Source: Clostridium sp. (lineage in GTDB: Bacteria > Bacillota > Clostridia > Clostridiales > Clostridiaceae). From it: 32,000 nucleotides of DNA. The DNA lies in NCBI RefSeq assembly GCF_051650885.1, contig NZ_JBOFRG010000313.1, forward strand, positions 17,354 through 49,353. The letters are read 5' to 3'. Under the pieces are notes generated by a model. The model worked only from the letters and a program-made list of their open reading frames with translations, did not search any database and was not told where the DNA came from. Each line of letters starts with the position of its first letter. Position 1 is the stretch's first letter. Shown here piece by piece: positions 1 through 32,000 of this stretch. The translations under genes were made by a program, and so were the position numbers.

Positions 1-621
1 ATGGCTAATATGGCTATTGAGGCAGGTGCTAAAAATGGAATATTTGTAGTTGATGAAAAGACTGTTGAATATATGAAAGAGCATAGTAAAAGAGAGTGGA
101 CAATCTATGAGGCAGATGAAGATGCAGTTTATGAAAAGACTTACGAGATAGATTTAAGTCTTATAAGACCAACTGTTGCTTTTCCACATTTACCAGATAA
201 CACAAAAATTATAGATGAAGTTTCTGACATAGAAATTGACCAAGTTGTTATTGGTTCATGTACTAATGGAAGAATTTCAGATTTAAGAATAGCAAGAGAT
301 ATATTAAAAGGAAATAAGGTACATGAAAATGTTAGATGTATTGTATTCCCTGGAACTCAAAAAATATATTTAGATGCAATAAAAGAGGGGATTATTACAG
401 ATTTAATAGAATCAGGAGTAGCAGTTTCAACTCCAACTTGTGGACCTTGTTTAGGTGGACATATGGGTATATTAGCTAAGGGGGAAAGATGTGTTTCAAC
501 AACAAATAGAAACTTTGTAGGAAGAATGGGACATGTTGAATCAGAAATATATTTAGCTAGTCCAGCAGTTGCAGCAGCATCAGCTATTAAAGGTAAAATA
601 TTTAATCCAGAGCTAATATAA
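1..621 (+). CDS. leuC: 3-isopropylmalate dehydratase large subunit, C-terminal part (5' end outside window)
   Basis: ORF is open at the window start. Aconitase-family motifs GSCTNGR and [11 protein letters not shown] (Fe-S ligand cysteines) and NRNFVGRMG are present. It is followed directly by leuD and leuB. Confidence 0.9.
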
Positions 622-634
622 AGGGGGCATGAAA

Positions 635-1129
635 ATGAAAGCAAGGGGAACTGTTTTTAAGTATGGAGATAATGTAGATACAGATGTTATTATTCCAGCT
701 AGATATTTAAATACATCTGACCATAAAGAGCTTGCAAAGCATTGTATGGAAGATATTGATGTAGATTTTATTAAAAATGTTAAAGAGGGAGATATTATTG
801 TTGCAAATAAGAATTTTGGATGTGGTTCATCAAGAGAACATGCACCAATAGCAATAAAAGCAGCGGGAGTAAGCTGTGTTATAGCATCAACATTTGCAAG
901 AATATTTTATAGAAATGCGATAAATATAGGACTTCCAATTTTAGAGTGTGATGAGGCAGCAAAGAAAATAGAAAAAGACGATGTTGTGGAAATTGATTTT
1001 AATACTGGAGTTATAAAAAATGTAACTAAAAATGAAGAGTATAAGGGTGAAGCCTTTCCAACGTTTATGCAAGAAATAATAAATTGCAATGGGCTAATTG
1101 GTTATATAAAGAAAAAGGAGGAAAAGTAA
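635..1129 (+). CDS. leuD: 3-isopropylmalate dehydratase small subunit
   Basis: [26 protein letters not shown]-terminus and the [10 protein letters not shown] motif are typical of LeuD. The AAGGGGG RBS (621-627) sits 7 nt before ATG 635. The ORF-track ATG at 629 is only 1 nt from the RBS. Confidence 0.9.
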
Positions 1130-1130
1130 A

Positions 1131-2210
1131 GTGGATTTTAAGATAGCTGTTATTCCAGGTGATGGAATAGGACCAGAAGTTGTAGATGAGGGACTTAAGG
1201 TTTTAAATAAGATTGGTGAAAAGTTTAATCATAAATTTAACTATACATTCCTTCAAGCGGGAGGCTGTGCAATTGATGCATATGGAGTGCCATTACCAGA
1301 AGATACTTTAGAGGAATGTAAAAAAAGTGATGCAGTTATAATGGGAGCAATTGGTGGATTAAAGTGGGACAATCCAAGTGCAAAGATAAGACCAGAACAA
1401 GCAATACTAGGGTTAAGAAAAGGACTAGGATTATATTGTAATTTAAGACCAGCAGTTCTTCATAAAGCTTTAAAAGAAGCATCACCTTTAAAGGATTCAA
1501 TAATTGGAGATGGAATTGATGTTCTTGTAGTTAGAGAGTTAACTGGAGGAATTTATTTTGGAGATAGAGGACTAGCTTTTGTAAATGGTGTGGAAGAGGC
1601 TTTTGATACATTAAAATATAATGAAAATGAAGTAAGAAGAATAGCAAAGCTTTCTTTTGAAGCAGCTATGAAAAGAGATAAAAGATTAACTAGCGTGGAT
1701 AAAGCAAATGTTTTAGATTCTTCAAGATTATGGAGAAGAATTGTAGAAGAAATATCAGAAGATTATCCAGAGGTTCAGTTAAGCCACATTTATATAGACA
1801 ATGCAGCAATGCAACTTGTAAAAAATCCAAAGCAATTTGATGTAATTTTAACTGATAATATGTTTGGAGATATTTTATCAGATGAAGCTAGTATGATAAC
1901 AGGTTCAATAGGAATGTTACCATCTGCATCATTAGGAGATAATAGTTTTGGATTATATGAGCCTATTCATGGAAGTGCACCAGATATTGCAGGAAAGGGA
2001 ATTGCAAATCCTCTTGCAACTATACTTTCTGTTTCAATGATGCTTAAGTATACATTTGGGCTTGAAGAAGAAGCAAAAGCTATTGAAGATGCAGTAACAA
2101 ATGCATTAGAAGATGAATATAGAACAGCAGATATCTTTAGTGAAGGAATGAAAAAAGTAGGAACAAAGGAAATGGGGGACTTAGTTATAGAGAAAATTAT
2201 GGGGGTATAA
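1131..2210 (+). CDS. leuB: 3-isopropylmalate dehydrogenase
   Basis: [14 protein letters not shown]-terminus and the [26 protein letters not shown] motif match the isocitrate/isopropylmalate dehydrogenase family. GTG start is 1 nt after the leuD stop with an AAGGAGGAAAAG RBS. Confidence 0.92.
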
Positions 2211-2213
2211 AAT

Positions 2214-3872
2214 ATGAGAAGTGATAGAGTAAAAAAAGGTGTAGATAAAGCACCTCATAGGTCATTATTTAAGGCAACGGGCTTAACTGATGATGAAATA
2301 GATAGACCGTTAATTGGTATAGTTTCAGCACAAAATGATATTATTCCAGGTCATGTACATTTAAATACAATAGTTGAAGCGGTTAAAAAAGGAGTTCTTT
2401 CAAATGGTGGAACACCTCTTGTATTTCCTGTAATAGGAGTGTGTGATGGAATTGCAATGGGGCATATAGGAATGAAATATTCTTTAGCAACAAGAGAGCT
2501 TATAGCAGATTCTATTGAATGTATGGTAAATGCTCATGGATTTGATGCATTAGTATTTGTACCGAACTGCGATAAGATAGTTCCAGGTATGATAATGGGT
2601 GCATTAAGAATGAATATTCCATCAATTTTTATAAGTGGTGGACCAATGCTTGCAGGAAAAGCTAAGGGAAAAGATATTTCATTATCAACTATGTTTGAAG
2701 CAGTTGGAGCTTTTGAAGCAGGGAAAATAAATAAAGAAGATTTCTGTGATATGGAAAATAAGGCATGCCCAACATGTGGGTCATGTTCAGGAATGTTTAC
2801 AGCAAATTCTATGAACTGTTTAACTGAAGTTTTAGGACTTGGATTACCTGGGAATGGGACAGTGCCAGCAGTATATTCAGAAAGAATAAGACTTGCAAAG
2901 ATGGCTGGAAAAGCTATTATGAGCATTTTAGAAAAAGATATAAAACCAAAGGATATTGTAACAGAAAAATCTATAAAGAATGCTTTAACTGTTGATATGG
3001 CACTTGGATGTTCAACAAATTCAGTACTTCATTTAACTGCAATATCAGCAGAGGCAGAAGTAGAAATGAATTTGGATATTATAAATGAAATATCAGAAAA
3101 AACACCAAATCTTTGTAGACTTGCACCAGCATCTGATACACATATTGAAGATTTGTATTGGGCGGGAGGAATAACTGCTGTTATGAATGAATTATCTAAA
3201 AAAGGATTGTTAGAAGAAGAGTGCATAACAGTAACAGGAAAAACACAAGGTGAAAATATAAAAGAAGTTAAAGTTAAAAATTATGATGTCATAAAAAATA
3301 TAGAAAAGCCATATAGTGAAACAGGTGGAATTAGAGTTTTAAGAGGAAATATTGCTTTAGACGGTGCTGTTGTTAAAAAGTCAGCAGTAGTTCCTGAAAT
3401 GCTTAAGCATGAAGGTACGGCAAAAGTATTTAACTCTGAAGAAGAAGCTATTGATGGAATTAAGACAGGGAAAATAGTTTCAGGTGATGTAGTTGTAATA
3501 AGATATGAAGGGCCAAAGGGTGGACCAGGAATGAGAGAAATGCTTTCACCAACTTCAGCAATTGCAGGAATGGGACTTGATAAAAGTGTTGCATTAATAA
3601 CTGATGGTAGATTTAGTGGTGCAACAAGAGGGGCAGCAATAGGACATGTATCACCAGAAGCAGCAGAAGGTGGAGCTATTGGATTAATAGAAAATGGAGA
3701 TATAATTTCCATTGATATTATTGAAGGAAAGCTAGAGCTTAAAGTTTCAGAAGAAATCTTAAATGAAAGAAGAAAAAATCTTGTAATGCCAGAACCAAAA
3801 ATAAAAACTGGTTATTTAAAAAGATATTCTAAATTAGTAAGTTCAGCAAGTACTGGAGCAGTATTTAAATAA
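2214..3872 (+). CDS. ilvD: dihydroxy-acid dehydratase
   Basis: 552 aa from the IlvD/Edd family. Motifs seen: [49 protein letters not shown]. Confidence 0.95.
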
Positions 3873-3905
3873 GAAGGGAGAGTAAGAATAAAGGAGGGGG
3901 CTATA

Positions 3906-6598
<2,693 letters not shown>

Positions 6599-6638
6599 TC
6601 ATTAAAAAGCATTCCCTAAAATAAATATATAAATTTTG

Positions 6639-6672
6639 AAAAGCCCTTGTGTCCCAAAACAAGGGCTTTTTG
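6639..6672 (+). terminator. Rho-independent terminator of the leu-ilv operon
   Basis: Stem AAAAGCCCTTGT / ACAAGGGCTTTT with loop GTCCCAAA, followed by a T-run. Confidence 0.85.
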
Positions 6673-6722
6673 TTATAATTAGTTTAAAGATTAACAGAAG
6701 AACAGAGGAACAAGGTGAGTAA

Positions 6723-7391
6723 ATGGTAGATTTTAAAGAGAAAGTTACAATAAGTAAAAAGCGAATGAAAAACATAAGCATTAGAATTCGTGATGGGAAG
6801 ATTTTAGTATCGGCACCTTTAGGAATATCGGATGAGTATATCTTTGACTTGTTAGAGAAGAAGAGAATATGGATAGAAGAAAAGTTAAAAGTGAAGAGTG
6901 AATTTAAAGTTAACGAGTTATTAAAGAGAGAAAAAATTGAAGACGGAGAGAAGGTTAACTATCTAGGCAAGGAGTATAATATTAAAATAGAAGAAAGAAG
7001 TAATGGGGGGATTGAATTCGCAGAAGAGGATTTGATTATTAATTGTTATAAAAAAGAAAATGCTTTAGAAATATTGAAAAAATTTTACATAGATAGCATA
7101 AATAGAATTTTGATAGAAAAATTAAATGAAATGAAAGAATATACAGGATTGATTCCAAGACGGATGACCATTAAATTTATGACTACGAGATGGGGAAGTT
7201 GTAACAAGGCGAAAGGATTTGTTAATTTAAATGGGGAGCTTATAACAAAAAGAGAGAAGGCTATTGAGTATGTTATAATTCATGAATTATGCCATTTAAT
7301 CCATCCAAATCATTCAAGAGAGTTTTATAGTTTAGTAGAAAAGTATATGAAGGATTATAGAGAAGAAGAAGTTTATTTGAATGGAAGATAA
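6723..7391 (+). CDS. YgjP-like (DUF45 / M48-related) zinc metallopeptidase
   Basis: 222 aa. C-terminal HELCHLIHPNHS (HExxH zinc motif) preceded by RWGSC, as in the YgjP/DUF45 family. Confidence 0.7.
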   Translation: MVDFKEKVTISKKRMKNISIRIRDGKILVSAPLGISDEYIFDLLEKKRIWIEEKLKVKSEFKVNELLKREKIEDGEKVNYLGKEYNIKIEERSNGGIEFAEEDLIINCYKKENALEILKKFYIDSINRILIEKLNEMKEYTGLIPRRMTIKFMTTRWGSCNKAKGFVNLNGELITKREKAIEYVIIHELCHLIHPNHSREFYSLVEKYMKDYREEEVYLNGR

Positions 7392-7467
7392 TTTTTTATC
7401 TAGGTGGCAAAGAACAGACGAGGTGCATATTATTTAGTGAGAGTAATTTTACTAAAGGGGAATAGAT

Positions 7468-8112
7468 ATGTACAAAAAGATAAAAGGAATAGCATTAAGA
7501 GTATTAACAATGATAGTATTCTTTATAGGATTAGAAGGGGTTTTTGGAATAACTGCATTAGCAGAGGAGAAGGTTAAAAGCACAAGAGATATAAATGAAA
7601 TGTATATTGCATTAGTGGTATTAGTTATTTTAGTTTGTGCTAGAGGTGTATTTGCAATATATCAATTTCACAAGACAACAACTGTCTTTAGAAAAGAAAG
7701 AGAAAAAGCTAAAAAGACATTAGAAAATCCAAGTGATAGTAGTTGGATTTATGACAATTTAATAAGCAGAGCTAAGATTTGTTTTAGACAAATAAATAAT
7801 AGTTTAAAAGAAGATGATTTAAGCATAATTTCAGGATATATAAGCGAAGAGTTTAGTGATAATATAGATGAAAAATTAAAAAATGGAAGACTAGAAGAAA
7901 TAGAAATATTAAAGGTAGTGCCTATAAAAGCTATAGATAAGATTGGGGATTCAGAAGATTTAGTCGTACTGATAATTAAATATAAGGGACTTAAGAATGG
8001 ATATTTAAGAGAAGAAGAAGAAATATGGACATATATAAAGAAACATGGAGTTTGGGTAGCAGATAAATTTGAAAAATCAAACTTGAAAATAGATTTAGAG
8101 GATATTAAATAA
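7468..8112 (+). CDS. membrane-anchored protein with a probable C-terminal Tim44-like domain
   Basis: N-terminal signal/TM segment plus a second TM (YIALVVLVILVCARGVFAIY). The C-terminal ~120 aa pattern (W..D.L...A...F..I....K..D...I..Y.S.....I......G.....I......W.....) resembles Tim44-like/SnoaL-fold domains. Function unknown. Confidence 0.45.
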   Translation: MYKKIKGIALRVLTMIVFFIGLEGVFGITALAEEKVKSTRDINEMYIALVVLVILVCARGVFAIYQFHKTTTVFRKEREKAKKTLENPSDSSWIYDNLISRAKICFRQINNSLKEDDLSIISGYISEEFSDNIDEKLKNGRLEEIEILKVVPIKAIDKIGDSEDLVVLIIKYKGLKNGYLREEEEIWTYIKKHGVWVADKFEKSNLKIDLEDIK

Positions 8113-8126
8113 ATTTTAGGCATATA

Positions 8127-8160
8127 AAAACCAGTAAGAGTGATTTTCTTACTGGTTTAA
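8127..8160. terminator. bidirectional terminator between convergent genes
   Basis: Stem AAACCAGTAAGA / TCTTACTGGTTT flanked by A-run and T-run. Lies between the 7468..8112 ORF (+) and thiT (-). Confidence 0.75.
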
Positions 8161-8179
8161 TTGATGTAAAATTTAATTA

Positions 8180-8854
8180 CTAGCCCTTAAAGTTAGGGTT
8201 TATTATTTTTAATAATCTATTTATAGGTAATAATTTAAAAATAACAATACAAATTACCATATTTATAAAACATGTTGGTAAATTATAAAGGAAGGAATAT
8301 AATGCAGGATTCATTCCAGCTGGTGCAAATGAACCAAAGAAAGCTACACCTGATATAAAGTGTGCTAAAAGGTTGAAGCAAAATGCAACAATAATTCCTA
8401 TATATTTTCTTCCCATAAAGAACCCAGCAAGTCCCATAGCGATGTTTGGAAGTGGGTAATCAAATAAGACTTGCACAGGTTGTAGAATATATGGATCTGT
8501 GATTAATGAAATAAATCCATATAAAAATCCTGTAATAAAACCAGCTTCTTTTCCATAAGCAAATGTAATTATTAAAATTGGAAGCAGTGCTCCAAGTGTA
8601 ACATCACCACCTTGTGGGAAATGATAAATTCTAAAAATACTTAAAATTAAAGATAAAGCTAATGCTATAGCAATTGAAGTAAGCATTCTTGCATTAAATT
8701 TAATTTTACTTGTTTTAAAGAAAACTATAAAGATTAATAAAAGTCCAACTAAGGCTAAAATAACCATAGGGTCTTTAACAACCTGATAAAGTTTATGAGG
8801 TAAATCAGAAAATGTTTTAAGTAATCTGTCTCCCCAGTCTGTGATTAAGTGCAT
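8180..8854 (-). CDS. thiT: ECF-type thiamine transporter substrate-binding (S) component
   Basis: Small polytopic membrane protein (~6 TM) directly downstream of a TPP riboswitch. GGAGG RBS sits 8 nt before the ATG at 8854 (MHLITDW...). The ORF-track start at 8869 overlaps that RBS. Confidence 0.75.
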   Translation of the reverse strand: MHLITDWGDRLLKTFSDLPHKLYQVVKDPMVILALVGLLLIFIVFFKTSKIKFNARMLTSIAIALALSLILSIFRIYHFPQGGDVTLGALLPILIITFAYGKEAGFITGFLYGFISLITDPYILQPVQVLFDYPLPNIAMGLAGFFMGRKYIGIIVAFCFNLLAHFISGVAFFGSFAPAGMNPALYSFLYNLPTCFINMVICIVIFKLLPINRLLKIINPNFKG

Positions 8855-8914
8855 AAAAAAAACCTCCATTTTGTGCTAGAAGGCTTAAACATGTATCATT
8901 GTATTTTTGAAACA

Positions 8915-9006
8915 TTTAAAGCTTTCCTACGCTAGTATTATCTAGATCAGGTAAAAGGGTTAATGATAAAAATCATCTCTCAGCCAATGGCACCCCTAGC
9001 ACGAAT
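8915..9006 (-). promoter_or_regulatory. TPP (THI-box) riboswitch
   Basis: The minus strand reads GCTAGGGGTGCCATTGGCTGAGAGATGA...TCATTAACCCTTTTACCTGATCTAGATAATACTAGCGTAGGAAAGC. This matches the conserved GGGGUGC / CUGAGA / ACCC..ACCUGAUCUGGAUAAUACCAGCGUAGGGAA core. Confidence 0.88.
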
Positions 9007-9108
9007 AATTATTAATTAACAACTTAATTCTAAAACTATATTTATAAAAAGTCAAATAATAGCAGAATAATGGGAAAAAGAAAGTTTAAGAAAGAAAGGT
9101 GTCAGTTT

Positions 9109-9738
9109 ATGAAGATTTATGATATAACACATACAATAGAAAATAATATGACAGCATATTGTAAAGAGGAAAAAGTACAAATAAAAAGCTTGTGGTCAGT
9201 AGAAAATGAGGGATATAACGTTACTGAATTAATGATAAATACTCATAGTGGAACTCATATAGACATGCCAAAGCATTTATTCCAAAATGGAGAAGACTTA
9301 GAGTGGTTTACAGAGGATAAATTTATAGGAAAGGCTTTTGTTTTAGATTGTAGAAAACAAAAAGAGATAAGTAAAAGTTTTATTGAAAAGAATATAAAGG
9401 ATATTAAAACTTACAGATATTTGTTATTTAAAACAGGTACAGAAGGATTATGGGGAAATGAAGCATATCTAAAGGAATATATTACTTTTACAAAAGATGC
9501 TGTAGATTTCCTAGGAAATTTAGATAATTTATATGGTATAGGAATTGATGCAATTTCGATAGATGGAGTAGACTGTGAAGAGTTAGAAAATCATAAAGGA
9601 ATATTAGGTAGTGGAAAGATAATTTTAGAGAACTTATGTAATTTGAAGGATTTAGAAGGTGAATTTGAAATAATTATAGCACCACTAAAGATTAAAGCAG
9701 GGGACGGAGCACCAGCAAGAATTTTATTAAGAAAATAG
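9109..9738 (+). CDS. cyclase-family protein (kynurenine formamidase-like metal hydrolase)
   Basis: HSGTHIDMPKH matches the HxGTHxDxPxH signature of the putative cyclase / arylformamidase family. ATG 9109 (MKIYDITH) has a GAAAGGTG RBS. The ORF-track start at 9070 lacks one. Confidence 0.7.
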   Translation: MKIYDITHTIENNMTAYCKEEKVQIKSLWSVENEGYNVTELMINTHSGTHIDMPKHLFQNGEDLEWFTEDKFIGKAFVLDCRKQKEISKSFIEKNIKDIKTYRYLLFKTGTEGLWGNEAYLKEYITFTKDAVDFLGNLDNLYGIGIDAISIDGVDCEELENHKGILGSGKIILENLCNLKDLEGEFEIIIAPLKIKAGDGAPARILLRK

Positions 9739-9739
9739 C

Positions 9740-9779
9740 AAAAGTTCAGTAGAAATTAAAGAGTTTCTACTGAACTTTT
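9740..9779. terminator. bidirectional terminator
   Basis: 16-bp stem AAAAGTTCAGTAGAAA / TTTCTACTGAACTTTT between convergent genes. Confidence 0.85.
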
Positions 9780-9780
9780 C

Positions 9781-11037
9781 TTAGTTTTTTGTTTCTTCTA
9801 AGGAAGAGAGATTATTAGAGCCGACTATATTTTTTGTTCTATTTAAAGAATTATTTAATCTAGTGATTACATCACTCGATAAATTAAAATTATCGGGTGA
9901 GTTAAGGGCATCTATTACAGGAATTATCTGATGAGTAAGTGTTCCATTTTCATTTTTCTTCCTATATACCCAAGTTGGAATGATATCATAATTTTTTAAA
10001 TAGAGCTTTTCATTTTTAATACCTAGAGTTAAAGAAACAATAATACCATCTTCAGCATTATAGTTACCGATTTCCTCATAACATTGATTAGATAAAGTAT
10101 TTCCTTGAGAATAAAAAACTAAAGTTTCTTTACCTAACTTGTTTTTTAAGGTTTCATATGGTTGTATAACATGTGGATGACCACCTAAAATTACATCAAC
10201 ATTATTATTATTTAAAATTTTAGCCATTTCTTTTTGATAATTATTTTGAGTAGTATTATACTCATTTCCCCAATGGATTGAACTTATAATAAATTGTACA
10301 CCTTCTTTCTGCATATCTGAGATTATATCTTTCACTTCCTTATCAAAACTAGATAAATTATTATAGTCAAAAGAGTTTATTAAGGGTGCAAGCTCAGGTG
10401 ATAGAGGAATACTATTTATTGAATTTCCGTTATTTGCAGCAGTTCTAAAGGTGTATGCAAAAAATCCAACTTTATGGCCGTTTAAATCATAAATTAGGTA
10501 CTTAGGAGAAGAAGTATCTTTTCGAACACCAATAGTTTTAAAGTCATTTTCAGATATTTTATTAAGACTACGTTTAAAGCCTGAAATTCCTTTATCAATT
10601 GAATGATTTGTAGAGAAGTTAATAATATCAAGTCCTGAAGCTTTTAAAGAGGAAAGAAAGCTATCAGGAATATTAAATAAAGGATATCCACTAGGAGTAC
10701 CACCAGCAAAAGAACCTTCAACAATCCCTAGAGAAAGAGAGTCATTTTTTAGTAGTGGACTGATATATTCAAAGCTTCTATCAAAATTGTAGTTTCCACT
10801 TGAGGTTTTAGCACCATTAATTTGTGATTGATGAACGATTAAATTACCAAGAGAAGTTATATTGAATTCCATGTCAGAAGGTTCTTTAATTTTTATATCT
10901 TCCTTTGGAATAGCTTCAATTAATGGTGGGGTTTTACTAATAATTTTATTATTAAGAGCAAAGTACCCAAACGCAACCATAATTAAAATAAGTAAAGTTC
11001 CAATACAAAAGGGAATTAAATTTTTATTTTTTTTCAT
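9781..11037 (-). CDS. CapA-family protein (PGA_cap metallophosphatase-like, membrane anchored)
   Basis: 418 aa. N-terminal TM anchor, then blocks typical of CapA/PgsA (NFSTNHS, SIHWGNEY, ILGGHPHVIQP). Confidence 0.75.
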   Translation of the reverse strand: MKKNKNLIPFCIGTLLILIMVAFGYFALNNKIISKTPPLIEAIPKEDIKIKEPSDMEFNITSLGNLIVHQSQINGAKTSSGNYNFDRSFEYISPLLKNDSLSLGIVEGSFAGGTPSGYPLFNIPDSFLSSLKASGLDIINFSTNHSIDKGISGFKRSLNKISENDFKTIGVRKDTSSPKYLIYDLNGHKVGFFAYTFRTAANNGNSINSIPLSPELAPLINSFDYNNLSSFDKEVKDIISDMQKEGVQFIISSIHWGNEYNTTQNNYQKEMAKILNNNNVDVILGGHPHVIQPYETLKNKLGKETLVFYSQGNTLSNQCYEEIGNYNAEDGIIVSLTLGIKNEKLYLKNYDIIPTWVYRKKNENGTLTHQIIPVIDALNSPDNFNLSSDVITRLNNSLNRTKNIVGSNNLSSLEETKN

Positions 11038-11039
11038 AA

Positions 11040-11864
11040 TTAATTATTTAAGCTTGAAGTTAAAACTTGAATTTCAGAGTCTAACTCTAAAAGGTATTCT
11101 TCAAGGGTCAAATTATTCTCCTTTATAGATTTTGCATGGCTTGTGCCGACATAACGATAGTGCCATGGTTCATAATTATATGAAGTTATATTTTCTTTTC
11201 CTTTTGGATATCTTAATATAAACCCAAATTTATAAGCGTTTTCATCAAGCCACTTAAAAGCAGAAGTTTTCTCAAAAGCAGTAGTTAAAACTTGATGATT
11301 AGTGGATACAATATCTAAAGCATATCCAGTTTCATGTTCACTACTTCTTGGTGGAGCAGAGTATCTACTTGCATAATCATATCCATATTTTTTTACATTA
11401 GATTGATAAAGATTTTTTTGTGTTTCCTTTGATCTATAACCAGAAGCTCCAAGCAATGAAATACCATCTTTTTTTGCAGCATTAAACATTTCTGTTGCAG
11501 CTTTTTTTGTAGGTTCATTTAACTTTCTTGCAGTTACATAAGATATAAATGGTAAATTAGAATCTACTAGGTTATTAGGTTTATAATTATCATTTAAAAG
11601 AACTTTTTTATTACATAGCAATAAATGCTCGTCAGAACGAATTTCTTTTAAGTTATCTAAATTTTGTTTTAACTGAACCTTAGCAGAAGCCTCTTTTGTT
11701 TCTTCATCAGTAGGAACATCAGTAGAAACATTAGGAGATTCATCTGTAGAATCAGAAGTTGATTTATTAAAAAATGATTCAGAAATCATTATATTTATAA
11801 AAGAAAAAGAGACGATTAAAAGAGCACTAAAAAGAAATAAAGAAATAATTTTTTTCTTATTCAT
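11040..11864 (-). CDS. D-alanyl-D-alanine carboxypeptidase, VanY/M15B family
   Basis: N-terminal TM anchor. Motifs SGYRS, SEHETGYALD and EPWHYRYVG are the zinc-ligand/catalytic blocks of VanY-type peptidases. Its stop is 2 nt before the capA-like start, so the two form an operon. Confidence 0.8.
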   Translation of the reverse strand: MNKKKIISLFLFSALLIVSFSFINIMISESFFNKSTSDSTDESPNVSTDVPTDEETKEASAKVQLKQNLDNLKEIRSDEHLLLCNKKVLLNDNYKPNNLVDSNLPFISYVTARKLNEPTKKAATEMFNAAKKDGISLLGASGYRSKETQKNLYQSNVKKYGYDYASRYSAPPRSSEHETGYALDIVSTNHQVLTTAFEKTSAFKWLDENAYKFGFILRYPKGKENITSYNYEPWHYRYVGTSHAKSIKENNLTLEEYLLELDSEIQVLTSSLNN

Positions 11865-12092
11865 TAATTTTCACCTCTAAAAGTATTTTATTTACAATTT
11901 TACCATAAAAGATAAAAAATAAACATTAATGTAATAAAAAAGAAAGAAAATAGAAAAAAATACATGTTTTTGAGGCATTAGGTTTAAATATTAATCTTAT
12001 TATGATAAAATATTTCAGACTAAACTTATCAGAATACTTAATAGAATAAGTGAAGGAGAAAAAATTAATACTATCATTAAGGAGTGAATTAA

Positions 12093-13235
12093 ATGGAAGT
12101 ATATTTTGATAATTCGGCGACAACAAAAGCATATGATGAAGTTATTGAAGAAGTTAGCATAGGAATGAGAGAAAACTTTGGAAACCCATCCTCATTACAT
12201 AGACTTGGAATAAAAGCTGAGAAAGCACTTAATGAAACTAGAGAAGTTATAGGAAAAACTTTAAATGCATCTAAAGAGGAAATTTATTTTATTTCAGGTG
12301 CAAGTGAAGGAAATAATTTAATTTTTAAAGGAATAGCAAAGAAAGACCAACATATAATAACTACAAAATTTGAACATCAATCAGTTTTAAAAACAGCAGA
12401 AGAGTTAGAGAAAAATGGAGTAGAAGTTACATATTTAGAAGTAGATAAAGATGGAAAAATATCAATTGAAGAATTAAAAAAAGAGATTAAAAAAAATACT
12501 GTATTAGTATCAATAATGTTTGTAAATAATGAAATGGGGGCAATCCAAGATTTAGAGCAAATAGGAAATACTATAAAAGAAATTAGTAATAGAGCAAAGT
12601 TTCATGTGGATGCAGTTCAAGGTTATGGGAAGTTTAAAGTTGATGTTAAAAAGATGAAGATAGACTTATTAACAATGACAGGACATAAGATACATGGACC
12701 TAAAGGAACTGGATTTTTATATATGAAAAAGGGGATGAATATGAATTCTCTTATTCATGGTGGAAGTCAAGAAGGTTCTTTAAGAGCAGGAACACAAAAT
12801 GTACCTAGCATTTTAGGATTAAAAAAAGCCATAGAGATAGTAAATTCTAATATGAAAGAGAATTATGAAAAAGTATTTAAGTTAAAAGAATACATGATAG
12901 AAAGATTAGATGAAATAGAGGATATAAGGATTAATAGTCCAATGGATAAAACATCACCATATATATTAAATGTTTCATTTAAAGGTCTTAGAGCAGAAGT
13001 TTTACTTCATTTTTTAGAAGAAAATAATATTTACGTTTCAACAGGCTCTGCTTGTACATCAAAATCAAGTGGAGTAAATGGAAGTTATGTAATAAAAGCA
13101 TTAGGACTTTCTAATGATGAAATAAATGGAGCTATAAGATTTTCTTTTTCTGAAGAAAATACTAAGGAAGAAGTAGATTATACAATAGAAAAACTTAAAA
13201 ATGGAATGAAATTCTTGAGGAGGATGAAAAGATAA
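12093..13235 (+). CDS. cysteine desulfurase (NifS/IscS class V aminotransferase), ThiI partner
   Basis: 380 aa. YFDNSATT N-terminus, PLP-lysine block TMTGHKIHGPKG, and SGSACTS active-site cysteine loop. Its stop is 1 nt before thiI. Confidence 0.85.
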   Translation: MEVYFDNSATTKAYDEVIEEVSIGMRENFGNPSSLHRLGIKAEKALNETREVIGKTLNASKEEIYFISGASEGNNLIFKGIAKKDQHIITTKFEHQSVLKTAEELEKNGVEVTYLEVDKDGKISIEELKKEIKKNTVLVSIMFVNNEMGAIQDLEQIGNTIKEISNRAKFHVDAVQGYGKFKVDVKKMKIDLLTMTGHKIHGPKGTGFLYMKKGMNMNSLIHGGSQEGSLRAGTQNVPSILGLKKAIEIVNSNMKENYEKVFKLKEYMIERLDEIEDIRINSPMDKTSPYILNVSFKGLRAEVLLHFLEENNIYVSTGSACTSKSSGVNGSYVIKALGLSNDEINGAIRFSFSEENTKEEVDYTIEKLKNGMKFLRRMKR

Positions 13236-13236
13236 T

Positions 13237-14391
13237 ATGAGAAAATTAATATTAGTTAAGTATGCATCAGAAATATTTTTAAAAGGTCTTAATAAAAATA
13301 AGTTTGAAAAAAAATTAAGAGACAACATAAAGAAAAAGTTAAAAGGTCTAGAATATGAAATGATAATTGACCAAGGAAGATACTTTATAAAGGTTGATGA
13401 TTTAGAAGAAGGAATAGATAGAGTAAGAAAAGTTTTTGGAGTATCAGCAGTATGTATAGTTACAGAAGTTGAGAGAGATATGGATGTTATAAAGACAGAA
13501 GTATTAAAGAAAATAAATGAAGTAAAGCCAAAGACATTTAAGATAGAAACAAACAGAGCAAATAAAGTTTTTGATATGACATCAGTAGAAATATCAAGAG
13601 AAATTGGTGGATATGTTTTAGACAATTATGAAGGTGAACTTTCAGTTAATGTTAAGGAGCCAGAATGTTTAGTAAATGTTGAAATAAGAGAAAGAGCTTA
13701 TGTATTTACAAGTGCAGACAAAGTTAAAGGTGTTGGAGGACTTCCTTACGGAATGAATGGAAGCACTATGCTTATGCTATCTGGAGGAATAGATTCACCA
13801 GTTGCAGGATACTTAATGGCAAGAAGAGGAGTAGAGCTTAACTGTGTTTATTATCACAGTCATCCTTACACATCAGAAAGAGCTAAAGATAAGGTTAAAG
13901 ACTTAGCTAAAATTTTAGCAGGATATACAGGAAGAGTAAGATTATTTATAGTTTCATTTACAGAAATTCAAATGGAAATTATAGATAAGTGTCCAGGGGA
14001 TGAATTAACAATCATTATGAGAAGATTTATGATGAAGGTTGCATGTTCAATTGCTGATAGAGATGGAATTCAATCAGTTTCTTCAGGTGAGAGTATTGGG
14101 CAAGTTGCAAGTCAAACTATGGAAGGTTTAATTGTAAGTACAGATTCAGCAGATAGACCAGTCTTTAGACCATTAATTGCAATGGATAAAGAAGATATAA
14201 TGGATATAGCAAGAGAAATTGGAACTTATGAAACATCAATATTACCTTATGAAGATTGTTGTACTATATTTGTACCAAAGCATCCAAAAACAAAGCCAAG
14301 ATTAGATATAATTAAAAAATCTGAAAGTGCTTTAGATGTTGATGCATTAGTACAAAAAGCAATGGATGAAACAGAAGTTGTAGTATTTTAA
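13237..14391 (+). CDS. thiI: tRNA 4-thiouridine(8) synthase / thiamine biosynthesis protein ThiI
   Basis: 384 aa. N-terminal ferredoxin-like/THUMP region, then PP-loop LMLSGGIDSPVA. Paired with a cysteine desulfurase as in Bacilli and Clostridia. Confidence 0.9.
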   Translation: MRKLILVKYASEIFLKGLNKNKFEKKLRDNIKKKLKGLEYEMIIDQGRYFIKVDDLEEGIDRVRKVFGVSAVCIVTEVERDMDVIKTEVLKKINEVKPKTFKIETNRANKVFDMTSVEISREIGGYVLDNYEGELSVNVKEPECLVNVEIRERAYVFTSADKVKGVGGLPYGMNGSTMLMLSGGIDSPVAGYLMARRGVELNCVYYHSHPYTSERAKDKVKDLAKILAGYTGRVRLFIVSFTEIQMEIIDKCPGDELTIIMRRFMMKVACSIADRDGIQSVSSGESIGQVASQTMEGLIVSTDSADRPVFRPLIAMDKEDIMDIAREIGTYETSILPYEDCCTIFVPKHPKTKPRLDIIKKSESALDVDALVQKAMDETEVVVF

Positions 14392-14392
14392 A

Positions 14393-14420
14393 AAAATGGG
14401 TTCTTTATGGACCCATTTTC
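14393..14420 (+). terminator. Rho-independent terminator after thiI
   Basis: AAATGGGT / ACCCATTT stem followed by a T-run. Confidence 0.65.
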
Positions 14421-14450
14421 TAACTAAAGATAAAGGAGAAAATAGAAAAG

Positions 14451-15851
14451 ATGATTTTACAAGAAATAAAAGAGTTTTTTACTGTTTTTGGAGCGCCAAT
14501 ATTTTTACCAGTAGTTATTTTTATAATATGTAAGGCACTTAAGGTTAATAGTAAAAAAGCCTTTTTATCAGGTTTATATGCAGGGGTAGGACTGCAAGGA
14601 TTTATGCTTTTAATAGGAGCATTTACACCTATCATAATGCCAGTAATTAAACAAATGGTATCATCCACAGGCATTAACTTACCTGTCTTAGATTTAGGAT
14701 GGCAAACAAGTGCCATAATAGCTTATTCAAGCAAGATAGGATTAATATTCTTTGTATTTGCGATTATAATCCAACTTGTACTTTTTGCAAGTAAGTGGAC
14801 AAATATATTTTTACCATCAGATTTATGGTTAAATTACACATATATGATATGGGGTTCAATGCTTTATGTAGCTACCAAAAATGTGTGGTTATCTATGATT
14901 TTTATGGTAGTTATAATGATGTATAGTATTTTAAACATAGAAGTTATATGTAAGAGTTGGTCGAAATATTACAAGTATCCAAACTGTACTATTATTTCAA
15001 TGCATAATACAGAAGTAACACTTCTTTTATATGTATTAGACCCTATATTTAATAAGTTTGGAGTAAATAAACTAAAGTTTAATCCAGAAAAAATGAAAGA
15101 AAAATTAGGTGTATTTGGAGAACCAGGAACAATAGGGCTTATACTTGGGATATTCATTGGTATATTAGGAAATATAAAAAGACTCGGATCAATGAAAGCA
15201 TGGGGGCAGATAATGACGCTAGGAATAGTGCTTGCCACTTTAATGATTGTATTTCCTAAAATAGCAGAAATTTTTGGAAAAGCTTTTTCGCCAATGGCAG
15301 AAGCGGTAAATAAAAATTTAGATAAAGAAAAAAAGTCAAAAAGAAAGAGAGACTGGTATATAGGTGTAGATGATGCAACAGGGTATGGTGAACCAGCTAC
15401 GTTAATATCAGGAACATTATTAATTCCAATAATGATAGTAATGGCTTTAATATTACCAGGAAACAAAACACTTCCAATGGTTGATTTAATCGCCCTTCCT
15501 TTTATGGTGGAAGCTTTAGTTGCAATGACTAAGGGAAATATGCTTAAGATTATAATCACAGGTGGAATTTGGTTTTCAATAGGCCTTTATACATGTTCAG
15601 CTTTAGCACCAATATACACACATGCAGCAATAGTTGCAGGAGTGGCACTTCCTGTTGGAGCACTTTATATAACAAGCTTTAACATGATGGCACAACCGAT
15701 AGCATCATTAATGTTCTTTGCATTTTTAACTCAAAATTATATATTAATTGGATTTATTATAGTGTTATATTTTGTACTATATTTTATAGTTATGAGAAAT
15801 TTAGATAGAATACATAATTATATAGATAGACAGGCTGAAAAAAATATATAA
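14451..15851 (+). CDS. PTS galactitol-family EIIC permease (GatC-like)
   Basis: 466 aa polytopic membrane protein. The N-terminal pattern (FGAPIFLPVVIFIICKALKV...AFLSGLYAGVGLQGF...LDLGWQTS) parallels E. coli GatC. A FGEPGTIGLILGIFIGILG block is also present. Monocistronic between terminators. Confidence 0.65.
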   Translation: MILQEIKEFFTVFGAPIFLPVVIFIICKALKVNSKKAFLSGLYAGVGLQGFMLLIGAFTPIIMPVIKQMVSSTGINLPVLDLGWQTSAIIAYSSKIGLIFFVFAIIIQLVLFASKWTNIFLPSDLWLNYTYMIWGSMLYVATKNVWLSMIFMVVIMMYSILNIEVICKSWSKYYKYPNCTIISMHNTEVTLLLYVLDPIFNKFGVNKLKFNPEKMKEKLGVFGEPGTIGLILGIFIGILGNIKRLGSMKAWGQIMTLGIVLATLMIVFPKIAEIFGKAFSPMAEAVNKNLDKEKKSKRKRDWYIGVDDATGYGEPATLISGTLLIPIMIVMALILPGNKTLPMVDLIALPFMVEALVAMTKGNMLKIIITGGIWFSIGLYTCSALAPIYTHAAIVAGVALPVGALYITSFNMMAQPIASLMFFAFLTQNYILIGFIIVLYFVLYFIVMRNLDRIHNYIDRQAEKNI

Positions 15852-15865
15852 ATAATCCACAAATA

Positions 15866-15901
15866 AAAAAACAATCCTCATAAAGTTGAGGATTGTTTTT
15901 A
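15866..15901. terminator. bidirectional terminator
   Basis: Stem AAAAACAATCCTCA / TGAGGATTGTTTTT between convergent genes. Confidence 0.85.
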
Positions 15902-15916
15902 ATTTATGTGGATATC

Positions 15917-17773
15917 TTAAGCAGTTTCTTCAGTTTGTGCAAATTGACTGTTATAAAGATTTGCATAGAATCCATTTTCTTTCATAAGTTCAGCGTGATT
16001 TCCTTGTTCAATAACATTACCATTATTCATAACTAAGATTAAATCAGCATCTTTTATTGTTGAAAGTCTATGAGCAATAACGAAGTTTGTTCTTCCTTCC
16101 ATAAGTCTTGTCATAGCATTTTGAATATAACTTTCAGTTCTTGTATCAACTGAACTTGTAGCTTCATCTAAGATTAAAACCTTCGGATTTGCCAAGATAG
16201 CTCTAGCAATAGTTAAAAGTTGTTTTTGACCTTGTGATATATTAGAAGCCTCTTCATTTAAAATAGTATCGTATCCATTAGGAAGAGTTCTTATAAAGTG
16301 ATCAGCATGAGCTGCTTTAGCTGCCATTATAACTTCATCCATTGTAGCAGTTTTTTTACCGTAAGCTATATTATCTTTTATGCTTCCATTAAATAACCAG
16401 GTATCTTGAAGAACCATACCAAACATGCTTCTTAAATATTCACGGCTAAAGTTTGTAATATCAACACCATCAAAAGTTATAGAGCCATCATTTATTTCAT
16501 AAAATCTCATTAGAAGGTTTATTAAAGTTGTTTTACCAGCTCCAGTAGGACCTACTATAGCAACTGTTTGACCTGCTTTAACATGAATATTCATATCTTC
16601 CATAAGAATTTTATCTTCAGAATAACCAAACTTAACATTTTTGAAATCAACATCACCATGAGGATTTTCAATAACATCTGGGTTAACTTTTTCAGGAACT
16701 GCATCAGGTTCATCTAATATTTCAAAAACTCTTTCAGCAGCAGCCATAGTAGACTGAAGTACATTTGCAATGTTAGTTGTTTGACTAATCATTTGTGTAA
16801 ATTGTCTTGAATATTGAATAAATGATTGTATATACCCAACCTGAAGCTTACCGTTTATTACCATTACACCACCTGCAACAGCAATACCAACATAAGCAAT
16901 ATTACTTATAAGACTCATAATAGGCATTAAGATACCAGCCATAAATTGAGCTTTCCAAGCAGAATTATAAAGTCTATCATTGATAGTATTAAACTTATCA
17001 ATTGAATCTTTTTCACGTCCAAAAGATTTTATAACTGTATGACCAGAATAAATTTCTTCAACATGACCACTTAACTGACCAAGTTCTTTTTGTTGATTAA
17101 AGAAGAATCTTTGAGATTTCTTTACTATTGGCATAGCAACAAACATACAAAGTGGTAATGTTATAACACAAATTAAAGTTAAAAGTGGACTTAAAGTAAG
17201 CATCATAATAGTAATACCTATAATGGTAACAATAGCAGTTATAATTTGAGTTAAAGACTGCTGAAGTGTACTACTTATAGTGTCAATATCATTAGTTACA
17301 CGACTTAAGACATCACCTTGTGGATGAGTATCAAAATAGTTTATAGGTAACTTATGAAGCTTTTTATCAACAGATGTTCTTAAACTTTGAACAGTTTTTT
17401 GTGCAACATCTGACATTATAAATTTTTGTAGGTAAAGGAAAGCAGCACTTAAAAGATAAAATCCTAATAACACTAAAATATAACGTGTAAGTTTAGTGAA
17501 ATCAATTCCAGCACCAGGAATTCCTTTGAATTTTTCCATCATACCATCCAAAATTACATTAAGAACATCTCCAAGTAATCTAGGAGCAAAAACAGTAAAA
17601 GCAGTACTAATTATAGTCATTAAAATTATTAAAGATAATTTACCTTTAAAAGGACTTAGATAAGAAAATAATCTTTTACTAGTACCTTTAAAGTTCTTAG
17701 CTTTTTCACCAGAACCCATAGCACCTCTATTTCCACCAAAGCCCATAGAAGAACGTTTATTACTCATTTTCAA
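15917..17773 (-). CDS. ABC exporter, fused permease/ATPase (consensus-site half of a heterodimer, BmrD/LmrD/YheH-like)
   Basis: 618 aa. Six-TM domain, Walker A GPTGAGKTT, and canonical Walker B plus catalytic Glu (LILDEATS), but a degenerate signature ISQGQ. Overlaps the upstream gene by 14 nt. Confidence 0.9.
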   Translation of the reverse strand: MKMSNKRSSMGFGGNRGAMGSGEKAKNFKGTSKRLFSYLSPFKGKLSLIILMTIISTAFTVFAPRLLGDVLNVILDGMMEKFKGIPGAGIDFTKLTRYILVLLGFYLLSAAFLYLQKFIMSDVAQKTVQSLRTSVDKKLHKLPINYFDTHPQGDVLSRVTNDIDTISSTLQQSLTQIITAIVTIIGITIMMLTLSPLLTLICVITLPLCMFVAMPIVKKSQRFFFNQQKELGQLSGHVEEIYSGHTVIKSFGREKDSIDKFNTINDRLYNSAWKAQFMAGILMPIMSLISNIAYVGIAVAGGVMVINGKLQVGYIQSFIQYSRQFTQMISQTTNIANVLQSTMAAAERVFEILDEPDAVPEKVNPDVIENPHGDVDFKNVKFGYSEDKILMEDMNIHVKAGQTVAIVGPTGAGKTTLINLLMRFYEINDGSITFDGVDITNFSREYLRSMFGMVLQDTWLFNGSIKDNIAYGKKTATMDEVIMAAKAAHADHFIRTLPNGYDTILNEEASNISQGQKQLLTIARAILANPKVLILDEATSSVDTRTESYIQNAMTRLMEGRTNFVIAHRLSTIKDADLILVMNNGNVIEQGNHAELMKENGFYANLYNSQFAQTEETA

Positions 17774-19502
17774 GCTCCTCCTTTGAAAGTTGTGAAGATG
17801 CTATTTCATTATAGACAGTACAAGTTTTAAGGAGTTCTTTATGTGTTCCGTGACCAACTATTTTACCGTCATTTAAAACTAAAATATTATCAGCATCTTT
17901 AATTGTATTTATCCTTTGAGCCACTATTAAAACAGCAGCATTTTTTGTTTCATTTTTTAATGCAGCACGAAGCATAGCATCAGTTTTAAAGTCAAGTGCA
18001 GAGAAACTGTCATCAAACATATATAAATCAGGTTTTCTTATAAGTGCTCTTGCAATAGAAAGTCTTTGCTTTTGACCACCAGAAAAGTTTCTTCCACCTT
18101 GTTCAACAAGAGAATGGAAGCCATCTTCTTTATTTAAAATAAAATCATATGATTGAGCAATTTTACTTGCATGAATCATTTCATCCATAGAAGCATCTTC
18201 TTTACCGTATTTTAAGTTATCCTCTATAGTACCAGAGAATAAAACAGCTTTTTGAGGTATAAATCCGATTTTACTTCTTAAAAGCTCTAAAGGTAGATTA
18301 GTTATATCTACACCATTAAGAAGTATTTCACCTTCAGTAGAATCATAGAATCTACTTATAAGATTTAAAATAGTAGATTTACCAGAACCAGTACCACCGA
18401 TGATAGCAGTTGTTTCGCCAGGGTTTACGCTAAAGCTAATGTTTGAAAGAGCATTATTTTCAGCACCAGGGAAAGCAAATGATACGTTTTTGAATTCAAC
18501 TGAACCAGTTGTAGAAAACTCATTAGTAGTTTTCTTAGCATCTATAATTGAAGGTTCAATAGCTAAAACTTCATTAATTCTATCAGCAGATGCAGCAGCT
18601 CTAGGAATCATAATGAATAACATACTTACCATAATAAGAGCAAACATAATTTGCATAGTATATTGAATAAATGCCATTAAGTTACCAACTTCCATAGCAT
18701 TATCATTTACCATTCCAGCACCAAACCAAAGGATGGCAACTGATGTAACGTTAAGAATAAGCATTAATAAAGGCATTAAACTAGAAATTATTTTATTTAC
18801 TTTAATTGCATTATTAGTAAAATCAGCATTAGCTTCTTCAAAACGTTCTTTTTCTACTGATTGTTTGTTAAAAGCTCTAACAACTCTTATACCAGTTAAG
18901 TTTTCACGAAGAACTTTGTTAATTCTATCAAGTTTAACTTGCATTGCCTTAAATCTAGGCATACCAATTTTTCCAACAATTAAAATTGAGATAACAACAA
19001 TTGGCATAGATACTAAAAGAATTGAAGATAATTTAGCATCGGTTTGTATTGCCATATAAATACCAGCCACACATGTAAGTGGAGCAACAACCATCATATT
19101 TAAAATGGTTATTAATAATTGTTGTACTTGAGTTACGTCATTAGTATTTCTAGTGATTAAAGAAGCAGTACCTACTTTATCCATTTCAGCTAAAGAGAAA
19201 GATTCTACTTTAGTAAATATAGACCTTCTAACATCACGTCCAAATCCCATAGCAACTCTTGAAGATAAGAAGCTAGCACAAATAGTTGCAATACTTCCTA
19301 TCAAAGTGATAATAATCATATAGACACCAATTTTCATGATATAGTTAACATCTCTTCCTACAATTCCTTTATCAACTATTTTAGATAGCATAGTTGGTAA
19401 ATAAAGTTGTGATACAGTTTGAATTAGAAGAAGACATATAACTAAGAAAAGTGGAAATCTATAAGGCTTTAGTCTTTTAAATAGTTTTAGCAATTTCAAC
19501 AA
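17760..19502 (-). CDS. ABC exporter, fused permease/ATPase (degenerate-site half, BmrC/LmrC/YheI-like)
   Basis: 580 aa. Walker A GGTGSGKST and canonical signature FSGGQ. Walker B is followed by Asp instead of the catalytic Glu (LYMFDDSFS), the hallmark of asymmetric heterodimeric exporters. Confidence 0.9.
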   Translation of the reverse strand: MLKLLKLFKRLKPYRFPLFLVICLLLIQTVSQLYLPTMLSKIVDKGIVGRDVNYIMKIGVYMIIITLIGSIATICASFLSSRVAMGFGRDVRRSIFTKVESFSLAEMDKVGTASLITRNTNDVTQVQQLLITILNMMVVAPLTCVAGIYMAIQTDAKLSSILLVSMPIVVISILIVGKIGMPRFKAMQVKLDRINKVLRENLTGIRVVRAFNKQSVEKERFEEANADFTNNAIKVNKIISSLMPLLMLILNVTSVAILWFGAGMVNDNAMEVGNLMAFIQYTMQIMFALIMVSMLFIMIPRAAASADRINEVLAIEPSIIDAKKTTNEFSTTGSVEFKNVSFAFPGAENNALSNISFSVNPGETTAIIGGTGSGKSTILNLISRFYDSTEGEILLNGVDITNLPLELLRSKIGFIPQKAVLFSGTIEDNLKYGKEDASMDEMIHASKIAQSYDFILNKEDGFHSLVEQGGRNFSGGQKQRLSIARALIRKPDLYMFDDSFSALDFKTDAMLRAALKNETKNAAVLIVAQRINTIKDADNILVLNDGKIVGHGTHKELLKTCTVYNEIASSQLSKEELENE

Positions 19503-19948
19503 CTCCCATTCTTAATTTTTTCATAGCTTTCAAGGTTAGTTTTAACCTTAATAAGTAAATTATTTAAAGTTTTAATTTCCTCATTTGTAAAATTATCTAA
19601 ACAAATCTTATCCATTTTTTTAGTAAGAACCTTAAGATTTTCACATGCCTTAAAGCCTTTATTAGATAAAAAGATTCTAGAGATACGTCCATCATTCTCA
19701 TCTGATTCTTTATAGATAAATTCAGTTTTTTCAAGACGCTTAATCATAATAGCAATAGTGGAAGGTTTAACATGGAGCTCATTTGCAATTTCTTTTTGAC
19801 TTATTCCATTTTTTTTATATAGAACAAAAAGAAGTTGTGGTTGTCCAGGGTAAAGACCTTCTTTTTCAAGCTCTTCATGACTTAGTCTAAAGTGAGCTTT
19901 CATTACAGAACCAAGAGTTTTTAGAAAAACAGCATCTTCAATATTCAT
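19496..19948 (-). CDS. MarR-family transcriptional regulator
   Basis: ~150 aa winged-HTH protein (ISQKEIANELHVKPSTIAIMIKRLEK...DENDGRISRIFLSNKG). AAGGAGG RBS precedes ATG 19948. The ORF-track TTG at 19963 overlaps that RBS. First gene of the ABC operon, with a 7-nt overlap to the next gene. Confidence 0.85.
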   Translation of the reverse strand: MNIEDAVFLKTLGSVMKAHFRLSHEELEKEGLYPGQPQLLFVLYKKNGISQKEIANELHVKPSTIAIMIKRLEKTEFIYKESDENDGRISRIFLSNKGFKACENLKVLTKKMDKICLDNFTNEEIKTLNNLLIKVKTNLESYEKIKNGSC

Positions 19949-19965
19949 AAAATCCTCCTTCAAAG

Positions 19966-20004
19966 AATTAGTTAGTCGACTAATTATTAGTCGTCTAACT
20001 AATT
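19966..20004. promoter_or_regulatory. imperfect palindrome, probable MarR operator in a divergent promoter region
   Basis: AATTAGTTAGTCGACTAATTATTAGTCGTCTAACTAATT. The 16-nt arms TTAGTTAGTCGACTAA and TTAGTCGTCTAACTAA are inverted repeats with one mismatch. The site begins 18 nt upstream of the marR ATG. Confidence 0.6.
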
Positions 20005-20054
20005 TTATGATAAAATAAAATAAAAAGCAAGTGGAAAGTTTAAAAGGTGAAAAA

Positions 20055-20321
20055 ATGAATTATGTTTATATATTAAAATGTAAAGATGATACTTTATATA
20101 CAGGATGGACAAACGATTTAGATAATAGAATTAAAATGCATAAAGAGGGAAAGGGTGCAAAGTATACTAGAGGAAGAGGACCATTAGAATTAATGTATTA
20201 TGAAGAATTTTTAGATAAGAAAGAGGCAATGAAAAAGGAATATAAAATAAAAAGAATGGATAGGAGTGATAAAATTAAACTTATAGAAAATGCAAATCTA
20301 AATAAAGCACTTGAAAAATAA
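20055..20321 (+). CDS. GIY-YIG nuclease-family protein (UPF0213 / YazA-like)
   Basis: MNYVYILKCKDDTLYTGWTNDLDNRIKMH..GKGAKYTRGRGP is the GIY-(x)-YTG motif set. AAAGGTG RBS precedes ATG 20055. Confidence 0.8.
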   Translation: MNYVYILKCKDDTLYTGWTNDLDNRIKMHKEGKGAKYTRGRGPLELMYYEEFLDKKEAMKKEYKIKRMDRSDKIKLIENANLNKALEK

Positions 20322-20371
20322 AAGCAAGGTGATAGAATTATTCTTTGTGAAGAAAGATAAGGTGAGAACAG

Positions 20372-22273
20372 ATGAAGAAAGAGATGAGAAAATTTATATT
20401 TGGGAAAACATTATTATTTGTAGGGATTTTAGCATATGTTATACTTTTTAAAACCATTTTTGGTGAAGATAATATATTAATTGCAGTAATGTCTGTAACA
20501 GGTATGCTTATGTATATGGGAAGAGACTTAACAGGGGAGCTTTTAAAATATACATTTAAATTTATTGGATTTTATTTATTAATAGGGATTGGAACATTTA
20601 TTGCATCAGGGAATATGTGGATTGCAATATTCATTAACTTTGCAATTGTATTTTTTATTAGCTACAGTTTTGGACATGTTCTGAAAAATGCAATGTACTT
20701 ACCATTTACACTACTATATTTATTTTTATTAGCTTACCCAGTAACAGTACATGCGTTACCTATGAGGCTTATAGCATTAGTAGTAGGAGCACTTGTGATT
20801 GTAGCACCACAGTTATTAATAAATAAAAATAAAGTGCCAAAAGCAAGTTCTAAAATAATAAATGGATTATTTGATTTATTAGATAAAAAAATAGAATTTG
20901 TTTTAGAAGAGAAAAAAACAAAAGAGTTAGATGCACAAATAAATGGAATGATGACAAGCTTAAAAAATATCATTTATGATAAAAAAGAAAAAAAGTTTTA
21001 TATAAGTGCAGAAGGACGAGGATACTTAGATATACTTGCAAGTTTAGACAAGCTTAATCATTTAATGGTAAATGGAACATTAGATGAAAAAGCTTTAAAT
21101 GATATAAAAAAGGGAATTTCAGAGGTTAAAGCATTATTTAATAAAGAAGAAAATAATGTAACAGAATATGTTAAAGAAATAAAAGAAAATTATAAAAATA
21201 GTGTAAGCATTTCTAATATTCAAGGAATAGGTTCAATAATATTATTAATTGATACATTAAAGAATTTAGAGCAGAAAAAAACTGTTAAAACAAATATAAT
21301 AAAAGGAATAAAAGAGGATGCATATGGATTAAAGAATATTAAATTTAATTCAGTTAGAATAAGTTATGCATTACATGTAGCAATTGAAGTAGCAATTGGA
21401 TGTTTTATTATGGATTACTTCCACTTACATCAAGGAAGATGGATAATGTATACTGTGTTATCACTTACAAATCCAATATTAGAAGTTACAAAAAACAAGG
21501 CAAAAGACAGAGTAATAGCAACAATAATTGGAGCAGTATTTATAGGAATAGTTTTTAGTTTTATAAAGAATCCAACAATACGAACTTTAGTAGTTTTAGG
21601 AGCAGGATATGCAAATGTATATTGTGTAACATATGCACAAAAAATGATTACTGTAACAATGTCAGCTGTTGGAGCTGCTATTATGGCAAATGAAGCTTAT
21701 GTTGGAGTGGGACATATAGTTACAAATCCAGTATTATTAGCATTACAAAGAATAGGATTAATACTACTTGGAGTAATTATCGCATTAATAATCAATAGAT
21801 TTTTCTTTAGATATGATGTTAAAAAAGTAAATGATAATTTAGAAGGGGTATCTAGAAATCTAACTAGGGACTTAATAAGCAATCTAGATAAGATTTTAAG
21901 TGGAGAAAAGTTAGATGATTATATCAATAATGTTTATATTTTAATGACACAGGTAAATGAAACTATAAAAACAAATATGAAAATAGTAAAGAAGAATGAT
22001 TTAAATGAAAATGAAGAACATATTTTAAGTCGAAGATTAAGCTTAGTAGCAATGGTATATGAATTAAATAAATTCATTAATAATGAGAAAATATCAGAAG
22101 AGAAACGAATTAAATTAGAAAATGTAATAGTAGAATTAAACATAGAAAACAAAAAAAAGAAAGATGAAATTATAAATGAAGGAATACAATGGGCTAAATT
22201 TGAATCAGTAGAAGAAAAAGTAGTAGTTAGCTTTTTAGTTCAAATAAAAAGAGAATATAAAAGTATAATATAA
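20372..22273 (+). CDS. FUSC / aromatic-acid-exporter-like integral membrane protein
   Basis: 633 aa. Two hydrophobic multi-TM blocks (aa ~10-150 and ~330-480), each followed by a long charged helical region. This bipartite architecture matches YccS/YhfK/FUSC proteins. The family call rests on architecture only. Confidence 0.5.
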   Translation: MKKEMRKFIFGKTLLFVGILAYVILFKTIFGEDNILIAVMSVTGMLMYMGRDLTGELLKYTFKFIGFYLLIGIGTFIASGNMWIAIFINFAIVFFISYSFGHVLKNAMYLPFTLLYLFLLAYPVTVHALPMRLIALVVGALVIVAPQLLINKNKVPKASSKIINGLFDLLDKKIEFVLEEKKTKELDAQINGMMTSLKNIIYDKKEKKFYISAEGRGYLDILASLDKLNHLMVNGTLDEKALNDIKKGISEVKALFNKEENNVTEYVKEIKENYKNSVSISNIQGIGSIILLIDTLKNLEQKKTVKTNIIKGIKEDAYGLKNIKFNSVRISYALHVAIEVAIGCFIMDYFHLHQGRWIMYTVLSLTNPILEVTKNKAKDRVIATIIGAVFIGIVFSFIKNPTIRTLVVLGAGYANVYCVTYAQKMITVTMSAVGAAIMANEAYVGVGHIVTNPVLLALQRIGLILLGVIIALIINRFFFRYDVKKVNDNLEGVSRNLTRDLISNLDKILSGEKLDDYINNVYILMTQVNETIKTNMKIVKKNDLNENEEHILSRRLSLVAMVYELNKFINNEKISEEKRIKLENVIVELNIENKKKKDEIINEGIQWAKFESVEEKVVVSFLVQIKREYKSII

Positions 22274-22278
22274 AAAAT

Positions 22279-22325
22279 ATAAGCAGATTATTAAAAGAAA
22301 AAATTAATAATCTGCTTATTAATTT
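22279..22325 (+). terminator. Rho-independent terminator
   Basis: Stem ATAAGCAGATTATT / AATAATCTGCTTAT with an A-rich loop, followed by TTAATTTTT. Confidence 0.8.
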
Positions 22326-22542
22326 TTGAAAATAAATAAAAAATAAGGGGGAAATTAGCGAGAAAGCTAAGAAAAAACAAAGTTTTATGCAAAGGTATTA
22401 AAAAAAGAAGCACATTTATTATATAAATTCATAGAATGTTAATATAAAAAGACAAAAGAATATGATATTATATGTGCAAAGGTATAAGAAAAAAATAAAG
22501 AGGAGTGATTTTATAGAATAGATTAAATGCAAAAACAATGTA

Positions 22543-22685
22543 AAGCGCCAGAGCTAATATTATATTAGCTGACGAGGATGGGGAGTTTATCGAACTTTCG
22601 GCGGGTGCCCCACGGTATCGCACTACCGTTAACAGTTAGCAAAGCTATGGAGTAATTCGTAGTACAAATCTAACTTGGTGTTAAA
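22543..22685 (+). ncRNA. glmS: glmS ribozyme (GlcN6P-activated self-cleaving leader)
   Basis: AAGCGCCAGAGCTAAT...ATTAGCTGACGAGGATGGGGAGTTTATCGAACTTTCGGCGGGTGCCCCACGG matches the conserved core AGCGCCAGAACU...GACGAGGAUGGAGGUUAUCGAAUUUUCGGCGGAUGCCUCCCGG. P3 (CGGTA..TACCG) and P4 (GTTAG..CTAAC) hairpins follow. Lies ~130 nt upstream of glmS. Confidence 0.88.
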
Positions 22686-22816
22686 AGCCTTCAATATTAA
22701 ATTTTAGAAGATTCCTAGGATTATTATACCTACTTTAATATTCTTTTAGCTAGGACTGAAGTTTATAGAAGATGAAAATTAAATAAACAAGTGATATGAA
22801 GGAAGGATGAACTTTT

Positions 22817-24643
22817 ATGTGCGGAATAGTAGGATATGTTGGAGATAAAAAAGCAACTAACTTTTTAGTAGAGGGATTATCAAAGCTGGAGTATAGAGGA
22901 TATGACTCAGCTGGTGTCGCAGTAAATGAAGGAGGAAACCTTGTAGTTAAAAAGAAAAAGGGTAGATTATCTAACCTTGAAGAAGAATTAACTACGAACC
23001 CTTTAAATGGATGTGTCGGGATTGGACATACTAGATGGGCAACACATGGAGCACCATCAGATAGAAATTCACACCCACACTTAAGCAATGATGGAAGTAT
23101 AGCTGTTGTACACAATGGTATAATAGAAAACTACATCGAACTTAGAAAATTTTTAGGAGAAGAAGGTTATACTTTCAAATCAGATACTGATACAGAGGTA
23201 ATACCAAACCTTGTACAATATTACTATAATGGCGACCTTTTTGAGGCGGTAGTTAAAGCTACTGAAAGATTAGAGGGAAGCTATGCAATTGGAGTAGTTT
23301 CACAAAATGATGAAAACACTTTAATTGGAGTAAGAAAGGATAGTCCATTAATTGTTGGACTTAATGATACTGAAAATTACATTGCTTCAGATATACCGGC
23401 AGTATTAAGTTATACAAGAAAAGTATACTTATTAGAGGATGATGAATTTGTTATCATGAACAAAGAGGGAGTAACTCTTGTAACTAGAGATGGCAAAGAA
23501 ATCGATAAAGAAATTTTTAACGTAACATGGGATGAAAGTGCAGCCGAAAAAGGTGGATTTGATTCATTTATGTTAAAAGAAATACATGAGCAACCAAAAG
23601 CGATTAGGGACACGATGACTTCTAGGATATCATTAGAACATGGTGTTTTTTTTGACGACTTTAACATCTCAAAAGAAGAACTAGATGCTATTGATAGAAT
23701 ATATATCGTTGCTTGTGGAACTGCATATCATGCAGGACTTATGGGTAAAGCATCTATTGAAAGATTGGCTAAGATACCAGTTGAGGTAGATATAGCATCT
23801 GAATTTAGATATAGAAATCCATTAGTTACAGACAAATCTTTAGTAATAATCCTTAGTCAATCAGGAGAAACAGCAGATACTTTAGCAGCACTTAGAGATT
23901 GTAAAAAAGCTGGTGCAAGAGTATTAGTTGTAACAAATGTTGTAGGAAGTACAATGTCAAGGGAAGCAAACCATGTTATATATACAATGGCAGGTCCTGA
24001 GATTTCTGTTGCTTCAACAAAAGCATACACTACACAAGTATTAGTTATGCATATGATAGCAATTTACTTTAGTGAATTAAGAGAGACAGTTACTAAAGAA
24101 AACTTAAATAAAATAAAAGAAGAGATGTTAATGCTTCCAGAAAAAATTGAGGAAGCTTTAAATATAAAAGAAGATATAGAAAAAGTGGCTAAAGAAGTTA
24201 AAGATGAAAAAGATCTTTATTTCTTAGGAAGAGGAATGGATTATTCATTAGCTCTTGAAGGGTCATTAAAACTTAAGGAGATTTCTTATATCCATTCAGA
24301 AGCATATGCTGGTGGAGAATTAAAGCATGGACCAATTGCTTTAATAGAAGAAGGAACTAAAGTTATATCAATATTAACTCAAAAGAACTTAATAGATAAA
24401 ATGATAAGTAACGTAGTAGAGATAAAATCTAGAGGGGCTATAAACTTTGGAATAACATTCAAAAGTGAAGAGAAAGCATGTCAGGTATTAGATAATATAT
24501 TATTTATACCAGAAACACATGAAATTTTAGCACCAATAGTTTGCGCAGTAGCACTTCAGTTATTAGCATATTATGTGGCAAGCTTAAAAGGTTTTGATAT
24601 AGATAAACCAAGAAACTTAGCTAAATCTGTAACTGTAGAGTAA
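22817..24643 (+). CDS. glmS: glutamine--fructose-6-phosphate aminotransferase (isomerizing)
   Basis: 608 aa. MCGIVGY Ntn-amidotransferase start, two SIS domains (SQSGETADT), and C-terminal ...PRNLAKSVTVE typical of GlmS. Confidence 0.97.
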   Translation: MCGIVGYVGDKKATNFLVEGLSKLEYRGYDSAGVAVNEGGNLVVKKKKGRLSNLEEELTTNPLNGCVGIGHTRWATHGAPSDRNSHPHLSNDGSIAVVHNGIIENYIELRKFLGEEGYTFKSDTDTEVIPNLVQYYYNGDLFEAVVKATERLEGSYAIGVVSQNDENTLIGVRKDSPLIVGLNDTENYIASDIPAVLSYTRKVYLLEDDEFVIMNKEGVTLVTRDGKEIDKEIFNVTWDESAAEKGGFDSFMLKEIHEQPKAIRDTMTSRISLEHGVFFDDFNISKEELDAIDRIYIVACGTAYHAGLMGKASIERLAKIPVEVDIASEFRYRNPLVTDKSLVIILSQSGETADTLAALRDCKKAGARVLVVTNVVGSTMSREANHVIYTMAGPEISVASTKAYTTQVLVMHMIAIYFSELRETVTKENLNKIKEEMLMLPEKIEEALNIKEDIEKVAKEVKDEKDLYFLGRGMDYSLALEGSLKLKEISYIHSEAYAGGELKHGPIALIEEGTKVISILTQKNLIDKMISNVVEIKSRGAINFGITFKSEEKACQVLDNILFIPETHEILAPIVCAVALQLLAYYVASLKGFDIDKPRNLAKSVTVE

Positions 24644-24680
24644 AAATTATTATTAAAATTAAGATTTATGTTGTTGTAAA

Positions 24681-24740
24681 AAAAAGTTTGCGTATATATA
24701 AAAAACTTTGCATATATATAAAAAACTTTGCCTAAAGTAA
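24681..24740 (+). repeat. three contiguous 20-bp direct repeats (putative TnsB-binding sites of the transposon end)
   Basis: AAAAAGTTTGCGTATATATA / AAAAACTTTGCATATATATA / AAAAACTTTGCCTAAAGTAA. Copies 1 vs 2 match 18/20 and copies 2 vs 3 match 15/20. They are preceded by TGTTGTTGTAAA (24669-24680). Confidence 0.6.
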
Positions 24741-24780
24741 AAGGTATTTTACAGAAAAGTAAAAGGAGAGGTTAATAGAT

Positions 24781-24936
24781 ATGAATGATAAATTAGAGTT
24801 ATTGTTAAATGAGTACAAAGAAACAGAAAAATGTTTGGTTATGGGATTAGAGTGGTTACCAAATAATGATTTTGCAAAAGCAAAATTGGATGTAGTAAAA
24901 ATGATAATAAAAGATTTAGAAACTTTAAAAATATAG
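24781..24936 (+). CDS. small hypothetical protein (51 aa) just inside the transposon end
   Basis: Not in the ORF track. ATG 24781 is preceded by an AAAAGGAGAGG RBS. Translation is MNDKLELLLNEYKETEKCLVMGLEWLPNNDFAKAKLDVVKMIIKDLETLKI. A weak hairpin at 24944-24978 follows. No recognisable family. Confidence 0.4.
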   Translation: MNDKLELLLNEYKETEKCLVMGLEWLPNNDFAKAKLDVVKMIIKDLETLKI

Positions 24937-25014
24937 AATAGATAAAGAGGTGTTGATTAAATTCGACATCTCTTTTTGATTTAGATACAATATATTTATT
25001 AAGGAGTGATGAGA

Positions 25015-26475
25015 ATGATTACATATTTTCCAAAAGTATATGATGATGAATTAATGTATAGCATTATAGGAAGATATCATAAATATAGCGGAAACAATAA
25101 AACTTCAGAAACAACAAAAGAATTATTTAATAAAAAAATTTGTGCATCTAAGGATGTACAAGGATATATGAGAGCATTCGCAAAAAATGTTGGGAATATT
25201 ATGAAGAAAAATGAAATGGAACTTATAAACAATCACACACTAATACCAGTGTATGGTTTTTTTTCTTCAAAAGAGAAAGCAAGAAAAATTTTAAGTGTGG
25301 TTTTACATAAGGCTTCGTTAGATGTTATTCGTGAATTGGGTGATAATGGGAGTAATATTACAAAAAAAATAAATATCTATTATTGTCCAATATGTTCAAA
25401 TGATGAGTTTGAAAGAAATGGAGAAGCTTATATTCATAGAACACACCAAGTAAGAGGAGTTGTAGTTTGCGAAAAGCACAAATGTAAATTATATGAGTAT
25501 TCTGAAGAGCTAAAGAAAAATACCTATATTATATTGAAAAGAGAAAACTTGGTGAAAAATGTAGAATATTATGAGAATGAAATATATTGGAATATAGCAA
25601 GAACAGTTCATCAAATTCTTAATTCGTGGCAGTACGGGCAGAAAGAAAAAATAATAAATGAATTTAAAGTGAAGTTAAAAGAGAGAAATTTAATTATGGA
25701 TGGACATAGTGAGAGATTAAGAACTAAAAAGTTAGTTGAAGAATTTGAGAAAAAATATAGTAATGAAATTTTAAAGGAATTGGGTTGTGAAGTAAAACAA
25801 GAATCAAATAGTTGGTTAAAAAGAATATTAGTTAAAAAGAGAAATCAACAATACCTAAGATATATATTAATTAGTGAGTTTTTAGGAGAGAGAGATAAGG
25901 TGTTAAATACAAAAAGAAAAGAAAGTTCGAATAAAAAAGGAATTTGTCAAAATCCTTTTTGCGAAAATTATAATAATATTAATTTAGAATATGAAAATAA
26001 GAGGAAAAATAAAAAAGGAGATAAGTATATAGTTACATATAAGTGCAACTGCGGATATGTATATACAAGATATTTAAAAGGAAATATAAAGAGTAGATTA
26101 AAAGTTATTAGCTATGGGGAAAAATGGGAAGATGAATGTTTGAAACTAATAAAAAGGAAAGAAAAGTTAGCAAATATATCTAAATTAATGGAGTGTGATG
26201 AACGAGCAATAATTAAGTTTGCGCAGATGAAAAATTGTATAGAATTAGTAAATACTGATAGGAGAATGGATTTAACAAAGAAACTTGGTAATAATGGAAT
26301 TTGCAGTGAGGAGATAAAAATGAAACATATAGAAGTAATTGAAGATTATATAAAAAATACTCCAAATTGCACACAAAAAAAAATAAGAAAAATATATTCA
26401 AAAGAATATTATTATTTATATAAAAAGTTCAAAGAAGATTTAGATGATATGATAGTAAGATATAATCTGGAATAA
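25015..26475 (+). CDS. tnsD: TnsD/TniQ-family Tn7-like target-site selection protein
   Basis: N-terminus ITYFPKVYDDELMYSIIGRYHKYSG, then HTLIPVYGFF and the zinc motif YYCPICSNDEF..NGEAYIHRTHQVRGVVVCEKH. These parallel Tn7 TnsD (FPVPYSNELIYSTIAR..., HTLFPLYAPF, YCPDCV..YGEAFW.R.W....CPKH). A second Cys cluster CQNPFCEN...YKCNCGYVY is present. AAGGAG RBS sits 8 nt before ATG 25015. Confidence 0.85.
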   Translation: MITYFPKVYDDELMYSIIGRYHKYSGNNKTSETTKELFNKKICASKDVQGYMRAFAKNVGNIMKKNEMELINNHTLIPVYGFFSSKEKARKILSVVLHKASLDVIRELGDNGSNITKKINIYYCPICSNDEFERNGEAYIHRTHQVRGVVVCEKHKCKLYEYSEELKKNTYIILKRENLVKNVEYYENEIYWNIARTVHQILNSWQYGQKEKIINEFKVKLKERNLIMDGHSERLRTKKLVEEFEKKYSNEILKELGCEVKQESNSWLKRILVKKRNQQYLRYILISEFLGERDKVLNTKRKESSNKKGICQNPFCENYNNINLEYENKRKNKKGDKYIVTYKCNCGYVYTRYLKGNIKSRLKVISYGEKWEDECLKLIKRKEKLANISKLMECDERAIIKFAQMKNCIELVNTDRRMDLTKKLGNNGICSEEIKMKHIEVIEDYIKNTPNCTQKKIRKIYSKEYYYLYKKFKEDLDDMIVRYNLE

Positions 26476-26477
26476 TA

Positions 26478-26522
26478 AAATAAGCATAATAGAACCTGTG
26501 GTTTCTATTATGCTTATTTTTA
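26478..26522 (+). terminator. Rho-independent terminator after tnsD
   Basis: 17-bp stem AAATAAGCATAATAGAA / TTCTATTATGCTTATTT followed by a T-run. Confidence 0.85.
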
Positions 26523-26559
26523 GTGTCCAAGGAATGAGTAAATAAATTAGATGCAAATA

Positions 26560-26588
26560 TTGTAAATATATATCATAAATAGTAATAT
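26560..26588 (+). promoter_or_regulatory. candidate sigma-A promoter of the three-gene operon
   Basis: TTGTAA, a 17-nt spacer, then TAATAT. The -10 element ends 21 nt upstream of ATG 26610. Confidence 0.4.
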
Positions 26589-26609
26589 TAAACTTGAGAG
26601 GTGAGGAAA

Positions 26610-27737
26610 ATGAAAAAGGTTGAAGTAACAAGTTTCCCAGCAAGCTATGGAGATTCATTTTTATTAGAAATAATTAATGATATGGAAACATATCGGATTT
26701 TGATTGACTGTGGATTTAAGAGAACATACTTAAATTGTTTAAAAGAGAAAGAATTAAAAAAATTGGATATGTTAATATTGACACATATTGATGAAGACCA
26801 TATTGGAGGAGCTTTAGAAATATTGAATCAGATACCGAAAATAGATATAAAAGAGATATGGTTTAATGATTTATATAAAATATATGAATATAAAAAAATA
26901 AAAACGACAATGGAGCATATTAGTGAAAACAAAGGGAAACAAGGAGAGGTAGGATATGCAAAAGCAAAAACAATTTCCAATTATTTGTATGAGAATTATT
27001 TAGAGGTATGGAATAAAAATCATACTCTAATTTGTTGTGATGCTAAAAAATATAAAGAAATAAAAATATTAAATGGTTTGGGAAAAATTATTTTATTATC
27101 ACCGAATATAGAGAGAGTAAATGAGTTGTTTTTGGCATGGATAGCACACATGAGAGACGTAAAGTTGAAATATGACACAAATGAAATCAATAGTTTTTAT
27201 AAATTTATTAAAAGTAATGATTATATTGCAACAAGAGTGCAGAATAATTGTGGGAATAATGGGCTAGATATAGAAAAGCTAGCAGATTATGATGGAAATA
27301 AAAATAGTGTTGTGAATAATTCATCAATTGCATTTTTGATAGAGATATTTGATAAAAAAATATTATTTTTAGGTGATGCTAACGGTAAGGATGTAGTGAA
27401 TGCATTGAAAGAATATATGAGTGATAAAAATATAGATAATTTAAAAGTAGATTTAGTTAAAGTGAGTCATCATGGTAGCAAAAATAATACAGACAAAGAG
27501 TTTTTTAGTATTTGCAAGTCAGATAAATATTTAATATCTACAAATGGGCACAGATTTAACCATCCAGATATGGAATGCTTAAGTAAAATAATTTATCATC
27601 AGAAAGAATATAAAACCATTATATTTAATTACTTAAGAGAAGATGTGAAAAGTAAATTGAATAAAAAAGAACTGAAACAGAGTTTAAATTATGAAATAGA
27701 AATGCCTGAACAAGAAGGGATACTTATAGAGGTGTAA
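26610..27737 (+). CDS. stand-alone ComEC/Rec2-type metallo-beta-lactamase-fold hydrolase (putative nuclease)
   Basis: LILTHIDEDHIGGA (nt 26781-26801 encode THIDEDH) and VKVSHHGSKNN (SHHGS at 27465-27479) match the xTHxDxDHxGG and HHGS blocks of ComEC-like MBL domains. No TM segments. GAGGTGAGG RBS before ATG 26610. Confidence 0.7.
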   Translation: MKKVEVTSFPASYGDSFLLEIINDMETYRILIDCGFKRTYLNCLKEKELKKLDMLILTHIDEDHIGGALEILNQIPKIDIKEIWFNDLYKIYEYKKIKTTMEHISENKGKQGEVGYAKAKTISNYLYENYLEVWNKNHTLICCDAKKYKEIKILNGLGKIILLSPNIERVNELFLAWIAHMRDVKLKYDTNEINSFYKFIKSNDYIATRVQNNCGNNGLDIEKLADYDGNKNSVVNNSSIAFLIEIFDKKILFLGDANGKDVVNALKEYMSDKNIDNLKVDLVKVSHHGSKNNTDKEFFSICKSDKYLISTNGHRFNHPDMECLSKIIYHQKEYKTIIFNYLREDVKSKLNKKELKQSLNYEIEMPEQEGILIEV

Positions 27738-27740
27738 AAT

Positions 27741-29183
27741 ATGGAAATGAATAAAAATTATATATGTAAAATATATAGTAATAACAAAGAATTTTTAGGA
27801 ACAGGATTTTTTATAAATGATAAACAAATGTGTACAGCTGGACATTGTGTTAAAGATATTGAGAAGGGTTATGTAGAGTTGATAAAAAAGAAATATTGCT
27901 TCACAAATGTGAAGAAAATTGAAGAGTTGGACTTTGCAATTGTTATATTTGATGAAGAGGTTTTTGATAGGAGGAGTATAGAATTTAATATAGATTTAGG
28001 GAGGACTAAGAAGGAAAGTTATACATATGGTTATACAAATCTATATAGCGAGGAATCGGAGGGGATGAAATTAAAGCTAGAAGAGTATCCGACAGAATAT
28101 GGAGATAAAATAATTGATGAAACACTTATGATTAGAGGCTGCAATGATGATAGAAGTTGGAAGGGAATATCAGGAGCTCCTGTTTGGAGTAGTGATGGCA
28201 TTAGGGGAATTGTTTTAAAAGAAATTTATGGTGATGGAATTCAAACAAGATTAGAAGCTATTTCATTTGATAAAATAATAAATTATTTAATAGAAAAAAA
28301 AGAAGAGGAATTATTAACGGGCTTTCCAAGGGCGACGATAGGAAAAAGGTTAAATGAGAGAGTTAGAGAAAATAAAAATAGATGTCAAGAGTTATATAGA
28401 GATATCGAACATAGAGAAGCAATAGAAAAAATAGAACCAAACTGTTTTAATTTTGAAAATAATATCAATGAAAAGCATATCTTAAATGAAATAACTGAAG
28501 TACTAGAAAAATATGCATTATTATTAGATGATGAAAGTGTAGAAAGGACAGGTAGATATTTTAGAGATATTAATGAAAAAATAGCAATAGTAGAGGAATA
28601 TATAGGTAAAGATTTTAATAGTATGTATATAGTGCTATGGATGTTAGCAGAAGGAAAAAAGTTTGCACCTAAAATAGGAAAAATATTGTGTGAGAGAAAT
28701 GGAGAGTTTTATGAAAGAGATATATTCATAAGTAGACATAATGGCGAAGGGAAAATAAAATTTTTGATTCCGTTCATCAGTTATAGTGAAAATTTGAAAG
28801 AAGGGATTGAAAATTTAATTACAAGTATGAGTAGAGAAGATAGTACTTTGATAAATTTAAATGACATACAACTTGATGGTGAGGCAGTAGCTTGTCTAGG
28901 ATATATAGAGCAATATGAATTAAGAAAAGCGGTAGAAAAAAGATATTCTGGGGTAGAGATAGAAATTATTGCATTAATAATGTATAACAGTAAAATGTAC
29001 AAGAAGGCAAAAAACATAACAAATAAAAAAGGAGTTATACAACGACAATATATGGACGACATTCAAAATGAAAGTTATAAGTATATGGTATCGACAATTA
29101 GTGAAAAAAAATTGAATTTATTTATATTACCAGTAAATGAATTTAATAAATTTGGACTGGAGAGAGATAATGTTAAAAGATGA
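27741..29183 (+). CDS. fusion protein: N-terminal trypsin-like serine protease plus a C-terminal ~285-aa domain with a PD-(D/E)xK-like motif
   Basis: Catalytic triad context CTAGHCV (His35, nt 27843-27845), LDFAIVIF (Asp64) and GISGAPVW (Ser144, nt 28170-28172). The C-terminal region carries MLAEGKKFAPKIGK and D327-x8-E336-G-K338 (nt 28719-28754). Start is 3 nt after the MBL stop, with an AGAGGTG RBS. Confidence 0.7.
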   Translation: MEMNKNYICKIYSNNKEFLGTGFFINDKQMCTAGHCVKDIEKGYVELIKKKYCFTNVKKIEELDFAIVIFDEEVFDRRSIEFNIDLGRTKKESYTYGYTNLYSEESEGMKLKLEEYPTEYGDKIIDETLMIRGCNDDRSWKGISGAPVWSSDGIRGIVLKEIYGDGIQTRLEAISFDKIINYLIEKKEEELLTGFPRATIGKRLNERVRENKNRCQELYRDIEHREAIEKIEPNCFNFENNINEKHILNEITEVLEKYALLLDDESVERTGRYFRDINEKIAIVEEYIGKDFNSMYIVLWMLAEGKKFAPKIGKILCERNGEFYERDIFISRHNGEGKIKFLIPFISYSENLKEGIENLITSMSREDSTLINLNDIQLDGEAVACLGYIEQYELRKAVEKRYSGVEIEIIALIMYNSKMYKKAKNITNKKGVIQRQYMDDIQNESYKYMVSTISEKKLNLFILPVNEFNKFGLERDNVKR

Positions 29184-31635
29184 GTATAAATATTTAAAAG
29201 AAATCAATAAAAAATATACGATACTTTATATAAAAAAAGAATTTTTGGAGAATGAAGTAATTGAAAAAATTAATTTAGAAGAAATAAAGTATGGACTTGC
29301 TCTTAGCGAGCTATTAATAGGATATAAAAATAATGATTATGTGGAGTTAGCATTAGAATATGCAACAATAATAACAACTGTAGTTAAAGATAAAAAAATA
29401 ATAAAGCGATGTAGTGATATATTAAATAGATTAACAATTTTTACATTTGAAGATGTTCTTAGAAGAAAAGAGAAAGACAAAGTAGAATTGAGTGGAAGTG
29501 GTTTTTCAGGAATGGAAGAACTTGGACACAGAAGAAAATATTTACGAAATCTTGGAAATGAAAAAGTTTTATTAAATAAGTTTCAAGCAGAGTTAAATGA
29601 TGCGATTAACAATTATAAAAATGTAAGTATTTCAGCTTCAACATCTGCAGGAAAATCATATCTAATGCAGAAAAATATTATTGATATGATATCCAAAGAA
29701 AAGGTAATGAAAATTATTTATGTAGTACCGACGAGAGCTTTAATAAGTCAAGTAATGACAGATTTTCAAAGAGAATTGAAAAATATAGGATTAAGTAAAG
29801 AGACAACACTAAGTTGTACGTCACATATTGAAGAAGGAGATTTAAAAGATAGATGCATATTGGTGCTTACACAAGAACGACTAAATCAAATTTTTTTTGA
29901 AGAAGGAATAAATTTAGATATAAATGTTATAGTGGTGGATGAAGCACAGGAAATAGGCGGTGGTGCGAGAGGTGTATTACTTGAGTATGTTATTAATAAT
30001 GCGAAACGAAGATGGGAGAAATGCAATATTATATTCTTAGCACCATTAATTGGTAATCCTGAAACATTTATAGAAAAGTTTAACTTGGAAAAAAGTTATA
30101 GTAAAAAAGAGGAGTTTAGAACTGTTAATCAAAATTTAATATCTTTAGAAAGAATTAGAGGAAAATCAAAAATGGAAATAAGATATGAAAATAGTCATAT
30201 TGGGGAGTTTCCGTATAGAGAAGAAGATTTAAGTAGGAAAGAGAAAAAGATTGCCTATATTTTTAGAAATTTTAATAATAATGAAAATTCCATTATTTAT
30301 TCTAAAATACCGAGTGAAGCTAGAAAGATAGCTATAGAGATAGCTAAGGAGATGGAGGAAGTAATAGATAGTGAAATTGAAATATTTGTAGAATTTTTAA
30401 AAAGTTATATATGTGAACAATATGAATTGGTTGATTTAATAAAAAGAGGTGTAGCATACCATTTTAGTGGAATACCAAGTATTATCAAAAATGGCATTGA
30501 GGAATTAGCAACAAAAGGAAAGTTAAAAGTAATAGCATGTACGACAACTTTGCTAGCAGGCGTTAATGTTCAAGCAAATAATATATATGTATATGAGACC
30601 AAAAAGAAAAATGATGAATTAACAAATTTAGAATTTTGGAATTTAATTGGAAGAGCAGGGCGGATGAAGTATGATGTATGTGGAAATATTATATTAATAA
30701 ATCTTAAGTTAACAGAAGAATTTCCTGAATATAGAAGGGCAGATATTGGGGGAGTGGTTTTTGCAAAGGAAGAAATAATTAATAATGAAAAAAAACAATT
30801 AGAAAATTATATAGAAAAAGCAGATAATGAGTTTTTAGATAAAAATAAGAAGAAAATTTATGAAAATATAGAAAGTACATTAGTTATTGAAGGTTTCTTA
30901 AAAAAAGAAGACGAAAAAATTGAAAAAATAGATAAATTGATAGAAATAAAAATTAAGGAAAATAAAGTGCCAGAAAAAATAGTAAGAAAACTTATAGGAA
31001 TAGATTTAAAAAAATTAAATTTATTATGGGAGAAAATGAATGATTGTGAAAATATTGAGGAATGTATATTAGTAAATCCATTTGCAAAGAATGCAAACAA
31101 GAAATTGATGGAAGTGTTGGGAATTATAAGTGAAATATTTTTAGAGAATAAATATAAAAGCGTAGCGTATAGAGGATATATTGTTAGCAAAGCATTAAAA
31201 TGGATAAGAGAAAATAGTTTTAGACAAATTCTTTTTGAAAATAAAAATATTGCTTTAATGGACAATGAAAAAATAAATAATGAAATAAGTACGGCATTGA
31301 AGGTGATTAATACAGATATACGTTATGAAATGAGTAAATATATTTATGCATACCAAGAAATTTTGAAAGAAATTTTGAAATTACAAAATAAAGAAGTATT
31401 AATAGCTAAAATGCCTAATTATCCATTATATTTGGAGTTTGGAGCAGCAAGAAAAAAAACTTTGGATTTAATGTGTATGGGGTTTATGAGAGAAACAGCT
31501 ATTTTGTTGGAGAGATATGTAAAAAGTGAGGAATTACTTGATATTAAGAAGGAAATAAAAAGTATTAATATTGAGGAAATAACTTGTAGTAATTATATAA
31601 AACAAAGGTTGAAGGAGCAAATAAACATATTGTAA
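29170..31635 (+). CDS. Ski2/Hel308-like superfamily-2 helicase with long N- and C-terminal extensions
   Basis: Motif I SASTSAGKS (GKS at 29650-29658), motif II VVDEAQE (DEAQ at 29938-29949), motif V-like ACTTTLLAGVNVQA, and motif VI NLIGRAGR (30649-30663). ATG 29170 follows GGAGAGAG and overlaps the protease stop by 14 nt. The ORF-track ATG at 29137 has no RBS. Confidence 0.8.
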   Translation: MLKDEYKYLKEINKKYTILYIKKEFLENEVIEKINLEEIKYGLALSELLIGYKNNDYVELALEYATIITTVVKDKKIIKRCSDILNRLTIFTFEDVLRRKEKDKVELSGSGFSGMEELGHRRKYLRNLGNEKVLLNKFQAELNDAINNYKNVSISASTSAGKSYLMQKNIIDMISKEKVMKIIYVVPTRALISQVMTDFQRELKNIGLSKETTLSCTSHIEEGDLKDRCILVLTQERLNQIFFEEGINLDINVIVVDEAQEIGGGARGVLLEYVINNAKRRWEKCNIIFLAPLIGNPETFIEKFNLEKSYSKKEEFRTVNQNLISLERIRGKSKMEIRYENSHIGEFPYREEDLSRKEKKIAYIFRNFNNNENSIIYSKIPSEARKIAIEIAKEMEEVIDSEIEIFVEFLKSYICEQYELVDLIKRGVAYHFSGIPSIIKNGIEELATKGKLKVIACTTTLLAGVNVQANNIYVYETKKKNDELTNLEFWNLIGRAGRMKYDVCGNIILINLKLTEEFPEYRRADIGGVVFAKEEIINNEKKQLENYIEKADNEFLDKNKKKIYENIESTLVIEGFLKKEDEKIEKIDKLIEIKIKENKVPEKIVRKLIGIDLKKLNLLWEKMNDCENIEECILVNPFAKNANKKLMEVLGIISEIFLENKYKSVAYRGYIVSKALKWIRENSFRQILFENKNIALMDNEKINNEISTALKVINTDIRYEMSKYIYAYQEILKEILKLQNKEVLIAKMPNYPLYLEFGAARKKTLDLMCMGFMRETAILLERYVKSEELLDIKKEIKSINIEEITCSNYIKQRLKEQINIL

Positions 31636-31646
31636 ATAAAAAATAG

Positions 31647-31685
31647 AGAAAGACTTGTTATTTTAGAAATAATAAGTCTTTCTAA
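31647..31685 (+). terminator. hairpin terminator after the helicase gene
   Basis: AGAAAGACTT...AAGTCTTTCT stem with an inner TTATT/AATAA extension. It begins 12 nt after the stop codon. Confidence 0.65.
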
Positions 31686-31746
31686 TAAATTTGATTAGAA
31701 TTAGAAAATTTTCTAAGGAATAAAGAGATAGTTAAGATTGCGAGCA

Positions 31747-31790
31747 ATAGCATTAAGTAAAAATATATTTACTTAATGCTATTTATTTTA
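31747..31790 (+). terminator. second perfect hairpin with T-rich tail
   Basis: 15-bp perfect stem ATAGCATTAAGTAAA / TTTACTTAATGCTAT, 6-nt loop, followed by TTATTTTA. Confidence 0.55.
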
Positions 31791-31878
31791 GTATAAATAG
31801 CTTTTAAAACATCTAAAAAGTGTATAAAATGTAATAAAAAGGTTTATAATTGTAGTGTGAATTATAGGGAGATTTAGA

Positions 31879-32000
31879 ATGAGAAGAAAAACAGATAAAG
31901 CAAAACGAAAAGAAAAAAGAGGAACTGGATATTTCGAAGAATACTCTCCATGGATACAGGTTCATGAATTTGGGTCAAAAGGAAGGACTCATAGAATTTT
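31879..32000 (+). CDS. tnsA: Tn7-like transposase endonuclease subunit TnsA, N-terminal 40 aa (3' end outside window)
   Basis: Not in the ORF track. AGGGAG RBS sits 7 nt before the ATG. Translation is MRRKTDKAKRKEKRGTGYFEEYSPWIQVHEFGSKGRTHRI. It parallels Tn7 TnsA RRIKEGRGQGHGKDYIPWLTVQEVPSSGRSHRI (shared pattern RG.G....Y.PW..V.E..S.GR.HRI). Confidence 0.75.
   Translation, partial: MRRKTDKAKRKEKRGTGYFEEYSPWIQVHEFGSKGRTHRI

What the first reader, a model, noticed from the sequence alone, without database searches (positions are those of the whole stretch)
24669..32000. Non-canonical element layout: tnsD sits at the end, ahead of tnsA, with the defence-like operon between them
In canonical Tn7-like elements tnsA abuts the right end and the order is tnsA-tnsB-tnsC-tnsD/tniQ, with cargo placed distal to the transposition genes. 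Here the order is end repeats, 51-aa ORF, tnsD, terminator, three-gene operon, two hairpins, then tnsA. Two readings are possible. (a) It is a single element whose target selector and a cargo module lie upstream of tnsA. (b) Two glmS-targeting elements are stacked, and the proximal one retains only tnsD plus cargo. I found no inverted copy of the TGTTGTTGT/20-mer end anywhere between 24.8 and 31.9 kb, which argues against a complete proximal element. Either way the defence-like module is embedded inside the transposition machinery, so it would move with it.
Basis: inference. Interest (0 to 1): 0.65.

Follow-up and report, generated by a model that had tools for sequence, protein, structure and literature searches.

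The report
Tn7-like transposon with right-end accessory slot
The region is the glmS-proximal half of one 15.8-kb Tn7-like transposon in a Clostridium genome, and its odd gene order (extra target-selector gene plus an anti-phage operon ahead of tnsA) is the usual layout of a clostridial branch of these transposons; this element also carries a spare copy of the small host gene that its insertion cuts off from glmS.

Summary
After glmS come a 5-bp target duplication, a right end (TGTTGTTGT plus three 20-bp TnsB sites), a 51-aa ORF, a TniQ/TnsD gene, a three-gene operon and the start of tnsA.

A contig identical to the window over 7.5 kb supplies the rest. It carries tnsA-tnsB-tnsC, a second tnsD with an in-frame TGA at codon 371, small cargo, a broken IS and a cognate left end with the same 5-bp duplication. 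There are no internal ends.

Reading (a), a single element, fits best. The layout is not unique. Eleven related loci carry a second tnsD upstream of tnsA. One relative is fully delimited by ends and duplication, and the closest relative has tnsD, different defence cargo, then tnsA.

Three qualifications apply.
- The window's upstream TnsD belongs to the clade that normally follows tnsC, not to the upstream clade.
- It lacks the last 78 positions of the Pfam TnsD model, so its activity is doubtful.
- The cargo is the already described HamMAB (MBL nuclease, trypsin-HamA, HamB) Hachiman variant.

The freshest point concerns the 51-aa ORF. It is a transposon-borne copy of a conserved Clostridium gene that natively sits directly after glmS. 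A second, divergent Tn7-like element carries one too.

The parts
22533..22686 (+). glmS ribozyme/riboswitch in the leader of the target gene (host, context)
   Evidence: Rfam RF00234, 105 bits, E 2e-24
22817..24643 (+). glmS, the host gene whose 3' end marks the attachment site
   Evidence: 608-aa ORF; 87% identical to C. thermobutyricum GlmS in locus L011
24664..24668 (.). Left copy of the 5-bp target-site duplication ATTTA. The right copy follows the left end at L001 15935-15939, beyond the window.
   Evidence: Read directly from the sequence
24669..24736 (+). Transposon right end: tip TGTTGTTGT plus three TnsB-type sites 20 bp apart (16-mer cores at 24679, 24699, 24719)
   Evidence: Weight-matrix scores 29-32 bits against 12 bits or less elsewhere. 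Same site offsets from the tip (10, 30, 50) as in relative L010.
24781..24936 (+). orf51a: transposon-borne copy of a small conserved Clostridium gene that natively lies directly downstream of glmS
   Evidence: 66% identical to the resident copy beyond the left end. Native copies lie 12-46 bp after glmS in empty sites. 78% identical to a copy inside the right end of another Tn7-like element, L017. dN/dS 0.14-0.31.
24944..24975 (+). Terminator-like hairpin closing the glmS-orf51a unit
   Evidence: 13-pair stem followed by a T run
25015..26475 (+). tnsD1: intact ORF of a TniQ/TnsD-family target selector that lacks the C-terminal quarter of the TnsD domain
   Evidence: Pfam TniQ plus TnsD, matching model positions 1-277 of 355 at 94 bits, while relatives match 1-355 at 204-300 bits. 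32% identical to tnsD2. Placed in the clade of tnsD genes that follow tnsC.
26477..26520 (+). Perfect 18-bp stem hairpin after tnsD1 (terminator-like)
   Evidence: repeat I19; sequence
26610..27737 (+). hamM: MBL-fold pro-nuclease of a nuclease-protease Hachiman system (cargo)
   Evidence: PADLOC LmuA 3.5e-77 and Avs1a 2e-49. NCBIfam Avs1a 8e-67, below that model's curated cutoff. Described in the literature.
27741..29183 (+). Trypsin-like protease fused to a HamA-like domain (cargo)
   Evidence: The N-terminal 185 aa match trypsin, Avs1b and RT-protease models. tblastn over residues 20-471 hits a gene annotated HamA on a B. cereus plasmid.
29170..31635 (+). hamB: Hachiman sensor helicase (cargo)
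   Evidence: PADLOC HamB 2.6e-159 over the full length; Pfam DEAD and Helicase_C
31647..31783 (+). Two hairpins between hamB and tnsA (about 31647-31683 and 31746-31783). They contain no TnsB sites.
31879..32000 (+). 5' end of tnsA. The gene continues beyond the window, followed by tnsB, tnsC, tnsD2 (in-frame TGA), cargo and the left end, as seen in L001.
   Evidence: L001 is 100% identical to the window over 7,500 nt. Gene table and ORFs.

Best explanation
Window 24669-32000 is the right-end half of a single 15,766-bp Tn7-like transposon. It is inserted, right end towards glmS, 25 nt downstream of the glmS stop codon of a Clostridium close to C. thermobutyricum.

Gene order, shown by sequence: right end (three TnsB sites), orf51a, tnsD1, the HamMAB anti-phage operon, tnsA-tnsB-tnsC, tnsD2 (in-frame TGA at codon 371), a GyrI-like gene, a DUF3781 gene, a broken IS1595-type transposase and the left end (three TnsB sites). 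The same 5 bp, ATTTA, flank both ends.

The interval between the right end and tnsA is a regular accessory slot in this clostridial/Bacillota branch of Tn7-like elements. In relatives it holds a second TnsD-family selector, with or without variable and mostly defence-type cargo. The layout is therefore a family architecture and not two stacked elements, and anything in the slot, including HamMAB, lies inside the ends and moves with the element.

Inferred steps:
- Transposition uses TnsABC plus a glmS-recognising TnsD of the clade that normally follows tnsC.
- In this copy both selectors of that clade look compromised. tnsD1 lacks the C-terminal segment and tnsD2 has a nonsense codon, so the element may now be poorly mobile or immobile.
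- orf51a takes the place of the native glmS-downstream gene, which the insertion has moved 15.8 kb away. This restores a glmS-orf51-terminator unit.
For: Continuation of the window.
- L001 is identical to the window over 7,500 nt. It carries tnsA, tnsB, tnsC, tnsD2, cargo and the left end.

Ends.
- The same 16-mer TAAAAAACTTTGCATA occurs three times in + orientation on the right and three times in - orientation on the left, and nowhere else.
- The tips are TGTTGTTGT and TGTTCTTGT, and ATTTA lies on both flanks.
- The site offsets from the tips match those of L010.

Family layout.
- L010 is completely delimited: tip TGTTATCG at 6983, its inverted copy ending at 17541, and duplication ATTAT. It reads right end - tnsD' - HD gene - tnsABC - tnsD - left end.
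- L067 has the closest TnsA (54% identity). It reads tnsD' - 204-aa gene - methyltransferase - S subunit - PLD/SNF2 helicase - tnsABC - tnsD.
- L008 reads glmS - right end - YaaC-like/DUF3644/SF1-helicase cargo - tnsD' - tnsABC - tnsD.
- L004/L005, L009, L023, L029, L037, L044 and L064 also have a tnsD' upstream of tnsA or directly after glmS.

The clade that follows tnsC is the likely glmS selector.
- L025, L036 and L041 sit at glmS with tnsABC and a single tnsD after tnsC.
- In the tree, only L025's tnsD falls inside that clade; L041's branches outside it, and L036's was not included.

State of the selectors.
- Pfam coverage is, the alignment, and the TGG-to-TGA change.
- No tnsD2 protein product is on record, although TnsC from the same element is listed on two contigs with two MAG protein accessions. 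This is consistent with a pseudogene in both assemblies.
- In E. coli Tn7, every tested C-terminal deletion of TnsD, even 1-498 of 507, lost attTn7 binding but kept TnsC binding (PMC2918618).

orf51.

Cargo identity.
Against: - tnsD1 is not an orthologue of the upstream tnsD' of the relatives. It groups with the tnsD genes that follow tnsC (nearest neighbour of that type in 100 of 100 resamplings). The order tnsD followed by cargo is what the distal half of a canonical element looks like, so the block could have come from another element.
- The shared 5-bp duplication does not prove movement as a unit, because repeated site-specific insertion at the same att site would produce the same duplication.
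- The part beyond position 32000 comes from another assembly (L001), not from the window itself.
- Nothing here tests the activity of TnsD1, TnsD2 or orf51a.
- The closest relatives are only 48-54% identical in TnsA, so no sister element with an empty or different slot at close range was found.
Confidence: 0.75

Rival explanations
1. Fusion of two stacked glmS elements. An older or newer element X (right end - orf51 - tnsABC - tnsD1 - HamMAB - left end) and an element Y (tnsABC - tnsD2 - cargo) sat in tandem. Deletions then removed X's tnsABC and the X-left/Y-right junction, leaving the present chimera.
For: - tnsD1 belongs to the clade of tnsD genes that follow tnsC, and cargo follows it, as in the distal half of a canonical element.
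- tnsD1 lacks its C-terminal segment.
- A full tnsABCD set lies downstream.
- L017 shows that a right end - orf51 - tnsABCDE element exists at Clostridium glmS.
- Identical duplications are expected for stacked site-specific insertions.
Against: - No trace of internal ends. The best site upstream of tnsA scores 6.6 bits against 29-33 bits for real sites.
- The outer right end carries exactly the left-end motif and the same offsets as relative L010, so it is cognate to this TnsB. The L017 right end is visibly different by eye.
- Two deletions are needed.
- Elements with identical ends would, from what is known of Tn7 target immunity, be expected to exclude each other.
- Relatives have the same order inside proven ends.
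Confidence: 0.15
2. tnsD1 is not a target selector but a regulator. It keeps the N-terminal TnsC-binding core and lacks the C-terminal DNA-binding part. It would therefore titrate TnsC and damp TnsD-dependent transposition of this element, or of competitors arriving at the occupied glmS site.
For: - The N-terminal core and both Cys clusters are conserved, and the last 78 model positions are absent.
- In E. coli, C-terminally truncated TnsD proteins (for example Q340Z and W371Z) bind TnsC, do not bind attTn7, and are dominant negative (PMC2918618).
- The ORF is intact and has its own ribosome-binding site and terminator.
Against: - This rests only on analogy with a distant homologue.
- The solved TnsD structures cover only residues 1-318, so the role of the missing part cannot be mapped.
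- Only one sequence of this protein exists in the databases, so selection on it cannot be measured.
- A short but functional selector is equally possible.
Confidence: 0.12
3. orf51a is incidental cargo picked up from a former host and has no role in compensating for the insertion.
For: - The native copy orf51b is intact in this genome, with its own ribosome-binding site.
- The function of the family is unknown, with no Pfam or NCBIfam match.
- Only two element families with such a copy were found.
Against: - Two divergent elements (TnsA 41%, TnsC 32% identical) carry the copy in the same place and orientation, directly inside the right end.
- In L017 the insertion truncates the native gene after 14 nt, so there the transposon copy is the only intact copy seen within the 20-kb locus, which does not reach the left end.
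- dN/dS of 0.13-0.31 is as low as between native copies.
- In the window the copy plus its terminator recreates the native glmS-orf51-terminator arrangement.
Confidence: 0.3

Closest known systems
Tn7 of E. coli (TnsABC+D pathway into attTn7 downstream of glmS)
   Same: - TnsA, TnsB, TnsC and TnsD homologues.
- Ends that start with TGT and carry multiple TnsB sites, close-packed on the right and spread on the left.
- A 5-bp duplication.
- Insertion about 25 nt after the glmS stop codon with the right end towards glmS.
   Different: - tnsA does not abut the right end. 7.2 kb (orf51a, a second tnsD and a defence operon) lie between them.
- There is no tnsE.
- There are three rather than four right-end sites.
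- Two TnsD paralogues are present.
Dual TniQ-TnsD Tn7-like transposons (Faure et al. 2023, PMC10293859; about 1,000 loci)
   Same: Two TniQ/TnsD-family genes in one element. That paper interprets this as two target-selection options.
   Different: - That paper describes the pairs as tandem genes near tnsC, usually one long and one short.
- Here and in the relatives the second gene sits at the other side of tnsABC, next to the right end, often with cargo in between.
- In the relatives the two genes form two separate clades.
- I found no paper that describes this placement.
[quoted passage not shown]
   Same: The target-selection module and the tnsABC operon sit at opposite sides of the element, with cargo between them.
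   Different: - Selection there is RNA-guided (TniQ-Cascade).
- The families are different.
- Here both selectors are protein-only TnsD types.
HamMAB / trypsin-MBL Hachiman (Science 2025, PMC12799240; bioRxiv 10.1101/2025.09.03.673762)
   Same: [quoted passage not shown]
   Different: Nothing architectural differs. Sequence is distant: 25% identity to an annotated HamA. Catalytic residues and the autoinhibitory loops of the MBL protein were not examined.
Integrating phages and islands that carry a replacement for the part of the target gene they displace, for example the 3' end of a tRNA gene (from my own knowledge)
   Same: The mobile element restores at its border what its insertion separates or destroys.
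   Different: - Here a whole small protein gene is supplied rather than a duplicated gene end.
- The element is a DDE/TnsA transposon, not a recombinase-driven island.
- The compensating role is inferred, not shown.

Membership tests
Tn7-like transposons (heteromeric TnsA/TnsB transposase, TnsC, TniQ/TnsD) | TnsA, TnsB, TnsC and a TniQ/TnsD-family gene in one element | tested here: met
   Pfam hits for TnsA_N, HTH_TnsB/Mu-transposase C, TniB/AAA_22 and TniQ+TnsD. tblastn shows 32-52% identity to relatives.
Tn7-like transposons (heteromeric TnsA/TnsB transposase, TnsC, TniQ/TnsD) | Inverted ends starting with TGT that carry arrays of TnsB sites, close-packed on the right and spread on the left | tested here: met
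   Three plus three sites, with start-to-start spacings of 20 and 20 bp on the right and 54 and 67 bp on the left. They score 29-33 bits against 12 bits or less for the background.
Tn7-like transposons (heteromeric TnsA/TnsB transposase, TnsC, TniQ/TnsD) | 5-bp target-site duplication | tested here: met
   ATTTA on both flanks. ATTAT in relative L010.
Tn7-like transposons (heteromeric TnsA/TnsB transposase, TnsC, TniQ/TnsD) | TnsD-type homing: insertion at a fixed distance downstream of glmS, right end towards glmS | tested here: met
   25 nt after the stop codon in the window, 26 nt in L010 and 25 nt in L017.
Tn7-like transposons (heteromeric TnsA/TnsB transposase, TnsC, TniQ/TnsD) | Transposition activity of the encoded proteins on these ends | not testable with these tools
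   Needs a transposition assay. Both tnsD genes look impaired.
Canonical Tn7 gene order (right end directly followed by tnsA-B-C-D(-E)) | tnsA abuts the right end, with no genes between them | tested here: not met
   7.2 kb with five genes lie between the tip (24669) and tnsA (31879).
Canonical Tn7 gene order (right end directly followed by tnsA-B-C-D(-E)) | A tnsD directly after tnsC | tested here: met
   tnsD2 lies at L001 11856-13535, starting at the last base of tnsC, but it has a TGA at codon 371.
Dual TniQ-TnsD Tn7-like elements (Faure 2023) | Two TniQ/TnsD-family genes in one element | tested here: met
   tnsD1 and tnsD2 are 32% identical over their full length.
Dual TniQ-TnsD Tn7-like elements (Faure 2023) | The two genes lie in tandem | tested here: not met
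   They are separated by HamMAB and tnsABC, about 9.9 kb.
Stacked (tandem) Tn7-like elements at one att site | An internal left-end/right-end junction between the two gene sets | tested here: not met
   No site above 12 bits lies inside the element, and no inverted tip is present.
Nuclease-protease Hachiman (HamMAB) | Gene order: MBL-fold gene, then a trypsin domain fused to the N-terminus of HamA, then the HamB helicase | tested here: met
   The definition comes from PMC12799240 and bioRxiv 10.1101/2025.09.03.673762.
Nuclease-protease Hachiman (HamMAB) | Intact protease, MBL and helicase active sites; loss of the HamA nuclease motif; anti-phage activity | not tested
   Residue-level inspection and phage assays were not done.

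The most novel reading that the evidence does not exclude
Tn7-like elements that home to glmS in Clostridium carry, just inside their right end, a surrogate copy of the host's small glmS-downstream gene. Their own insertion truncates that gene (L017) or uncouples it from glmS (this window). The transposon thus repairs the operon it breaks and lowers the cost of occupying the site. In this element the same end-proximal module also holds a C-terminally shortened TnsD, which may act as a TnsC-binding decoy guarding the occupied site.
Probability: 0.4. Interest if true: 0.6.

Novelty: new variant of a known kind. Interest (0 to 1): 0.5.

Why it matters
- **Cargo mapping.** Surveys of Tn7-like elements usually look for cargo distal to tnsD. 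In this clostridial branch a second slot lies between the right end and tnsA and collects defence systems: HamMAB here, a methyltransferase/SNF2 system in L067, and YaaC-like/DUF3644/helicase genes in L008. Searches anchored on 'tnsA next to the end' would misplace the boundary or miss this cargo.
- **Selector pairs.** The paired but phylogenetically distinct TnsD genes on either side of tnsABC give a compact natural system for asking how two protein-only selectors share one TnsABC. L010 is a clean 10.6-kb example.
- **Cost of insertion.** If the orf51 copy really compensates for the displaced host gene, it would be an example of a transposon restoring the function of its own landing site. That bears on why glmS sites tolerate such elements.
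- **Use as a tool.** This particular copy probably cannot be used as it stands, because both of its selectors look impaired.

Tried and rejected
- **Exact look-ups that failed.** The longest HamB and TnsD ORFs and orf51b returned nothing because of start-codon choice or absence from the index. The shorter HamB start gave L001.
- **Word-indexed protein search with TnsD1.** It found only three relatives, so the survey was anchored on TnsA and on a TnsD alignment instead.
- **Genome scan.** It returned only three loci.
- **Vestigial right end upstream of tnsA.** The repeat finder suggested a weak inverted match at L001 7282-7319. The weight matrix ranks it 11th to 13th at 6.3-6.6 bits, so I treat it as chance.
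- **The 5-bp duplication as proof of a single transposition event.** I rejected this argument, because stacked site-specific insertions would share the same duplication.
- **The tnsD2 stop codon as an assembly error or a recoding signal.** This is unlikely. No protein product is on record, although TnsC from the same element is listed on two contigs with two MAG protein accessions. The long intact ORFs elsewhere in the window also fit genetic code 11.
- **Solved structures.** They cover only TnsD residues 1-318, so the missing C-terminus of TnsD1 could not be mapped.
- **L003.** The type I restriction-modification genes upstream of tnsA could not be placed inside or outside that element, because the locus stops before any end.
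- **Family models for orf51.** NCBIfam and Pfam have none.
- **Literature.** I found no description of a tnsD placed upstream of tnsA, or of Tn7-like elements in Clostridium.


Full report
**1. The observation**

- glmS ends at 24643.
- 25 nt later the sequence TGTTGTTGT begins at 24669. Three 20-bp repeats follow, with cores TAAAAAACTTTGCATA at 24679, 24699 and 24719.
- A 51-aa ORF lies at 24781-24936, with a terminator-like hairpin at 24944-24975.
- A TniQ+TnsD protein lies at 25015-26475 (Pfam), closed by a perfect 18-bp hairpin.
- Three co-directional genes follow at 26610-27737, 27741-29183 and 29170-31635.
- Two hairpins come next, then the start of a TnsA-like ORF at 31879 that runs off the window.
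- No further copy of the end motif lies between 24.8 and 32.0 kb.

**2. The rest of the element**

An exact look-up of the HamB-like protein returned contig L001 (NCBI GCA_051651085.1, 16,369 nt). L001 is identical to window 24501-32000 at all 7,500 positions. Window coordinate equals L001 coordinate plus 24,500. The proteins of this element are recorded on two contigs, the longer of 58,222 nt. That length would fit the window's own source.

Downstream of the window L001 carries the following:

| Feature | L001 coordinates |
|---|---|
| tnsA | 7379-8182 |
| tnsB | 8163-10283 |
| tnsC | 10273-11856 |
| Second tnsD reading frame | 11856-13535 |
| GyrI-like/Cass2 gene (- strand) | 13645-14112 |
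| DUF3781 gene (- strand) | 14109-14372 |
| Two fragments of an IS1595-type transposase | within 14628-15487 |

The left end has three sites in inverted orientation at 15788, 15842 and 15909, and it ends ...ACAAGAACA at 15934. ATTTA lies directly outside both tips. The element is 15,766 bp long.

**3. One element or two?**

- A 26-nt weight matrix from the six sites scores them at 29-33 bits. Every other position in the 16 kb scores 12 bits or less, and the hamB-tnsA spacer reaches only 6.3-6.6 bits. No internal end exists, not even a decayed one.
- The right and left sites share one motif. Their offsets from the tips are 10/30/50 on the right and 10/77/131 on the left. The relative L010 has 10/30/50 and 9/76/130. 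The outer right end is therefore cognate to this element's transposase family.
- The identical 5-bp duplication is not independent proof of a single event. Two TnsD-directed insertions at the same att position would duplicate the same 5 bp.

**4. Relatives**

I anchored searches on TnsA and TnsD.
- **L010** (Clostridium sp. MAG) is a compact, fully delimited 10.6-kb element. It reads glmS, 26 nt, tip TGTTATCG at 6983, three sites, tnsD' (577 aa), an HD-domain gene, tnsA-B-C, tnsD, three inverted sites, and the tip at 17541. The duplication is ATTAT, and the insertion sits in the loop of the glmS terminator hairpin.
- **L067** has the closest TnsA found (54% identity). It reads tnsD' (587 aa), a 204-aa gene, an N6-methyltransferase, a specificity subunit, a 1,205-aa PLD/SNF2 helicase, tnsA-B-C, tnsD and restriction-modification cargo.
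- **L008** reads glmS, right end (three 20-bp sites), YaaC-like, DUF3644 and SF1-helicase genes, tnsD' on the opposite strand, tnsA-B-C and tnsD.
- **L004/L005, L009, L023, L029, L037 and L044** have a tnsD' next to tnsA in addition to the tnsD after tnsC. **L064** has a tnsD' directly after glmS.
- **L025, L036 and L041**, from more distant branches, show the canonical arrangement of glmS followed by tnsA with a single tnsD.

The order selector, variable cargo, tnsA is therefore conserved in this branch, and the cargo varies.

**5. The two TnsD proteins**

In a neighbour-joining tree of 22 sequences the upstream tnsD' genes of the relatives form one clade and the tnsD genes that follow tnsC form another. 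Both window proteins fall in the second clade. The nearest neighbour of TnsD1 is of that type in 100 of 100 resamplings. TnsD1 and TnsD2 are 32% identical.

TnsD1 keeps the N-terminal TniQ core and both Cys clusters. It ends about 80-100 residues before all the other members. It matches Pfam TnsD positions 1-277 of 355 at 94 bits, while TnsD2 and the relatives match 1-355 at 204-300 bits.

TnsD2 is full length except for TGA in place of a conserved Trp codon at position 371. None of its possible products is in the protein collection, although TnsC of the same element is recorded on two contigs with two MAG protein accessions. This fits a pseudogene call in both assemblies.

In E. coli Tn7, every C-terminal deletion of TnsD that was tested, down to the loss of nine residues, abolished attTn7 binding while keeping TnsC binding. 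Truncations such as W371Z were dominant negative (PMC2918618). By that analogy neither selector of this copy is safely functional. Alternatively, TnsD1 may be a regulator rather than a selector. This is inference, and the solved structures stop at residue 318.

**6. The 51-aa ORF**

Directly beyond the left end lies a second copy, orf51b, at L001 15959-16114. It is 66% identical in protein to orf51a.

The family is a conserved Clostridium gene. In empty sites it follows glmS by 46 nt in C. thermobutyricum, 12 nt in C. paraputrificum and 15 nt in a third lineage. The upstream synteny (ABC transporters, MarR, GIY-YIG) matches the window. orf51b is 84% identical to the C. thermobutyricum protein, and its ribosome-binding region matches as well. 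It is therefore the resident gene, now 15.8 kb away from glmS.

orf51a is closest (78%) to P0018. In L017/L018/L019, P0018 lies just inside the right end of a different Tn7-like element of the tnsABCDE type (TnsA 41% and TnsC 32% identical to the window's). In that host the native gene is cut after its first 14 nt by the transposon tip. dN/dS for the transposon-borne copies is 0.13-0.31, the same range as between native copies, although only 51 codons are available.

In the window, glmS, 137 nt, orf51a and a terminator mimic the native unit of glmS, 46 nt, orf51 and a terminator. My reading is that the copy compensates for the gene that the insertion disrupts or uncouples. How it was captured is unresolved. 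The function of the family is unknown, with no Pfam or NCBIfam model.

**7. The cargo**

The three genes match PADLOC HamB (2.6e-159), an MBL-fold protein of the LmuA/Avs1a type, and a protein with an N-terminal trypsin-like domain. The rest of that protein aligns with an annotated HamA. This is the nuclease-protease Hachiman system HamMAB. In that system HamB senses DNA, the protease fused to HamA is released, and it cleaves autoinhibitory loops of the MBL pro-nuclease (PMC12799240; bioRxiv 10.1101/2025.09.03.673762). The cargo is therefore a known kind. Its residues were not inspected here.

**8. Comparison with what is known**

Elements with two TniQ/TnsD genes are well documented: about 1,000 loci, described as tandem pairs near tnsC and attributed to in-situ duplication (PMC10293859). 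Defence systems as Tn7 cargo are also well documented (PMC8649781).

By convention the right end is the one upstream of the transposition genes (PMC11406308). I found no description of a second TnsD clade placed between the right end and tnsA with a cargo slot, or of Tn7-like elements at glmS in Clostridium. The searchable library is limited, so this absence is weak evidence.

**9. Verdict**

- The single-element reading is supported, with a confidence of about 0.75.
- The layout is a family trait and not an oddity of this locus.
- The upstream selector of this copy is atypical and possibly inactive, and the canonical selector is a pseudogene.
- The defence operon is a known system riding in a recurrent slot.
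- The most interesting new element is the transposon-borne surrogate of the glmS-downstream host gene.

Noticed in passing
L001 12966-12968 (would be window 37466-37468, beyond the window): The nonsense codon of tnsD2 replaces a conserved Trp at codon 371. By coincidence an E. coli TnsD W371Z truncation was isolated as a dominant-negative mutant (PMC2918618). A 370-aa product here could likewise interfere with TnsD-dependent transposition.
   Followed up: partly
L017 9834-9858 and 10001-10168: In a different Clostridium host a tnsABCDE-type element cuts the native orf55 after 14 nt (ATGAGAGAAGAATT|TGTTGATT). It carries its own intact copy just inside the right end. In that element tnsB is split into 255-aa and 406-aa ORFs and tnsD into 127-aa and 613-aa ORFs, so it may be decaying.
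   Followed up: partly
L010 6960-6982 and 17542-17565: The insertion in L010 sits in the loop of the glmS terminator hairpin (AAGAGCTTAG...CTAAGCTCTT), which it splits into two halves 10.6 kb apart.
   Followed up: no
window 20372-22273: A 633-aa multi-pass membrane protein gene lies between the GIY-YIG gene and the glmS leader. It is absent from the syntenic region of C. thermobutyricum (L011), so it is a lineage-specific insertion next to the att site.
   Followed up: no
window 22533-22686: A canonical glmS ribozyme (Rfam RF00234, 105 bits) lies upstream of glmS.
   Followed up: yes
L001 14628-15487 (- strand): An IS1595/ISXO2-type transposase broken into two ORFs (Zn-ribbon part and DDE part) lies in the left-end cargo. 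This is another sign of decay in this copy.
   Followed up: partly
L003 5270-5345: Just upstream of tnsA lies a palindromic pair, AAATCGGTAAAA ... TTTTACCGATTT, that resembles the TnsB-site core of L010 (AAGTCGGTAAAA). It may be an operator for autoregulation rather than an end.
   Followed up: no
L008 2115-7381; L067 1931-9823; L004 1-1338: The slot between the right end and tnsA, or the region upstream of tnsD', holds other defence-like sets in relatives: YaaC-like + DUF3644 + SF1 helicase (L008), methyltransferase + S subunit + PLD/SNF2 helicase (L067), and a 1,526-aa SIR2_2 protein (L004).
   Followed up: partly
window 25006-25015: tnsD1 has three possible in-frame starts (GTG 25006, ATG 25009, ATG 25015). 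The public annotation uses 25015. My first protein queries started at 25012 and so carried one extra N-terminal residue, with no effect on the results.
   Followed up: yes

What the first reader, a model, noticed from the sequence alone, without database searches (positions are those of the whole stretch)
26560..31690. Three-gene operon (ComEC-type MBL hydrolase / trypsin-like protease fused to a PD-(D/E)xK-like domain / Ski2-like helicase): candidate undescribed defence system, possibly an elaborated Hachiman relative
Seen in the sequence: the module is insulated by strong hairpin terminators at 26478-26522 and 31647-31685, and it has its own TTGTAA-17-TAATAT promoter candidate. Gene 1 to gene 2 has a 3-nt gap. 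Gene 2 and gene 3 overlap by 14 nt (ATGTTAAAAGATGA), which implies translational coupling and fixed stoichiometry. All three proteins keep apparently intact catalytic motifs. These are THIDEDH plus SHHGS in the MBL, His35/Asp64/Ser144 plus D-x8-ExK in the fusion protein, and GKS, DEAQ and GRAGR in the helicase. The region is visibly more A/T-rich and Lys/Asn/Ile/Glu-rich than the flanking core genes. Established knowledge: Tn7-like cargo regions are rich in defence systems, and a helicase next to a nuclease is a recurrent defence architecture (Hachiman HamA/HamB, Gabija, and others). HamB is a Ski2-like helicase and HamA is a DUF1837 PD-(D/E)xK nuclease encoded immediately upstream of it. Inference: genes 2 and 3 may be a HamA/HamB-like pair in which the HamA-like domain has gained an N-terminal serine protease, with an extra MBL nuclease recruited upstream. 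I know of no named system with this three-component composition.
Basis: partly seen in the sequence, partly recalled or inferred. Interest (0 to 1): 0.9.

Follow-up and report, generated by a model that had tools for sequence, protein, structure and literature searches.

The report
Protease-activated Hachiman defence operon (HamMAB)
The three genes are a real, intact anti-phage operon, but its type was described in 2025 (Hachiman with a protease-activated DNA-cutting enzyme, called HamMAB or Hachiman-MBL), so this is a divergent Clostridium example on a Tn7-like element and not a new kind of system.

Summary
The operon is real: MBL hydrolase (26610-27737), trypsin-like protease fused to a C-terminal domain (27741-29183), and helicase (29170-31635). 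Gene spacing, the 14-nt overlap and the flanking hairpins are as described.

- **Helicase:** a full-length HamB (PADLOC E 2.6e-159).
- **C-terminal domain of gene 2:** a HamA/DUF1837 domain. Evidence: profile-profile match to canonical HamA at 96.9% probability, top three Foldseek hits all Hachiman HamA, and a family-profile hit to the solved trypsin-HamA 9wh1_A.
- **MBL:** belongs to the Avs1a/"LmuA"-type MBL family that travels with fused proteases.
- **Gene order:** conserved in all eight other loci examined, including Clostridium perfringens chromosomes and a Bacillus cereus plasmid.

This architecture was published in 2025 as HamMAB / Hachiman-MBL. In that model HamB senses DNA, the HamA-fused protease cuts two gating loops in the MBL pro-nuclease, and the freed DNase kills the infected cell.

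D327 aligns with the canonical Asp, but the canonical GExK aligns with P344-F345-I346-S347. The HamA domain is therefore catalytically dead, as in published fusions.

Verdict: a new, very divergent member of a known kind. Interest is low.

The parts
26477..26520 (+). Intrinsic terminator hairpin closing the upstream tnsD gene. It separates tnsD from the defence operon.
   Evidence: 18-bp perfect inverted repeat with an 8-nt loop and a U-run (I17). RNA fold -21.7 kcal/mol, z = -5.9.
26560..26588 (+). Candidate sigma-70-type promoter TTGTAA-17-TAATAT (weak evidence).
   Evidence: Sequence read. Below the threshold of the consensus scan, and such sites are not enriched over shuffles.
26596..26606 (+). 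Shine-Dalgarno sequence GAGAGGTGAGG for hamM.
   Evidence: Sequence read. It lies 3 nt upstream of the ATG at 26610. A gene call on another assembly uses the same start.
26610..27737 (+). hamM: stand-alone MBL-fold pro-nuclease, 375 aa, of the ComEC-type HxDxDH class. Inferred protease cut sites are V114|G115 and C214|G215.
   Evidence: Pfam Lactamase_B 2.3e-11. PADLOC MBL models 'LmuA' 3.5e-77, Avs1a 2.1e-49, RTasMBL 1.9e-41. NCBIfam Avs1a 7.9e-67, full length but below cutoff. Metal ligands are invariant. About 97 extra residues relative to the ComEC MBL domain lie between residues 84 and 235.
27741..28298 (+). Gene 2, residues 1 to about 186: trypsin-like serine protease domain with triad H35/D64/S144.
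   Evidence: Pfam Trypsin/Trypsin_2 (weak). PADLOC Avs1b N-terminus and RT-Protease. The triad is invariant in 18 relatives. Foldseek of the AF2 model hits trypsin-fold proteases at E about 1e-9 to 1e-11.
28299..29183 (+). Gene 2, residues about 187-480: catalytically inactivated HamA (DUF1837, PD-(D/E)xK fold) domain. It retains E304 and D327 but has P344-F345-I346-S347 in place of G-E-x-K.
   Evidence: hhalign against canonical HamA: probability 96.9%, E 1.4e-10, 282 columns. The top three Foldseek hits are 8zue_A, 8vxy_A and 8vx9_A, all Hachiman HamA. Family profile hits 9wh1_A trypsin-HamA at E 7e-11. Pfam HamA is found in 3 of 18 relatives.
29170..31635 (+). hamB: Ski2-like SF2 helicase, 821 aa. 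Walker A is GKS, motif II is DEAQ, motif VI is GRAGR. The start overlaps the end of gene 2 by 14 nt.
   Evidence: PADLOC HamB1 PDLC00186 E 2.6e-159 over the full length. The best PDB sequence hit is 9wh1_B, partner chain of trypsin-HamA, E 4.6e-33. 32% identity over the full length to the HamB of the B. cereus plasmid trio.
31647..31683 (+). Hairpin immediately after the hamB stop codon. It has no U-tail.
   Evidence: RNA fold -18.2 kcal/mol, z = -5.3.
31746..31783 (+). Second hairpin, with a U-rich tail. It is the more conventional terminator before tnsA.
   Evidence: Terminator scan. Fold -17.7 kcal/mol, z = -5.3.
25015..26475 (+). Context: tnsD (TniQ/TnsD) of a Tn7-like element, immediately downstream of glmS.
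   Evidence: Pfam TnsD 1.1e-26 and TniQ 3.3e-13. Gene call.
31880..32000 (+). Context: start of tnsA, which runs off the window. On another assembly of the same locus, tnsB, tnsC and a broken second tnsD follow.
   Evidence: Sequence read. L002 gene table with Tn7_TnsA-like_N, HTH_TnsB and TniB. Second tnsD ORFs.

Best explanation
This is a nuclease-protease Hachiman system (HamMAB, also called Hachiman-MBL), carried next to the transposition genes of a Tn7-like element at the glmS attachment site of a Clostridium chromosome.

**Shown here, by sequence and structure comparison**
- Gene 3 is HamB.
- Gene 1 is an MBL-fold hydrolase of the family that accompanies protease fusions in AVAST type 1, Lamassu and DRT systems.
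- All catalytic residues of the MBL, the protease and the helicase are intact.
- The gene order is conserved across Clostridia and Bacilli.

**Inferred from the published biochemistry of the Pseudomonas fluorescens and Klebsiella pneumoniae homologues**
1. In uninfected cells the protease-dHamA/HamB heterodimer binds ATP and keeps the protease sequestered. The MBL is an auto-inhibited pro-nuclease whose active site is blocked by two inserted loops.
2. DNA with free 3' ends, or damaged DNA produced during infection, enters HamB and triggers ATP hydrolysis. This releases and oligomerises protease-dHamA.
3. The protease cuts both gating loops of the MBL. Here the cuts are predicted after V114 and C214, exactly 100 residues apart, as in the two characterised homologues.
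4. The processed MBL degrades DNA indiscriminately, giving abortive infection.

The 14-nt overlap between gene 2 and hamB fits translational coupling of the two subunits of the heterodimer.
For: - **HamB:** PADLOC HamB1 E 2.6e-159, full length. The best PDB sequence hit is 9wh1_B, E 4.6e-33.
- **HamA domain:** hhalign against five canonical DUF1837 proteins gives probability 96.9% and E 1.4e-10 over 282 columns. Foldseek of the C-terminal AF2 model puts only Hachiman HamA structures on top: 8zue_A 5.9e-6, 8vxy_A 1.6e-3, 8vx9_A 4e-3. The family profile hits 9wh1_A, 'HamA C-terminal domain-containing protein', at E 7.3e-11 over nearly its full length. Three of 18 family members hit Pfam HamA, best 4.1e-23.
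- **Dead site:** the canonical G-E-S-K aligns to P344-F345-I346-S347 in both hhalign and an independent L-INS-i alignment. The D-to-E spacing of 18 residues is preserved.
- **Protease:** the triad is invariant, and the fold is trypsin-like.
- **MBL:** Avs1a/'LmuA'/RTasMBL families. Metal ligands are invariant. The insertion relative to ComEC is shown.
- **Cut-site columns:** I/V followed by S/G, and I/C followed by S/G, 100 residues apart.
- **Synteny:** MBL, then protease-HamA, then helicase in L001, L003, L004, L005, L006/7, L008/9, L010 and L017-19.
- **Published mechanism:** PMC12799240; 10.1101/2025.09.03.673762; PMC12642450.
Against: - Gene 2 itself does not reach significance against Pfam HamA or any PADLOC HamA model. 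Membership therefore rests on profile-profile, transitive and structural evidence.
- The AF2 models are of moderate quality (pLDDT 72-74), and the TM-scores to HamA structures are low (0.33-0.47).
- The predicted P1 residues are V and C, whereas the characterised cases use I (Pfl) or S (Kpn). The first gating loop is about 20 residues shorter than in more distant relatives.
- I could not align directly to PflHamM or the Kpn MBL because neither sequence was available.
- No functional data exist for this locus or its clade.
Confidence: 0.85

Rival explanations
1. An undescribed three-enzyme defence system in which gene 2 carries an active PD-(D/E)xK nuclease (D327/E336/K338) as well as a protease, with the MBL as a second, independent nuclease.
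For: - The string D-x8-E-x-K is present.
- D327 is nearly invariant in the family.
- A pairwise BLASTP puts GEGK opposite the GDGK of a B. cereus fused HamA.
- Gene 2 escapes the Pfam and PADLOC HamA models.
Against: - E336/K338 are not conserved even among the closest relatives, which have EKG or DGD at that position.
- They lie in the beta2-beta3 turn of the AF2 model.
- They align to the non-catalytic 'DGK' turn of canonical HamA. The canonical GExK, 18 residues after the Asp, aligns to PFIS.
- The same three-gene composition is already named and characterised.
Confidence: 0.05
2. A housekeeping competence or repair module: a ComEC-like DNA-uptake nuclease together with a Hel308/Ski2-type repair helicase.
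For: - The MBL gives weak hits to ComEC (NCBIfam TIGR00361 E 3.4e-13; PDB ComEC 4e-6).
- GenBank names it 'ComEC/Rec2 family competence protein'.
- The helicase hits Hel308 models at 1e-26 to 1e-31.
Against: - The ComEC score is 48.6 bits against a 190-bit cutoff. The protein is a 375-aa soluble MBL domain only.
- Matches to defence-associated MBL families are far stronger, at 1e-49 to 1e-77.
- The helicase scores 530 bits on HamB against about 100 bits on Hel308, whose cutoff is 1200.
- The locus sits inside a Tn7-like element, and elsewhere next to Mob, resolvase, methylase and resistance genes.
Confidence: 0.02
3. A member of another system that uses the same MBL-protease module (AVAST type 1 or Lamassu hydrolase-protease) that happens to lie next to an unrelated helicase.
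For: The MBL's best PADLOC and NCBIfam hits are the 'LmuA' MBL and Avs1a. The protease domain's best hits are Avs1b and RT-Protease.
Against: - Gene 2 is 480 aa and matches only residues 7-187 of the 1924-position Avs1b model. There is no STAND NTPase, no SMC-like LmuB and no reverse transcriptase in the operon.
- The domain fused to the protease is HamA, and the overlapping downstream gene is HamB.
Confidence: 0.02
4. A decaying or non-functional copy of HamMAB carried as passive cargo. The argument would be the divergent cut sites, the shortened gating loop and the broken second tnsD nearby.
For: - The first gating loop is shorter than in relatives, and two otherwise near-invariant Phe positions are changed: 110 is K, and 210 is V.
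- The neighbouring tnsD paralogue is split into two ORFs.
Against: - All three ORFs are full length, with every catalytic residue intact.
- The identical locus was recovered on a second contig record (L002, assembly GCA_051651085.1).
- The coupling overlap and the RBSs are preserved.
Confidence: 0.06

Closest known systems
HamMAB / Hachiman-MBL (trypsin-HamAB + MBL): Pseudomonas fluorescens PflHamMAB (Tuck et al. 2025, PMC12799240) and the Klebsiella pneumoniae system (Huang et al. 2025, bioRxiv 10.1101/2025.09.03.673762; PDB 9wh1/9whk/9whu)
   Same: - Same three genes in the same order: MBL upstream, protease fused N-terminally to HamA, then HamB.
- The HamA nuclease motif is lost.
- The MBL, protease and helicase catalytic residues are intact.
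- The MBL carries about 100 extra residues relative to ComEC, with two conserved aliphatic-S/G sites 100 residues apart.
- HamB Walker A and motif II sit at nearly the same residue numbers as in the Kpn protein.
   Different: - Very divergent in sequence. Gene 2 has only 22 detectable representatives among 1.84 billion, and it misses the Pfam and PADLOC HamA models.
- The HamA Asp is retained while ExK is lost. The B. cereus and P0017 subgroup does the opposite.
- The predicted P1 residues are V and C, not I (Pfl) or S (Kpn).
- The first gating loop is shorter.
- The host is a Firmicute and the context is Tn7-like.
Canonical Hachiman type I (HamA-HamB; E. coli ECOR31, PDB 8VX9; Tuck et al. 2024, PMC12278908)
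   Same: A HamB sensor helicase with a HamA-fold partner encoded immediately upstream and overlapping it. Probably the same DNA-integrity sensing.
   Different: Canonical HamA is itself the effector nuclease (D...GExK; E138/K140 are essential). Here that site is dead and the effector is a separate protease-activated MBL DNase.
AVAST type 1 (Avs1a MBL + Avs1b protease-STAND)
   Same: A homologous MBL pro-nuclease (NCBIfam Avs1a E 7.9e-67) and a homologous trypsin-like protease domain. The same proteolytic gating mechanism has been shown for EpiAvs1.
   Different: The sensor is a roughly 1900-aa STAND NTPase that recognises phage terminase, not a HamA/HamB helicase complex.
AbpAB / Cap4-HamAB (PDB 8zue)
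   Same: A Hachiman variant in which an inactivated HamA domain carries an N-terminal effector fusion. It is the best Foldseek hit for the C-terminal domain.
   Different: The fused effector is a Cap4-type endonuclease acting directly, not a protease acting on a third protein.
ComEC C-terminal MBL nuclease domain
   Same: The same MBL subclass (HxDxDH ... HHGS ... HP), and DNase chemistry.
   Different: ComEC is a large membrane DNA-uptake channel. It lacks the two gating insertions and has no protease partner.

Membership tests
HamMAB / Hachiman-MBL | HamB: Ski2-like SF2 helicase matching HamB profiles over its full length, with intact ATPase motifs | tested here: met
   PADLOC HamB1 E 2.6e-159, residues 20-830 against profile 15-859 of 864. 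GKS, DEAQ and GRAGR are present. 9wh1_B E 4.6e-33.
HamMAB / Hachiman-MBL | HamA (DUF1837) domain encoded immediately upstream of hamB | tested here: met
   Not detected by the Pfam or PADLOC HMMs on the single sequence. Detected by hhalign against canonical HamA at 96.9% and E 1.4e-10, by Foldseek with the top three hits all HamA, by the profile hit to 9wh1_A at E 7e-11, and by Pfam HamA in 3 of 18 relatives.
HamMAB / Hachiman-MBL | [quoted passage not shown] | tested here: met
   H35/D64/S144 are invariant. Trypsin fold by Foldseek. Avs1b N-terminus and RT-Protease models.
HamMAB / Hachiman-MBL | Separate MBL-fold (ComEC-like) nuclease gene immediately upstream of the protease fusion | tested here: met
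   3-nt intergenic gap. MBL families. Metal ligands invariant.
HamMAB / Hachiman-MBL | Canonical HamA D-GExK nuclease motif absent from the fused HamA | tested here: met
   GExK aligns to P344-F345-I346-S347. The Asp (D327) is retained.
HamMAB / Hachiman-MBL | MBL carries two gating insertions, each with a conserved protease cut site | tested here: inconclusive
   About 97 extra residues relative to ComEC lie between residues 84 and 235. Two conserved [I/V/C]-[S/G] columns fall at V114-G115 and C214-G215, 100 residues apart, as for I118/I218 and I134/I234 in the characterised proteins. No structure model of the MBL was made, and no direct alignment to PflHamM or the Kpn MBL was possible.
HamMAB / Hachiman-MBL | Protease-dependent cleavage activates the MBL DNase; ATP inhibits and DNA relieves the inhibition; phage defence by abortive infection | not testable with these tools
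   Biochemistry and phage assays are needed.
Canonical Hachiman type I (HamAB) | HamA is an active PD-(D/E)xK nuclease with the D...GExK motif and is the effector | tested here: not met
   The ExK residues are replaced by F345/S347.
AVAST type 1 | Protease fused to a STAND NTPase sensor (Avs1b, about 1900 aa) | tested here: not met
   Gene 2 is 480 aa. Only residues 5-186 match Avs1b positions 7-187 of 1924. NCBIfam Avs1b scores 24 bits against a 1500-bit cutoff.
Lamassu (hydrolase-protease subtype) | SMC-like LmuB (and LmuC) partner | tested here: not met
   There is no such gene in the operon. The only partner is HamB.
ComEC/Rec2 competence protein | Full-length membrane channel with a competence domain, reaching the family cutoff | tested here: not met
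   TIGR00361 scores 48.6 bits against a 190-bit cutoff. Only the MBL part aligns.

The most novel reading that the evidence does not exclude
The Clostridial clade, which includes this locus, Clostridium perfringens and Terrisporobacter, could be a functionally distinct HamMAB lineage in three respects:
- The fused HamA keeps the catalytic Asp and the helix Glu but not ExK.
- The MBL has a truncated first gate and V|G and C|G cut sites.
- In this genome the operon is wedged between a tnsD paralogue and tnsABC of a Tn7-like element.

The third point raises the possibility that the defence operon is part of, or co-regulated with, the transposition module rather than ordinary distal cargo.
Probability: 0.1. 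Interest if true: 0.4.

Novelty: new member of a known kind. Interest (0 to 1): 0.2.

Why it matters

What remains useful is practical. This Clostridium clade is so divergent that its HamA domain escapes the Pfam and PADLOC (2023) HamA profiles. A tool that needs those HamA profiles would probably see only an orphan HamB plus a 'ComEC-like' MBL, although neither PADLOC nor DefenseFinder was run as a pipeline here. Adding such sequences to HamA and HamM profiles would improve annotation of Hachiman in Firmicutes, including C. perfringens.

The locus also adds a data point on how the HamA site decays in protease fusions. Some lineages lose ExK and others lose the Asp.

Tried and rejected
- **Word-indexed homologue search with gene 2:** returned only the protein itself. 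The exhaustive HMMER search was needed.
- **Single-sequence search of gene 2 against PDB sequences:** only chance hits.
- **Foldseek of the full-length model:** swamped by trypsin-fold proteases, with no HamA visible. I re-modelled the C-terminal domain alone.
- **Profile of the C-terminal domains against PDB sequences:** reached 9wh1_A but not canonical HamA 8vx9_A. I therefore collected canonical HamA sequences from plasmids through HamB tblastn hits and used hhalign.
- **The search for related loci with the 18-sequence alignment:** With five sequences it found a single locus. Contexts were obtained through the look-up of encoding contigs instead.
- **Search with the C-terminus of a Pfam-HamA-positive relative:** returned only other fusions, no canonical HamA.
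- **F110/F210 as cut sites:** I first considered these positions, near-invariant Phe in the close clade. After the wider alignment I rejected them in favour of the more widely conserved [I/V/C]-[S/G] columns four residues downstream.
- **Tn7 end repeats:** three 20-bp-spaced direct repeats lie just after glmS, but no matching copies occur elsewhere in the window or in L002. The element boundaries therefore remain undefined.
- **Rfam:** no RNA family found in 24-32 kb.

Full report
**1. What is in the sequence**

Between glmS (22817-24643) and the end of the window, all long ORFs are on the + strand:
- a TnsD/TniQ gene, 25015-26475 (Pfam TnsD 1.1e-26);
- an MBL-fold gene, 26610-27737;
- a 480-aa gene, 27741-29183;
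- a helicase gene, 29170-31635;
- the first 40 codons of a TnsA-like gene starting at 31880.

The minus-strand ORFs in the region are short and nested inside these genes. No Rfam family is present.

- There is a 3-nt gap between genes 1 and 2.
- Genes 2 and 3 overlap by 14 nt (ATGTTAAAAGATGA) if gene 3 starts at the ATG preceded by GGAGAGAG. An independent gene call on another assembly of the same locus uses that start.
- The two hairpins are real and far more stable than shuffled controls: -21.7 and -18.2 kcal/mol, z about -5.9 and -5.3.
- Only the first hairpin has a U-run. A further hairpin with a U-rich tail lies at 31746-31783.

- The proposed promoter exists as a string, but promoter-like sites are not enriched in this A/T-rich DNA: 44 found against 52.9 expected.
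- The compositional contrast with the flanks is small.

**2. Identity of the three proteins**

*Helicase.* It matches PADLOC HamB models over its entire length (E 2.6e-159). That is far better than its matches to Hel308/Ski2 housekeeping models, which score about 100 bits against cutoffs of about 900-1200. Its best hit among PDB sequences is 9wh1_B (E 4.6e-33). That chain is the partner of 9wh1_A, 'HamA C-terminal domain-containing protein'.

*MBL.* It has the ComEC-type HxDxDH and HHGS motifs. However, it scores only 48.6 bits on the ComEC model, whose cutoff is 190. It matches the defence-associated MBL families strongly:
- PADLOC 'LmuA' MBL, 3.5e-77;
- Avs1a, 2.1e-49;
- RT-associated MBL, 1.9e-41;
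- NCBIfam Avs1a, 7.9e-67.

*Gene 2, N-terminal part.* The first 186 residues or so are a trypsin-like protease.
- There are weak Pfam hits and matches to the Avs1b N-terminus and to RT-Protease models.
- H35/D64/S144 are invariant in 18 relatives.
- The AlphaFold2 model hits trypsin-fold structures at E 1e-9 to 1e-11.

*Gene 2, C-terminal part.* This half is invisible to the Pfam and PADLOC HamA models and to single-sequence PDB searches. An exhaustive HMMER search of 1.84 billion representatives found only 22 relatives, all with the same roughly 480-520-aa architecture. Four lines of evidence make this half a HamA domain:
- The family profile hits 9wh1_A nearly end to end (E 7.3e-11; C-terminal part alone 7.9e-9).
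- Three of 18 relatives hit Pfam HamA (best 4.1e-23), and precomputed Pfam annotations show the same for P0007, P0014 and P0017.
- A profile-profile comparison with five canonical DUF1837 proteins, taken from plasmid Hachiman loci, gives 96.9% probability and E 1.4e-10 over 282 columns.
- An AF2 model of the C-terminal domain (pLDDT 72, pTM 0.74) has Hachiman HamA structures as its only three top Foldseek hits: 8zue_A, 8vxy_A and 8vx9_A.

**3. The PD-(D/E)xK motif is not intact**

Canonical HamA has the pattern ...GaDGV...(17 residues)...wGESK. E138/K140 of the E. coli protein are essential (PMC12278908).

Two independent alignments agree on how gene 2 maps to this pattern: hhalign, and an L-INS-i alignment of 26 fused and 5 canonical sequences.
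- D327 of gene 2 aligns with the canonical Asp.
- G-E-S-K aligns with P344-F345-I346-S347. The 18-residue Asp-to-Glu spacing is preserved.
- E336/K338 are not conserved even in the nearest relatives.

A pairwise BLASTP with a B. cereus fused HamA does put GEGK opposite that protein's GDGK. I treat this as a local mis-alignment because it breaks the helix-strand-strand-strand-helix register and the spacing from the conserved Pro.

Across the fused family, every lineage lacks at least one catalytic residue:
- the Clostridial clade keeps the Asp and loses ExK;
- the P0017 and B. cereus group keeps (D/E)xK and loses the Asp.

This matches the published statement that the D-GExK motif is absent in virtually all protease-HamA fusions (PMC12799240).

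**4. Conservation of the trio**

The order MBL, then protease-HamA, then helicase, on one strand and tightly spaced, was found in every context I could read:
- another Clostridium MAG (L001);
- five metagenomic loci on seven contigs, representing distant family members (L003-L009);
- a Bacillus cereus plasmid, where RefSeq already names the middle gene 'Hachiman antiphage defense system protein HamA' (L010; PADLOC HamA 1.2e-24);
- Clostridium perfringens chromosomes. That MBL sequence is indexed in 51 blocks of the collection; 24 contigs were read and the three loci shown (L017-L019) all carry the trio. The helicase there scores HamB 2.9e-182.

Neighbouring genes include Mob relaxase, DNA methylase, resolvase and resistance genes.

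**5. Comparison with what is known**

This exact composition was described in 2025 by three groups.
- **Tuck et al. (Science; PMC12799240)** named it HamMAB.
  - About 5% of Hachiman systems carry a protease-HamA fusion with an upstream MBL.
  - ATP inhibits the system, and DNA-stimulated hydrolysis activates it.
  - HamA-mediated oligomerisation is needed.
- **Huang et al. (bioRxiv 10.1101/2025.09.03.673762)** reached the same model for a Klebsiella system.
  - The cuts there are at two KSS motifs.
  - They solved trypsin-HamAB-DNA structures with a 528-aa HamA, matching 9wh1_A.
  - They distinguished KSS-type MBLs from IS(G)N-type MBLs.
- **A third preprint (PMC12642450)** lists Hachiman among the sensors attached to MBL-protease modules.

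**6. Likely mechanism here**

*Shown:* the parts list, the intact catalytic residues and the dead HamA site.

*Inferred by homology:*
1. The dHamA-HamB complex holds the protease inactive while ATP is bound.
2. DNA ends or damaged DNA entering HamB trigger ATP hydrolysis, which releases and oligomerises the protease.
3. The protease cuts the two gates of the MBL.
4. The freed DNase degrades DNA, and the infection aborts.

*Gates.* The ComEC alignments leave about 97 unmatched residues between MBL residues 84 and 235. In an alignment of 119 homologues, the most conserved aliphatic positions in that stretch are each followed by S or G:
- I in 79 of 95 distant homologues, and V or I in the close clade;
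- I or C in 71 of 95 distant homologues, and C in 23 of 23 in the close clade.

These columns correspond to V114-G115 and C214-G215-N216 here. They are exactly 100 residues apart, as are I118/I218 in PflHamM and I134/I234 in EpiAvs1a. I therefore predict cuts after V114 and C214, which would make this an IS(G)N-type MBL. This is an inference.

**7. Verdict**

- It is wrong about novelty and about the nuclease motif in gene 2.
- This is a new, unusually divergent member of a known kind.
- Its practical interest is that its HamA domain escapes current HMMs, so annotation pipelines will under-call Hachiman in Clostridia.

Noticed in passing
window 24672-24730: Three direct repeats, AAAAAA(G/C)TTTGC(G/A)TATATAT, spaced 20 bp apart, start about 30 bp after the glmS stop codon. 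This is where a Tn7-like end with TnsB-binding sites would be expected. No further copies occur in the window or in the 14.7-kb locus L002.
   Followed up: partly
window 25015-26475 and 31880-32000; L002 7379-13535: Unusual order of Tn7-like genes: glmS, tnsD, HamMAB, tnsA, tnsB, tnsC, then a second tnsD paralogue. That paralogue is 35% identical to the first and is split into two ORFs of 370 and 184 aa. This could be two stacked elements or one rearranged element, with the defence operon lying between transposition genes.
   Followed up: partly
window 24782-24937: A small 51-aa ORF with its own RBS lies between glmS and tnsD and is followed by a terminator-like hairpin at 24944-24975. It was called as a gene on the other assembly. 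It has no Pfam hit on record there and was not searched here.
   Followed up: no
window 26610-27737 (MBL residues 110 and 210): In 22-23 of the 23 closest MBL relatives, a Phe lies four residues before each predicted cut site (the FDEE-V-G and FDEE-C-S motifs). In this protein both are changed, to K110-Q-G-E and V210-Q-N-N. This may be co-variation of the extended protease recognition site.
   Followed up: partly
L011 5197-5937, L015 4684-5421, L016 4689-4985 (plasmid loci): Canonical HamAB operons on Bartonella, Agrobacterium and Caballeronia plasmids are each followed directly by a gene annotated 'DCL family protein'. No such gene accompanies the HamMAB loci examined.
   Followed up: no
L006 9971-12940: Immediately downstream of a HamMAB trio on a mobilisable-looking contig (Mob_Pre, DNA methylase) lies a 989-aa protein combining AEP-TOTE, DEAD/ResIII helicase and PLD-like domains. 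It may be another defence gene.
   Followed up: no
window 1-22300: The flanking region is ordinary chromosome: leuB/ilvD/ilvB/ilvC-type genes, a PGA_cap gene, cysteine desulfurase and ThiI, a PTS EIIC, an ABC exporter pair and a FUSC-like membrane protein. Nothing here is related to the finding.
   Followed up: partly

Follow-up and report, generated by a model that had tools for sequence, protein, structure and literature searches.

What does a protein act upon when it joins a serine protease to a nuclease-like domain and is encoded directly before a helicase? The question is raised by a 480-aa ORF in a 32,000-nucleotide stretch of a Clostridium sp. contig, here called the window. The ORF is real (ATG at 27741, stop ending at 29183, + strand), and the identical protein at NCBI is a "hypothetical protein" of a Clostridium sp. 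MAG. It is very probably protease-HamA, the second of the three genes in a HamM-HamA-HamB operon of the type named "nuclease-protease Hachiman", Hachiman-trypsin-MBL, or HamMAB. The protein adds a very divergent member to a known kind of system, described in 2025; both its architecture and its logic were published in that year, and no new mechanism is presented here.

Domains of the fusion protein

Triad conservation, Foldseek matches, and Pfam matches below the gathering threshold (GA) support a cytoplasmic trypsin-fold serine protease at the N-terminus (aa 1–189; 27741..28307, + strand). The chymotrypsin-fold signature named in the original prediction lies exactly where it was placed, with TAGHC at residues 32–36 (H35, codon 27843–27845), DFAIV beginning at residue 64 (D64, 27930–27932), and GISGAPV at residues 142–148 (S144, 28170–28172), all on the + strand. 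In a 29-sequence alignment of relatives no sequence departs from D64 or S144, and H35 is at least 90% conserved. Pfam Trypsin (6.2e-4) and Trypsin_2 (3.7e-3) both match below GA, PADLOC returns RT-Protease_XI (1.3e-8) and the Avs1b N-terminus (2.6e-7), and Foldseek of the model gave 976 trypsin-like PDB matches at E ≤ 1e-3. The absence of a hydrophobic signal-like stretch at the N-terminus, as read from the sequence, supports the proposal that the protease is cytoplasmic.

A domain break near residue 190 was confirmed. The remainder of the ORF (aa 190–480 and the stop codon; 28308..29183, + strand) comprises a helical linker of ~100 residues, modeled by AF2 at low confidence (aa ~190–290), and the candidate HamA/DUF1837 domain. 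HMM scans gave no direct HamA/DUF1837 match to the protein in Pfam or PADLOC (E ≤ 0.1) or in NCBIfam, and phmmer and hmmsearch against PDB sequences returned marginal trypsin matches or noise and no HamA. Profile–profile, transitive, and structural evidence nonetheless supports assigning residues ~190–480 to the HamA/DUF1837 family (PF08878), which has a PD-(D/E)xK fold. Comparison with canonical HamA by hhalign scored 98.7% (E 1.9e-16, 264 columns). BLASTP aligned the full length at 4e-20 and 25% identity with a B. cereus protease-HamA, itself PGAP-annotated and matching Pfam HamA at 6.6e-24, and the phmmer relative P0008 matches Pfam HamA at 6.8e-9, above GA. The helix WMLAEGKKFAP is real, with W300, E304, and G305 invariant in the 29-sequence alignment, and it aligns with the canonical HamA helix LLFLLAERFLKMP by hhalign and in the merged alignment.

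Structural comparison points the same way. A first AF2 run on the full-length protein with six sequences modeled the protease domain mostly at ~60–87 pLDDT per 10-residue block, and most of the C-terminal half fell below 50 and was unusable; AF2 was rerun on the C-terminal domain alone with 22 sequences, giving a model of moderate confidence (mean pLDDT 66, core about 80). The top three Foldseek matches of this domain were HamA chains, 8zue_A (2.6e-5), 8vxy_A, and 8vx9_A, with TM-scores of 0.40–0.49, and nothing beyond them exceeded a probability of 0.15. The original prediction of a protease fused to a HamA/DUF1837-like domain encoded upstream of its helicase is thereby borne out. It was well judged, given that the Pfam and PADLOC HamA models all miss the domain in a direct scan.

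Relatives are extremely sparse. Only eight related representatives were found by phmmer among 1.84e9, and the family has six full-length members. Word-indexed searches for homologues, with the protein or the family alignment as query, found nothing beyond the protein itself and P0008, and a locus search with a five-sequence family alignment returned a single Clostridium MAG locus. The protease-HamA sequence is AT-rich and low-complexity-like, and the word-indexed searches were unproductive.

The degenerate nuclease site of the HamA domain

Were D327, E336, and K338 the active site of a PD-(D/E)xK nuclease, as first proposed, the protein would be a dual effector degrading both protein and DNA. 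The string D327...G-E336-G-K338 does resemble D-GExK, and some fusions of the Bacillus clade do have GEGK at the true catalytic position. All six family members keep D327 (28719..28721, + strand), which coincides with the metal-binding Asp of canonical HamA or is offset from it by at most one residue: in the hhalign and MAFFT alignments it is no more than one column away from canonical D148, and its spacing to P344 (17 residues) equals that from D148 to G165. The predicted conservation, however, holds for this residue and fails for the other two. The E336-G337-K338 position (28746..28754, + strand) reads EGK, EKG, EEK, DGD, and SNK in the closest relatives and, in profile–profile and merged alignments, falls on the DGK hairpin turn of canonical HamA, which is not catalytic. 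AF2 likewise models residues 333–338 as a non-strand turn joining strands 322–332 and 339–349 in the beta2–beta3 hairpin (pLDDT 82, 77, and 86 in three 10-residue blocks across it, domain residues 131–160).

The canonical G-E-x-K position is occupied by P344-F345-I346-S347 (28770..28781, + strand) according to hhalign and the merged L-INS-i alignment. All seven canonical HamAs compared carry G-E-x-K there, whereas the Clostridial family reads PFIS, PIIA, PLIS, PFVS, PVIE, and GYGQ. Of the D-G-E-x-K motif of canonical type I-A HamA (ECOR31 E138/K140) only the Asp is kept, and the helix Glu is missing as well. The true ExK position reads P-F-I-S, which predicts a nuclease-dead HamA domain, acting as a scaffold that docks on HamB. 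Such loss is a feature of HamMAB and agrees with published statements on protease-fused HamA: the D-GEXK motif is missing from virtually all protease-HamA fusions (10.1101/2025.07.28.667249), peptidase-fused HamA types lack PD-(D/E)xK sites (PMC11914072), and the Klebsiella trypsin-HamAB showed no detectable nuclease activity (10.1101/2025.09.03.673762).

The predicted loss of the site argues against combined degradation of protein and DNA, which we consider very unlikely. The pattern D-x(5-20)-(D/E)-x-K is in any case expected by chance, as 91% of shuffles of this E/K-rich domain contain it; where Lys and Glu abound, a D...ExK string is no evidence of a nuclease site. An alternative alignment of the GEGK of protease-HamA with the catalytic GEGK of the Bacillus clade was rejected: it needs compensating indels of 8–9 residues on both sides, disrupts the following helix, and conflicts with the variability of the family and with the AF2 secondary structure. 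The invariant D327 could have a residual metal- or DNA-binding role.

Operon partners and the probable protease substrate

The genes on either side are those of a HamMAB system. Immediately upstream, hamM (26601..27737, + strand; GTG at 26601, NCBI start ATG 26610, 375 aa) encodes a predicted MBL-fold (ComEC-like) pronuclease, with a gap of 3 nt between its stop and the start of hamA. It matches Pfam Lactamase_B (2.3e-11), the PADLOC models for LmuA-type MBL (3.5e-77) and Avs1a (2.1e-49), and NCBIfam Avs1a (7.9e-67, below cut-off). Its metal motifs THIDEDH, GD, SHHGSK, and NHP are intact and invariant across four syntenic homologues. Directly downstream, hamB (29137..31635, + strand; ORF start 29137, NCBI start 29170) overlaps the 3' end of hamA with either start. 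Its product, the predicted sensor, is an SF2/Ski2-like DEAD/DEAH helicase as expected of Hachiman, matching PADLOC HamB1 (2.6e-159 over residues 20–830 of 832), Pfam DEAD (4.6e-19), and Helicase_C, with Walker A SAGKS and DEAQ visible in the translation. Between them, the fusion of a trypsin-like protease with a His/Asp/Ser triad to the HamA N-terminus is itself a HamMAB feature. Three other loci (L002, L003, and L004) share the order MBL, protease-HamA, HamB.

A Tn7-like element that sits downstream of glmS (attTn7) carries the operon as cargo. The transposon end beside glmS (24678..26475, + strand) holds three tandem ~20-bp repeats (24678–24739), visible in the sequence and enriched over shuffles, a 51-aa ORF, and an intact tnsD/tniQ gene (25006–26475; Pfam TnsD 1.1e-26, TniQ 3.3e-13), and tnsA, tnsB, and tnsC come after hamB on the source contig. 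The element also holds a second, broken tnsD. The locus is a further example of a defence operon carried as Tn7-like cargo at attTn7.

Work on two related systems suggests what the protease cuts. In Pseudomonas fluorescens HamMAB, HamM gains its DNase activity when the protease cuts it (Tuck et al., 10.1101/2025.07.28.667249), and the Klebsiella system follows the same scheme, with inhibition by ATP and DNA-triggered release of the trypsin domain (Huang et al., 10.1101/2025.09.03.673762). In both, it is the upstream MBL that is cut, with high specificity, and defence is lost in MBL active-site mutants (10.1101/2025.07.28.667249; 10.1101/2025.09.03.673762). By analogy, the hamM product is likely to be the true DNase effector and the protease substrate. 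The original prediction had offered proteolytic activation of an effector as one option, which was right in spirit and corresponds to the published HamMAB mechanism. It erred on the target: what the homologous systems cut is not HamA itself but the separate MBL pronuclease, whose gene it had left out of consideration.

HamMAB MBLs bear conserved KSS or IS(G)N cleavage sites in two inhibitory insertion loops. Cleavage of this particular MBL we only infer, because its translation has no KSS motif and, on comparison with its syntenic homologues, no IS(G)N at conserved positions, and because insertion loop 1 falls ~17 aa short of that in the homologues from L003 and L004. Variable insertions are present, and its one ISN (in KTISNY) is not conserved among the syntenic homologues.

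Extrapolating from the Pseudomonas and Klebsiella systems, we hypothesize that the dead HamA domain would be a scaffold docking the protease onto the HamB N-terminal helical domain, with the protease sequestered in the resting, ATP-bound state. During infection, HamB would meet DNA with free 3' ends, hydrolyze ATP, and release the protease domain, which would then cut the inhibitory insertion loops of the MBL pronuclease. Once cut, the MBL may become a DNase without specificity and destroy the DNA of phage and host alike, resulting in abortive infection.

Alternatively, the protease could cut its own linker and free the HamA domain or itself as an effector, with no involvement of the MBL. The long helical linker between the domains would suit such processing, as would the release of the trypsin domain in the published model, though that release is conformational and not proteolytic (10.1101/2025.09.03.673762). 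Against it stand the highly specific MBL cleavage of the characterised systems, the strict synteny of the MBL gene (4/4 loci examined), and a HamA domain without catalytic residues for release to unleash. We therefore give self-processing little credence. It is likewise improbable that the operon is a degenerate, non-functional cassette hitch-hiking in a rearranged Tn7-like element, as the divergence of the HamA domain beyond HMM detection, the sparseness of the family, and the broken tnsD might suggest, given that each of the three ORFs has its full length and the junctions between them are tight or overlapping, that protease, MBL, and helicase retain intact catalytic motifs, and that relatives at 27–36% identity keep the same length, architecture, and synteny, indicating purifying selection.

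Relation to known systems

Protease-HamA fusions occur in about 5% of Hachiman systems (10.1101/2025.07.28.667249). The P. fluorescens HamMAB described in the same study shares with the Clostridium operon its gene order (MBL pronuclease, trypsin-protease-HamA, HamB), an intact protease triad, a lost HamA D-GEXK, and an MBL related to those of Lamassu LmuA-H and Avs1a. The Clostridium protein differs in coming from a MAG and in being so divergent that HamA HMMs miss it; at conserved positions of its MBL partner there is no recognizable IS(G)N, the conserved Ile cleavage motif. Klebsiella pneumoniae Hachiman-MBL, or trypsin-HamAB, has the same architecture, with a His/Ser protease active site and a predicted nuclease-dead DUF1837 scaffold on the HamB N-terminal helices, but its MBL is cut at two KSS motifs (10.1101/2025.09.03.673762), which the Clostridium MBL lacks.

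Among Bacillota, the protease-HamA of a B. cereus plasmid (NZ_CP117423; WP_273634966.1, annotated "Hachiman antiphage defense system protein HamA") is an end-to-end homologue with the same flanking MBL and HamB. Unlike the Clostridium protein, its Bacillus clade is recognized by the Pfam and PADLOC HamA models, and 12 of the 16 Bacillus-clade sequences retain G-(D/E)-x-K at the catalytic position, a motif that the Clostridial family has lost. The best structural match to the C-terminal domain, type I-B Hachiman Cap4-HamA/HamB (8ZUE; PMC11914072), likewise joins an effector at the N-terminus to a DUF1837 scaffold without catalytic activity, but there the effector is Cap4, a nuclease and not a protease, and an MBL partner gene is missing. 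Canonical type I-A HamAB (E. coli ECOR31, 8VX9; PMC12278908) has in common the DUF1837 fold, the pairing of HamA with HamB, and a helicase that senses DNA ends; its HamA, in contrast, is about 260–330 aa, has no protease, and is an active D-GExK DNase where the Clostridium protein is degenerate.

Two other defence systems share components with this locus. AVAST type 1 (Avs1a MBL with Avs1b protease-STAND) uses a similar mobile module of MBL and trypsin-protease effector, but its sensor is a STAND NTPase rather than HamA/HamB. Avs1b is a protease–STAND fusion of about 1900 aa, whereas the protein studied here has 480 aa and no NTPase domain; the Avs1b model matches only residues 6–185 (24 bits against a cut-off of 1500), and NCBIfam Avs1a and Avs1b scores both fall far below their cut-offs. 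The MBL matches the LmuA model of Lamassu, but its neighbors are protease-HamA and HamB, and no SMC-like gene corresponding to the LmuB ATPase was found adjacent to hamM.

The Clostridial family might be a separate, deeply diverged HamMAB lineage with a third, undescribed cleavage specificity, in which D327 keeps a residual metal- or DNA-binding role and the HamA domain is not a pure scaffold. We hold this reading to be doubtful; the suggestion of a third specificity comes from the short-loop MBL without a KSS or IS(G)N site. HamMAB does reach Clostridia, in a form missed by current Pfam and PADLOC HamA HMMs. Since this protease-HamA escaped those models and was annotated as a hypothetical protein, HMM-based annotation may undercount HamMAB systems of this kind; a better HamA model could be built starting from the six sequences of the family.

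Identity of the two domains

The ORF at 27741–29183 on the forward strand is real and encodes 480 aa; an identical protein is on record as a ‘hypothetical protein’ from the Clostridium sp. MAG GCA_051651085.1. No hydrophobic signal-like segment was seen at the N-terminus of the translated sequence. The catalytic strings named in the original prediction, TAGHC (H35), DFAIV (D64) and GISGAPV (S144), lie where it had placed them. An alignment of 29 related sequences shows no variation at D64, G142, S144 or G145 and at least 90% conservation of H35, an N-terminally truncated sequence being the exception. Pfam matches to the N-terminal domain fall just under gathering thresholds (Trypsin 6.2e-4, Trypsin_2 3.7e-3), while its PADLOC matches are to the protease regions of RT-Protease_XI (1.3e-8) and Avs1b (2.6e-7). 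The full-length AF2 model gives this domain a pLDDT of ~60–87 per 10-residue block for the most part. Foldseek linked the N-terminal domain to trypsin-type folds and the C-terminal one to HamA chains. For the former there were 976 PDB matches at E ≤ 1e-3, and the best 50 of them are trypsin, HtrA and kallikrein-type proteases. Conservation and modelling thus indicate that the N-terminal domain is a serine protease of the trypsin fold, its triad intact.

Models from Pfam, PADLOC and NCBIfam gave no HamA/DUF1837 match to the C-terminal domain, and PDB sequence searches with it returned no HamA match. An exhaustive phmmer search with residues 190–480 against 1.84 billion representatives recovered only eight proteins, five of which, self not counted, share the two-domain layout at a length of 487–496 aa. 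P0008, the most distant of the five, matches the whole Pfam HamA model (PF08878) at 6.8e-9 and exceeds its gathering score. The nearest plasmid-borne HamB relative, from Bacillus cereus (NZ_CP117423), lies downstream of two genes, one of the MBL fold and one for a 515-aa protein named ‘Hachiman antiphage defense system protein HamA’ by PGAP. This 515-aa protein matches Pfam HamA (6.6e-24) as well as Trypsin, and the protein studied here aligns with it end to end (BLASTP E = 4e-20). The C-terminal domains of 22 protease-HamA proteins, headed by the one studied here, were combined into a profile and compared by hhalign with a canonical profile of seven DUF1837 HamAs, each encoded upstream of HamB on a plasmid, giving a probability of 98.7% (E = 1.9e-16, 264 columns); the six-member family plus one fragment alone gave 76% (E = 2.3e-5). 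The top three PDB matches to the AF2 model of the C-terminal domain (mean pLDDT 66, core ~80, pTM 0.67) are all HamA chains of solved Hachiman complexes: 8zue_A (E 2.6e-5, probability 1.00), then 8vxy_A and 8vx9_A (probability 0.91–0.95, TM 0.40–0.49), with all further matches at ≤0.15. Together, the P0008 match, the BLASTP alignment, hhalign and Foldseek identify the C-terminal domain as HamA/DUF1837 at the level of profile and modelled fold, bearing out the original guess.

The catalytic position of the HamA domain

A nuclease site had also been proposed at D327, E336 and K338, and with it, as one of two options, an effector degrading both protein and DNA. Canonical HamAs (seven sequences) carry an invariant helix Glu (GEGGE), Asp (GADG) and G-E-x-K; D-GExK in ECOR31 HamA is the motif mutated as E138A/K140A. 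Profile–profile and merged L-INS-i alignments both set E336-G-K338 against the non-catalytic hairpin turn ‘D-G-K’ of canonical HamAs and put P344-F345-I346-S347 at the position of G-E-x-K. Y295 stands at the position of the helix Glu. In the AF2 model, residues 333–338 (HNGEGK) form the turn between strands 322–332 and 339–349. The nearest relatives carry EGK, EKG, EEK, DGD or SNK at E336–K338, and PIIA, PLIS, PFVS, PVIE or GYGQ at the true catalytic position. When this Glu/Lys-rich domain is shuffled, 91% of the resulting sequences contain the pattern D-x(5-20)-(D/E)-x-K. Only D327 of the proposed residues held up: it does not vary within the family, and its distance from P344 (17 residues) equals the canonical Asp-to-Gly spacing, so it is probably the retained canonical Asp, within one residue. 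The ExK pair is lost and the fold kept, and the HamA domain is therefore predicted to be nuclease-dead, which argues against the dual effector.

Operon and Tn7-like surroundings

The protease-hamA gene is the middle gene of a tightly packed operon. The upstream MBL-fold gene (26601–27737, forward strand; Pfam Lactamase_B, PADLOC LmuA-type MBL 3.5e-77, Avs1a 2.1e-49) stops 3 nt upstream of hamA, and its metal motifs THIDEDH, GD, SHHGSK and NHP do not vary among syntenic homologues. Downstream, the hamB helicase gene (29137–31635, forward strand) gives a full-length PADLOC match (2.6e-159). Its longest ORF begins at the ATG at 29137, and the NCBI call begins at 29170 (821 aa). From either start hamB overlaps the 3′ end of hamA, suggesting translational coupling. 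Three other loci share the order MBL, protease-HamA, HamB: L002 from another Clostridium MAG, L003 from a Logan contig and L004 from the B. cereus plasmid.

A Tn7-like element, inserted immediately downstream of glmS (22817–24643), carries the operon. Three tandem ~20-bp repeats (24678–24739; AAAAAA[G/C]TTTGC[G/A/C]TA...) follow the stop codon of glmS at a distance of about 35 bp, with TGTTGTTGT in front of them. They are probably the terminal sites bound by the transposase (TnsB) at the end of the element in attTn7. Used as a search pattern with ≤3 mismatches, one repeat unit found the first two copies and one unrelated site; three matches occurred in 0 of 200 shuffles. A 51-aa ORF (24782–24937; MNDKLELLLNEYKETEKCLV... 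at its start), annotated as a gene by NCBI and with no Pfam match on record, separates the repeats from an intact tnsD/tniQ (25006–26475). Downstream of hamB, tnsA starts at 31879 and is cut by the window end (31879–32000 within the window), followed on the source contig (L001 7379–13535) by tnsB, tnsC and a second tnsD homologue, split into ORFs of 370 and 184 aa. This order (glmS, element end, 51-aa ORF, tnsD/tniQ, hamM-hamA-hamB, tnsA-tnsB-tnsC, second tnsD) is unusual for Tn7-like elements. Together with the split second tnsD, 73% identical to the first over the first 84 nt, it points to elements that are tandem or rearranged, the defence operon lying between transposition genes.

Relation to published systems

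The MBL/protease-HamA/HamB architecture is known from earlier work. Tuck et al. (bioRxiv 10.1101/2025.07.28.667249), who named it HamMAB, report protease-HamA fusions in ~5% of Hachiman systems, with virtually all of the fusions lacking D-GEXK. In their Pseudomonas system, the protease cuts the MBL ‘HamM’ after two Ile in inserted loops, yielding a DNase, and defence depends on the active sites of all three enzymes, nuclease, protease and helicase. Huang et al. (bioRxiv 10.1101/2025.09.03.673762) obtained the same result with a Klebsiella system, in which the MBL is cut at two KSS motifs; the Klebsiella protease stays inhibited by ATP until DNA with a 3′ overhang sets off ATP hydrolysis and the trypsin domain is released. 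Klebsiella trypsin-HamAB has no nuclease activity of its own; the DUF1837 domain in it lacks catalytic residues and binds the N-terminal helices of HamB. HamA types fused to a peptidase, with inactive DUF1837, are also listed in a peer-reviewed classification (PMC11914072); the Cap4-HamA structure 8ZUE from that work is the best structural match of our HamA domain.

In a Bacillota protease-HamA clade (L004:2052–3599; proteins P0009–P0032), 12 of 16 sequences still show G-(D/E)-x-K (e.g., LYLGEGKL) at the catalytic position; the residue immediately after the canonical Asp is acidic, and the helix Glu is lost. As aligned, this fits awkwardly with the published claim that fused HamAs lost the motif, and these domains might keep nuclease activity.

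Unlike the Klebsiella and Pseudomonas proteins, the MBL at our locus has neither a KSS motif nor a conserved IS(G)N, its single ISN (KTISNY) not being conserved in relatives. Its first insertion loop is shorter, by ~17 residues relative to the L003 and L004 homologues. Given the missing motifs, the protease may cut at sites unlike those of either published type.

By analogy with these homologous systems, the dead HamA domain would dock the protease on HamB, which would sense DNA ends and hydrolyse ATP. The protease, whose triad is intact, would then be released to cut the inhibitory loops of the upstream MBL pronuclease, and the MBL, whose metal site is intact, would degrade DNA, leading to abortive infection. 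The original prediction was thus correct about a protease and HamA-type domain beside a helicase, and right in spirit about proteolytic activation of an effector, although that effector would be the separate MBL protein rather than HamA.

The protein is a very divergent example of an already known system type, from a very sparse family whose HamA domain, compared with published HamMAB, is too divergent for any HMM used. Defence annotation with the Pfam, PADLOC or NCBIfam HamA models may therefore overlook the HamA component here, although HamB at the same locus scores 2.6e-159.
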